A stretch of DNA of 47,796 bases, counting the filler, from Jimgerdemannia flammicorona (taxonomy: Eukaryota): the NCBI GenBank assembly GCA_003990765.1. It is 2 parts of 2 records of this genome, joined end to end, with 100 filler letters (N's around TTAATTAATTAA, not from the genome) between each part and the next. Parts side by side here need not be neighbours in the genome. Positions count along the whole stretch, not along the records: positions 1 to 23,852 come from RBNJ01001052.1; 1 more part is not named here. The stretch is one strand, 5' to 3'. Numbering within the stretch: the first letter of the stretch is position 1; each line of letters begins with the position of its first letter. Below the pieces are notes generated by a model. The model saw only the letters and a program-made list of their open reading frames with translations, searched no databases and was not told the DNA's origin. The translations under genes were made by a program, and so were the position numbers. Of this stretch, positions 1-47,796 are shown in pieces.

Positions 1-32
<32 letters not shown>

Positions 33-33
<1 letters not shown>

Positions 34-227
34 ACTCTATTTAGTTTTGGTAGCTCTAGTATACCAAATTTCCATATCTTAGCCAGATGGTAATAGATAT
101 TCTTACTATTCCAGCTACTAGTACTGATGTGGAAAGAGCTTTTAGTAAGGCTGGTGACTTGCTAGAGCCCTACTGCTCATTGCTCAAGTCAGAAATACTC
201 AGTGCACTATAGTATTTAAGAAGCTGA
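33..227 (+). pseudogene. hAT transposase C-terminal dimerisation domain remnant
   Basis: Translates as DSI*FW*L*YTKFPYLSQMVIDILTIPATSTDVERAFSKAGDLL...L*YLRS*, matching the hAT W..FP.L...A...L.IPATS...ER.FS..G pattern; several stops. Confidence 0.85.
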
Positions 228-904
228 AGTCAAGCTAGAATAGTGGACTGGTAATAATAACAATAGTAGTAGCAGTAGTAGTAGCAGAAGTAAGAGGACC
301 ATGTAGTATATATAGTTATGAATGCAATTCAAACTACAGCAAAGTGGTCAATATCACTTATTATATATAATATATATATTATTTATATAATCATTTCTCT
401 TAGTTAGATTGAATTCTTAAAGAATATTTATGCAATCATTTTGTATACAGATTTCATGCAATAGTTTACCATCATTTCTCTTACTATCCACTCTAGTACA
501 TAGTTATAGTTATTTGTATTTTATATTTCATATCTTCAGTTTTGTAGAACTCTCCCTCTCTTTCCCTCTGGTTATCATTTCCCTTTATATATATATGTAT
601 ACAAAAGATGGGCCTGAGAAGCACATGCTTCTATATTGCCAAACTCATGCCTTGTCTTGATTTCTGGTCTCTTTCTTTTCTATATTGATCTACTCTTCTC
701 TTTATGATATAGTTTAGCTTATAGTTGTTTTTTCTCATTGCTCTTACCACCTTTGGCAATACAACACTTTGGTAATTAGAAAGTGAAAAAGATATACATT
801 TCTATCATCTACTCTGATTCAATCTTATCTGTAATTTAACCTGAAGTGATATATGTCTATTGTTTACCTGATATTATCTATAATTTAAGCTGCAGCAGTA
901 TAAG

Positions 905-1052
905 TTCATCATTCTCCTCATCCTATCAATTCAATCAAGTTAAGTCCAATTCTAAGAGTTCAATCCTCAATCAATCAATCCTCAACTTGGAAAATCTCAA
1001 TCAATTCAATCTCTGACTATCTGATTGAATTGACCTAATTGATAGCAAGTTT
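905..1052. repeat. TCAATC/TCAAT-rich low-complexity tract, possibly the subterminal region of the hAT relic
   Basis: Many TCAATC/AATC units then GATTGAATTGA on the other strand; lies about 0.7 kb after the hAT domain. The link to the hAT is inference. Confidence 0.35.
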
Positions 1053-1153
1053 GGCTATTCTATCAGTTTTATGTTATTTATCAGTAACATGTAAAATATA
1101 TATATAATATATGTATTTTGAAAAATTTCTTCTTCTGTTCATCATAACATTTT

Positions 1154-1237
1154 CAATAAAAATACTAACAGAAATTACAATGGGAATTCTAATAGAAATA
1201 TCAATAGAAATTACAATAGAAACTCTAATAAAAATTC
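1154..1237. repeat. Degenerate 12-bp tandem repeat, about 7 units (YAATAGAAATTM-like)
   Basis: caataaaaatac taacagaaatta caatgggaattc taatagaaatat caatagaaatta caatagaaactc taataaaaattc; probably part of the old LTR relic that element A inserted into. Confidence 0.6.
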
Positions 1238-1286
1238 TAATATAGTAGTTTTAAATACTATATAGAATATATGTTACTGTATATAG

Positions 1287-2863
1287 TGTAATAGTGACCC
1301 CAGAATGATGAAATCAGTACAGGAGACAGTCTTTCCTTGCAAGCAACCAGATCAGAGTACAAGAAGATTATATAGCATATGAGATGAGCAATGATGACTA
1401 ACTGTGAGTCATTGTAACCACAGTACAAGCATCCTGAGGAATATAAAAGAAGGATCAAGGAACTGTAGTAGCAGCAACCAACAAGACCCACTAATCCCAA
1501 AATAGCTCAAAGACTTATTACAAATAAAATACCTGCTGCTCACCAAACCTCAAGGTCAAGGAACCACTAAGATATCTTAGTTGAAGAAAGGATGTTCCAA
1601 GACATCAGAAGAGCTATGAGGACCTGCTCAAGAAGGACTCCTAGTGTCAATCTGGGTACTGGTGACCCTTATCACTATATTCTCTACTACCATGAAATGG
1701 AAACAAGGATCACTATTACTACCAAATACCTCCAAATGTGGCAGAAGTATGAAATAGGAAACCTTCTCTGCTGAGAGTTCCCACAGACCAGTACTCAAGA
1801 GCTACAAGATGCCACTCCTATAGATATATGCAATATGAGGACAGCTAAGAAGATCCATCAGATCTTCAGGCATGTACCATAGTTGATCCCCAACTTGGAG
1901 TATATTAGAGTCTCAGATTTCAGAGACCTATTATCCCACCATATCAATACACTAGAAGCCAGAGTGGCTACAGAAGTGCAGTCCACTATCACTCTCAATA
2001 GTGATGAAGTAAGAGACTTCTGGCATCCTATCCTCCAGGACAACTCAGACCAATTCCTGCAAGAATTGATCTCAGTATTCCAAGACCCAAGCATCCAGGT
2101 TAGACCCCCCAACACCCCATATTTGTCCTCTATTTTGTAGAAGAGAACCTCATAGACTGGAGTGCTCCAGAACTCCTTCATGCTGCTGAATGTGATGACA
2201 TTATTGACAATGATGTCATCTCATGTGACATAGGCAAGACATGCGATGAAGTACATGAAGTATGCAAAAATAACCTATGTGATAATAATGATGAGACAGA
2301 TGAGACATTTGCAGACTTTATCTCCTTTAAAGACATCCTGATCTCTGATGATAAAGCCTCTATAGTCTTGAACATTCTACTCTAAGTCTCTTGGTTACAC
2401 TGAATAATGCCAGTATAGACATTCTGATGTAACACTGAATAATGCCAGCACTGGTATTCAGATGTGATACCAAATTATATCAGTATCCTGAATCAGTACA
2501 ACCATCAGTACTGACCCTAGAACTTAGCAGTTTTTCCTGTTCTGGCATTTTATTTTAGTTATTGAAATTTATATTTAACTTCATATCTTAGCAACTATTG
2601 AATTATATTTTGTATAAATACTCCTTTTATTTCCTCTGAAATAAAGTCAGCCAATTCAGTTCCTCTCAGTGCAATTACACACACTTCCTTACAAGTAATT
2701 TAAGAGATAACAAGACAGTTTAAAGATAAGAAGTTTGAGGACTATAAGACCTAGGGAAGGTACTCCAATAAGAACTTGCTTGTAACAAACTTGAGTTAGT
2801 CTAAGAGATATACCTTGAAGAGAATCTGGTGTATTTGAAGGACTCAGTGACCACTATGTGACA
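1287..2863 (+). repeat. Element A 5' LTR (1577 bp)
   Basis: TGTAATAGTGACCCCAG...CCACTATGTGACA; collinear with 8603-10144; has one extra ~35-bp tandem unit near 2397-2466. Confidence 0.95.
1529..2385 (+). pseudogene. LTR-encoded accessory ORF, 5' LTR copy (disrupted)
   Basis: Same protein as 8845-9702; ATG mutated to ATA, several stops, and a 1-bp loss in the poly-C near 2105; ends ...FADFISFKDILISDDKASIVLNILL*. Confidence 0.8.
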
Positions 2864-2866
2864 ACT

Positions 2867-2880
2867 TGGTGCCCATTGGC
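2867..2880 (+). promoter_or_regulatory. Primer-binding site of element A
   Basis: TGGTGCCCATTGGC, 3 nt after the LTR end; the cognate tRNA is not assigned. Confidence 0.75.
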
Positions 2881-2989
2881 TGTTGATTCAAGATGAATCC
2901 CTCACTTTCAAGCTGAAAAACGAACAACCCCCACAACAACTACCCTGACTACAAGAGTCACTCCTGCAAGAAGTCAAGACAAGATGGAA

Positions 2990-3900
2990 ATGTGTCCCCC
3001 CACATTCTATGGATATACTACTGAAGAGTCAATCCTGACCTTCATTGAAAACTTTGAACAATTCATCACTGCATGAGCCCTCAGTGTGGATGTACAATTA
3101 GCCCTTCTACCAGTCAGCCTCAGAGGACCTGCCAGAGACAAGTTCAATGTAGCCACTATTGCTGATAATGGTGCAGCTAAACTTGCCAATATGAAGGCCT
3201 TTCTCAGAACAATATATTATACTGAAGAGATCAAGCAAGCTCTCAAGGATCAACTCAATACTATCTGCCAGGGACTTAGTGAAGATCCCAACTCATTCTA
3301 TACCTGAATCTGCCACTAGATTGTCCTGGCTGACTATAATGATGCCCTCAAGAAACAAATAGCAGATTCAACCTTCCTTAAAGGAGTTCACCCTGAAATT
3401 GCCCTAGTAATCTGGTCTACTCCAGCTGCACTGACCCTTGATCAGAAAGTGGTCTTTGCACAGAGATATTGGACTGCCAGATATCCTGCTAAACACTCAA
3501 TAGAGAAAATAACTGGCATCAAGATAGAGCTATCAAAGCCAACTAGTATCATACCTGCCACAGTTGTAAACAGACAACCAACCCCACCTACCTTCAAGGC
3601 AGCCAAGGCTGACCCAGTGGAAGAACTTGTCAAGCAGTTTACTGAGATGACTGACACCTTGATGATGTTGTTAGAGAAGTTTGAAGTGCCAACAGGAGAC
3701 CAGTGCAGTGATTTGCAGCTGTTACAGAAGAATACAATATCACATGCTTCAGATGTGGAGAAGAAGACCACTTTGCAAAGAATTGCATGACCAAAACAAG
3801 ATGCAAAGCCCAACCAAGTAATGCTAGCAGAACCAGAGAACAAACCAATGCAGTAGTCATCAAGGATATTGGTGACACTGATGATAAAGAATACTATATG
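2990..3900 (+). pseudogene. gag: Element A gag (capsid plus CCHC zinc knuckle)
   Basis: PPTFYGYTTEESILTFIENFEQF...LRGPARDKF; knuckle CFRCGEEDHFAKNC at 3745-3786; stops and frameshifts. Confidence 0.85.
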
Positions 3901-4409
3901 GAGCTTGAATTCTACCCTGCTACTGAAGGTACCAGAACCTAGTCCAAGCCCTATGACAGGAAGAGCAACAGCAAGCCAGTTGGAAGACTAAAGAAGACCC
4001 CAGCTGTCACTATTCAAAGTGAGACCCAACCCAAGGAGATTGATCAAGATATGGAGTTAGATAAAGCTATCTGTCAAATTATTAAAGGCACTACTCCAGT
4101 CTCAGGAGAAAGTGAGAGCAAGAAGGAACAGAAGCTGCACAAGACCAAGATGCACCAGATATCTACAAGGATCTCAAGTAACAGAAGCTGCCAAGACCAA
4201 GATGCACCAGATATCTACAAGGATCTCAAGGAACAGAAGGTCAATGCTACTTTTGGACAATTAGCTGAAGTCTCTGCCTTCAGACAATAATTGAGAGTAG
4301 GACTTGTAACTACTGCCAAGCATCAAGAGTACAAGATTGTAGAAGCTCACAATATATAAGAAGAATATTGAAAACTCAGATGAAGAATCCAAAGACCAGT
4401 GCAAGACAT

Positions 4410-4770
4410 CAGCCTATACCCCATGTCAGATCGAAGACTGTATCTTTGATACCATCATTGATACTGGTGCTGGAGGATGCCTCACGAGCAAGGAGGCCAT
4501 TGACCACCTAGGTTGGGATATTGAAGAGTCCATCAAGATGGTCTATGTTATAGCAGATGGTACATGAGCTATCCCCCTTGATAAAATCTGAGAAGTCCCC
4601 ATCAAGATAGGAGGAACTACCATCCCAGTAGACATGATTGTTATAAGCACTACCAACTATGACATTCTCATTGACAACCAATGGCTTCACAAGACCAAGG
4701 CCATCATTGACCTCAATGCCCAGAATATATAGATCAACTATAGAGGAAGAAAGGTATGAGTCTCTATTAA
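4410..4770 (+). pseudogene. Element A aspartic protease
   Basis: IIDTGAGG (DTG at 4460-4468) and a downstream YDILIDNQWL motif. Confidence 0.85.
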
Positions 4771-4884
4771 TGTCCACAAAAGAGTCCTACCAGACATGGA
4801 GGAAGAAGATGAAGAGGACACAGAGGTCTTCATGCACTTGGTGAACAAGAACAAGAACAAGACACCTAAGCTCACAGATAAGCA

Positions 4885-5010
4885 GTGGTATAACAAGATC
4901 ATTGATAGCTATGCCCCTCAAGGAAGATGCCCCCATAGTACTAGGATGTACTGCTCTGAACACCTGAATGACTGCTGGTCCTGCATCAGTGAAGTTAGGA
5001 AAATCTGTCA
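4885..5010 (+). other. Cys/His-rich module in element A polyprotein
   Basis: WYNKIIDSYAPQGRCPHSTRMYCSEHLNDCWSCISEVRKI; homologous to 37760-37885 (-). Confidence 0.7.
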
Positions 5011-5110
5011 ACAGAAATATAAGCAAGAAGCCACCAAAGCAAAAAGGAAAGCTAAAAAAGATGACCAGTCCCCAGAGCTTCAGCCTGACAGTGACAATGA
5101 GGAGGAATAA

Positions 5111-5536
5111 GAATCAGACATCACCCTCAAGGTCAAGAAGTTTTACCCCAAAGTCAAGATTCCAGAATATAAGACTGAAGGAGCCATAGAAATAGACCTT
5201 GTCAGCATTCAAGATGCTACCCTCAAACCACAGACCACCACTCTACTTGGCACTGGAATTGGAGTCAAGCTGCTAGAAAACCATGCTGAAATTATTAAGA
5301 CCAGGAGCAGTCTGGCCAAAAGCAAAATCTCAGTTGAAGGAGGAGTAATTGACCCTGATTACACTGATAAGATCTTCCTCATAGTCAGGAATCACAACCC
5401 CACCACCCCATTAAAAGTCAAGAAGGATGACAGGATTGGCCAGATGCTGATCCACGAAATCAAGAAGCCCAAGATCATAGAAGCCATTGAACTCATCAAG
5501 ATCAAGAGAGGAGAACAAGGCTTTGAATCTACTGGA
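5111..5536 (+). pseudogene. dut: Element A dUTPase domain (between PR and RT)
   Basis: All five trimeric dUTPase motifs are recognisable: GAIEIDL, RSSLA, GGVIDPDYTD, DRIGQM, RGEQGFESTG. Confidence 0.92.
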
Positions 5537-5719
5537 AGAGGAGTCTATGCTACTACCAAGATTACCAAACTTGGGCATAAGAAAGACAAGCACCAGAATA
5601 AGCATATATATATAATTGGAGAAAACTTTCCCCTAGAAGAACAACTTCTCAAGATCCTATATTAGAACAAAGGAGTACTTGCTACAGACTTCAGGAATAT
5701 CCACAATCAAGAACCTAAG

Positions 5720-7056
5720 TACTACTATGAAGTTGACACTGGTGATACTAAGCCCATCTGCCAGAAGGCCAGACCCATACCACCTGCTTACAGAGAATGG
5801 CTGTAAGCAGAACTCAAGAAAATGGAAGAAGCTAGAATCATCAAGCAAGCTATCAGCCCCTGGGTCTTACCCATTGTCCTTGCTCTGAAGAAAGGAAGCA
5901 AGCCTGGAGAGTTTGCATCAAGACTCTGCATTGACTACAGAAAGCTCAATACTATTACCAAGAAGAATAGGCAGCTCTTGCCAAATATTCAAGAAATCCT
6001 TACCACTCTTAGAAGTGAAGCCAAATACTACACTATCTTGGATCTGTTCTCAGGCTTCCATCAGATTGGTCTCACTTAAGATACCAGTGAGAAATCAGCT
6101 TTTATCTCACCTGATGCCACCTATATCTACCTGCGAATGTCATTTGGAATGTGCAATGCCCCAGCAAGTTTTCAGTGAATGATGAACAGAGTCTTCAGCA
6201 ATGAGATTGGAAAATGGCTCTTTGTCTATATTGATAATGTGATCATCTTCAGTAACACTACATGGGAACATGTCAATTATATACAGCTAGTCCTCAAGAA
6301 GCTCAAGGAGCATGACCTTTATATCAAGCCTAAGAAATGCAAGTTTGTGGCTCAGAAAATTACCTACCTAGGACACCTCATCAATCAGACTGGAATCCAC
6401 ACAGACCCTATGAAGATTGAGGCTGTTGCAGCTTACCCAAAATCCAGAACAACTATAGAAGTCCATGTCTTCCTTGGACTGGCCAGCTACTATAGAAGAT
6501 TCATCAAAGGATACTCCAATATTGCAGCCCCTATCTACAAGCTACTGAAGAAGGAGACCAAATTCGAATGGACCAAGGAGCACCAAGAAATCTTCAATGA
6601 ACTCAAGACCAGGCTGACCCAAGTATCTATCCTCAGAAGACAAGATTGGAACCTAGAATTCATCCTGCAAACAATGTGAGTGCTATAGGACTTGGAGCAG
6701 TCCTAGCCCAGAAGAAAGATGGACATAAATATGTTATCTCCTATGCAAGCCAAGGTACCCATAGAGCAGAACAGTACTATGAGTTATGCAAGCTCAAATG
6801 CTTAGCAGTAGTTTGGGCAGTAGATAAGTTCCACTACTACCTAGCTAGGAAACACTTCACCATTGAAACAGACCATTCTGCTCTTGCCTGGTTATTCCAC
6901 ACTCTGAACCCCAAAGAAATATATGTCAGATGGATCTACAGGCTGCAAGAGTATGACTGTACTGTCAAGCACCACTTAGAAAGAACCAACATCAATGCCA
7001 ATACACTCTCAAGGACACTCCAAAATACCCCCATCAAGACTATTCAATATGAATAA
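5720..7056 (+). pseudogene. pol: Element A reverse transcriptase and RNase H
   Basis: SPWVLPIVL, RLCIDYRKLN, LDLFSGFHQI, FVYIDN (6227-6238, mutated YxDD), FLGLASYYRRFI, IETDHSAL, NINANTLSR. Confidence 0.95.
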
Positions 7057-7059
7057 AGA

Positions 7060-8238
7060 GCTATACTATGGATTAATTAGCTATCTTGGGCAGCAGAAGA
7101 TGCCCAACCACTTTGAACCCTGGACAATCACCATCATCAACCAGACTTAGAAATAGTTTGAACTAGACAACACTATACTCAGAAAAGAAGGAAAGCTAGT
7201 AATACTCAAACACAAGAAGTAATGAAGGAAGTACACAAGCAAGGACACCTAGGAGGAACCAACATATATAACAAGGTAAGAAGAACCATATAGTGGCCTA
7301 AGATGAAAGAAGACCTGCACCAATTTGTCAAAGAGTATGACAAGTACCAAAAACAGAAATAAGATCAGCAAGACCAGGCACTCAGGTCATCAAGAATTGA
7401 GTCTATCCCCTTCCACCACATTGTAATGGATATCATTAGGCCACTACCAGTAACATTATCAGAAAACCACTATATTATAGTTATTGTAGACCTCTTCACC
7501 AAATAGATAGAGGTAGGAGTATTACAAGAAGCCAATGCCCTCTCTATAGCTGACTTCCTGTACCAAGAAATCATCTGCTGCTATAAGATGCTGAGGCAAA
7601 TCACAACAGACCACAGCACAGAATTTGTCAATAGATTCTATGAGATAATGTATCAGAAATACAAGATCCAGCACATCAAGACTACTGCATACCATCCACA
7701 AGAAAATGGACAAACAGAGAGAACCAACAAGACCCTTAAGAACATTCTGGCAAAGATTTCAGAGATATATGAGAATTGGGATAACTATCTCCCAACTGCC
7801 CTCTCTATCCTATAAGACATACAGTTACAGAATACACACTTTACCACAAGGAAACTGCTCTTTGGAGATGAAGATTCTGATGGAACCTCAGCCACAAATC
7901 TAGACCTAACTTGGAGACAGGTTAATGTAGAAATCAGGAGACTATACCAAATCAGGAAGAAGGCTAAAGATTACATTATCAAGTCATAAGTGCTGACAAG
8001 AAAGAATACAGAAAAGAATCATAAGATCCTAGAACCCATCTGAATCAGAGAAAAGATCCTACTGTATTGAAATATGTTAGAAGTCTCATGATTACCAAAA
8101 CTGAAGCCCAAATGGGAAGAACTCTTTTATGTGCAAGATATCAAGAGAACTACCTTCTGGCTTAGAAAAATCTCAGGGACTATACTGCCTACCACAGTAT
8201 ATAGAAACAGACTCAAGGAGTACCATGAACCTATATAA
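7060..8238 (+). pseudogene. Element A integrase (no chromodomain seen)
   Basis: H..GH zinc-finger remnant, MDIIRPLP, ITTDHSTEF, TTAYHPQENGQTERTNKTL, KLKPKWEE (GPY/F region). Confidence 0.9.
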
Positions 8239-8592
8239 GAGAAGCAAAACATGATGACCACCTATGAGGTTCTAGTTCATGAATCATAACAGCATGTCCC
8301 ATGACCAGTAGGCTATCTGTCTGGGCCATTCTCTAAGAGATATGGCACTAGCAACTACTCATCTATGAGACTTTTGAAGCCAGAGGAGTTCAAACCATCA
8401 ACTGATTGGTCAAGATCAGAATCAGGCCCTTGCTCTATATGATGGGAGCAACTCTTCACCATCATGCCAAAATACAAAGAGAAGATACCAGCCTATAAAC
8501 ACCACTTTTCGACCCCTTGCCAGAGGTTATGGGATCAGCAAATTTTTCAGAACTAGACTAATGAATAAGAATGCTCGAGAAGATCCTTATTC

Positions 8593-8602
8593 AGGAGGAA
8601 GA
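8593..8602 (+). promoter_or_regulatory. Polypurine tract of element A
   Basis: AGGAGGAAGA directly before the TGTAAC start of the 3' LTR. Confidence 0.8.
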
Positions 8603-10144
8603 TGTAACAGTGATCCCAGAATGATGACATCAGCACAGGAGACAGTCTTTCCTTGCAAGCCACCAGATCAGAGTACAAGAAGATCATACAGCATACAAGA
8701 TGAGCAATGATGACCAACTGTGAGTCATTGTGACCACAGTACAAGCATCTTGAGGAATATAAAAGAAGGATCAAGAAACTACAATAGTAGCAACCAACAA
8801 GACCTACCAATCCCAAAATAGCTCAAAGACTTATCACAAATGAAATGCCTGCTGCTCACCAAACCTCAAAGTCAAGAAACCACCAAGGCATCTCAGTTAA
8901 AGAAAGGATGTTCCAAGACATCAAAAGAGCCATGAGGACCAGCTCAAGAAGGACTTCTAGTGTCAACCTGGGTACTGGTGACCCTTATCACTATATCCTC
9001 TACCACCATGAAATAGAAACAAGGATCACTATTGCTACTGAATGCCTCCAAATGTGGCAAGAGTATGAAATAGGAAACCTCCTCTGCTGGGAGTTCCCAC
9101 AGGCCAGTATTCAAGAGTTACAAGATGCCACTCCCATAGATATATATGAAACAAGGATAGCTAAGAAGATCTATCAGATCTTCAGATATACACCATGGTT
9201 GATCCCCAACTTGGAGTATGTTAGAGTCTCAGATTTCAGAGACCTGTCATCCTGCTATATCAATGCACTAGAAGCCAGGGTGGCTACAGAAGTCCAGTCC
9301 ACTATCACCCTCAATAGTGATGAAATAGAAGACTTCTGGCATCCTATCCTCCAGAACAATCCAGACCAATTCCTGCAAGGATTGATCTCAGTATTCCAAG
9401 GCCCAAGCATCCAGGTTAGACCCCCCCAATATCCCACATTTGTTTCCTATTTTGTAGAAGAGAACCTCATAGACTGAAGAGCTCCAGACCTCCTTTATGC
9501 CACCAAATGTGATGATGTCATCAGCAATAATATCATCCCACACAACATATGTAAGATGTATGATGAAGTGTGCAAAGTATTAGAAAACAACCTACATGAT
9601 AACAATGACAAGACAGATGAGATGTTTGCAGACCTCATCTATTTCAAAGACATTCTGACATCTGATGATGAAGTCCCTATGGTCTTGAACATTCTGCTCT
9701 AAGTTCCTTGGTTATACTGAATAATGCCAGCACTGGTATTCTGATGTGACACTGAATTATACCAGTATTCTGAACCTATATAACTATTAGTACCGACCCT
9801 AGAACTTAGCAGTTTTTCCTATTCTGGTATTTTATTTTAGTTATTGAAATTTATATTTAGCTTTATATCTTAGCAATCATTGAATTATATTTTGTATAAA
9901 TACTCCTCTTATTTCCTCTGAAATAAAGTCAGTCAATTCAGTTCCTCATAGTACAATATACACACTTCCTTGCAAGCAATCTAAGAGATAACAAGACAGT
10001 TTAAAAATAAGAAGTTTGAGGATTATAAGACCTTGAGAAGACACTCCAATAAGAACTTGTTTATAACAAACTTGAGTTAGTCTAAGAGATATACCTTGAA
10101 GAGAATCTGGTATATTTGAAGGACTCAGCGACCACTACATGATA
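8603..10144 (+). repeat. Element A 3' LTR (1542 bp)
   Basis: TGTAACAGTGATCCCAG...CCACTACATGATA; TATAAAA at 8758-8764 before the ORF; TATAAATA at 9895-9902 and AATAAA at 9922-9927. Confidence 0.95.
8845..9702 (+). pseudogene. LTR-encoded accessory ORF (~285 aa, unknown function), 3' LTR copy
   Basis: 210-aa ORF 8845-9477 continues in frame past one TGA (TGG in the 5' LTR copy) to ...FADLIYFKDILTSDDEVPMVLNILL*; homologous to 32791-33618 (-). Confidence 0.85.
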
Positions 10145-10148
10145 ATAG

Positions 10149-11480
10149 ATATATTCAATATACTATACTTAGCTATAGCTCTAAATCTGTATAAATATTC
10201 CAGAGATTTGAGTGAATAAACCTTAGTCTGAAAGCTGAAAAAAAGCAACAGTTAATTATCTAATATACTTAGGAGAAATAGCTGCTGAAAGCTACTTAAT
10301 CTAAAAAGAATTATAATACTTAGGAGGAATATATACTGTAAGCTACTGCCAGAAGTTAAAAACTTTATTTCTTTCTACTATAGTCTACTTTTTAATATAA
10401 AGAAGTCTGTTACTAATTTGGTATATGTATCAGACTAAGTCTGAAGCTTTACTTTCTTTCTTAAGAATAAAGAAGTATTCTTATCAAAAACTCTCAGATC
10501 TAACTTATAAACAATTCTCAGTCTGATTATCTTAGAATACAAGTATGATATCTTTATCTAGTATAAGAATCTGAAAGTAATACTTGGACTGTACCTCTAT
10601 AACAGATAGAAAAAACTTAGTACTTTCTCACAGAGCTCAGAACTTAAGGCTGATAGTTATCTCTAAATATCTATAATATATTAATTCTATCAGAATATAG
10701 TTTTATACTATTTATTAATAATGTGTAAAATATATAACTTATATATATTATTAATAAAATTACTTTTTCTATTTATTATAATAAAAGTTATAAGGCTAAG
10801 ATATTCAAGATAGTGTACTCAGTTTGTATTTATAATTTCTACTAAATATTTACTATATTAGTCTCACTATATATATATATACTATAATTATTCAAATAGT
10901 AACTAGATAGTAACTCAACTTATCTAAAATACTTCAAAGATTCAAGTAAATAAACCTTAGTTCTAAAAGTTAAAAAAAAAAGGAAATGACTAGTCTGTCT
11001 ATAATATACTTTGAGATATATATATATTTGTTAAGAGTTACTCAATTTAAGGAAAAAATTGTTATACTTAAGAGAAATATCTACTTAAAAGTTATTATTA
11101 AAGAGATTATGAGCTTTATTCTCTTTTCTACTCTAGTTTATTTTTCAATATAAGGATGTCTACTGATTTTGATCTACTTATCAGATTAAGTCTGAAGAAC
11201 TTTAAGATATCTGCTATATTTTGGTCTACTTGTTAGGTTAAGTCTGAAGATTTGTCCAAAGTTTAAAGAAAGAACTTAACTACTATTTGAAGAAATCTAC
11301 CAAATTACTATATTGTACAGAATCTATATATATGAAGAAACCCACTGAAATTATCAGCATTATGTAAATAAGAGAACTTATACTTTTAAAAACCAACTGA
11401 ATATTTTATTACTTTTAGACAAAATAACTGAGAGCTTAAGTTAAGCTACACTGCTATTCTATTTTGTAATTTACAATAGA
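10149..11480 (+). mobile_element. Two heavily decayed LTR relics related to the element B LTR
   Basis: GAGTGAATAAACCTTAGTCTGAAA near 10210 and a variant near 10945 match 31381-31405; 11400-11470 matches 41440-41510. Confidence 0.65.
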
Positions 11481-11527
11481 GATAGAGATATAAATTCAAA
11501 TATTGAGATTGAAATTAGACTAACTGA

Positions 11528-11625
11528 TGATAAGAATCAGAATAATAAGAATCAGGATAATGAGAATTAGGATAATAAGAATCAGAATGATAAAGATCTT
11601 TACTATAAGAATTCAGATAATAAGG
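11528..11625. repeat. Degenerate 15-bp tandem repeat (GATAATAAGAATCAG-like)
   Basis: About 5-6 imperfect units are visible. Confidence 0.6.
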
Positions 11626-12099
11626 ATAAGACTGAGATTTATTTGATCTCATTCTACTATAGGCTATTTTGACTAAACTTCAATTAAAAGTAATCATTAA
11701 TTTCTATATATGTGGGGGTACCTCAAACATAAAAGAAGAAAAAACCTATCAAATTATATGACTCAGCCCACCAGTTGGTTGTCCAAAAAATCAATGCTTT
11801 TGCCAGTAAGTAAAGAGTCATAAGGTGATCTGTTAAGCTTGAAAAATGACCTATTGAATTACTGATAATGGATCCTGGCTTTGATTGCACATGTTCTACT
11901 TGGTATACATTCTTCTTAGTGGCCCTTCAGAATTCTTTCATGCTTCATTTTTATTTTGATAAGTTGTGAATATAGTGTTTATTTACCCTCACATTTATAC
12001 ATTTTTACATCTCCTTATTAACTAATACTATATAAGAACAACATGTGAGTATAGAGGATGTGGATAGAATGAAGATGTTGATAATATTATAGATTGCCA

Positions 12100-13115
12100 A
12101 TGCCTGCATTCACCAAACATATACACCTATGCAAGATGGGATTTCTCTTAATCTAATAGATGAGATGTACTGTAAGTACAGCGCTACTTCTTTGAGCAAT
12201 ATATCAGTTTCCCCCTTACTCAAGAGACTCATCAGTTGGATTCTAGAGTTACCAAGACCAATGTTAGACTCCCAACATCAGCCAAAATACATTTTAGTTT
12301 CTACTTCATGCCAATGATTGTAAGTATAAAACAAGATAACCATGCGAACATGTGTAAGGTCAAGATGAGAGGAAGAGACTACTTAGCTTTTTCATTGATA
12401 GATTACCAACTCTATAGCCACAAATACAAACCTCAATGGTGTGAGATTGGTGTCTGGTGGAGATCAAACTCACCAGCCCTCTTATCAGGATTGGGGTGCA
12501 ATTTTTTCTCTGTCTATCCCCCACTCTTATTAGGTTCCCAGTGAGAGGAATTATGCAATTCCTGAGGGTACAGGAAGTATTTTCTTGGTCCAGGCAGCTA
12601 CTTGAGGTTTGCATATATTGGTTTGTGTAGGAGAAAAAAAGATGAGAGAACAAGCTTCAGTATTGGTTGTCGAGTATATGGTGGAAGCATTAGTAGGGGA
12701 TAAACAGAGAGTGTCAGAGTTTTGTTGATCTGGGGAATGCGATATCATTTCAGTTTCTGCTTCATGCGAATAATTGTAAGTTCGAACACATGTAAAGATG
12801 AGAGGAAGAAGTTACATTAATGCTCCTCCAGTGTATAACGATCCCCACAAATGCAAACTTCGCTGGTGCAAGATTAGTGCCCGGTGGAGAACAAACTCAC
12901 CAGCCCTCTTACCAGGGTTGGGGTGCAATTGTTTTTCTTTGGAGCCACAATCTATCCCCCGACAACATCAGATCGGACTGGCCACTCTTATTTAGGTTTC
13001 TAGTGAGAGGAATTATGCGATTCCTGAAGGAAATGACAAGGGAATAGGCTTCAGTGCTGGTTGTCAAGCAGTAGGTGGAAGGGTTAGCAATGGATGAACG
13101 AGTGTCTATCTTAAA
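12100..13115 (-). pseudogene. Probable intron-containing gene relic with an internally duplicated exon/intron unit; product unknown
   Basis: About 12310-12590 and 12760-13035 are diverged direct repeats; the minus strand shows ctaacag acceptor, an open ~98-codon exon (FKIDTRSS...LWGSLYTGGAL) and a GTAA donor. Confidence 0.4.
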
Positions 13116-16100
13116 CTGTTAGGTGAGTAACTGAAGTTTTGAATTGTATCACATGACATAAGTCTAAGAGGAGCAACCCGTCGAGCCACATTATAATTAC
13201 TATATGCCCATCCTTCTGATAGCACATTCCATTCCCTATTTATACAACCCATTCCTTCCTCTAACTATATAAAATCACATGGTTTGCTGCCACAGAAAGA
13301 ATACAGCGAGGGATTGAAAGCTGGAATCCGTAACCACTACCCCACAGAAAAAGCATATAGAAAGCGGTCGAAAAACAAACTAGGAAATACGTGCATAGAG
13401 TGAAATGCAACTAAAATGCATGAATAGCATCGAATCAATCTATGGCATATACTGAAACGTCTCGCTTGATATACCAACATCCAATGGTTAAATATCTCCA
13501 TTTTCCAAAAAATAAACCGCAACAACCAGTCTTTCAGTTCCCTCCCCTGTTCTCTCTCCCAGTTTTCCACTCTCTTTCCCCTCTCATACAAACTTCCCTG
13601 CCCATAACTGCCCAAGGGGCACTCTCTGTGCTCTACATAATATATTATGATAGTCTAAAGGCACAGTATGTAGCTTCGCATTGCAGTGACTGTCCATCCA
13701 CCGGACACAAACTTGGTTGGCCCTTCATTTTTTGGAAGGTGTTTCAAATTGCCCTTGGCATTACCAGTGGGTCGACGGGTTGGGACCAGCCAGCTGGTGA
13801 TCTTCATTCCAAAAGATAAGTAATGCAAATAATTTTTTCTGCCTGCCCTTTTCTTCCTTTTTTTATTATTATCTCCGAACTAAAATTTTGATCAGTTCCT
13901 TATGCCAGTCTTGGTTGCTTTTAAACCAACTGATGAGCCCCTTGAGCAAGGGCGAAACTGGTCTCTTCTAGGTCATCTCCATTCGGTGGCGTTTACATGT
14001 ATTTTATATATTTATTAAATTGGACACGTCAACACGTGTGTTGTTTAAGCTCCGTTTGTGATCTTCCAGACAGCTCTTCGGTGTGTACTACCATTGACTA
14101 GTCGGTATTTGAAATCGCGATTATCCCACTCTGATTGTTACTGTCGTGCAAGAGGTACTCTATCAATACTAGTCTTATTGAAGAAGGTGTGTTGATTTGC
14201 AGGTCGTGTGGGTTGTGGACCAGGAGGAAGTAGGGGTTGGTGGTGTGGATGTGTGGGTTTGTGGCTCATGTGGGTGCTTACCACCGAAATCGGCATCATC
14301 CTATAACCTGCTTCCTCCTTCCTCCTCTCCAGACACATGCAGATTGAGAGACTCACAATGCTATCTCATGCCATATGGGAAAGACACTTTCCGCTGAAAT
14401 CATTACCACCCTGTAGCTCATGAAGTTCCAAGTCTACCTCGACCTTCTCATGATCAAAGCCTAAGAAACCTTTATCATTCTCAGTGTGTTGTATCATGTG
14501 AGGAGAAGGTGATGATTTCATCTCTGTTTTTTGTAGGATTGGTGGGTGGTCATATCTGAGTGGCTATGTGTGCGTTTTGAACTATGAACTATTATTGTGA
14601 ATGTATACAGTCTCTTAGATTATCTGTCGTTCATTTCTACAGGATATCCTGATGGCCCAATTCACGGATGACCAGCTCTACTCTCTCTGCGGCACCATCT
14701 CCCGTATCGAGCACCTCATCGCTGTGCAGCTCATAGTTGTACAGCTCATGGCCATGCAGCTCATAGGTAGTCTCGTTGATAAGAGAGGATTGGGGTACGG
14801 GGGGGAGTTTCCAACCCTCTTCAGATGGTTGTTTCAGTCATCAACACTCATTGGCAGTATTATATGTGGAGGTATCGCGCCATCCAGCCTGAGGAACCAG
14901 GCCATGACACCTCTGCCTAGGCCATCGAGGAGCTTAAGGAGCGCCATGACTAGGTTCATCAAACTGGTTGGCTGGCAGGAACTGGGTCTGGATCGTGGAG
15001 GTGGCAAAGAGAGTGGTGGTAAGTAATTTTTATTTTTTATTTTTTTTTTCCATCTTCGTGGGGGGGGGGGGGGGGGGTCGAAAATTGGATAACTGACATA
15101 TTTGTGGGCACCCTTTTTCATCTTCATATTCTCAGATCCTCGGTGACACCTACTGGCCTTCTCGAGCAACCTGTTCCCATCGCCCGACTCACTGTGCTCG
15201 ACCTTCCTGACGGATGTGTCAGAGTGGTGCATGGCTCTGGTCAAGGCCGAGATCAGGTAGTAGGTAGACAGGTTTAAGGCGGTGAGGGGCGAGTCAGCGG
15301 GTGAGGGGCGACCCGGCGGTGAGAGCTGGGAGAGCAGTGGGGATGAGAGGGGGGAACTGGGGGAGAGTAGCAAGAAGATAACGACAAGGAAAGAATGGGG
15401 ATAACAGTGGGTTTTGTAAGGGCCATGTTTTTTCCTTGATGTGGGTTCATATTAGGAGGTAGATGATTTAATACGCACGGTCTATTGTTCCACAGAGGCA
15501 ATGAATGCCACTGCCGCAGACACCAATCACTCTACCAAGATCAATCTCAAGACCACGCGAGGCTCATCATGCTGGCCCCAGTTGATGTCAAGCATTGCAT
15601 GACCCTCCTGATGTAGTATGGCAGGTTTGGGCAGGAGGTCGACGACCTCATCAAGCAGGTGCGCATGGGGCTCGACGGTTCTGAGGCCGAGCGGGCGGCC
15701 ATTTGTAGGGTTCATTTGAAGGTTTGTATTCTCTGTAATTCTTCAGTCAGTTAAAGGTGTTTATTTAGGGAGAAATAAAATATCTGGTTTTGGTTCTCAA
15801 TCCCAATCCTATTCTTCTATACCGTCCATCAAGCTCTATATGAACGGCAATCACATTTCGGTGGACCCGAGCCCAAATCCGGCAACAGCGCTGGCACTGG
15901 CGCAATGGCCTCGCACGTCTCCTCACAGCACATCGTGGATGCACCGTGACGACATCACTTTCGAATCGCTGGCTGGGCCGGACACTGTTGTCCCATACCT
16001 TGACATTGTTGTAGGTGGCGGTCGCGGCAGAAGGGGTGCTGCGGACCTGGCCATGGAACCATTTTGAGCTATAATACCAACCCTAAGACATTACATAGTT

Positions 16101-17073
16101 AACGGCGACGAGAACTGTACTCTTCGTACCGGGCAGCCACATTCTGGAAGAAGACGTGCTGCATCACATCTGTGACTTTGTCAATGGGCTTGGCTTCAGC
16201 GCAGGGCCAAGAGGGCCATGCCGGTAATAAATATGGAGGTGATACTGATTTGGAATTGTTGGCATGCTCCTCCTTTATCGTGTCACTTTGACCTGACTTG
16301 CCACAGTTATCCTTGCTTATCGCATTTGAGTCATCATGTCGAGCCTTTGATTCACCCAAACCCATCTCACCACGTGGATTTTTTATTTCTCATCGCACTG
16401 TTCTGCAAGTCCATAGACCACATTTTACAGCCAGGCGCTTACAGTAAGGGATGCATCATGCAGGATACCAGGATCAGTTTTATTACAGGCAAATGTTGTG
16501 CACGAACCATTTGCAACTGGTTAAACTGATCAAGTTTCGTGGGTTTGACAGGAGGGAAGATTTAGGTAAAGAAAAAAATAAAATAAAATAAAATAAAGAA
16601 TTGTATCTGAATATGATGAATAAGGCATAAAGCGTGTTCGCTAGTTTAGTATGATAACATCGTACGGACAAATAAAAAAACATACTGAGGAGCAGTCAAA
16701 GGCCAACACGCAATTACAGAGTGACTAGAAATCAAGGGTGCTCATGCTGGTGATGGAGGGTGATGAAGAAGTGATTTTCATGAAACAGGGGAGAAGGGAA
16801 ACAAGTACATCACATGTAGTTTGGGTAATGGGTACATGTCCATGTCGCTGCCCCTTACCTCTCAGCATCTAATCAGTTTTCGGCTGAATCGGACCCTTAT
16901 ACTCATAAAGTTGTGTGACGGTTCCACAAAATTGATCGTCAGGTTTCACTTGCCATAGGACCCAAAATACCCCTTGCGCTAAGGCTTAGCCACATGGGAT
17001 GTGTTAATTTTAGGGCATGTGCTCTTACAAGTTGCAAAAAAGTCTTGTCAGCCAACTATTACAACCGTGAAAA

Positions 17074-18926
17074 ATGTCAGCCCCTAACTCTACACCACAT
17101 TCAGAGCAGGCAGATTTGTTAGCGATAAGGAGAAACCTAGTCAATGACAAGTAATAGATATGAATCAATCAATTCATTATTTAGTTTAGTGGTATGGGAT
17201 CATGTTTTCAAATTTGTTGTGGTTCAGAGTTGCTCATAGAGGCAGCAGAAGTTGAGAACATGCTCGTGCTGCAATATATCTATGCCGCATCTTCACTCAA
17301 GATCCAGGCTGAGGGTAAGAGGGTTTTTATTTTGATTTAATTTTGGGAGTATAAAAACTTGCATTGTCATGGGCTTATTGCCAAAGTTCCAGTAGAGTTT
17401 GACAATGAGAAGCGCAAGTATTACCAAGCAGAGTTGGTCAGGGGATGGAAGAAAACAATCCATAGGTGCGAGTTCGAATTTTTCTCATTTGTGATTGTCA
17501 TGGCTTATTTTAATGGAACTTGACATTTTCATATAGACTTGAGCTGATATTTTAGCATCTATCGTGAAGAAATGCAACACTTACACGTTGTGAACCAGGT
17601 GCTTGTAGGTGTTGGTGCTGAATCTTAGTAAGTAAAAGAACTCATAAATGGTTGCCCAGACCAGTATGGAAAATCGTTTTTTTCATACTGTATCATTTTC
17701 TCAGCTTCGGAAGACCAAATTTCCCCGTGAACTGGTTCTATAAGGAAAATGGTATTGATTCTGGCAAGACACTGATGGTCCTTGCACAATTCGTCCCGGA
17801 TACTTTGTGGCGCTTCTTGACTTTCGAATGGGGTCTGATCGACCAAGAAATACTGGAATTGATGCCAAATTTCATCGCCGCCTACATAGATGGCAAAACA
17901 TCTCCATTGGGCAAGATACCAGAACCGCCGTTTTATAAAGACCTCACCCAGCTTTACACAGACATCATGAACGGTTTGACGGAAAAAATGTTCGAGCTGG
18001 GTAAAAAGGATGTGAACAAAGTATTTAAGGAGACCGGAGAAGACGCTGAAAACTCACAGTTGCTGGGCAACAGGGGAATCCCGAAAATAACAGATGTGGC
18101 AACGGCAAAGGCGGCCCTTCAACAAGTTATTGATCAAGGTAATTATTATTTGCTTGCATGCTTGAATCTGGAATACCCTCTCTTCTTCTCTCTATTTTTT
18201 CTTTTTTACATTTTTCTTCTTATATGTTTATATCTTTTTTGAACACTCAAGGTGAAGGCATTGGGGCCACTGACGTGAATGGGCATTTTCAAAAGTTCAA
18301 AAGCATATGGGATGCTTTTCGGGCTGAGTTAGTGATTGATGAGCATTTCCGGTCAGCTCAGAATGTGATGGCGAATCCTCAGCTGCGGTATCATTCAGAG
18401 GTGTCTTTGAGAAAAACTCAACCCCAGAGCAAAAACAGGCAGTGAGCGAAAACCCGCTCAATATCAGATGTATTCATAAGGTATGCTGCTACTATATTAT
18501 TTTAATTTTATTTTATTTTTATTTTTTTGGTTATGTAATTATAACCGCATTGGCTTGAATCAGAGTGCTGATTGCATATTCTGGTTTTCAAGATCCCAGA
18601 TGGCACCATGGCACACAAATTTTTGAATCTACTTTGTGAAGCCTATGAGTTTTTAGTGATCTGGCTCAGGCAGATATACACTCATAAAGTTACTTGCAAA
18701 TGAGAATTTCATACTATCAGGCAGCTTGCATTCCTCCCATATATGTCTGAGGTCATTCTGCCATTATTGGAGATAAGATGGAAATTCTCTTCCCTATATT
18801 TGTTATTTTTAAAATATAATTAATAGGTCTCTCCTCCAATGTTTACAGATCATTACCAAGATTGTTGTTTGGCCATCAGGTACCTTGTTCATGTTCACAA
18901 TTGCCAGACAACATGCTAATTTCCAG

Positions 18927-18962
<36 letters not shown>

Positions 18963-20490
18963 TTGTCTAATCCTTGCCATTCATCTTTCAAATGGCTGCA
19001 TAGTGCAATCCTCTGGGAACATTTTCCTTGGTACTAGCTTTGAAATCACAAATAGTGTAATGTCCTTGCTGAGCACTCCTGTGCTATGTATAATACAGAT
19101 TAAGAGGCTGTGTGAAATGGAAGATGATGTCAAACAACTCATAGAACTATACCAGAAATCCGAATATAATAATCAGCTGCTGAAGCATGCCTTGAAAAGG
19201 CTTAAGGATCTCAGGCTGACCTTCTACTACCTGAGTCAAGAGTTTGATTTTCATAGCCATTGAATCTCACCACCAATACCTGGTGATATATGTATCCAAC
19301 ATGATTCTGAAAATTCTTTTTGGGTTTATAATTTTATTCTCAATTGGCTGATGCTGTTTCATTTCTATTTAGAACCTTACACCATTAGTAGAATAAGGGC
19401 TCAAAAGATACTCCAAAGATACAATGAATTTTGATCCTCAAATAGATATAGACATCTATCTTAAGCTCAATTTCAAAGGTTAGGCCCATTATCAACTTGC
19501 AACTAACCCAGATTCCTTGAATGACCCATATGGCACTACAGGCAATAGTTTTGTATTCACCAATGAACTCGACCTTGACTCTGTTCTCCAATTTCAGTCA
19601 ACTGCAGGCACTGTTGGCAGACCAGACAAATCTTTCAAATTTGGTGTTATTGTAAAGAAGACCACCAAGTGCACACCAGCAGGCAAAAGCAATATCCCAG
19701 ACATATTCCAAGATGTCAAAGTGGACCTTCTTGGATCACCTGTACTCTAAGGACTCAACTATATTGTATCCTGCAAAGAAAATAGTCAACCCTTTCAAAC
19801 TTGAGATCAGAGACAAGTATAACAAACTGCTTCTTAAGTGAAGAGCAATTGGAAAAACCTTTGCAGAGGGAACTGCCTCTGAGCAGAGGTGGTGTATAAG
19901 ATTAGTAAATGACATTGACAGAAAGCATGAATATATCTTTCAAAACTTCCTCTTATTAGATTTTTTGTTTTTTTTTTTTTTCAGAGAGCCCATCTTGGTA
20001 AAGAGTACTACAAATCTCAATCTCTTCAACATCAGGCAGTCAGAACTTATTGGTCATACAGATGACTATTGGGTGAACTGAATGGAGGTTTTAAAACAAC
20101 AGTTGTCCAAAATTGACAACAAGCTTAGTACTAAGCCATAGTACTTCAGATACAGCTGGATCATATTAAAAAAGCAACACAGATCATGATGTTGAGATTG
20201 GGGCTCTGGGAGTGGCACCAGTACACCCTCAACAGTGACAGAGGCAGGGCCATGGAAACAGCGATTCCATTTAAGGTATGAGTGATATTGAAGGATTTGT
20301 TTCTTTTGAAGCTATATATTGGGACTAATGGACAGCTATGTTTTGTAAGTTCTCATCAATAGTAACCCAAATGACAATATATCCAAGATGAACAAATGGC
20401 TCACCATCTATGACCTGAGCTTTTTCGATATAGATGTCTTGAGTATATACATCTAGATATATAATCTTCCTTCTGCATATTTCTAAATTC
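17074..20490 (+). pseudogene. Spliced ferritin-like domain gene (PF12902/VioB C-terminal-like) with an extra C-terminal domain; decaying
   Basis: Exons give LLIEAAEVENMLVLQYIYAASSLK (from 17230), IYREEMQHLHVVNQVLVGVGA, YFGRPNFP, TLWRFLTFE, DLTQLYTDI, AKAALQQVIDQGEG, GHFQKF, PYMSEVILPL, LGTSFE, joined at GT..AG sites in matching phase. Frameshift near 18400 and stops from about 18708. Start and end are approximate. Confidence 0.8.
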
Positions 20491-20511
20491 CATCCATCCA
20501 TCCATCCATCC
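20489..20511. repeat. (CCAT)n microsatellite
   Basis: tccatccatccatccatccatcc. Confidence 0.9.
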
Positions 20512-21449
20512 GAAATGTTAACTCTAACCAATGGCTTACATTCATTTTGATTACAAGGGAACTCTATACATTCCTATAAACCCTGTTCAGAATAGCTGTT
20601 GAATGGTTTGTGCTACATATATCAGAATTACAATATATTCACTATACTGCTCAATCTGAGTCATACATATATATCCATTTTATAACATATATCTTTTTAA
20701 TAAAAATGTTTAAAAGGAAGAGATTACTCACAAAGATATTGATATATTAAATAGACTCAGTAATATTATTATTATTAAAATTGATTTATGTCAAAAACTC
20801 CAAAACATTTACTATGAACAATACTAGCTTTTAATAGAAAGGGTAAAATTTGAACTTTAAATTACTATAGCCAATGTTGGCAAATACATAATTTTCTGTA
20901 AATTTTGTTTTGAGTTATTATATACTATAGTAGATTATCTATAGCAACTATCACCCAAAGTTTATCAGCCTCAATCACTACCACAAAAATCTCCCCCCCT
21001 CTCCCCCCCCCTAGTTAAATATCTCTCACCTTCCTCTGGCTTATCAATTTGATATATTGGTAGTATCATTGGTATTAGTATTATTGGTATTTTGAAGAAA
21101 CTGTTTTGTAAGAAAATGACATAGGTTTAGCCTCTTCTTTAAGATTGTATTACTTACCTCCTCACCTTTCCTAAATACCAATATTTGCAATTATACTTCA
21201 CTTCTATCACCCAGTTGATGCCCTTTACAACCGAGTTCAAATATGGGCAAGACTGGTGGTCAGGTAATTGTTACAACCTTGTCTCATGAGTCTCTCTCAA
21301 ATAAATGATCAAAAATGAAAGGTTTATACAAATGTAAACATACCAAATCTTCTCAACATTTTTGATACATTTGAGGGAAGCTGACATGCAGCTTACTTGA
21401 AGAGACTATGTGTGATATGGGGGAAGAGAATGATGTACCAAAATATAAT

Positions 21450-23620
21450 TATGATAAATATCAATAAAGAAATAGAGTATTATTATAACTTTATATAGAT
21501 GACAGACTCTGAAGGTATTATTGATATACTAAATGATATTATTTAATCTATAGTATCTGAAAAGTCATTTGATTATTTTATTAAAAATATTAAAAAGAAA
21601 TAAAGATGAGCATAGTTTGAAAGAGAGAAATTAGTCAAAGTAAAAAAAAACTATATTAGTAAAAATCTAGAAGTTATCAGTTTTTAAGATTGAGTAAAAG
21701 ATATTAAAAGATATTTACTAAGTTAACTTTGAAGTATTTGTTAAAATATTATAAAATATTAAGTTTATAATCAAAGATTATTTATTTGATAGTAAAATTC
21801 TTAGCTAATATATATTATTAATAAATATACTATAAGACTATTATAATATGCCTACTCAATGAAGATAAATTACAAGGTTGGGACAGCTATATAGATTGGC
21901 TTGAGCCCTTAGTTACTTTGTCAATAAGTAACAAAATGTTCAAAAATAGATATAAGTTCTATTCACATAATGTAGATAATTTTAATAGGTTTTTAATTAG
22001 GACTATATCTCAATATCAAATATTTGGACCTTAGTACTTTATAAAACCTAAAAATTAGAGCCAATAGTCTATCTTAGATTATCTATAATATATTAATTCT
22101 ATTAGTATATAGTTTTATCATAATTTAGTAGTAGTAGAGTTTCTTTTACCTATAAGCAATCTCTCTCAAGTATCTACTATAAATATAGTTAACTTTACAA
22201 GAACTAACTCAGTATCTCTAATACTAATAGTGATAATTAAGAAATACTTTCACTCTGGCTACTCTGCAGAACTAAGTTGAAGAAGTCAATAGAATCATTA
22301 TTAAGTAGACTGAAATCCATAATAGCTAAGAGAAATTCAATAAACTCAACAATGAGACTATATAAGAAATATTCAATATATATATTTATAATATTCAACA
22401 AAGAAGTTACCTATATTAAAAGGATTAAAGAAGAGTTTGAAAAATTATTTAGAAGCTATTTCTTTGAGAAATATATATAAGTAATACTCTCAAATAAATT
22501 GAATCAAATTCAAATTGAATTGAGGGTCCAATTTGAACTTTATGTTTTAAAATATAATATTTTTAAAAAAAATACATTCAAATTTAACAAGCTAAAGATT
22601 ATTAAATTTGGATATATCTTTATTGAGTTATTATATTTTGAAAAATAGAGTTCAAATTGAATTTTGAGTATAGGTATTGGTATTTAGATTAGAGCTCTAA
22701 TATATTTAGTAGTCTTTTCTTTATCTATAAATCAGGAGCTATAGTAGAAGTAGTCTTAATGATAGAATCTTATTTCTTTACAGCTTTATTAGTAGTATAG
22801 TGGACAATATAGACAGATAATTTAAATAATAGTATAGAAGTAAGCATGGGATCTAAAGGAGGAAACTGAAGAAACAATAGACTTAGATTTGTTAATATCT
22901 GAGCAGAGTGATCTGGATATAAATATCAGTAATAGAATCAATAACTTATTAGATAAAAGTGCTAATTTATTAATATAGTTTGATATTTTCATAATAAAGC
23001 TCTATGTGTATTTCAGACTACAATAAGAAGCTTCTGTTAGTGCTAAAAAAAATGCTAAGCAAAATCTTGAATGCATAAAGAAGAAAAAAGCCAAACATGC
23101 TGCTGTCAAACATACTACTGTAAAACATATTATCAAAACATCTGAACAAATTGGTATTGCTCTCAGATAAGCTCAAAATATGATCCTAGCATAAGACTTA
23201 AAGCCACTTGGAATATATTTTGAATTATATATCCAAGTATTCAATATAAAAGAAAAGGATACTCTCTTAAAATATCACATGTTTAGTAAGAAACTATGAT
23301 AAGATGAGCAAACTCAGCTTATACCTACTCAACTTAGAAAAGAACATGCTGCTACTAAACTGATTTGAATAGCACTATCTCATATTTAAGTAAAACTATA
23401 AAATAATCATATATGATATATACAGTGAATATATGATATTACTACTAGACTAGCACCAAACCAAGTTCAAGATATATAAAGACTAAAAATTTGAAATTTC
23501 ATTTATATATTATAAGAAAATACACAGATATCTTTAGAAATATGTCAATTGTCACAGACTTCAGCCATCAAGTGCAGGCTTTAGTAATGAAGAAAAACTA
23601 TTATAGGGGAGATAACATAG
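21450..23620. mobile_element. Extremely AT-rich, CpG-free relic DNA, probably ancient transposon remnants (class not assignable)
   Basis: Composition matches the oldest TE relics in the window; 22075-22135 resembles 10670-10720; ~30-bp inverted arms at about 22529-22560 and 22629-22660. Confidence 0.5.
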
Positions 23621-23852
23621 TGTAATGTAGCGGACGCTTACTCTTGAAAGTACGTCGGATTTCTGTATCTTGAAAACTTGACTTGTTCTGACTCTCGCAG
23701 AGTCTTCTTGAAGTTGTAGGGGAGGGTGGGTGAGTTCGAAGTGTATCTGCCCGCAGGCTTACTAGTTCCTTTGCTATCTCTTTGCTTTGAACTATTTCGA
23801 TCTGAGGTTTATTCACTCGAAGATACTGGGTTATTTATACAAGTTTGCTAGC
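23621..23852 (-). mobile_element. 3' part of a young, CpG-intact LTR related to element D's LTR; cut by the contig end
   Basis: Reverse complement aligns with 42981-43204; ends ...CGCTACATTACA; TATAAATA at 23839-23832 and AATAAA at 23813-23808. Confidence 0.8.
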
Positions 23853-23952
23853 NNNNNNNNNNNNNNNNNNNNNNNNNNNNNNNNNNNNNNNNNNNNTTAA
23901 TTAATTAANNNNNNNNNNNNNNNNNNNNNNNNNNNNNNNNNNNNNNNNNNNN
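23853..23952. other. Artificial 100-bp assembly spacer
   Basis: 44 N + TTAATTAATTAA (stops in all six frames) + 44 N. Confidence 0.95.
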
Positions 23953-24168
23953 CCAGTCCTCCTTGAGTGCCCTCACCACCGTTCGACCCTCCAAAGGCCC
24001 CCATCCCCAGGCCATAACCCCTCCCCACTTGCTGCCAGCCGAAAGCCCCAGCTCCCCCCGACCCAGTATGCCCGTCGGAACTCTTGCTTGAAGACATATT
24101 GCTAGTACCTTTACTCCTAGTTGTGTCGAGAACTGTTGCTTGAAGTTTTGTGTAACGTGAATTATACA
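23953..24168. mobile_element. End of a CpG-intact insertion (probably an LTR) abutting element B gag
   Basis: Retains CpG, ends ...AATTATACA, then switches abruptly into mid-gag, CpG-poor sequence. Confidence 0.45.
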
Positions 24169-25020
24169 GGAGAAAGGTGGAAATTGCAGTCTTGAGGAAT
24201 CTCTCAGATGAAAGAAAAATCACTATCTATAAGGCTCAGCTCAGAGAACCAGCCAGAGGAATTTTCCATCAAACAGTAAACAACCCAGATTTAGAACTGG
24301 CGAGACAGATACAAGCAGTAATGTCCTATAAGCTAGAATATCAGGCCATGGTCCACTGGCTCATTGAAAAGTATGCAGGAAACGAAACCTGCCACAAGGC
24401 TCAGGAATCCATCATGGGGATGAAGATGAATCTTAGAGAATCACCCAGAGCCTTCTTTATAAGAATCCAGAAGAGAATGCATACTGCCAGGTTCAATGCC
24501 ACCAACTAGGACATCATAGGTCCAATGACCTTCATGAATGGAATTCCCTCAAAAATTGCTCAGCATGTCTGCACCCTAGGTATTAGAAGGTCTGAAGAGC
24601 AAGTAGATGCAGCCCAAGAATTCTTTGATGTCAGACAAGGAACTACTTGGAGTAATTATGACAAGAAAGAAGATAAAGAAGACATCCTGGTTAAAGCCCT
24701 ACAAGGACTCCTTCAAGGATAAGAAAGAACTGAAGAAAGAAGGCTAGCCAAGAAAGGAAAGAAGGACAGAAGTGAAATCCAAGACCTTAGCTCCAAGTTG
24801 GATCAATTGGTTGGACAGATTGAAAAACTCACTAAATGTGAAAATTGGAGCTACCAAGACAATAGAGGATACCCACCACAGAGGAGCCAAGGTTATCCAC
24901 TCAGAGATAACAGAAGTTATTAATAAGAAGAGAGAAGATACTCTGTCCAAGATAGAGCCCAAGTCCAATGCTTCCACTGTAGACAATTCAGACACTATGC
25001 CACTGAATGTGATAACAAAA
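24169..25020 (+). pseudogene. gag: Element B gag with CCHC knuckle
   Basis: KAQLREPARGIF, ESPRAFFIRI, TFMNGIP; knuckle CFHCRQFRHYATEC at 24969-25010. Confidence 0.85.
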
Positions 25021-25619
25021 GAAGTAACCGAAGGGATTCAGAATCATTAAACCAAAAGAATGAAACTTGGTACAAAAAGACTGAAGCTCATCCTGTTGAA
25101 GATTTCAAGGAAGCAAGCAATAGTGAAGACTACAGTGACCTAGACTTGTACCCCACCAAGGTTACTACCCAAAAAACAGTATACCCAGCAGAGAAGAGGA
25201 AGAGACCTATAGGAAGGCCATCCAGGAACATCAGCAGAAGAATTATCCAAGAATAAGATGAAGAACATGAGGAAGAACAGGTAGAAATACCTCCCCTCAC
25301 CCCCTCACCTTTTGTTCCTGAGACAAATAAGTTGTCACCAGAAGATGAAGAAATGGAACAAGAAGAACAGGAACCTGCTGCTCCAAAGCCCAAGAAGAAG
25401 TACACCCCAAAGATCATACCTAGAGATATCTACAATGAAGCCTGGCAGAAGATCCAAGAGACCAAGATAGAAGTTCTCCTCCTGCAGTTCCTGTAACTAT
25501 CACCAGCTGGAGTCCAAAACAAATTACTAAGAACCACCAGATCTAGCACTGGCTGAGTCCCAATCCCACAGCAAGAACCAGTTCCCATCCCTGTTCAGAC
25601 AGCTGAAAGACATATCAGC

Positions 25620-25980
25620 ACCTACTTATATGGAGATATTGGAGAACAAAAGGCAAAGATCCTCATAGATATAGGAGTAGCTATCTGTATCATTACCAAA
25701 TGGTTCCTAGATACCCTTCAATGGCCCATTGATAGACCATCTAACCTCAGCATCATAGTAGCAGATGGAGCCCAAACTCAACCCCTTAGAGAAGTATGAA
25801 ATATCACTATATTCTTTGGACACATCCAGTTCTCTATCCCTAAAGCTGTTATCACCGAAGCTATCACCTATGATATGATTCTTGGTACCAACTGGATGAA
25901 GGAAATGAATGCAGTTATTGACATTGGCCAATAAGTACTCAAGTTCAATTACTGAGGTAAGAAATATAGATTTAAGATAA
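25620..25980 (+). pseudogene. Element B aspartic protease
   Basis: ILIDIGVAICII (mutated DTG), IIVADG, YDMILGTNWM. Confidence 0.82.
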
Positions 25981-27272
25981 CTAGCTATGAGCAATTAAAG
26001 AAGAAGAAGAAGGTCACTATTTAGGAAGAATATACTAGTAGTGAAGAATCTACCACAGAAGAAGAGGAAGAATCTGAAGATAGAAATGATCTCAGACTCA
26101 ATCCCCAAATTAACCTGATGGATGACAGATCAGAAGATAATGTGTGGGTTAAGAACACCATCCCCATCACCATTGGAGCTATTGCAGGAGAAGCCAAAGG
26201 ATGTCCTATCTGCTTCAAGAGACACAAGTGTCCTGAGCACTCCTCCAAGATCATGGAAACAAGGAAATCACCTGGCACAGCCTGCCCAGAGTGCAGAAGG
26301 AAGAAGAAGAAATACAGACATGTTCCAGAAATACCTGCAGCCGAAGCTGCAGAAGTACAAGCAATTTGGAGTCAAGAATCATCTGAGGAAGAAGAAACTC
26401 CTAATCAAGAAGTCCCTGAACAAGAAGCACCTGAAGAAGAAGAAGTCCCTGAACTCATTCTCTGGGATAATTCTCATTGGACACCACCCAAGGACAATGA
26501 CCCTTGGAACATGGAAGAAGAACCCAGTACAATCACCATTATCCCAAAGAAAGAAACTCACCAAGAGAAGGCTTTTCGGCTTGGAAGGTGTCCACACCAA
26601 ATGGTCTTCCACTCTCTCCGAGACTACTGCTATCAGTATCATCTATTGGATCAATAAGAAAGATAGAGACCCCAGAGATCAGAACTCCCAACTACACTTG
26701 CACAGTCAACTACCTTTCAAGAAGTTACCACAAGGTTACAAAGTCAATTTAGAGGACAAAGCTTCTTCACCCAGAGAGAAATATATCCCTTGTCTACTCT
26801 TCTACCCACTTATGACCAAGATGGATATCTATTCCCAAGGCAACAAGAGATTAACAGCCAGAAACACTATTTTTGAGCAATGGGATATTACAACCATAGG
26901 AGATACCCTGACTGCCAAGACTACAGACATCAGAAGATTCACCTCAGTCATGATGTTGCAGTCCATACTTTAAAGAGAGGAGATAATAGAGGCCAGAACT
27001 GAAAAAGCTAAACCAAGAAGCCAGGAAGAAGAATCCTCAAGATCTATGATTTGGGAGAAGACATCCTAGCTCTCATCAGACATGCAATCTGCCAAGGATG
27101 GGCAGAAGATGCCACCAACTTTATGGAAGCTCTAGACCCTAAAGGAAGAAGGGGAATCAACTATCTTCGAGACCCCTCTACTGGAGCCAGATGGCCACAC
27201 CTCAACCTCAGAGCCTAGAGGCTCTCTACTAGTGGAGCCTCAGCTTTAGGATAGCCTGAACTCAGCAAGGAC

Positions 27273-27680
27273 ATTGCCCAGTATGCCCTGCTACATCCCA
27301 AGGCCAAACCCCCAACCAAAGCCCACCCAGAGGATGTAGGATATGATCTTCACAGCCTGGAGGATGAATCTATCAAACCTGGAAAAACCTTCATGATCAG
27401 AACTGGATTAGCCATGCAGCCACCCCAAGGAGCTTACATCCAGCTGACCTCAAGGTCCAGACTTGCCAGACAAAGAATAACTATGGAAGGAGGAACCATT
27501 GACCTGGGATATATAGATGAAATCAAGGTCATCCTATACAACAGCAGTGCAGAAGGGTACCAAATCATTAGAGGACAGAAGATTGCCCAAGCAGTCTTTA
27601 TGAAAGTCAAGACCCCACAGTTACAAGAAGTCTCTGAACTAACTGAAGGAACAAGACAAGCCAAGGGATTTGGAAGTTCA
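27273..27680 (+). pseudogene. dut: Element B dUTPase domain (between PR and RT)
   Basis: PTKAHPEDVGYDL, RSRLA, GGTIDLGYIDEIKV, GQKIAQ, RQAKGFGSS; the frame is open across the domain. Confidence 0.93.
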
Positions 27681-28229
27681 GATAGGAAGGAAGTATACCT
27701 CCTTCAAGTCAACTATCTTAAGAGAAATGTTCCTCAGCAAGTATACCAGCAACCAGTCAGACTGTACAAGAATCTTATCCTGGAGCCCAGAGAACAAACA
27801 ACCTTCGAAATCTTTGCACCACCCAACCTCAGAAACCTTTTCTTTGAACCCAAGGAAGATATTCCCCATCTGGACATAGAGGGACACACATTCTCTAACA
27901 AGATGAACCCAGTACACTCCCAAGCAACCAACCAAAGTTAAGAGACCATCATCTTACTGAAAGGAACTATCATAGGACATCTGGTGCCTTTACTCAACCG
28001 AACTCATAGGGAAGTTTATGAACTAAATCTATCGGGAAATAGCAAAAGGTCCCAGAAAAAAGGAAAGGCCCCTCTGTGACCCAAGAGACAGTGAAGCCTT
28101 CCATCAACATTGGAGAAGAATTGACACCTCAACAACAACAATAACTAGTAGAACTTCTCAACAAATATCAAGATATCTTCACTACTGATTATGGCAATCT
28201 GCCATACAATCCATCATATCATTACAGCA

Positions 28230-29490
28230 TAAATACAGGAAATATAACACCCATCTGGCAGAAACCCTATAGAATACCCTATCACTTGAAAACATTCAAA
28301 AAGGAGTACATTCAAGAACTCTTAGACAATGGGGTCATCTGACCCTCTTCCAGTCTCTGGGCTAGCCCTATATTCATTGTATCAAAGAAAGGAGGATAGA
28401 GACTTTGTGTGGATTACAGGAAACTCAATTCAGTCACTAAGAAGGATGCTTATCCTTTGCCCAGAATCGATGACCTTTTGGACCAGTTACAAGATACCAG
28501 ATACTTCAGCAGTATGGACCTCTTCACAGGATTCCATGAGATCTCCATGGACCCCAAGGACACTCCAAAGACAGCCTTTCTTGTTCTAGAAAAACTGTTT
28601 GAATACCTCCGAATGCCCTTTAGACTCTGCAATACACTCCCCACCTTTCAGAGGATGATGAATTCAGTCTATGCCCCCTTGATCCACCACTGCCTGATTG
28701 TATATATGGATGATTCCAACATTTATTCAGCAAATTTTGAAGAACATCTGCACTATCTAGAGGAATTCTTCAAGCTCACTCACAAAAACCACTTGAGGCT
28801 GAATGCAAAGAAATGTTACTTTGGAAAACAGAAACTTGAATTCCTTAAATTCATAGTTTCAAAAGAAGGAACTCATGCAGACCCAAAGAAAACTGAGAAG
28901 ATCAACAATTGGCCAGTACCCAAAACTCTGAAAGAGACACTATCATTCCTGATGCTAGTATCCTACTACAGAAGGTTTATCAAAGACTTTGCCCAAATTG
29001 CTACTCCAATCTGAATCCTTCTCAAGAAAGAAGTACCATTCAAATGGACAGAAATGCAGGAAAAAGCCTTCAGAGAGCTTAAGAACCACATGACTATGGC
29101 ACCAATCCTTATGCACCCCAATCTACAGAAGACATTTATACAGATGCTTCTAAAGATGGCCTTGGGGCAGTTCTGGCCCAAGAAGGACTTGACCAACAGC
29201 ACCATGTGATAGCTTATGCAAGCAGAGCTATCAATCAGCAGCAGATGAACTATGGTAGCACTAAACTGGAATACCTTGCAGTCATATGGGCAGTCACTCT
29301 GTTCAAACATTACCTCATTGGAAAAAGATTCACCCTGATCACAGACTATATAGCTCTCAAATAACTATTCAACTACAAGGAACTCACCAGAATCCTAGCC
29401 CACTGGATCCTTATCCTTCAGGATTACAAAATCACCATCATTCACAAAGCAGGAAAAGCCCACAACAATGTTGATATACTTTTCTGCCAG
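28230..29490 (+). pseudogene. pol: Element B reverse transcriptase and RNase H
   Basis: WASPIFIV, LCVDYRKLN, YPLPRIDDLL, VYMDD, LVSYYRRFI, YTDASKDGLGAVL, LITDY. Confidence 0.95.
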
Positions 29491-29559
29491 CCTCAATGAA
29501 CCAGAAGAAGGGTGTTCTAAGGAACTATACCTTAAAGGAAGCTCCTCAGACTATCAAGG

Positions 29560-30560
29560 AATAAGAAGATCTCATCCAACAAGAACATCAGAAAGCCCAC
29601 CAAGGACAGACAAGCACAGAAGACAAGATTCGAAAACAATATCAACATTGGCCCCACCTCAGAACCCAAGTCCGAGACATCATCCAGAAATGTGACACCT
29701 GCCAGAAGTACCAAGGAAAGAAGAACTATCAAGCCCCTCTGCAACCAATTCCCCCACCCACTCACATCTTTTAAAAATAGGGAGTAGATGTAATTAGACC
29801 TCTACCAGTTACACTAAGAAGGAACAAATACATCCTTATATTTGTGGAATATCTGACCAAATGGCCTGAGGCTTTTCCAATGGAAATCACAGATGCCTTA
29901 ACCATTGTAGGCCTCCTCCATGGACTCGCACTCAGATATGGACCCCCAGAAGAACTTATCTCTGACCGAGGCACAAAATTCATCAATAACATAATCACAA
30001 GTAATACTCAAATTCACAAGATCCATCTCAAATGAACTACATCATACTACCTCCAGACCAATGGCATGACAGAAAGAATGAACCAGACCATTAAGAAAAG
30101 ACTTGCCTAAGTCAATTCTACCAATTGAGACCTCTGCTTACCTGAGATCTTATGGGAAATTCAGAATACTCCTGCTGCCTCTACTAAACAAAAGCTATTC
30201 AAAATGATGTTTGCCAAGAAAACCAGAACTGCTGACTATGAGAACCTCAGAAAGCTTCTTGAAAAAGGAGATCAGCTGTGAAATGAAGCTTGAATTCAAA
30301 TTATCAAGGCTCAGGAAAGACAAAAGAAGTATTATGATCAGAAACAAAAGGATCAGAAGATTAAGATTGGTAATCAAGTCCTAGTTTAGAGAAGTATGAT
30401 AGAAACAAACTTTGCTGCTAAACTGGAACTGAAATGAGAAGGACTATATCTTGTACACAACATCAGAGAAACCAGCATCTATATAAGAAGTATGGATGGA
30501 CATATCTTGAGAACTCCAGTCCACATCAATTGCCTCAAGATATACCTGTACAAACCATAA
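29560..30560 (+). pseudogene. Element B integrase
   Basis: CDTCQ, GVDVIRPLP, EYLTKWPEAFP, LISDRGTKF, PQTNGMTERMNQT, KLELK*EGLY. Confidence 0.9.
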
Positions 30561-30576
30561 CTCAGAGGATAGATCA

Positions 30577-31062
30577 ATGCCTCCAGACTCTTATCCTCAG
30601 CTCTTTCCAAGCTCTGCTAATTCCCCTGCCCCAGTTTACCAACTTGAAGAAACCCCCATACAATTTATCCAGAAGCATCAAGAGAACCTTGCTATTGCCC
30701 AGAGGTTACTTCAGATCCACCATCTACAAGTCTTCTATAACATTGGACAGCTATTGACAGAACAACCCTATATAAGGAGCCTGGCCAGAATCACTCTCAG
30801 AGAAGCAAGAACTGTTGAATGAATCTATACCCTGTATAATCGAAATGTTGGAGCCCTGGTGCAGACTCATTTCTATCTCAATGATATCTATCAGATGAAT
30901 GAGACCACCTTTTAGAGTATTCTTCAACAAGTAGACATCCTATTCCCTGAAGAACAAGAAGAGGATCTAGAGCCAGAATAAAGTGACCCTGATACAGACA
31001 ATGAAGATGATGGAACAGGTATAGATGCAGAAGCAGCTTATGCTTATTGGGATGATGACTGA
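30577..31062 (+). pseudogene. Element B extra 3' ORF (~160 aa with read-through of stops), remote relative of the A/C accessory ORF
   Basis: LQVFYNIGQLL...EARTVE*IYTLY...FYLNDIYQMN followed by an acidic tail, located between IN and PPT. Confidence 0.6.
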
Positions 31063-31101
31063 AGAACAGTCTGAGACAGACTATCCTTCAGTAGGGGCTG
31101 A

Positions 31102-31953
31102 TGTAACAAACTACAAAATATAGCAATCTCGAAACCCAACCAGGTGATATAAATATTAGCATAGCATAGTAACCAGCAATCATTGCTATGGAAAATGTAT
31201 AAATAACTCAGATAGCTAAAGAAAGGAAACACCCTGACAGTGGCTGTCACCCTGATAGTAGCTGTTACCCTAACAGTGGCTGTCACCCCAACAGTGGATG
31301 TCACCCCATAAATAGCATCCTATAGTTAGCCAGATAGCAACTAGATAGCAACCACAATATATAAATTATCCCAGAGATAAGAGTGAATAAACCTCAGTCT
31401 GAAATTGAAGCAAAAGACAAGTCTGTCTACCATACTTCGAGAGGAACTCTACAGCTACTGCTAGGAGATTGTGAGCTTATTTCCCCACTCTAGTCCACTT
31501 TCCAATACAAAGCTTGAAGATTTTGCTGCCAAGTTCGAGTGAAGAACTTTGTCACTTTTGGAATTATTATTATTGGTTCGCTTGCCAGATAAGCCTGAAG
31601 TTTGCTGCCTAAGTTCAAGAAAGAACTTTACCACTGTTTCCTAGTTAAAGCTGCCAATTCAGGAAGAATCTGTGCCATCCAAGTTATTTCCCAGAAGCCT
31701 GCCAATTCCAGAGAATCTGCATCATCTGCCATTTTCAAGTTATCCATATTTCCAGAAGAGCCTGACTCAGAAGAACCTATGCCATCTGAGTATTATTCCA
31801 GAGAGACTGAGTCATCTGCAATATCTAAGTTATTCATTATTTCCAGTGAGCCCAAGAAGAACCCACTGCTAGTATAATTCCCATTAAGAAGAACCCATGC
31901 AGTCCTCTATTCCCAGCAAGCCAAATTGAGTTATCTGCCAAATTATCAGAATG
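31102..31953 (+). repeat. Element B 3' LTR, left part
   Basis: Starts TGTAACA after the PPT; TATAAAT at 31360 and AATAAA at 31386-31391; resumes after 41126. Confidence 0.8.
31229..31308. repeat. Four 18-bp tandem units with an internal dyad (CCCTGACAGTGGCTGTCA)
   Basis: ccctgacagtggctgtca ccctgatagtagctgtta ccctaacagtggctgtca ccccaacagtggatgtca. Confidence 0.85.
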
Positions 31954-32779
31954 TGTAATAACTCTCACTTCTACTCCTCTCTTATCCTTTGGATAATTAG
32001 AGAAGTGGACTATTACTTAGCAACTTAGTACACAATGTGTATCAAGAAGCCTTCAGTTTGAGGAAGTGCTCACTTAAAGTAGTTGTAATGGCAGTGCCTT
32101 ATCTTTCAAAGGTCTTTCTCTAGTTTGCCTTCTGTTTCAAAGGTCTTTCTCTTGTGCCCTATTTTGAGGGTCTTGTTCTTTGCTGTACACAGACTGAATT
32201 TGCCTTGGAATTCAGGTTCAATGAGTTTACTTAAGTCTTTGGAGATTTATATACCAGCCTCAGTTCTGGCAGAAGTTAGCTAGGCTTCTGGAGTTTAGTT
32301 AGAAATACTAGAGTCACTTAGGTATCATTACTAAGACTCAGGGAAATGTGTGTGTGTGGGGGGGAATTTGATTCTTATATCAAGGACTGAACTAAAACTG
32401 CTTTATTTTAAATAGAAACTGGGGGGTATTTATACAAGTTGGTCTACGATTTCTGACTAAGTATGAGTGACTAATTTGGTAACTATAATGAGGTTTGTGA
32501 TCGCAATCTTTGTCAGATAATTTTTGATAAAAAATATCTTTGTGATCAGGACCTCAATTACTAGGCAATGATCAGCAGCTATGGCAACTGTTGCTGCGGC
32601 ACCGGTTGTTAGGGATAAGCTAAATATCATTTTCCATGTCATTCGTTTGCATCGTTTGTTCATTCATCACTTATTATTCATATGATATGCTCAATCATAC
32701 GATGACATCATTGTCGGGTCATGTGATCGTTCATGATTGCTTATTGCATCCTATCTGTTCACTCATTCATTCTATTACA
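31954..32779 (-). repeat. Element C 3' LTR (826 bp)
   Basis: Matches 40297-41121; minus-strand TATAAATA at 32434-32427 and AATAAA at 32407-32402. Confidence 0.95.
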
Positions 32780-32792
32780 TTCTTCTCCCCTT
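32780..32792 (-). promoter_or_regulatory. Polypurine tract of element C
   Basis: Minus strand AAGGGGAGAAGAA directly before the LTR; overlaps the stop codon of the accessory ORF. Confidence 0.85.
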
Positions 32793-33618
32793 AGAAATCA
32801 ACATCCTCATTGATTGAGAAATTGAGAACCAGGGGAGAGAAAGGTGGGGAATCCTCCTCAGGGTTGTTACCATCTTCTTCAGGGACAGGGGGGGTGGTTA
32901 CTGGTGGCTCGCTATCCAGGGTGGAGAAGTCAATGAGGTCTGCAAATGGTTCTTGTATTGGGATAGGTGCTGGTGTAGGAGTTCTCCATCTGATGCAGTT
33001 GGGGCCATCCAAGTAGAGTTCTTGGTCTCTGTGCCTGGGAATATCCATTCAGATAGGTGGTCCTTCAAAGAGATCAGAGAGGCCTTGGAGCCATTGGTCA
33101 GGGTTGTCATTTAAGAGGGGACTCCAGTGGGGCTCAATGTCAGTAGACTTGAGGGCAATCCAGGAGTTGGCTTCTTGGGCAACCTTGACTTCTAGGGCAT
33201 CGACCTTAGGGAAAGAGAGGTTCTGGAAGTCCTTCAGTTGTATGTAGTTGAGGTTGGGGATCATGAAGAGTACATGGCACATGATTTGATGGACCTTCTT
33301 GGCAAGTCTTTGCTCATACCTGTCTAGGTGAGTCCAGTTAGAGACCTGGTCTGTGGATAAGCCATTTGTATGTTGGAGAAGCTGGTGACCGATTTCGTAT
33401 TTGTGCCAGATTTCTAGGTGGCTGGTAGCAAGATAGGCCCTTTCAATAAGTTCATAGCAGTCAAGGACATACTGTCCTAGGTCTGGGCTGGAGAGGTTAA
33501 GGGCCTCTGAGTGGTGGTTCCTTCCTTGGATAGCAACCTGAATGTGTCCAAAGAGGCAGTCAACCTGGCTTGGGAGGGACTGGCTATGGTGGGCAGGTTG
33601 GTGGCAGGTGGTAGGCAT
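32791..33618 (-). pseudogene. Element C accessory ORF (~275 aa, unknown function)
   Basis: Track ORFs 33049-33699 and 32791-33048 are one frame split by a single TGA; likely start MPTT at 33618, about 65 nt after TATAAATA (33690-33683); homologous to 8845-9702. Confidence 0.85.
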
Positions 33619-34309
33619 TCTTATCTTGTCTTTTCTTTGTGAGGAGAGGGAGATGAGAGTTGCAGGGTATTCTTGCCTTGGGTATTTATACTTATTCACC
33701 CATCTGATGTAACCTTCCTTTGATCACACTTTCTGGCAAAATGCATAACCTGTTGCTGTAAGTGGGGCATATGCTGGTCACATGAGAAAATCCTGATTTC
33801 AAAGATATCGTCACTTATAATTGTGGCTACACAGGGTTAACAGGTCTTGGTCCACTTTTTTTTTTGTCTGGTTGGTGAATTTGTAAGGACTAGTCATTCT
33901 TGTCTAGGGCGAGGGCTCCCATTGTTGCAGCTAGGGGTTCAAACCTCTTGGAAATAGACTTTCTTGTAATCTGAGACAATTCCTAGTAACAATATCTGTC
34001 ATGTGGATGGACTTAGACTGGTTTCGACATTGTCGGCTTTCCTAAGTTTCACATGAAGCATCTGTTATCATCCAGCAGAGATGACACAGATGGTATAAAA
34101 TGGAGTTGTTCAAATGTGTTTTACTGTACTATATGAGATTATTCTTTTACTCAGGTATCTTCTTGTTGGTTATCCATAGTGTTCCTTTTTCTCACAGTGT
34201 TTGGTATTATATGTTTCCAGATAAAATTATGTGGTATCTTTTGGCTTGCTGTGTGCTCCTATATCTAGAGCTGTAGTTCTTTCCTTTGCTGGGGGGTGAG
34301 TGTTTCCAT

Positions 34310-34471
34310 GTAGTCCTAGAGGGCTTCGTGTGCATTCTTCAGGGCTTCTTCTTTTTCCCAGATGGTATCATGGGTGGGGTAACCCTTCCACTTGATCAGG
34401 AAAAAGTGCTTGACTGTTTTGGGATATTTGTGGACCTTGTGGTCAAGTACTTCCTCAATTTCGAATTCCTC
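34310..34471 (-). pseudogene. Chromodomain at the end of element C integrase
   Basis: EEFEIEEVLDHKVHK...FFLIKWKGYPTHDTIWEKEEALKNA. Confidence 0.9.
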
Positions 34472-34559
34472 ATAATCATTAATCCTAATTGGGGGTGGTG
34501 GTGGAATACTGGGTGTACTCAGATATTGTGGGGAAGTTGCAACTTATAGTTGACTTCAC

Positions 34560-35560
34560 TGATTTTTTCCACGATCTTATATGGTCCAATTCTTCTAGCA
34601 CAGATTTTCTTAGCTGGTTGTTGTGCCAGGGTGTCTGGGTGGAGGTGGTCTGTTCTAAGCATGACTATGTCACCAATATTGTAGGAGGCTTCTCTTCACT
34701 TCAAGTTTACATACTTGGTCTGGTAGTCTTGTGCTTCTATGAGAGCATCTCTTGTCATTTGCGTAAGGTCAGAAATGATCTCGGCCAGATCTTGGGCTGC
34801 TGGGACTGCTGATTTCGCAGTAGTACTTGGGGTCCTTGAGTGTTGACCATGGTTCAGGAAAAATGGAGTCTTCTTTGTAGAGGTTTACTGACTGTTATTG
34901 TAGGCAAACTCAGCATGGGCTAAGTACTTGTCTCAATCATTTTGCTTGTAACAGCAGAAGATGCTAAGCATCTGTTTGAGAGTCCTGTTGGTTTGCTCAG
35001 TTTGACCATCAGTCTGATGGTGGTAGGCAGTAGAGAACTTCAGCTTAGTTCCATGGAGGGAGAAAAATGCCTTCCAGAAATTGCTTGTGAACTTGGCATC
35101 TCGGTCAGATACAATGGTGCTAGGCATGCCATGTAGCCTGAATACTTGGTTGAGAAAAATCTTGGCAATCTCTGGTACTGTAGCAGTGGTCTTGGTGGAT
35201 GCAAAATAGGCTTGTTTACTTAGGCAGTCCATGAATACCATGATAGCATCCCATCCTGCCTTGGTCTTGGAGAGTTGGACAATAAAGTCCATTGTAATCT
35301 GGTCCCAATTGTGACTTGGGATAGGCAAGGGTTGCAGGAGTCCTGCTGGTAGCTTGTTACCACTTTTGAACCTTTGGCACATCTCGCATGAGGCCACAAA
35401 GTCTTTGATATCCTTGGTCATCTTTGGCCAGTAGAACTCTCTTGAGAGAAGGTTGTAGGTCTTTTCGAAACCAAAGTGTCCTGCTGCAGGAGTTTCATGG
35501 AGTTCCTGCATGATCTTGAGTTGCAGAGTATCATTGTTGGGTACAACCACTCTGTCATGG
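34560..35560 (-). pseudogene. Element C integrase
   Basis: HETPAAGHFG, CEMCQ, ITMDFIVQL, IVSDRDAKFTS, YHHQTDGQTE. Confidence 0.95.
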
Positions 35561-35749
35561 TCCCTGTAGATAAGTCCATCACAGTAGGTGAATCTCTTGA
35601 CCATTTGCCTCATGGGTTCTGGAACCTCAGCCTCTGGGTCTTGGCAGAATTGAAGGAAATTCATCAGGGGGCTATCTTGTTGGTAGTCATCCTTGATCAT
35701 TTGGGTAAGGTCTCCAATTACTTTAACCATGAAGACAAGTTCATCTTCC

Positions 35750-36940
35750 ATATACCTGGAGAAACCATCAGCCACATGGTTGGTTTTGCCTGGGATATAC
35801 TTGATTTCCATATCAAAGTTAGCAATGATCTCCATCCAGTGGGCTTGTCTGTGGGTCAGAATAGGCTGTGTATGAATATACCACAGTGCATGGTGGTTAG
35901 TGTAGGCTACAAATGGCTGTCCTAGGAGGAAATGGTGCCATTCCTGGAGTGCAGTGACAATAGCCAGAAGTTCCTTCTCATGGGTGGTACATATACTGAG
36001 TCTCAGCTAGCTTGAGCTTTTGGGAAAGGTAGGCCACTGGGCGGTCTTCTTGACTGAGTACTACTCCAATAGTAATGTCAGAGGCATCTGTGGTCAGAGT
36101 GAATGGTCTGGTAGGGTCAGGTACAATTAGCACTGGGGCCTTGGTAAGGAGTCTCTTGAGATAGTCCATAGTCAGAGTGCATTCAGGGGTCCATTCAGCT
36201 TTGATGTTCACTCCTTTGTGGGCCAGATGGGTTAATGGAGCTGCAATAGTAGAGTATCCTTGGATAATCCTTCAGTAATAACCGGCAATACCCAGAAAGT
36301 GCTGGAGTAGCTTGAGGGTAGTAGGGATAGGGATATCCTTAAGAGCTGATACCTTTTGGGGGTCCACATTGATACCTTCAGCAGAGATGATGTATCCTAG
36401 ATATTCAATCTGGTCTTGGTAGAACTTACATTTGCTCATCTTGGCATAGAGCTGGTGTTCTCACAGGAGGGTCAGTACTTGTCTGAGATGGGTGTAGTGT
36501 AGCTCTACTGTCTTGCTGTAGATTAGTATATCATCAATATACACAAGGACACAGATGTTGAGGAGTGGTCTAAAGATGTTATTCATCAGATACTAGAATG
36601 TTGCTGGTGTGTTGGTCAATCCAAAAGGCATGACTTGGAACTGGTAGTATTCAAACCATATTTAAAAAGCTGTCTTCTTAATATCCTTCTCATCAATGAG
36701 AATCTGGTGGTAGCCATTTCACAAATCCAGTAGAGAAAAGGGTTTGGCCTTGAAGATTTGGTGTAGCAACTCATCAATCCTGGGCAAGGTATACTGGTTC
36801 TTGATAGTGATCTTATTGAGGGCTCTGTAGTCAATATACATTCGCAGAGAGCCATTCTTCTTCTTGACAAATAGAATGGGGGCTCCAAATGGAGAGCAGC
36901 TGGGTTCAATATATCCTTGGGCCAGTAGTTTGGTCAATTC
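35750..36940 (-). pseudogene. pol: Element C reverse transcriptase and RNase H
   Basis: [60 protein letters not shown]. Confidence 0.95.
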
Positions 36941-37289
36941 ATCCTTAAGAGTTTTGAGCTCAGGTTGGGCCAGTTGGTAGATACTCTTGTATGGGGGTTC
37001 AGATCCTGGAATAAGATCAATTCCATGTTGGATTTAGTGCTTGGGTGGAAGTCCTTGAGGATCTTGGAATACATCTTGGAATTCTTCAAACAGTTCTTGA
37101 GCTTCTGTTGGAATTGGGCTGCTTGTAGCTTCAGTGACTTCTTGTACTGTACAGATGAAGTAGGTGTTTCCCTTTTTTCGAGAGAGTCTCTTCATTTGAA
37201 TAGCAGAGATGATTTCAATTCCTTAGTGGTTGGTACCTTCCTGGGGTGTCAGGGTGATCTTTCTGCCTTCGTGGGTCAGGTTAACCTCA

Positions 37290-37600
37290 TTGGTTCTCCA
37301 GTTGATGTCTGGGTTGTGCTGGGTCAACCAGGCTTTTCCCAAGATAATATCTTGTCCTGGAAGGTCTACAATGCTGAAATCTAACTTCTCTTGATATTTG
37401 CCAATCTTGAGCAAAAGGTCTTCACAGATCTTGGTCAATGGTGCAGTCTTTCCATCACCAAAGGTAACACTTCTTTTCTCAGTAGTTGGTCCGCTTTGGA
37501 CTCCAATCCTCTTGACAGTCTTGGTGCTGATGTAGTTTCCGGTAGCACCACTATCAAGCAAGACATTGACATTTTGTCTGTGGACTTGGTCTGTGAACTT
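37290..37600 (-). pseudogene. Element C aspartic protease
   Basis: VLLDSGATGNYI and DIILGKAWLTQHNPDINW. Confidence 0.92.
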
Positions 37601-37759
37601 GATGCAACTGTTCTCCTTCTTGATGGTATTGAGCTCTTCATCCTCATTGTTATCCCAATTGCTGTCAGTCTCCTCGAAGTCAGTTTCTCCCCATCCTTCA
37701 TAAGGAGAGTTGTCTTGTTTGGGTTTCTCAGTCTGTTGAGCTTGGTGCTTCTCGGATTG

Positions 37760-37885
37760 AATTTTGAAAACTTTGGAGAGGCATGTATGGCATTCACCAA
37801 CATGTTCCATACAGTACCTTTGAATAGAATGAGAGCATCATCTACATAGTGCATAACCATCTGCAATTCTCTTGTACCAGTTTTC
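37760..37885 (-). other. Cys/His-rich module in element C polyprotein
   Basis: ENWYKRIADGYALCR*CSHSIQRYCMEHVGECHTCLSKVFKI. Confidence 0.7.
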
Positions 37886-37933
37886 ATCATCTTCCTTCAT
37901 GGTAGTAACCTTTTGACTGGAAGGTTTGTTGAT

Positions 37934-38345
37934 AGATCCAAACCCTTTCTTGCCATGATCTGTCTGGGAGAGTTCAGGGACTTCTTCAATGGTGAGATCT
38001 TGATGGATTTCTTCAATGATTGCTTGGGCAATTCTTTGGCCTGCTTTGACTTCAAATGATGTGTCTCCAAAATTTCACAAGATAACATGGATTTCACCAG
38101 TAAATCCTTGGTCAACTACTCCTCTGCTTAGCCCAATGTTGAACTCTTTGGCTAGGCTACTTTGCTCAGTAAGGTGGATATATGTACCTCTGAGAGCTTG
38201 TATTGCAATTCCTGTTTACACTGTAGCATTGGTACTTGGTGGGATGGTGAGATCTTGGCTGCTATAGAGGTCATATCCAGCATCAGTTGGGTGGGCCTTA
38301 GTGGGGATGGTAGCCTTGTACCATATCTTCTGTACTTTGATGACA
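37934..38345 (-). pseudogene. dut: Element C dUTPase domain (between NC knuckle and PR)
   Basis: PTKAHPTDAGYDL, QSSLA, GVVDQGFTGEIHV, GQRIAQ, HGKKGFGS. Confidence 0.93.
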
Positions 38346-38429
38346 TTCTCGAGGTTCTTCTTTCCTGGGCCTTCTCCAATGACAGTAATGTTCTGGTTAC
38401 TGGGTTTGCCTGTTCTATTCTTCTTCTCA

Positions 38430-40250
38430 GGGCATCTGAATGAGATGTGTCCTGTCTTCTTGCAGATGAAACACAATCCTTTTTCATAGAGCTGCTTTTT
38501 TTCATCCTCGGTGGGAGGTCTGGGTCCTCTGGGATTTCACTGGTTCCTTTGATCATTCCTATGATCATATCTTTGGTCATTTCTTTGATCATTTCTCCTG
38601 GTAGAATTTCTCCTATCCTGGTTATTCTTCTTGTATTCTTGATTTCATGGGGCTTATGCAGCAAGGATTTCGCAGGCTCTTCTTTATACTTGGGAAAAGC
38701 ACCATGAGTAGTGGGGACATTCTTGGGGAAGACCTTGTTCCTTGATCTTCTGGGTGAGCCAGTCTGGTAGGGCTGCAAAAAGATGGTTGGCTCTGGTACC
38801 ATTGATGGCCAAATTGTTCTCCTGATAGGTAAGTCCAATAGTTTTGAGATAGGCATCCATTCTGGTAGCAAAGGTCTCTAGATCCTCTTCGCCATTCTTG
38901 TTGAACTTCATCTGGGATAGTTTGTTCCAAGTTTCTTGTATGTAGGCTGCATTTCAGAATTTGGTCAGTAGCAAGGCCTTGAGTCCTGGGCCTGCTTCAT
39001 GGTCATCCCAACCTGGTCTATTGTTGCCAGGTACTTGTCCATTGACTTGAGGGTGGGCTTCCCAGGTTACTGGGTATTGTTCCAAGGTTCACCAGAATTC
39101 AGCTGCTGTTCTAGTGAAGAATGTGGCTACTGTTTCTACTTGTGCTGCTGATGTGGCAAACAGCTGTGGAAGGGTGCTGTTCTGGTTGTTGGTGAGCATT
39201 CCTATAGGTACTCGGTTATCATTCCATTGGTTTGCTCGGTAGCCTGTGTCAACTGCATTGATGAAGTTTTCGATGTCACTGTTTTTTCCACTGAATGTTG
39301 GAGTTCGCAAGGTCTTGGTTGATTTGTTCTGTTCAGCAATCTGTCCTACTATCCCTGCTAGTGCTGCTAGCTGGGTGGTCAGTGCTGTAATATTGGCATC
39401 TATCATTGTGTTGACTATTGGTGGTGGACCTGTTGGGGTAGATTCTCCTGAAGATTGTTCTGCTTGGTGGGGTTGTGGTGCTGTATGACTTGGAGTTACT
39501 TGATTCCTGGATATTAAGTCAAAGAGTCCTGTGAGAGAGGGTAAACCAAACCTCTGTATAGGTGGCTGGGTTGGTTCTGGGGTCTGATCTTCTTGACCTG
39601 TGGTTCCTTGATAGATTCCTAGGCCTGCTGTTCCTCGTTGACTATCATCAGACTGGTAACCTGTAGAGTCTTTGTCTGACTCCCTTCCCTGATGAGATAG
39701 TGCATCCTCATACTGACTAGGTCCTTCAAAGAGGATATCAGTCTCTGGCTGGGTAGTTGGGCCTGCTTCTTGTTCAGTAGTAGGAGATGGTTGGCCTGCT
39801 TGCTTGTTCTCATACCTAGTTATGGCAGAGGTGTAGTATACAACTAGCCTGTAGTAGAGGGAGGTCTTGGTAGGGGTATGATGGTATCTGTCAGAGGCAA
39901 TCCACTCGGCAGCTGCTTCTCTTGCAGCAGAGGGTGTGATATAATCTAAAAAATCCTGAGTGGCTGCAGCAGTAGATTCTGGGGTTCTAGTAGTTCCAAT
40001 GTGTCCTTGGAGGAGTTCGTAGAACCTACGGCGGCTAACAATATTCCTAAGTCCTGGGTGGTATGTCCTAAAGGCCTGTTATAGATCCTTGTAAGCCTGA
40101 TCAATTACAAGCTGGTGGGTCCTTGGGTCTGTGGTTTCCTGGTACCACCTGGTCCTAATGGCAAGGGCTTCTCTGGCTCTGGTTTGAGGATCCACAGTTG
40201 GTTCTGGGGGTTACTCCTGTCCAAGGTTGGTCTTGTTCCAACTTCAGGAG
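38430..40250 (-). pseudogene. gag: Element C gag with long N-terminal extension and CCHC knuckle
   Basis: LRTPTFSGKNSDIENFINAV, EDLETFATRM, knuckle CFICKKTGHISFRC near 38435-38476. The start is uncertain. Confidence 0.82.
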
Positions 40251-40281
40251 TATGTTCTTTGGTGCCTTTTTGGCTGGTAAA

Positions 40282-40293
40282 CCACTGCTACCA
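40282..40293 (-). promoter_or_regulatory. Primer-binding site of element C, initiator-Met tRNA type
   Basis: Minus strand TGGTAGCAGTGG, 3 nt inside the 5' LTR boundary; TGGTAGC is the usual iMet-type PBS start. Confidence 0.75.
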
Positions 40294-40296
40294 AGT

Positions 40297-41121
40297 TGTA
40301 ATAACTCTCACTTCTACCCCTCTCTTATCCTTTGGATAATTAGGGAAGTGGACTATTACTTAGTGACTTAGTACACAATGTGTACCAAGAAGCCTTCAGT
40401 TTGAGGAAGTGCTTACTTAAAGTAGTTGTAGCAGCAGTGCCTTATCTTTCAAAGGTCTTTCTCTAGTTTGCCTTCTGTTTCAAAGGTCTTTCTCTTGTGC
40501 TCTATTTCGAGGGTCTTGTTCTTTGCTATACACAGACTGAATTTACCTTGGAATTCAGGTTCAATGGGTTTACTTAAGTCTTTGGGAATTTATATACCAG
40601 TCTCAGTTCTGGCAGAAGTTAGCTAGACTTCTGGAGTTTAGTCAGAAACACTAGAGTCACTTAGGTGTTATTACTAAGACTCAGGAGAATGTGTGTGTGT
40701 GGAGGGGGACTTGATTCTTGTATCAAGGACTGAACTAAAACTACTTTATTTCGGATGGAAACTGGGGGATATTTATACAAGTTGGTCCACGATTTCTGAC
40801 TAAGTATGAGTAACTAATTTGGTAACTATAATGAGGTTTGTGATCGCAACCTTTGTCAGGTGGTTTTTGGTAAAAAATATCTTTGTGATCAGGACCTCAA
40901 TTACTAGACAATGATCAGCAGCTATGGCAACTGTTGCTGTGGCACCAGTTGTCAGGGATAAGCTAAATATTGTTTTCACATTATTCATTTGCATTGTTCA
41001 TTCATTTGTCACTCGTTATTTATATGCCACACTCAATCATACAATGATGTCATTATTGGGTCACATGATCGTTTGTGATCGCTCATCACATCCCATCTGT
41101 TCACTCATTTGTTCTATTACA
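40297..41121 (-). repeat. Element C 5' LTR (825 bp)
   Basis: Matches 31954-32779. Confidence 0.95.
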
Positions 41122-41126
41122 GAATG

Positions 41127-41536
41127 CCCCATATAAGAAAGCCTGCACTACACAGAGATCGTTATACAGAAATCACATAAAGAGAACTGCTAAATTGCCA
41201 GACTATCATGCATAAGATTGTCATGCTACACAGAAATCGCCCCTACTCAAGAAGGAAACTGCTTGTACTATATACAAATTCTGCCATTCCCAGTTAACTC
41301 AAGAAGGAAACCCATTTACACAAATCACCACTATATCTAAAGAACCATCCCAATTAGGAAATTGATATACAAATTGCTTGCAGATATCCAGCTTTGACTA
41401 TTATACCACTAAACACCAAGGACCTCAGGAATCTTAGAACATTTTATTGCTTTTTGACAAAGTAACTGAGGGCTCAAGTCAAACTACATCAACCCCCAAT
41501 CTTGTAATTTGCCTCCATTGAGCCAGGCATGTTATA
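41127..41536 (+). repeat. Element B 3' LTR, right part
   Basis: Continues after C's TSD; ends TGTTATA, a C>T version of TGTTACA (inverse of the TGTAACA start); similar to 11400-11470. Confidence 0.7.
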
Positions 41537-42737
41537 ATAGTATCTCAACTATATTAGACAGAAATCTCATTAGAAGAATTAACTTCTACAGTACTCTCAG
41601 TAATAATTATAATAACTGACAGTTATATCTAAGTATAAACTCAGCTTTGACAGAAATAGTAGACCAGATCTATTTAAAAAAAAAATAAGCCAGATAGCTG
41701 AATAGAATAAATTCACTAAAATCTTATAAATTCTAATCTTTTGTAAAAAGAATAGTAATATTGAAAGTTTATCAATATATATAGTTGACATAAGATATTA
41801 TACTAACTAGTAGAATGATAACTGAGTACTCTCCAGAATACTTACTAATAATGTAGATAGTATACTTTAATAACTATTTACCACTTTTGCAATCTAAGTA
41901 GAAATAGTTATAATCTTTTTCTCAGGAATAACAGCTGAGTTCCAATATACTCTAGAAGAATATTTAGTAATCTAAGAAGATTACTCTCAAGTTGATATAT
42001 AGAATCTAATCAATAATAAACTAGAATAAAATAATCATAATATAGCTCTCAGACTTAAGACTCTTCTACTAAATAAGTTCTGAAATATAGTCTATATTGA
42101 GAAATTTAGAATAAGTTAGCTCATATAAAGTTTTATAAAAATGATAAGGAGGATCTCAAAATCTTTATTACTAGGATCAACTATCTCTTTACAATTTTAC
42201 CAGATTGTCTTATCTAGAAGATTAAGAAATAAGATCTTTCTTAAGAATATAGATAATACTAATAGTATTTTGCCCAAGTCTAATATAGAGTCTATAAAAT
42301 TCTAGCTGCTCAGGTCTTATGAAACCAAGAGTCTAGAAAGAACTAATAAGATAAAAGAACTATCTCATCTAGAACTATAATCCAAGATCAGCCAAAAGAA
42401 CTATAGAAGGACTAAGATATAAAGTAATAATAAATAAAGACAGCTTTATGATAAGGGTCTATACTTTATTTATTAGAAAAAAGAATATACATATTCTATA
42501 AATATTTAGAAAAGAAGAATAAAAACTTATTTAATAACTGAGAAAATATAGCATCACTATAATTAGAGAAGAACTAGGTAGAAAAAACTCAGAAAATATT
42601 ATCAAGATATAAAAGATATTCTATAAGACCACTATCCTTACTAAGATATATCCAACTAATATAAGGATCTCACTATCCTATTAAACTCAAATATAATAAT
42701 ATAAACTGATATTAGTATATAAGTCTCTAAGAAAATC
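41537..42737 (+). mobile_element. C': heavily decayed C-family gag to dUTPase fragment
   Basis: KKNSENIIKI*KIFYKTTILTKIYPTNI versus C's KKNLENVIKVQKIWYKATIPTKAHPTDA; 41690-41830 aligns with C's capsid start. Confidence 0.8.
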
Positions 42738-45399
42738 TGTAATAGTTGATTTGAATTAAAAACATAAATCAAAGAAATAGATATTTGATTATAATATCTA
42801 AATCTGATTCTCAAATATAGCATAGCCTTATAAATAGTAGCCATATTTTGCAAACATAGAAAACTTTGGCAATTGCTAAAGATTCTACAGATGCTGAAAT
42901 CCTTACAATTACTAAAGATTTTACAGATACCAAAAAATGTAATACTTGTAAAAAGTGACTCATAACTTAGCCACCTTATAGCTAGCAAACTTGTATAAAT
43001 ATCTCCAATATATAGAGTAAATAAACCTCAAATTGAAATAGTTTAAAACAAAAAGGAAGCAAGAGAACCATTAAACCTGCAGACAGATATACTTTGAACT
43101 CACCCACTTCTATATTCTAAGGACTATAAGGAGTTAAAGAAGATTAAGTTTTTAAGATATAGAAATCCAATATACTTACCCAGTTATACATCTACTATAT
43201 TATAACTTAGTTCTTATTGACTGGTGATTTAAGATGAATCTCTCACTTTTAAGCTAAATAATAAATAACTACTATCACCCAAATAGCTATATAAATTAAA
43301 TCAAGACATTCAGATAATATAGACATGAGACTACTAGTATTTTATAGATATATTTCAGATGAATCAATCATTACCTTCATTGATAATTTTGAGCAATTTA
43401 TTGCTATAAGAACTCTGACAGTAAGACAGTAAGTAGCTCTTATACTCTTTAGTCTCTGAGGACTAGCAAGAGCAGTATTCATAGCTATAACCTATATGGG
43501 AAATAATGATGATGTCATGCTAGTAGCACAGAAGGCCTGGCTTTGAGCCACCTACTATATAGATGAGATTGAGTAAGCTCTGAAGAATTAGCTTAATATA
43601 ATATATTAAGAAATGAGTGAGGATCCAAATATATTCTATATCAGAATTCAATATCAGATAATTCTTACTAATTATACTAATACTATCTGAGATCAAGTAG
43701 CTGAAGCAATCTTTATAAAAGAAGTATATCCAGAGATAGCCATGGCTATCTACTTATTACCAGTAGTCTTGAACCTACTATAGAAGATCACTTATGTCTA
43801 GTAATACTGGATAGCCAGACATCTATAAGACTATATAATGAAAAGAGTTACTGGAGTCAGAATTGAAGCACCTAAGACAACTATATAATTCCTACTATAG
43901 TGATCAATTAAAATATACCTCAGCAAAGAGCTACTGAGTAGTAGAGAAATAGTAACTCTATAGAGAAACTTGCTAAGAAGTTTGTCAAAATAACTACTCA
44001 TCTAAGAGATGTGGTAAAGGAAATTAGAGGAAGAGACTACTATCTAGTTCAGAAGTTTGCTACTATCTCAGACAGGAAGAGAAGTACCTGCTATATCTGT
44101 AGAGAAGAAGGCCACTACTCATATGAATATATAAGTGAAATCAAGTATAAGGCCTAGCCAAGCAATGCTACTCAAAATAAGAAACAGATCAACATCATCA
44201 TCTTTAAGGAGATTGGAGAATCAGATAAAGAAGAATGAGAAGTCTATTCTACTGAAACTGTTTAGAAGGATATCTATAAGTAATCTTACAAGAGATCACC
44301 AAAAAGACCCAAGAAGAATCCTGTAGATAGAGGTTGCTATAGAAAGTCAAGCTGAAGAGATAGATCAAGATATAGAACTAGAATAGACTATTCAAGATAT
44401 TATTTAAGGAACTACTCTAGCCAGTGAAGGAGAAAAAGAGAAGAAGCTTCACAAAACCAAGACCTTCAAGTATAATATCTTCAAGAACCTTAGTCAATAG
44501 AGGGTCAATATAACCTTTGGCCAGCTGATAGAAATCTCCACATTTAGACAGCAAATGAGATATAGACTTATCAAGACAACTAAGAAGCAAGGTTGGAAGA
44601 TAACTGAGGCTAACAATATTCAAAAAGACTCAGGAGAAGAGAGTAAAGATAATTATAAAACATCTGCCTATATAATCTATCAAATTGAAGATAGAATCTT
44701 TAAGGCCATTATTGATATAAAAGTAAAAGGTTGTCCTCTCAGTAAGAAAGCAGCAGACTGCCTAGGTTGAGAGGTTGAAGAAGTAATCAAATTAGTGTTC
44801 ATTACAATAGATAGTATAAGAGCTATATCTTTAGAAAGATCTGAGATGTTCTCATCAAGTTTGGAGGAGCAATAATCTCAGTAGATGTGATTATAGTCAA
44901 TACAACCAACTATAATATCCTCATCAGTAACCAGTAACTTCATAAAGTCAGAGCAATAATTAATCTCAATATCCAGAAGATACAGATTATCTATAGAGGT
45001 TAGAAGATGTGAATTTCCATCAATATCAATAAAGAAGTACTGCCTGAGATAGAGAAAGAAGTAAGTAAGAAGAAGTATATATGTATGATGACTACTCAGA
45101 AAAAGAAGAAGAAAGTCAGATGGATCAGTAAAGAAGAATAGTGCAAAAGAATCATTGAAGAATATATACTACAAGAAGTCTACTCTCATAGAATCAAGAT
45201 ATACTGCATAAAATATATTGATGATTACTACTAGTATATTAGCAGAATTAAGAAAATCTATTATGAAAGAAGACAGAAGACCCTTGAGAAACAGACAAGA
45301 CAAGAAAAGGAGGAGGAAGAGGATGATGAACTACCAGCCCTCCTAGAAGACAGTAATAATGAAGGAGAAATCAAGATCAAGATTCAGAAAATCCACTCT
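42738..45399 (+). mobile_element. Element D: decayed A-related gypsy fragment (short LTR, PBS, gag, PR, Cys/His relic, dUTPase start)
   Basis: Probable LTR 42738-43204 (TGTAAT...ATTATA); 43205-43256 parallels A's PBS and leader; DESIITFIDNFEQF, CYICREEGHYSYEY, FKAIIDIKVKGCPLS. Confidence 0.82.
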
Positions 45400-47772
45400 T
45401 ATACTTGATTTCTATATCAAAGTTGGCAATGATTTCCATCCAGTGGGCTTGTCTGTGGGTCAGCATGAACTGTGTGTAGATGTACCACAGAGTATGGTGA
45501 TCAGTATAGGCTACAAATAGTTATCCTAGGAGGAAATGACATCATTCCTGAAGTGCAGTGATAATGGCCAGGAGTTTCTTCTTATAGGTAGTATACTAGA
45601 TCTTAACTAGCTTGAGCTTTTGGGAAAGGTAGGCTACTGAGTGATCTTCTTAGCTGAGCGCTGTCCTAATGGTAATATCAGAAACATCTGTAGTCAGAGT
45701 GAATGGTCTAGTAGAGTCAGGTGCAATTAGCACTGGGGCCTTGGTAAGGAGTCTTTTGAGATGGTCTATAGCCTGGATATATTTGGGAGTCTATTCAGTC
45801 TTGATGTTTACTCCTTTGTAGACCAGACTGGTTAGTGGAGCTACAATAGCAGAGTATCCTTGGATGAATCTTCAGTAGTAATCAGCAATACCCAGAAAGT
45901 ACTGGAGTAGCTTGAGGGTAGTGGGGATAGGAATGTCCTTAAGGGCTGATACTTTTTAGGGGTCTATATTGATATCTTCAGCAGAGATAATATGTCCTAG
46001 GTACTCAATCTGGTCTTGATAGAACTTACACTTGCTCATCTTGATATAGAGCTGGTGTTCTCACAGAAGAGTCAGTATCTGTCTGAGGTGGGTGTAGTAT
46101 AACTCTACTATTTCACTATAGATTAGTATATCATCAATATATACAAGGACATGAATGTTGAGAAGTGGTCCAGGAATATTGCTAGTATATTGGTCAAACC
46201 AAAAGGTATGACTTGGAACTAATAGTATCCAAACTATATTCAGAAAGCTGTTTTTTTGATATCCTTCTCATCAATGAGAATCTAGTGGTAGTCATTTTAC
46301 AAGTCTAGTAGAGAAAAGATCTTGATCTTGAAGATTTGATGCAATAACTCATCAATACTAGACAGAGTATACTGGTTCTTGATAGTGATCTTGTTGAGAT
46401 CTCTGTAGTCAATACACATTCACAGAAAGCCATCCTTCTTTTTGACAAATAGAATGGGGGCTCCAAATAGAGAGCAGTTGGGCTCAATATATTCTTGGGC
46501 CAATATTTTAGTCAACTTATCCTTAAGGGTCTTGAGTTCAGGTTGGGCTAGTTGATAAATACTGAGAGTTTAGATTCTGGAATGAGATCAATTTCATATT
46601 GGATTTGGTGCTTGGGTAGAAGTCCTTGAGAGTCCTGGAATATATCTTGAAATTTCTCAAATAGTTCTTGAGCTTCTGTTGGAATTGAGCTACTCAGAGC
46701 TTTAGTGACTTCTTGTATAGTATAGATGAAGTAAGTGTTTCCTTTTTTTTAAGAGAGTCTCTTCATTTGGATGGTAGAGATGATTTCAATTCCTTGATTG
46801 TTGGTACCTTCTTGGGGTATCAGGGTGATCTTTCTGCCTTCATAAATCAGATTAACCTCATTGATCCTCTAGTTGATATCTGGGTTGTGCTGGATCAACC
46901 AGACTTTTCTTAGGATAATATCTTGTCCTGGGAGATCTACAATACTGAAGTCTAACTTCTCTTGATATTTGCCAATTTTGAGCAAAAGGTCTTCACAGAT
47001 CTTGGTCAGTGGTGTAGTCTTACCATCACTAAAGATAACACTTCTTTTCTTAGTAGTTGGTCTGCTTTGAGCTCCAATCCTCTTGGCAGTCTTGGTGCTG
47101 ATATAGTTTCCAGTAGCATTACTATCAAGCAAGACATTGACATTCTGTCTGTGAACTTGGCCTGTGAACTTGATGCAACTGTTCTTCTTTTTGATAGTAT
47201 TGAGCTCTTTATCCTCATTATTATCTCAATTGCTATCAGTCTCCTCAAAGTCAGTTTCTCCCTATTCTTCATAAGGAGAGTGGTCTTATTTGGGTTCCTC
47301 AGTCTGTTGGGCCTGGTTTCTTTCAGAATTGATTTTGAAAACCTTTAAGAGATATATATAGTATTTACTAACATGTTCCATACAGTACATTTGGATAGAA
47401 TGAGGGCATTGTCCACATAGTACATAACTATCTATAATTCTCTTATACTAGTTTTCATCATCTTCCTTCATGGTAGTGACCTTTTGACTAGGAGGTTTGT
47501 TGGTTGATCCAAACTCTTTCTTGTCACAATCTGTCTGGAAGAGCTTGGAGACTTCTTCAATAATGAGATTTTGATGGATTTCTTCAATAATTGCTTGAGC
47601 AATTCTTTGACTTCAAATGAGGTGTCTCTAAAATTTCACAAGATGATATGGATTTTACCAGTAAATTCTTAGTCAACTACTCCTCCTCCTAGCCCAATGT
47701 TGAATTCTTTGGCTGGACTGCTTCACTTAGCAAGATGGATATATGTACTTTTGGGAGCTTATATTATAATCT
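45400..47772 (-). mobile_element. E: second C-family fragment (dUTPase-Cys/His-PR-RT-RH)
   Basis: Collinear with 35797-38205 at DNA level, with small deletions; [23 protein letters not shown]; runs into the terminal poly-T. Confidence 0.92.
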
Positions 47773-47796
47773 CTTTTTTTTTTTTTTTTTTTTTTT

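Follow-up and report, generated by a model that had tools for sequence, protein, structure and literature searches.

Our analysis supports ORF3 as an unrecognised, non-env accessory gene common to two clearly different gypsy lineages, represented by elements A and C of a window (the whole stretch of DNA analysed, 47,796 nt including filler) from Jimgerdemannia flammicorona assembly GCA_003990765.1, in which positions 1–23,852 come from RBNJ01001052.1. That ORF3 is a real retroelement gene under selection we consider very probable. The fuller reading, in which it would be an old accessory gene of a dUTPase-carrying fungal Ty3/gypsy group, expressed as a separate cistron from its own promoter, we place at a probability of roughly 0.5, leaving aside any role as a transactivator. 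ORF3 is previously undescribed; judged from sequence, it looks regulatory.

The first-pass annotation stated that the protein in the LTR of A and a protein of C align along their length, and they do: an ungapped alignment of the two ORF3 translations spans 168 aa, with 39% identity and 64% positives (E 3e-43), and all of the motif pairs it quoted were recovered in this alignment or in read-through translations. When both proteins were used as tblastn queries, three copies were found in the window, at 8845–9699 and 1529–2382 in A and at 33699–32794 in C. The 3' LTR copy of A (8845–9702, plus strand) lies where it had been placed, but what had been taken for a single open frame is interrupted by a TGA at 9475–9477. 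The C copy (32791–33618, minus strand) carries a TGA at 33049–33051. Because intact relatives have W at the A-type position and R or K at the C-type position, these in-frame TGAs represent G>A or C>T transitions. The 5' LTR copy of A (1529–2386, plus strand), which has 79% amino acid identity to the 3' copy by tblastn, is more decayed: its ATG has become ATA, it is interrupted by several stop codons, and the frame is shifted beyond about residue 200. The ORF3 copies of both A and C are pseudogenes, and the window therefore holds no evidence of present activity. The host mutates repeats heavily and with a CpA bias, transitions accounting for 170 of 186 differences between the LTRs of A and 78 of 79 between those of C.

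The LTRs of A, at about 1287–2864 and about 8603–10144 (plus strand; the 3' LTR reads TGTAAC...TGATA), are 86% identical by self-BLASTN, and each of them contains a copy of ORF3, bearing out the claim that the gene resides in the LTR. The polypurine tract of A (aggaggaaga, 8593–8602, plus strand, read from the sequence) abuts the LTR start 5' of ORF3 and together with TGTAAC spans 8593–8608. ORF3 thus falls within U3; TATA box, ORF and poly(A) signal are all U3 sequence, copied into both LTRs at each round of reverse transcription. In C, ORF3 is internal, between the chromodomain/integrase end and a polypurine tract (ggggagaagaa, 32780–32790, minus strand) that separates its stop codon from the LTR start, TGTAAT, 11 nt away. 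The 3' (31954–32779) and 5' (40297–41121) LTRs of C, also on the minus strand, are 90% identical, and the target-site duplication, CATTC, is perfect. A gene flanked by the polypurine tract on one side and the core TATA (at 9895 in A) on the other, with a copy in both LTRs, is consequently found in A only, ORF3 of C terminating before its polypurine tract. Extended to the lineages, ORF3 would sit just 5' of the polypurine tract in that of C, and the tract would sit 5' of ORF3 in that of A.

A and C are otherwise distinct gypsy elements. A chromodomain is present in C and none was detected in A, domain order is PR-dUTPase-RT in A versus dUTPase-PR-RT in C, the gag proteins cannot be aligned, the PBS diverges past TGGT, and LTR length is 1.5 kb in A versus 0.83 kb in C (self-BLASTN). 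The same ORF type is therefore carried by lineages differing in pol architecture, as had been proposed. The earlier description of the two elements as very different apart from this gene holds for gag, PBS, LTR length, domain order and chromodomain but was overstated for the LTRs: in both elements the LTR has TGTAA termini and a core block from TATA to AATAAA (9895–9928 in A, 32437–32401 in C; 73% identity over 37 nt, E 0.011), the polypurine tracts resemble each other, and the junction ACAACTTGGT is common to the two.

ORF3 extends beyond the window copies. Sequence searches recovered 12 clusters of relatives; the seven clusters looked up correspond to ENA or JGI metagenome records only, are named 'hypothetical protein' and are without an entry in NCBI or UniRef. 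When 1,835,955,588 representatives were searched exhaustively by HMM, nine matched. Seven of these are real; the remaining two, repeat proteins aligned in 6–9 short stretches, were judged false from their sequences. The family comprises at least five subfamilies with identity down to 17–34%. No confident known domain or fold emerged from Pfam (nothing near threshold, best E 0.073 among 11 members), PHROGs (no family match, best E 0.093), NCBIfam (no match) or comparison of the predicted structure with known folds (no clear match), and all ESM Atlas scores were ≤0.83 with TM ≤0.43, which is chance level. Searches of the literature on fungal gypsy ORF3, on ORFs inside LTRs and on internal promoters yielded no description of this gene. 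Fragments of family A are plentiful in four of four sequencing runs (5982, 1120, 592 and 460 contigs), with the ORF bins covered, and 'organism A' and soil metagenomes contribute many variant fragments. The A-family metagenome contigs showed no informative joints, starts or ends. Coverage by these contigs dips at 9408–9711 and 2112–2415, dips into which we read nothing.

Metagenome contig L001 encodes an intact ORF3 of 291 aa, separated from the end of pol by stops and a change of frame and followed directly by a polypurine tract and TGTAAT. By this arrangement, ORF3 would be a separate cistron after pol. Between C and L001, dN/dS is 0.205 (domain 0.18, tail 0.30; dS 1.36), against a neutral baseline of 0.54 given by A, whose two LTR copies have decayed since insertion, the estimate being tempered by one transition-mutated partner and a dS near saturation. 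Identity between A and C at the three codon positions is 0.47, 0.61 and 0.37, with synonymous sites saturated. The earlier proposal that the gene has been kept under selection is supported by the C–L001 ratio.

The ORF3 protein, of about 250–340 residues, is predicted to consist of a compact helical domain and a disordered, strongly acidic tail. The domain would comprise nine helices in about 170 residues and be mildly acidic; neither sequence nor fold comparison detected a relative. An AlphaFold model built on a 13-sequence alignment reached pLDDT 75.8 and pTM 0.72, with nine helices at residues 22–188 (a model from 6 sequences, at pLDDT 37.7, was unusable). Domain pI is 5.6–5.7 in five of eight members (range 4.7–8.7), with no evident DNA-binding surface. 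The tail would occupy 58–149 residues and, in A and C types, bear the hydrophobic-acidic motifs F-x-D-L-I-x-F and V/I-L-N-F near its end. It is disordered in the predicted models, and all eight full-length members have a tail pI of 4.1–5.1 with 17–28 D+E. Scored against thresholds for acidic activators, as a test of composition only, six of nine members have 39-aa tail windows with a net charge of −10 to −12 and 7–9 W/F/Y/L, the composition of an acidic, hydrophobic-studded disordered region of the Tas or VP16 kind. In subfamilies P0011 and P0020, even the best window of the acidic tail has only 1–2 W/F/Y/L, and not every member therefore looks like it carries an activation domain.

The absence of a signal peptide or membrane span, also noted in the first-pass annotation, extends to eight of eight members (maximum 19-residue Kyte-Doolittle mean ≤1.05, hydrophilic N-termini); ORF3 thus lacks the hallmarks of an env or env-like protein. 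A duplicated gag or capsid was likewise rejected, hhalign of the family profile with C gag giving 8 columns at E 0.13, as was the idea that ORF3 has a protease-site motif, F-E/Q-G-P-S/P, in common with gag and pol: in pol the motif falls in another frame, leaving the 8-residue gag match.

ORF3 would be transcribed from its own TATA promoter 72–87 nt 5' of the ATG, yielding a 3'-coterminal mRNA of about 1.15–1.3 kb that presumably ends at the LTR AATAAA. A TATAWAWR match precedes the ATG by 87 nt in A, 72 nt in C and 80 nt in L001. In A, this putative promoter is the TATAAAAG box at 8758–8765 (plus strand), repeated in the 5' LTR at 1442–1449; in C, it is the TATAAATA box at 33683–33690 (minus strand), the sole sense-strand TATAWAWR match in the 7.5-kb internal region (32780–40296). 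Against this reading, the window is AT-rich and transition-mutated and holds far more TATA-like words than expected (102 observed versus 29.6 expected). We judge the odds of a dedicated promoter to be a little better than even. The LTR core of A (9895–9928, plus strand), with TATAAATA at 9895–9902 and AATAAA at 9923–9928, would provide the genomic-RNA promoter and a shared poly(A) signal.

The claim that ORF3 has been exchanged between TE families is not established. Identity between A and C is 37–39% (aa) and 61% (nt) for ORF3, 42% and 56% for RT, and, at the amino acid level, 31–35% for INT, 36% for the PR flank, 35% for dUTPase and about nil for gag. ORF3 is as diverged as pol, and a recent transfer is therefore excluded. 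The pol comparison comprises three sequences (A, B and C), with which ancient transfer and common descent cannot be told apart, and ORF3 relatives sit on contigs of 0.6–4.8 kb. We lean slightly towards an ancestral gene: ORF3 would be old in this clade and would have diverged alongside its elements under purifying selection, with no recent passing between them.

That ORF3, by itself or together with the LTR core next to it, instead moved between A and C by ancient recombination, likely through template switching of co-packaged RNAs, is possible but on balance doubtful; an exchange between TE families had also been inferred in the first-pass annotation. ORF3 is the top-scoring A–C HSP (157 bits over 193 aa versus 137 bits for RT), is better conserved than INT, PR flank, dUTPase and gag, and slightly exceeds RT in nucleotide identity, but its amino acid identity is no higher than that of the RT core (39% versus 42%), so nothing demands transfer. 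Exchange is also favoured by the LTR TATA–AATAAA block, the only other collinear A–C similarity in the 3' part, whereas the depth of the five or more ORF3 subfamilies suggests long residence. The position of dUTPase differs between A and C, and the available part of PMC2864245 reads such differences among elements as independent acquisitions; the available part of PMC5408684 describes ORF3 types common to diverse rotifer retroelements, and both points speak for exchange.

Element B can be read either way. Summed pol-HSP figures are near equal (A–B 39%, A–C 38%, B–C 35%), and the post-pol ORF of B (30577–31062, plus strand; three stops, an MP start and an acidic C-terminal tail) is preceded by TATATAAG at 30480–30487 and followed by TGTAAC at about 31103. 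Its similarity to the ORF3 family is not significant (hhalign E 0.058 and 0.015; BLASTP E 0.36). An ORF without significant similarity despite about equal pol distances is the pattern expected of A–C exchange, whereas an ORF of matching layout (TATA, MP start, acidic tail and TGTAAC beyond it) in the same place, with marginal similarity, favours an ancestral gene. By these features the B ORF is a possible remote third family member; as an established member it was set aside, the similarity being marginal. Element D, whose integrase is broken off at about 45392, carries no ORF3 information.

With regard to function, ORF3 would most likely be a regulatory adaptor, binding a partner from the element or the host through its helical domain and recruiting host machinery through its acidic tail. 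The earlier suggestion of a 'transactivator or anti-silencing factor' is a reasonable guess from sequence; activation of the LTR would be our leading candidate, held tentatively. An anti-silencing adaptor is unlikely; in this reading the tail would carry one to four short linear motifs, SUMO-interaction-like or similar, of the form L-I-x-F followed by S/D/E runs, and these would weaken host defences based on heterochromatin, methylation or repeat mutation. The candidate motifs DLISFSDDDDE, DLIDFS, DLINFS and DLITFS, repeated in P0010, which we take to resemble SIM consensus sequences, agree with such a role, as does a host that so heavily mutates repeats, but the motif is missing from P0011, P0014 and P0020, and both window copies were disabled by that very defence.

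We give somewhat less weight still to a post-transcriptional or particle factor, either an RNA exporter of the Rev/Rex/CERV kind (with a basic N-terminal helix and, in the tail, the export-like signal L-x2-F-x2-L-x-I) or a Gag-binding accessory protein. The A type has an arginine-rich helix (IRRAMRTRTRR) and L001 the sequence LIIFEDLTI, which we assume fits the leucine-rich export pattern; the basic helix is, however, weak in the C type and the export-like pattern incomplete in most members. An accessory protein of Cer1, reportedly needed for genomic-RNA export, offers a precedent, but an internal promoter would leave no spliced/unspliced RNA problem for ORF3 to solve. The resemblance of ILFEGPSQ in C gag to the ORF3 boundary motif LFEGPPI points to a particle role, although it amounts to 8 residues at E 0.13. 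A bolder proposal, that the A-type LTR is a self-contained U3 gene encoding a new-fold activator or anti-silencing/anti-mutation factor, and that this module moved between gypsy lineages, is a long shot; if it were true, solo LTRs scattered through the genome would each be a unit expressing a protein of transposon counter-defence. Host sequence is indeed sometimes captured by LTR retrotransposons, but that ORF3 is a piece of a host gene acquired in this way, or an ORF arisen by chance and useless to the elements, is highly improbable, given the absence of a cellular family among 1.84 billion representatives, the seven looked-up clusters of 'hypothetical protein' outside NCBI and UniRef, a dN/dS of 0.2, codon positions that differ in identity as they do in coding sequence, the retention of position, TATA box and MP start in separate lineages, and a predicted model that is confidently folded.

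Accessory genes mark the divide between simple retrotransposons and complex retroviruses, and almost none has been characterised in fungi. As an accessory gene of this gypsy group, ORF3 is a concrete candidate for fungal retroelement self-regulation or for coping with repeat-directed genome defence. Its product, a compact protein predicted with confidence to fold and having no known relative, may offer a new fold to solve. ORF3 is also invisible to current domain libraries, and annotation may mistake the LTRs that contain it for genes or for internal sequence.

In the A lineage, ORF3 would have come to lie in the LTR when the site of plus-strand priming shifted, making A a natural example of a gene entering U3, comparable to MMTV, lentiviruses and foamy viruses. 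Retroviral genes residing in U3 include MMTV sag, part of HIV/SIV nef and part of spumavirus bel2/bet. Like these, ORF3 of A lies wholly in U3, between polypurine tract and core promoter, and is duplicated in both LTRs, making the LTR unusually long at 1.5 kb. Unlike them, the ORF3 product is not a membrane protein and is not myristoylated, and in C the gene lies outside the LTR; no sag, nef or bet chain was among the matches of the structure and fold searches. Foamy-virus Tas is expressed from an internal promoter, and VP16 is an acidic activator. ORF3 resembles both in being 3'-proximal, in its putative own promoter and in combining a structured domain with an acidic C-terminal tail, where F-A/E-D-L-I matches the motif type F-x-x-hydrophobic-hydrophobic; it differs in having no homology to them and an acidic domain. 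CERV of C. elegans Cer1 is said to be an accessory protein with a post-transcriptional or regulatory role. Although no similarity to ORF3 was found, and gene position and host differ, ORF3 likewise encodes an accessory protein that is specific to its lineages of gypsy-type elements and for which a regulatory role is proposed.

The closest parallels are in bdelloid rotifers, in which non-env ORF3 types are common to several retroelement lineages (PMC5408684, in the part available), and in fungal gypsy elements, for which an uncharacterised 'add. ORF' is drawn (PMC2864245, in the part available). ORF3 resembles both as a separate post-pol, non-env gene present in distinct dUTPase-carrying lineages. 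The rotifer ORF3s covered in that part of PMC5408684, unlike the gene described here, can be recognised as enzymes (GDSL esterase, DEDDy exonuclease) or as env-like proteins. The fungal 'add. ORF', which appears as a drawing without description in the available part of PMC2864245, may itself belong to the ORF3 family.

The gene that lies 3' of pol in two Ty3/gypsy retrotransposons of the window (ORF3; 8845..9702 (+) in element A, 32791..33618 (-) in element C) represents a real, new and orphan family of retroelement accessory genes, kept under selection and, in one lineage, embedded in U3. The two proteins align along their length, as the first-pass annotation had reported, without gaps over 168 aa (39% identity, E 3e-43; 8845-9477/9702 (+) versus 33618-32791 (-)). 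That annotation was also right to place ORF3 in A's LTR: tblastn of the window located a third copy in the 5' LTR (1529-2382; 79% identity to the 3' copy), and thus the LTR already contained the gene at the time of A's insertion. One in-frame stop interrupts each of the two aligned copies (A, 9475-9477; C, 33049-33051). Intact relatives have W at the A site and R or K at the C site, indicating that the stops arose through G>A and C>T changes in a formerly longer frame; the ancestral frame comprised ~275-285 codons.

The window, from a fungus-like eukaryotic genome, consists of a nest of decayed Ty3/gypsy elements. Self-BLASTN and a Pfam scan of all 104 stop-to-stop frames of at least 80 aa defined four elements. 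Element A (+) has LTRs at 1287-2864 and 8603-10145 (86% identical by self-BLASTN) and encodes, in order, a CCHC-like gag end, protease (PR; IIDTGAGG at 4454), a Cys/His motif, dUTPase, reverse transcriptase (RT), RNase H and integrase. Element C (-), with LTRs at 31954-32779 and 40297-41121 (90% identical by self-BLASTN) and a perfect 5-bp target duplication (CATTC, 31949-31953), encodes CCHC, dUTPase, the same Cys/His motif as A, PR (LLDSGATG at 37561), RT, RNase H, integrase, an SH3-like domain and a chromodomain (PF00385, E 5e-10). Element B (+; about 24000-31100) encodes dUTPase, RT, RNase H and integrase, and element D (-; 45392-47796) is a second C-family copy, cut within integrase at about 45392 and sharing 84% identity with C across PR and RT. 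C-D differences were mostly transitions, with T/A states commoner in D. Of the LTR-pair differences, 170 of 186 (A) and 78 of 79 (C) are transitions, biased towards CpA>TpA; therefore this genome mutates repeats in a RIP-like manner, as had been assumed.

All three gypsy lineages of the window carry a dUTPase domain (A, 5111-5662 (+), Pfam E 3e-21; B, 27255-27938 (+), E 1.5e-25; C, 38147-38341 (-), E 6e-06), and dUTPase in fungal gypsy elements is already known from excerpts of PMC2864245. A conserved Cys/His-rich segment (4844-5050 (+) in A, 37715-37921 (-) in C and, weaker, about 26600 (+) in B) reads W-Y-x-K/R-I-x-D-x-Y-A ... C-x-H-S-x5-C-x-E-H-x4-C-x2-C and adjoins dUTPase in A and C. It had zero Pfam matches and has the look of a zinc-binding module of these elements, so far undescribed. 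B's presumed 3' LTR begins TGTAAC at 31103 (+); element C inserted ~850 nt beyond that start, perhaps within B's LTR or at its end. Just upstream of B, two 44-N runs (23853-23896 and 23909-23952), read as an assembly gap, may hide its 5' LTR. AT-rich blocks adjoining the elements (10000-12000, 21000-24000 and 41000-44000; GC 0.23-0.32; many TATATATA runs) look like older, heavily transition-mutated repeats, and an inverted match pairs 23648-23852 with 43177-42981 (76%). The GC-richer, apparently non-repeat stretch at 12000-20000, with a weak Ferritin-like match (PF12902, E 1e-4) in one frame (e.g. 17622-18239 (+)), may be a host gene between elements.

Word-indexed searches for ORF3 relatives recovered seven clusters of A type and one of C type. 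An exhaustive profile search of 1,835,955,588 representative proteins gave nine matches at E <= 0.001, of which seven were true relatives (P0002, P0007, P0010, P0005, P0011, P0014 and P0015); the other two, long repeat proteins matched over 6-9 short stretches, were discarded. Cluster look-up added P0020 (246 aa), which belongs to a fifth subfamily. Relatives on record came from ENA or JGI sources only, and the seven looked-up clusters lay on contigs of 1.0-4.8 kb, bore the sole name 'hypothetical protein' and contained no NCBI or UniRef record. A metagenome contig of 1535 nt (L001) holds an intact C-type gene of 291 aa, flanks included. Furthermore, contigs from four public runs (soil metagenomes plus one organism) span all of element A, ORF bins too, at a likeness of at least 80%, and at many places they read C or G against T or A in the window. 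Thus ORF3 is not limited to the window copies, and those copies are mutated versions.

Comparison of C with L001 yielded a Nei-Gojobori dN/dS of 0.205 (dS 1.36; domain 0.18, tail 0.30), against 0.54 for A's two LTR copies, which serves as the neutral value under the present mutation bias, these copies having undergone nothing but decay since insertion. Between A and C, synonymous sites were saturated, and identity was 61% at codon position 2 and 37% at position 3. Collectively, these values indicate long purifying selection on the ORF3 protein, as had been proposed, though the window copies are dead.

No described domain was detected, in keeping with the earlier impression: the best E value was 0.073 in Pfam (11 members) and 0.093 in a PHROGs profile search, NCBIfam and a PDB sequence profile search returned zero matches, and ESM Atlas scores were at chance level. 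Hydropathy revealed neither membrane span nor signal peptide in 8/8 members; ORF3 is therefore not env, as originally surmised. A first AlphaFold model from 6 sequences had a pLDDT of 37.7. With 13 sequences and the tail-less relative P0007 as target, pLDDT rose to 75.8 (pTM 0.72), and the model comprised nine helices over residues 22-188 with disorder at both ends. This model had no neighbour in PDB by Foldseek (best E 0.71, TM <= 0.22) or in BFVD (best E 0.31), and the predicted fold is apparently new. The domain/tail boundary, F-(E/Q)-G-P-(P/S)-I, is conserved. Tails span 58-149 residues, with a pI of 4.1-5.1 and 17-28 acidic residues in all eight full-length members; those of A and C type contain F-(A/E)-D-L-I-x-F and a near-terminal (V/I)-L-N-F, and the D-L-I-x-F word is repeated in the P0010 tail. 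Six of nine members have 39-aa windows that combine a net charge of -10 to -12 with 7-9 W/F/Y/L; P0011 and P0020 tails are acidic yet poor in W/F/Y/L, and P0014's best window lies inside the domain. Against C gag, the family profile matched only an 8-residue LFEGP word: gag ILFEGPSQ (39709-39732 (-)) resembles the ORF3 boundary LFEGPPI (33052-33075 (-); hhalign 8 columns, E 0.13), which may reflect a shared protease site or chance.

ORF3 forms a separate cistron in C and L001. On L001, the frame of the pol end terminates at 152; the ATG, in a different frame, is at 376 and is preceded by a TATAAAAG box at 296-303, and directly 3' of the ORF3 stop codon come a polypurine tract and then TGTAAT (LTR start). 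C in the window is laid out likewise. In A, the polypurine tract (8593-8602) precedes the LTR start (TGTAAC, 8603), 242 nt upstream of the ATG, and the end of ORF3 at 9702 is followed by the LTR core TATAAATA (9895) and AATAAA (9923), so the whole gene lies in U3. Relocation of the plus-strand priming site would be the simplest account of this A/C difference, since U3 is everything between polypurine tract and R. A, C and L001 (3/3) each have a TATA box 72-87 nt 5' of the ATG. C has a single sense-strand TATAWAWR within its 7.5-kb internal region, the ORF3 box, and each A LTR has two TATAAA-type boxes, the ORF3 box and the core promoter; TATA-like words are over-represented in the window (102 found versus 29.6 expected). 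From this layout we infer a dedicated ORF3 promoter, which would yield a 3'-coterminal mRNA, about 1.15-1.3 kb long. Every A-type LTR, solo LTRs too, would form a complete expression cassette.

The first-pass annotation had attributed the common gene to exchange between TE families. The gene is indeed common to A and C, but recent transfer is excluded because ORF3 (37-39% aa over 168-193 aa, and 46-48% between intact copies; 61% nt over 251 nt) equals but does not exceed the best-conserved part of pol. The RT core shows 42% aa over 144 aa (56% nt over 603 nt), the PR flank 36% aa, dUTPase 35% aa and integrase 31-35% aa (70% nt over 67 nt); gag is essentially unalignable. We favor common descent of ORF3 in A and C, at a probability of roughly 0.55. 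The family comprises at least five deep subfamilies, and A and C both have TGTAA at their termini, resemble each other in their polypurine tracts and have in common the ACAACTTGGT junction together with a TATA-AATAAA block (E 0.011; 73% over 37 nt). Moreover, B has a post-pol ORF at the same place, with a TATA box, an ATGCCT (MP) start like the others, Y-N-I-G-Q-L-L aligned to Y-E-I-G-N-L-L, and an acidic aromatic tail followed by TGTAAC. Exchange of ORF3 between the two lineages appears doubtful; it would fit with ORF3 being the top-scoring A-C HSP, and with B, equidistant in pol (~39% to A, 35% to C, summed HSPs), having no significantly similar ORF. The dUTPase/PR order, PR then dUTPase in A and the reverse in C, also points that way, such differences being taken as independent dUTPase acquisitions in excerpts of PMC2864245. 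With three pol sequences, ancient transfer and strongly constrained descent cannot be told apart.

Excerpts of PMC5408684 describe an extra ORF common to several lineages of LTR retrotransposons in rotifers, and an 'add. ORF' in those of PMC2864245 hints at one in fungal elements. An extra shared ORF is thus already a known kind of thing, and the ORF3 family is new: we found no earlier description in the literature, though Additional file 1 of PMC2864245 might bear on the point.

Nothing enzymatic is suggested for ORF3, which combines a helical folded domain, a disordered, acidic, hydrophobic-studded tail, a 3' position in the retroelement and a predicted promoter. On these features we commit to a regulatory adaptor as its probable nature. 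In the tail, a SUMO-interaction-like or other recruitment motif could act in counter-silencing, or the tail could serve as an export signal. Within the adaptor reading, we tentatively favor an activator of element transcription. Foamy-virus Tas is a transactivator expressed from an internal promoter, and the activation motifs of VP16 and p53 take the form F-x-x-hydrophobic-hydrophobic; it is these retroviral and herpesviral transactivators that the architecture of ORF3 most resembles.

Follow-up and report, generated by a model that had tools for sequence, protein, structure and literature searches.

An accessory gene within the long terminal repeats of a decayed Ty3/gypsy retrotransposon of Jimgerdemannia flammicorona

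The window, which is the whole 47,796-nucleotide stretch of J. flammicorona DNA analysed here, contains, in two different settings, a retrotransposon cassette comprising a putative promoter plus a gene: in one Ty3/gypsy element (A), it lies on the long terminal repeat (LTR) side of the polypurine tract (PPT), and in a second (B), just upstream of the PPT. Judged by sequence comparison, the accessory open reading frame (ORF) of this cassette is a real, unannotated gene of a small protein family. In A, the whole ORF is inside the repeat, and is present in both LTRs, as are the U3-encoded accessory genes of retroviruses of the MMTV sag type. We favour, with moderate confidence, the reading that A (1287-10144) is a complete and long-dead Ty3/gypsy LTR retrotransposon, with the LTR cassette most probably in U3.

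Structure of element A and its repeats

The features of element A are as follows.

1287..2863, plus strand: 5' LTR, with ends TGTAAT...GTGACA (direct repeat with 8603-10144)
1529..2385, plus strand: decayed ORF copy in the 5' LTR (tblastn of P0001-P0009, translation and LTR alignment)
2864..2882, plus strand: primer-binding-site (PBS) region, ACTTGGTGCCCATTGGCTG, adjoining the end of the 5' LTR
2883..8592, plus strand: internal region (Pfam matches, tblastn with the domains of B, ORF list)
8593..8602, plus strand: PPT, AGGAGGAAGA, adjoining the 3' LTR
8603..10144, plus strand: 3' LTR (direct repeat, depth step, contig starts at 8603)
8758..8764, plus strand: upstream TATA box, TATAAAA, 87 nt before the ATG
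8845..9702, plus strand: accessory ORF, 285 codons and TAA (66-86% identical to P0001-P0006, 37% to the ORF of B)
9703..9894, plus strand: variable non-coding part of the LTR, from ORF stop to core promoter (LTR alignment)
9895..9927, plus strand: core block, with TATAAATA at 9895-9902 and AATAAA at 9922-9927, 27 nt from start to start
9928..10144, plus strand: presumed R/U5 part of the LTR, as judged by its location 3' of the core block

The LTR pair (1287-2863/4 and 8603-10144/5) is 85.9% identical over 1579 aligned columns, with repeat lengths of 1.54-1.58 kb. Both copies start with TGTAA and end with GACA, which reads GATA in the 3' copy after a transition. Directly after the 5' LTR, the PBS reads ACTTGGTGCCC... 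from 2864. The identical sequence abutting both ends of the element is limited to four bases, ATAG, and the DNA upstream of the 5' LTR is unrelated and A+T-rich. The internal region encodes a degraded gag, protease (PR), dUTPase, reverse transcriptase (RT), RNase H and integrase (IN). The order of the pol domains from Pfam and tblastn (PR ~4427-5029, dUTPase 5111-5665, RT 5807-6679, RNase H 6601-7056, IN 7507-7815) agrees with the PR-RT-RNase H-IN arrangement of Ty3/gypsy elements (Metaviridae). No chromodomain was found in the Pfam scan, nor by eye in the frames of 7750-8620, a decayed stretch that the Pfam scan covered in part.

Since the homologous ORF of B is internal, and recombinant LTR-internal-LTR arrays exist, the LTR of A might have been mis-delimited, with an internal ORF and an upstream copy derived from a tandem or recombinant array. 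This is very unlikely, and is largely refuted by three observations. Firstly, the repeat begins with TGTAA right after the PPT, and its CA-type end is right before the PBS. Secondly, the 5' copy is flanked by the unrelated A+T-rich DNA, and neither the ORF list nor the repeat comparison revealed any pol sequence upstream of 1287. Thirdly, in other members of the family the start at 8603 is found next to different sequence, and 10142 is followed by a PBS. In related contigs from four public runs, the LTR starts at 8603, with unlike upstream sequence in three contigs, and one contig of run X2 carries the PBS sequence behind 10142, representing another copy of family A. The limits of A's LTRs are supported by the PBS, the PPT and the family-wide boundaries; a preliminary description of this DNA had proposed to check other copies for the same boundaries, and short contigs from the four runs show them.

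The depth of related contigs drops from ~2090 to 72 at 10138, and within the LTR their cover is highest in the presumed R/U5 part. In each of the four runs, the ORF part 8822-9479 had a summed depth 2.1-3.7 times that of the internal stretch 7600-8539, depth not being equivalent to copy number. At ≥80% likeness, hardly any contigs covered the ORF part 9480-9667, which is consistent with a variable tail without itself being evidence of one. From these depths and short contigs, none of which extends from the ORF to the PBS, we infer that other copies of family A also hold the ORF in their 5' LTR.

Within each LTR of A the order is TATAAAA, the ATG position, the 285-codon frame, and then the TATAAATA/AATAAA block. 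The upstream TATAAAA is identical in the 5' LTR (1442-1448), where it is again 87 nt before the start-codon position. The part between the ORF and the core block contains a 35-bp unit, of which the 5' LTR has two copies, and related contigs have joints and indels at 9702-9798. Transcription starts and the poly(A) site in A are predicted from consensus motifs only; it is on the predicted start and these motifs that the ORF is most probably placed in U3. The preliminary description had the coordinates of the LTR, TATAAAA (8758), frame and core block (9895-9927) right, and its placement of the ORF inside the LTR, upstream of the TATA/poly(A) block, holds for both LTRs, with the PBS and PPT abutting the two copies. 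Its frame of ~285 codons is present, and has homologous proteins, but is not open: between the ATG at 8845 and the TAA at 9700-9702, an in-frame TGA (9475-9477) divides the 3' LTR copy into 210 and 74 codons.

In the 5' LTR copy, the start codon reads ATA, three stops interrupt the frame, and there is a 1-bp frameshift near 2105. All three ORF copies in the window, including that of B, are broken (by 1, 1 and at least 4 lesions). The two copies in A differ by 15, 10 and 17% at codon positions 1, 2 and 3, respectively, a spread that indicates no constraint since A's insertion. Element A as a whole is decayed, both through the stops in its ORF copies and through RIP-like decay.

That every copy in the window is broken might suggest a chance open frame in the LTR, rather than a gene. 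This is extremely improbable, and is refuted by the shuffles, the conserved motifs and the homologue in the second element. Stop-free runs in the 3' LTR extend to at most 228 codons, a length reached by none of 1000 dinucleotide-preserving shuffles (maximum 180), and the frame has 12 homologous proteins, down to 30% identity, with conserved motifs.

A homologue in element B and a family of proteins

Element B is a second, unrelated-looking Ty3/gypsy element on the minus strand of the window, with the following features.

31954..32779, minus strand: 3' LTR, 826 bp (90.3% identical to 40297-41121)
32780..32790, minus strand: PPT, GGGGAGAAGAA, between the ORF stop and the 3' LTR
32791..33618, minus strand: accessory ORF, 275 codons and TAA (tblastn, sequence, translation)
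33683..33690, minus strand: TATAAATA upstream of the accessory ORF, 72 nt before the ATG
40297..41121, minus strand: 5' LTR (repeat pair with 31954-32779)

A perfect 5-bp target duplication, CATTC, flanks B, the position of its PBS is occupied by ACTTGGTAGCAG, and it encodes a chromodomain (PF00385, E 8e-11) at 34543-34319. The dUTPase follows PR in A (PR-dUTPase-RT) and precedes it in B (gag-dUTPase-PR). The accessory ORF of B has one in-frame TGA (33049-33047), and stops 11 nt before the 3' LTR, and is thus internal. By tblastn, it matches P0007 at 62%, P0008 at 44% and P0001-4 at 33-40%. There is no homologue of the ORF within the 826-bp 3' LTR of B, and its 5' LTR is preceded by target DNA, where no copy of the ORF is present. 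Residence in the LTR is therefore a peculiarity of family A, not a property of the gene, because the homologue in B lies outside its LTR.

The ORFs of A and B encode proteins that are 37% identical (E 6e-39), compared with 40% for RT, 35% for dUTPase, 31% for integrase and 29% for RNase H, and gag similarity was undetectable by tblastn. Nucleotide identity between the two ORFs is 0.43, 0.58 and 0.36 at codon positions 1, 2 and 3, and different codons are used at 52 of the 87 identical residues, which is the codon-level conservation that the preliminary description had made a test of the frame. Both ORFs have a purine at -3 of the ATG. The core TATA/AATAAA block, with its 27-nt spacing from TATAAATA to AATAAA common to the LTRs of both elements, is the only non-coding A/B alignment (score 46, shuffle mean 28, z 5.1), all other non-coding pairs having z ≤ 1.5 and no alignment. 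There was no signal as to which layout is ancestral when the 242 nt preceding the ORF in A were compared with the pre-ORF spacer of B (z 0.2) and with the start of its LTR (z 0.7).

Searches of public sets identified 12 related proteins (6 with the window's ORF, 5 clusters among 1.84 billion representatives, and 10 with a profile). The intact, full-length members are P0001 (271 aa), P0010 (325 aa) and P0008 (342 aa), intact database proteins being an ascertained sample, as gene callers retain open frames only. Four members (P0001, P0007, P0008 and P0010) begin at the start proper to the family, in each case with MP. The core of the family is conserved and the tail is variable yet kept in frame, with that of P0006 frameshifted. 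The proteins are acidic (pI 4.5-4.9), and are predicted to be helical and soluble, with ~45 basic N-terminal residues and an acidic tail carrying the conserved short hydrophobic motifs FADLIxF and VLNF. The usual Kyte-Doolittle threshold for transmembrane segments is 1.6; the maximum 19-residue means in five members were 0.59-1.07, revealing no membrane segment. Hence the accessory protein is not an envelope protein, and an envelope-like third ORF was rejected on the absence of this segment and the acidity of the proteins.

No family in Pfam matched beyond chance level at E up to 1, and no PDB sequence at E up to 10. AlphaFold2 models (pLDDT 35.7 with 4 sequences, 42.9 with 10) were too poor for a fold search, and the ESM Atlas search gave no match above 0.83 for P0001, and none that was usable for P0010. 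Comparison of the profile with gag-like frames, from B and from a third element, was negative. The DNA of relatives was found neither in metagenome contigs (searched with the protein profile and a back-translated motif), nor in viral contigs (motif, PBS, P0010 and P0008), nor in genome contigs (motif and P0002). No longer, fused forms of the family were found, which is weak evidence.

With no recognisable retroelement domain and no similarity to gag, the protein could instead derive from a piece of a host gene, passively carried in the LTR with no role in the element, and decaying since its capture; foreign ORFs are picked up by LTR retrotransposons, according to PMC5408684. Such an origin appears quite improbable, as the ORF and its TATA box are shared by two distinct families, between which the protein is conserved as RT is, and intact forms occur in at least three diverged lineages. 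Furthermore, searches of 5.8 billion clusters and 1.84 billion representatives revealed no cellular homologue that was longer or annotated, and every family match is on a contig of 567-1625 bp, a size that repeats would be expected to give. The family seems to be restricted to these elements, making it a candidate new class of retrotransposon accessory factor. Its composition permits the weak guess that the protein is a regulatory or host-factor-binding adaptor serving the element.

Proposed expression and spread of the cassette

The PPT marks the left boundary of U3 and, in family A, precedes the cassette; the latter would therefore be part of the 3' end of the genomic RNA, and each reverse transcription would place a copy of it in both LTRs. 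It is this position on the LTR side of the PPT that would result in its duplication at each transposition. The upstream TATA box may direct a capped RNA of ~1.1-1.2 kb, with its 5' end near 8790 and its poly(A) tail added beyond the AATAAA at 9922; either of the LTRs, or a solo LTR, could yield this short RNA. The start of the genomic RNA would be ~25-35 nt beyond the second TATA, level with the AATAAA or shortly after it, such that the signal would be absent from its 5' end.

The gene could be real, and located in the LTR, while the upstream TATA is either incidental or the genomic promoter itself. In the former case, the protein would come from a genomic-length or processed transcript; in the latter, the ORF would be the first cistron of the genomic RNA, within a greatly extended R region, comparable to the ORF0/ORF1 that precedes gag in some plant elements. 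TATA-like strings are common in DNA with 61% A+T, plant elements of the Retrosat2 type have an extra ORF upstream of gag (PMC3485330), and bdelloid ORF3s are said in PMC5408684 to come from spliced messages. Nevertheless, either variant is rather unlikely. The two families have kept the TATA at a similar distance from the ATG (87 and 72 nt), although the non-coding DNA around it can no longer be aligned between them. In B, the genomic promoter must be in the ORF-less LTR, and A retains the homologous TATAAATA-27 nt-AATAAA block. To our knowledge, an R region of ~1.15 kb would also be exceptional.

The cassette might further be a mobile gene in its own right, transferred by recombination from one Ty3/gypsy family to another, unrelated one, and, once in U3, staying intact in every solo LTR. 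This reading is doubtful. Exchange of the cassette between families would explain why its conservation resembles that of RT while gag is unrecognisable.

Comparison with known systems and significance

Genes in LTRs are a textbook peculiarity of a few retroviruses, in the form of MMTV sag and the nef and bet overlaps, and the arrangement in A is otherwise known mainly from these viruses. Full-text literature searches returned no report of a gene inside the LTR of a Ty3/gypsy retrotransposon. A shares with MMTV sag, the U3 'LTR ORF' of a betaretrovirus, a complete frame in the LTR, upstream of the core promoter and in both repeats. However, MMTV is a retrovirus of a mammal, whereas A is a Ty3/gypsy retrotransposon without env, in a soil eukaryote with RIP-like mutation. 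Moreover, sag encodes a type II membrane glycoprotein, whereas the protein of A has no hydrophobic segment and no similarity to sag in sequence, Pfam and PDB providing no match. The same searches detected no homology to nef or bet, and the structural models were too poor for this comparison by fold.

Foamy viruses use an internal promoter for tas and bet. In the gypsy-like Tor elements of Oikopleura, an internal promoter, Penv, drives the third ORF (PMC4402516, in excerpt). In both systems a short RNA for the 3' gene comes from a promoter after pol, independently of the LTR, as the TATA boxes of A and B suggest for their cassettes; the Tor and foamy promoters have been mapped by 5' RACE or reporters, whereas those of A and B are predicted from motifs. 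Unlike these systems, the putative promoter and gene of A are wholly inside the LTR, with a full unit in each repeat.

A close parallel to B is the additional ORF (ORF3) of LTR retrotransposons, including those of bdelloid rotifers (PMC5408684), which has exactly the layout of B, with a single ORF between pol and the PPT and 3' LTR. A differs, having two copies located 3' of the PPT, its cassette being on the LTR side of the tract. The ORF type is common to unrelated retroelements in the bdelloids, and likewise in A and B; an ORF shared by two retroelement families points to a modular, exchangeable cassette. None of the ORF3 types described there (env-like, GDSL, DEDDy, CC and TM) corresponds to the protein family of A and B. 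Among fungi, a figure legend in PMC2864245 mentions an 'add. ORF' of unknown function in chromoviruses. The extracts of the same source describe Ty3/gypsy elements with a dUTPase domain in Postia, Phanerochaete and Tuber, in which the dUTPase occupies variable positions in pol, as in A and B; unlike in A, they do not report a gene inside the LTR.

Other candidate precedents were rejected. In Retrosat2, ORF0 precedes gag and is no part of the LTR (PMC3485330); the 'LTR ORFs' of Talaromyces are pol frames; a Blumeria preprint offered a generic sentence only; and the U3 of crapaud in Podospora is variable, but non-coding and under 200 bp.

If the layout of A is functional, then each transposition would double the gene, and recombination between LTRs would leave behind a complete unit of promoter, gene and poly(A) signal, with gene dosage following the number of LTRs, rather than that of elements. 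Were the cassette also mobile, there would be hundreds of autonomous copies of a protein serving transposable elements, such as an activator acting in trans or an antagonist of repeat silencing in the host, that outlive the elements from which they came. Elements A and B, with the same cassette on either side of the PPT, represent a natural experiment on the gain or release of a gene by U3.

Anatomy and decay of the cassette in element A

The ends of element A, a Ty3/gypsy retrotransposon (1287-10144, + strand), are formed by a direct repeat whose copies at 1287-2863/4 and 8603-10144/5 share 85.9% identity over 1579 aligned columns. The 3' copy opens with TGTAA, abutting the purine run AGGAGGAAGA (8593-8602), the 5' copy ends in GTGACA, immediately followed by the primer-binding site (PBS)-like sequence ACTTGGTGCCCATTGG, and the outer ends of both abut ATAG, four identical bases. 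The interior holds degraded gag, protease, dUTPase (PF00692, E 3e-21), reverse transcriptase (RT), RNase H and integrase frames, a gene order of Ty3/gypsy type. The 3' LTR contains an accessory ORF with the following motifs, all correctly placed by the preliminary description.

Motifs of the 3' LTR of element A, located by sequence
8758-8764, + strand, TATAAAA, the upstream TATA box
8845, + strand, ATG of the A ORF
9700-9702, + strand, TAA stop of the A ORF
9895-9902, + strand, TATAAATA, the second TATA box
9922-9927, + strand, AATAAA

The frame of about 285 codons given there is interrupted: a TGA at 9475-9477 splits it into 210 and 74 codons, while the 5' LTR copy has lost its start codon and acquired three stops and a 1-bp frameshift. 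The 228-codon stop-free run in the 3' LTR is longer than any in 1000 of 1000 dinucleotide shuffles of the LTR (shuffle maximum 180), and the column of the TGA is tryptophan in every relative covering it. An out-of-frame ATG (8841-8843), 4 nt 5' of the ORF ATG, begins a short reading frame, about 31 codons long, which overlaps the ORF; the 5' LTR has ATA at both ATG positions.

Between the two LTRs 186 aligned positions differ; transitions account for 170, and 109 of these transitions lie at CpA/TpG sites; the CpG observed/expected ratio of the window is 0.16, and where the window has T/A, related contigs from public runs mostly have C/G. Such a pattern is that left by repeat-induced point mutation or a comparable deamination process, and it suggests that the host is a fungus. 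Differences between the two LTR copies are spread over the codon positions as 15/10/17%, indicating that decay has been neutral ever since A inserted. What the window contains is thus a fossil copy; the case for function rests on its relatives.

LTR limits and protein relatives of family A

The LTR of A was found in 13 public runs (10 labelled soil metagenome and three labelled with one organism), none recorded as RNA, with matches at up to 24% of sampled words. Contigs of four of these were aligned to 7600-10400 at 80% likeness or above, placing 271-2457 short contigs per run. Firstly, at 10138 the summed contig depth falls from about 2090 to 72. Secondly, a contig overrunning 10142 continues into the PBS sequence, as after the window's 5' LTR, and three contigs overrunning 8603 leftward have mutually unlike flanks. 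Thirdly, in each of the four runs the ORF part was covered 2.1-3.7 times as deeply as the internal part, although depth is not copy number. The boundaries proposed in the preliminary description were thus borne out, both ends being common to related short contigs in the four runs, and the limits are valid family-wide rather than for this copy alone. From these short contigs, no one of which runs from ORF to PBS, we infer that other copies end at the same two LTR limits and that the stretch with the ORF behaves as LTR, not as internal sequence. Directly 3' of the ORF stop, a 35-bp unit (2397-2431) is duplicated only in the 5' LTR; over the same stretch (9702-9798) related contigs show skips and back-joins, hence the repeat number of this post-ORF stretch varies across the family.

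The A ORF as query matched six proteins (66-86% identity by tblastn), profile search of 1.84 billion representatives matched five clusters, and profile/word search of 5.8 billion clusters matched ten proteins. The family totals twelve (P0001-P0012), all on contigs of 567-1625 bp, none with a name beyond 'hypothetical protein', and forming an ascertained sample, since only open frames get called. P0001 (271 aa), P0010 (325 aa) and P0008 (342 aa) are intact and full length, and represent lineages with only 30-45% mutual identity; the tail of P0006 is frameshifted. The four members with the family's own start (P0001, P0007, P0008 and P0010) all have an initial MP and a basic N-terminus. The core carries the conserved motifs W-x-EYEI, AKKIHQ-F-H-P, NPDQ-LQ and F-GP-I, and the acidic tail varies in length before a conserved (V/I)LN(F/I) end. 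The A frame is a gene.

The protein has no family in Pfam, no sequence match in the PDB at E up to 10, no lead in the Atlas search and no detected similarity to gag. Its AlphaFold2 models, although mostly helical, are unusable (pLDDT 36 and 43). It is acidic (pI 4.5-4.9), strongly so in the tail by composition, and its first 45 residues are basic (10 K/R versus 2 D/E in P0001). This composition, with no segment hydrophobic enough for a membrane span, rules out an Env identity. From its overall shape, a basic head followed by a helical core and an acidic tail that bears short hydrophobic motifs, our weak guess is a regulatory or adaptor role.

A homologous ORF outside the LTR of element B

The relatives matched the window at a third place by tblastn (33618-32794, - strand; 62% identity to P0007), which lies in a complete chromodomain-bearing Ty3/gypsy element.

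Features of element B
31954-41121, - strand, element B, from its LTR pair and target duplication
41121-40297 and 32779-31954, - strand, LTRs of 826 bp, 90.3% mutual identity

Element B is flanked by a perfect 5-bp target duplication, CATTC; its domains follow the order gag/CCHC-dUTPase-protease-RT-RNase H-integrase-chromodomain. Its ORF (275 codons, one in-frame TGA) has TATAAATA 72 nt 5' of its ATG, and the 11 nt from ORF to 3' LTR are all polypurine tract (PPT), GGGGAGAAGAA. Target DNA precedes the 5' LTR, and no copy of the ORF was found inside the 826-bp LTRs. As the ORF of B lies outside its LTR, the association of the gene with the LTR is not obligatory.

A and B belong to different families: the dUTPase lies between gag/CCHC and protease in B but between protease and RT in A, no chromodomain was seen in A, identity is 40% for RT, 35% for dUTPase, 31% for integrase and 29% for RNase H, and similarity between their gag sequences is undetectable. 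The two ORFs share 37% identity (E 6e-39), the same degree of conservation as for RT. The preliminary description had tied its claim of a gene to codon-level conservation, which is seen here: nucleotide identity at the three codon positions is 0.43/0.58/0.36, and 52 of the 87 identical residues use different codons. The sole alignable non-coding part is the LTR block TATAAATA-27 nt-AATAAA (z 5.1), all other non-coding comparisons giving z of at most 1.5. The difference between the families is the side of the PPT on which the cassette (TATA box plus ORF) sits.

The surroundings are rich in retroelement sequence. A third Ty3/gypsy element (about 24000-31900, +) has a dUTPase (27255-27938), RT (28400-29011; 38-40% identity to that of A), RNase H (29083-29361) and integrase (29781-30032); neither an LTR pair nor an accessory-ORF homologue was found in it, and it may have been cut by the insertion of B. 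A partial B-like copy (45400-47778, 84% to 35796-38217) runs off the window end, beside pieces at 43194-45061 resembling the PBS/gag of A (about 65%) and, at 41691-42645, a B-like gag in inverted orientation, together a nest of retroelements. Two 44-N runs (23853-23896 and 23909-23952) are assembly gaps, adjoined by a 205-nt inverted match with 42981-43177. A 206-codon open frame (17622-18239, +) with a weak Ferritin-like match (PF12902, E 1e-4, just at gathering score) possibly represents a fragment of a host gene amid the retroelements.

Placement and predicted transcription of the cassette

In the standard reverse-transcription scheme the PPT marks the left edge of U3, and a cassette downstream of it would ride in the genomic RNA, at the 3' end, and thereby be copied into both LTRs. 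On motifs, the upstream TATA box would start an RNA near 8790, running through the ORF and polyadenylated after 9927. Whether made from one of the paired LTRs or from a solo LTR, this predicted RNA would measure about 1.1-1.2 kb. The second TATA box lies 27 nt 5' of AATAAA in both A and B, and would place the genomic RNA start at or just past the hexamer, making this signal active only at the 3' end. The same TATA/AATAAA layout is seen in retroviruses whose R region is short. The ORF message might instead arise by long-range splicing, which seems less likely provided that the host is fungal and its introns are short. Transcription from a promoter adjoining the ORF would have a counterpart in the Tor elements of Oikopleura, which are gypsy-like and in which an internal promoter for a third ORF has been mapped (PMC4402516).

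Very probably the ORF is a true accessory gene of retrotransposons, situated inside the LTR of family A. The nef and bet genes overlap U3. MMTV sag, termed an 'LTR ORF' in abstracts, is distinguished by lying within U3, and the LTR-borne ORF of family A may be compared with it. Full-text searches, which took in only a minority of subscription journals, yielded no Ty3/gypsy element whose LTR contains a protein gene. Additional ORFs located between pol and the 3' LTR are common. Unrelated retroelements can have such ORFs in common (PMC5408684), and there are accounts of fungal gypsy elements with dUTPase, and with an unexplained 'add. ORF' (PMC2864245).

The preliminary interpretation stands in part, in its anatomy and conservation, through the LTR limits and the comparison of the A and B ORFs; that the ORF lies in U3 and is transcribed from its own TATA box is a tentative reading, close to evenly balanced. 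The cassette (TATA box, about 80 nt, ATG, about 280 codons) has been conserved as a unit in two or more families of retrotransposon; in family A it lies within the LTR, 5' of the conserved core promoter/poly(A) block. The composite explanation, an accessory gene cassette in the LTR of family A, most probably in its U3, is the reading we moderately favour, and we class it as an ORF3-type accessory cassette that now resides in the LTR in one family.
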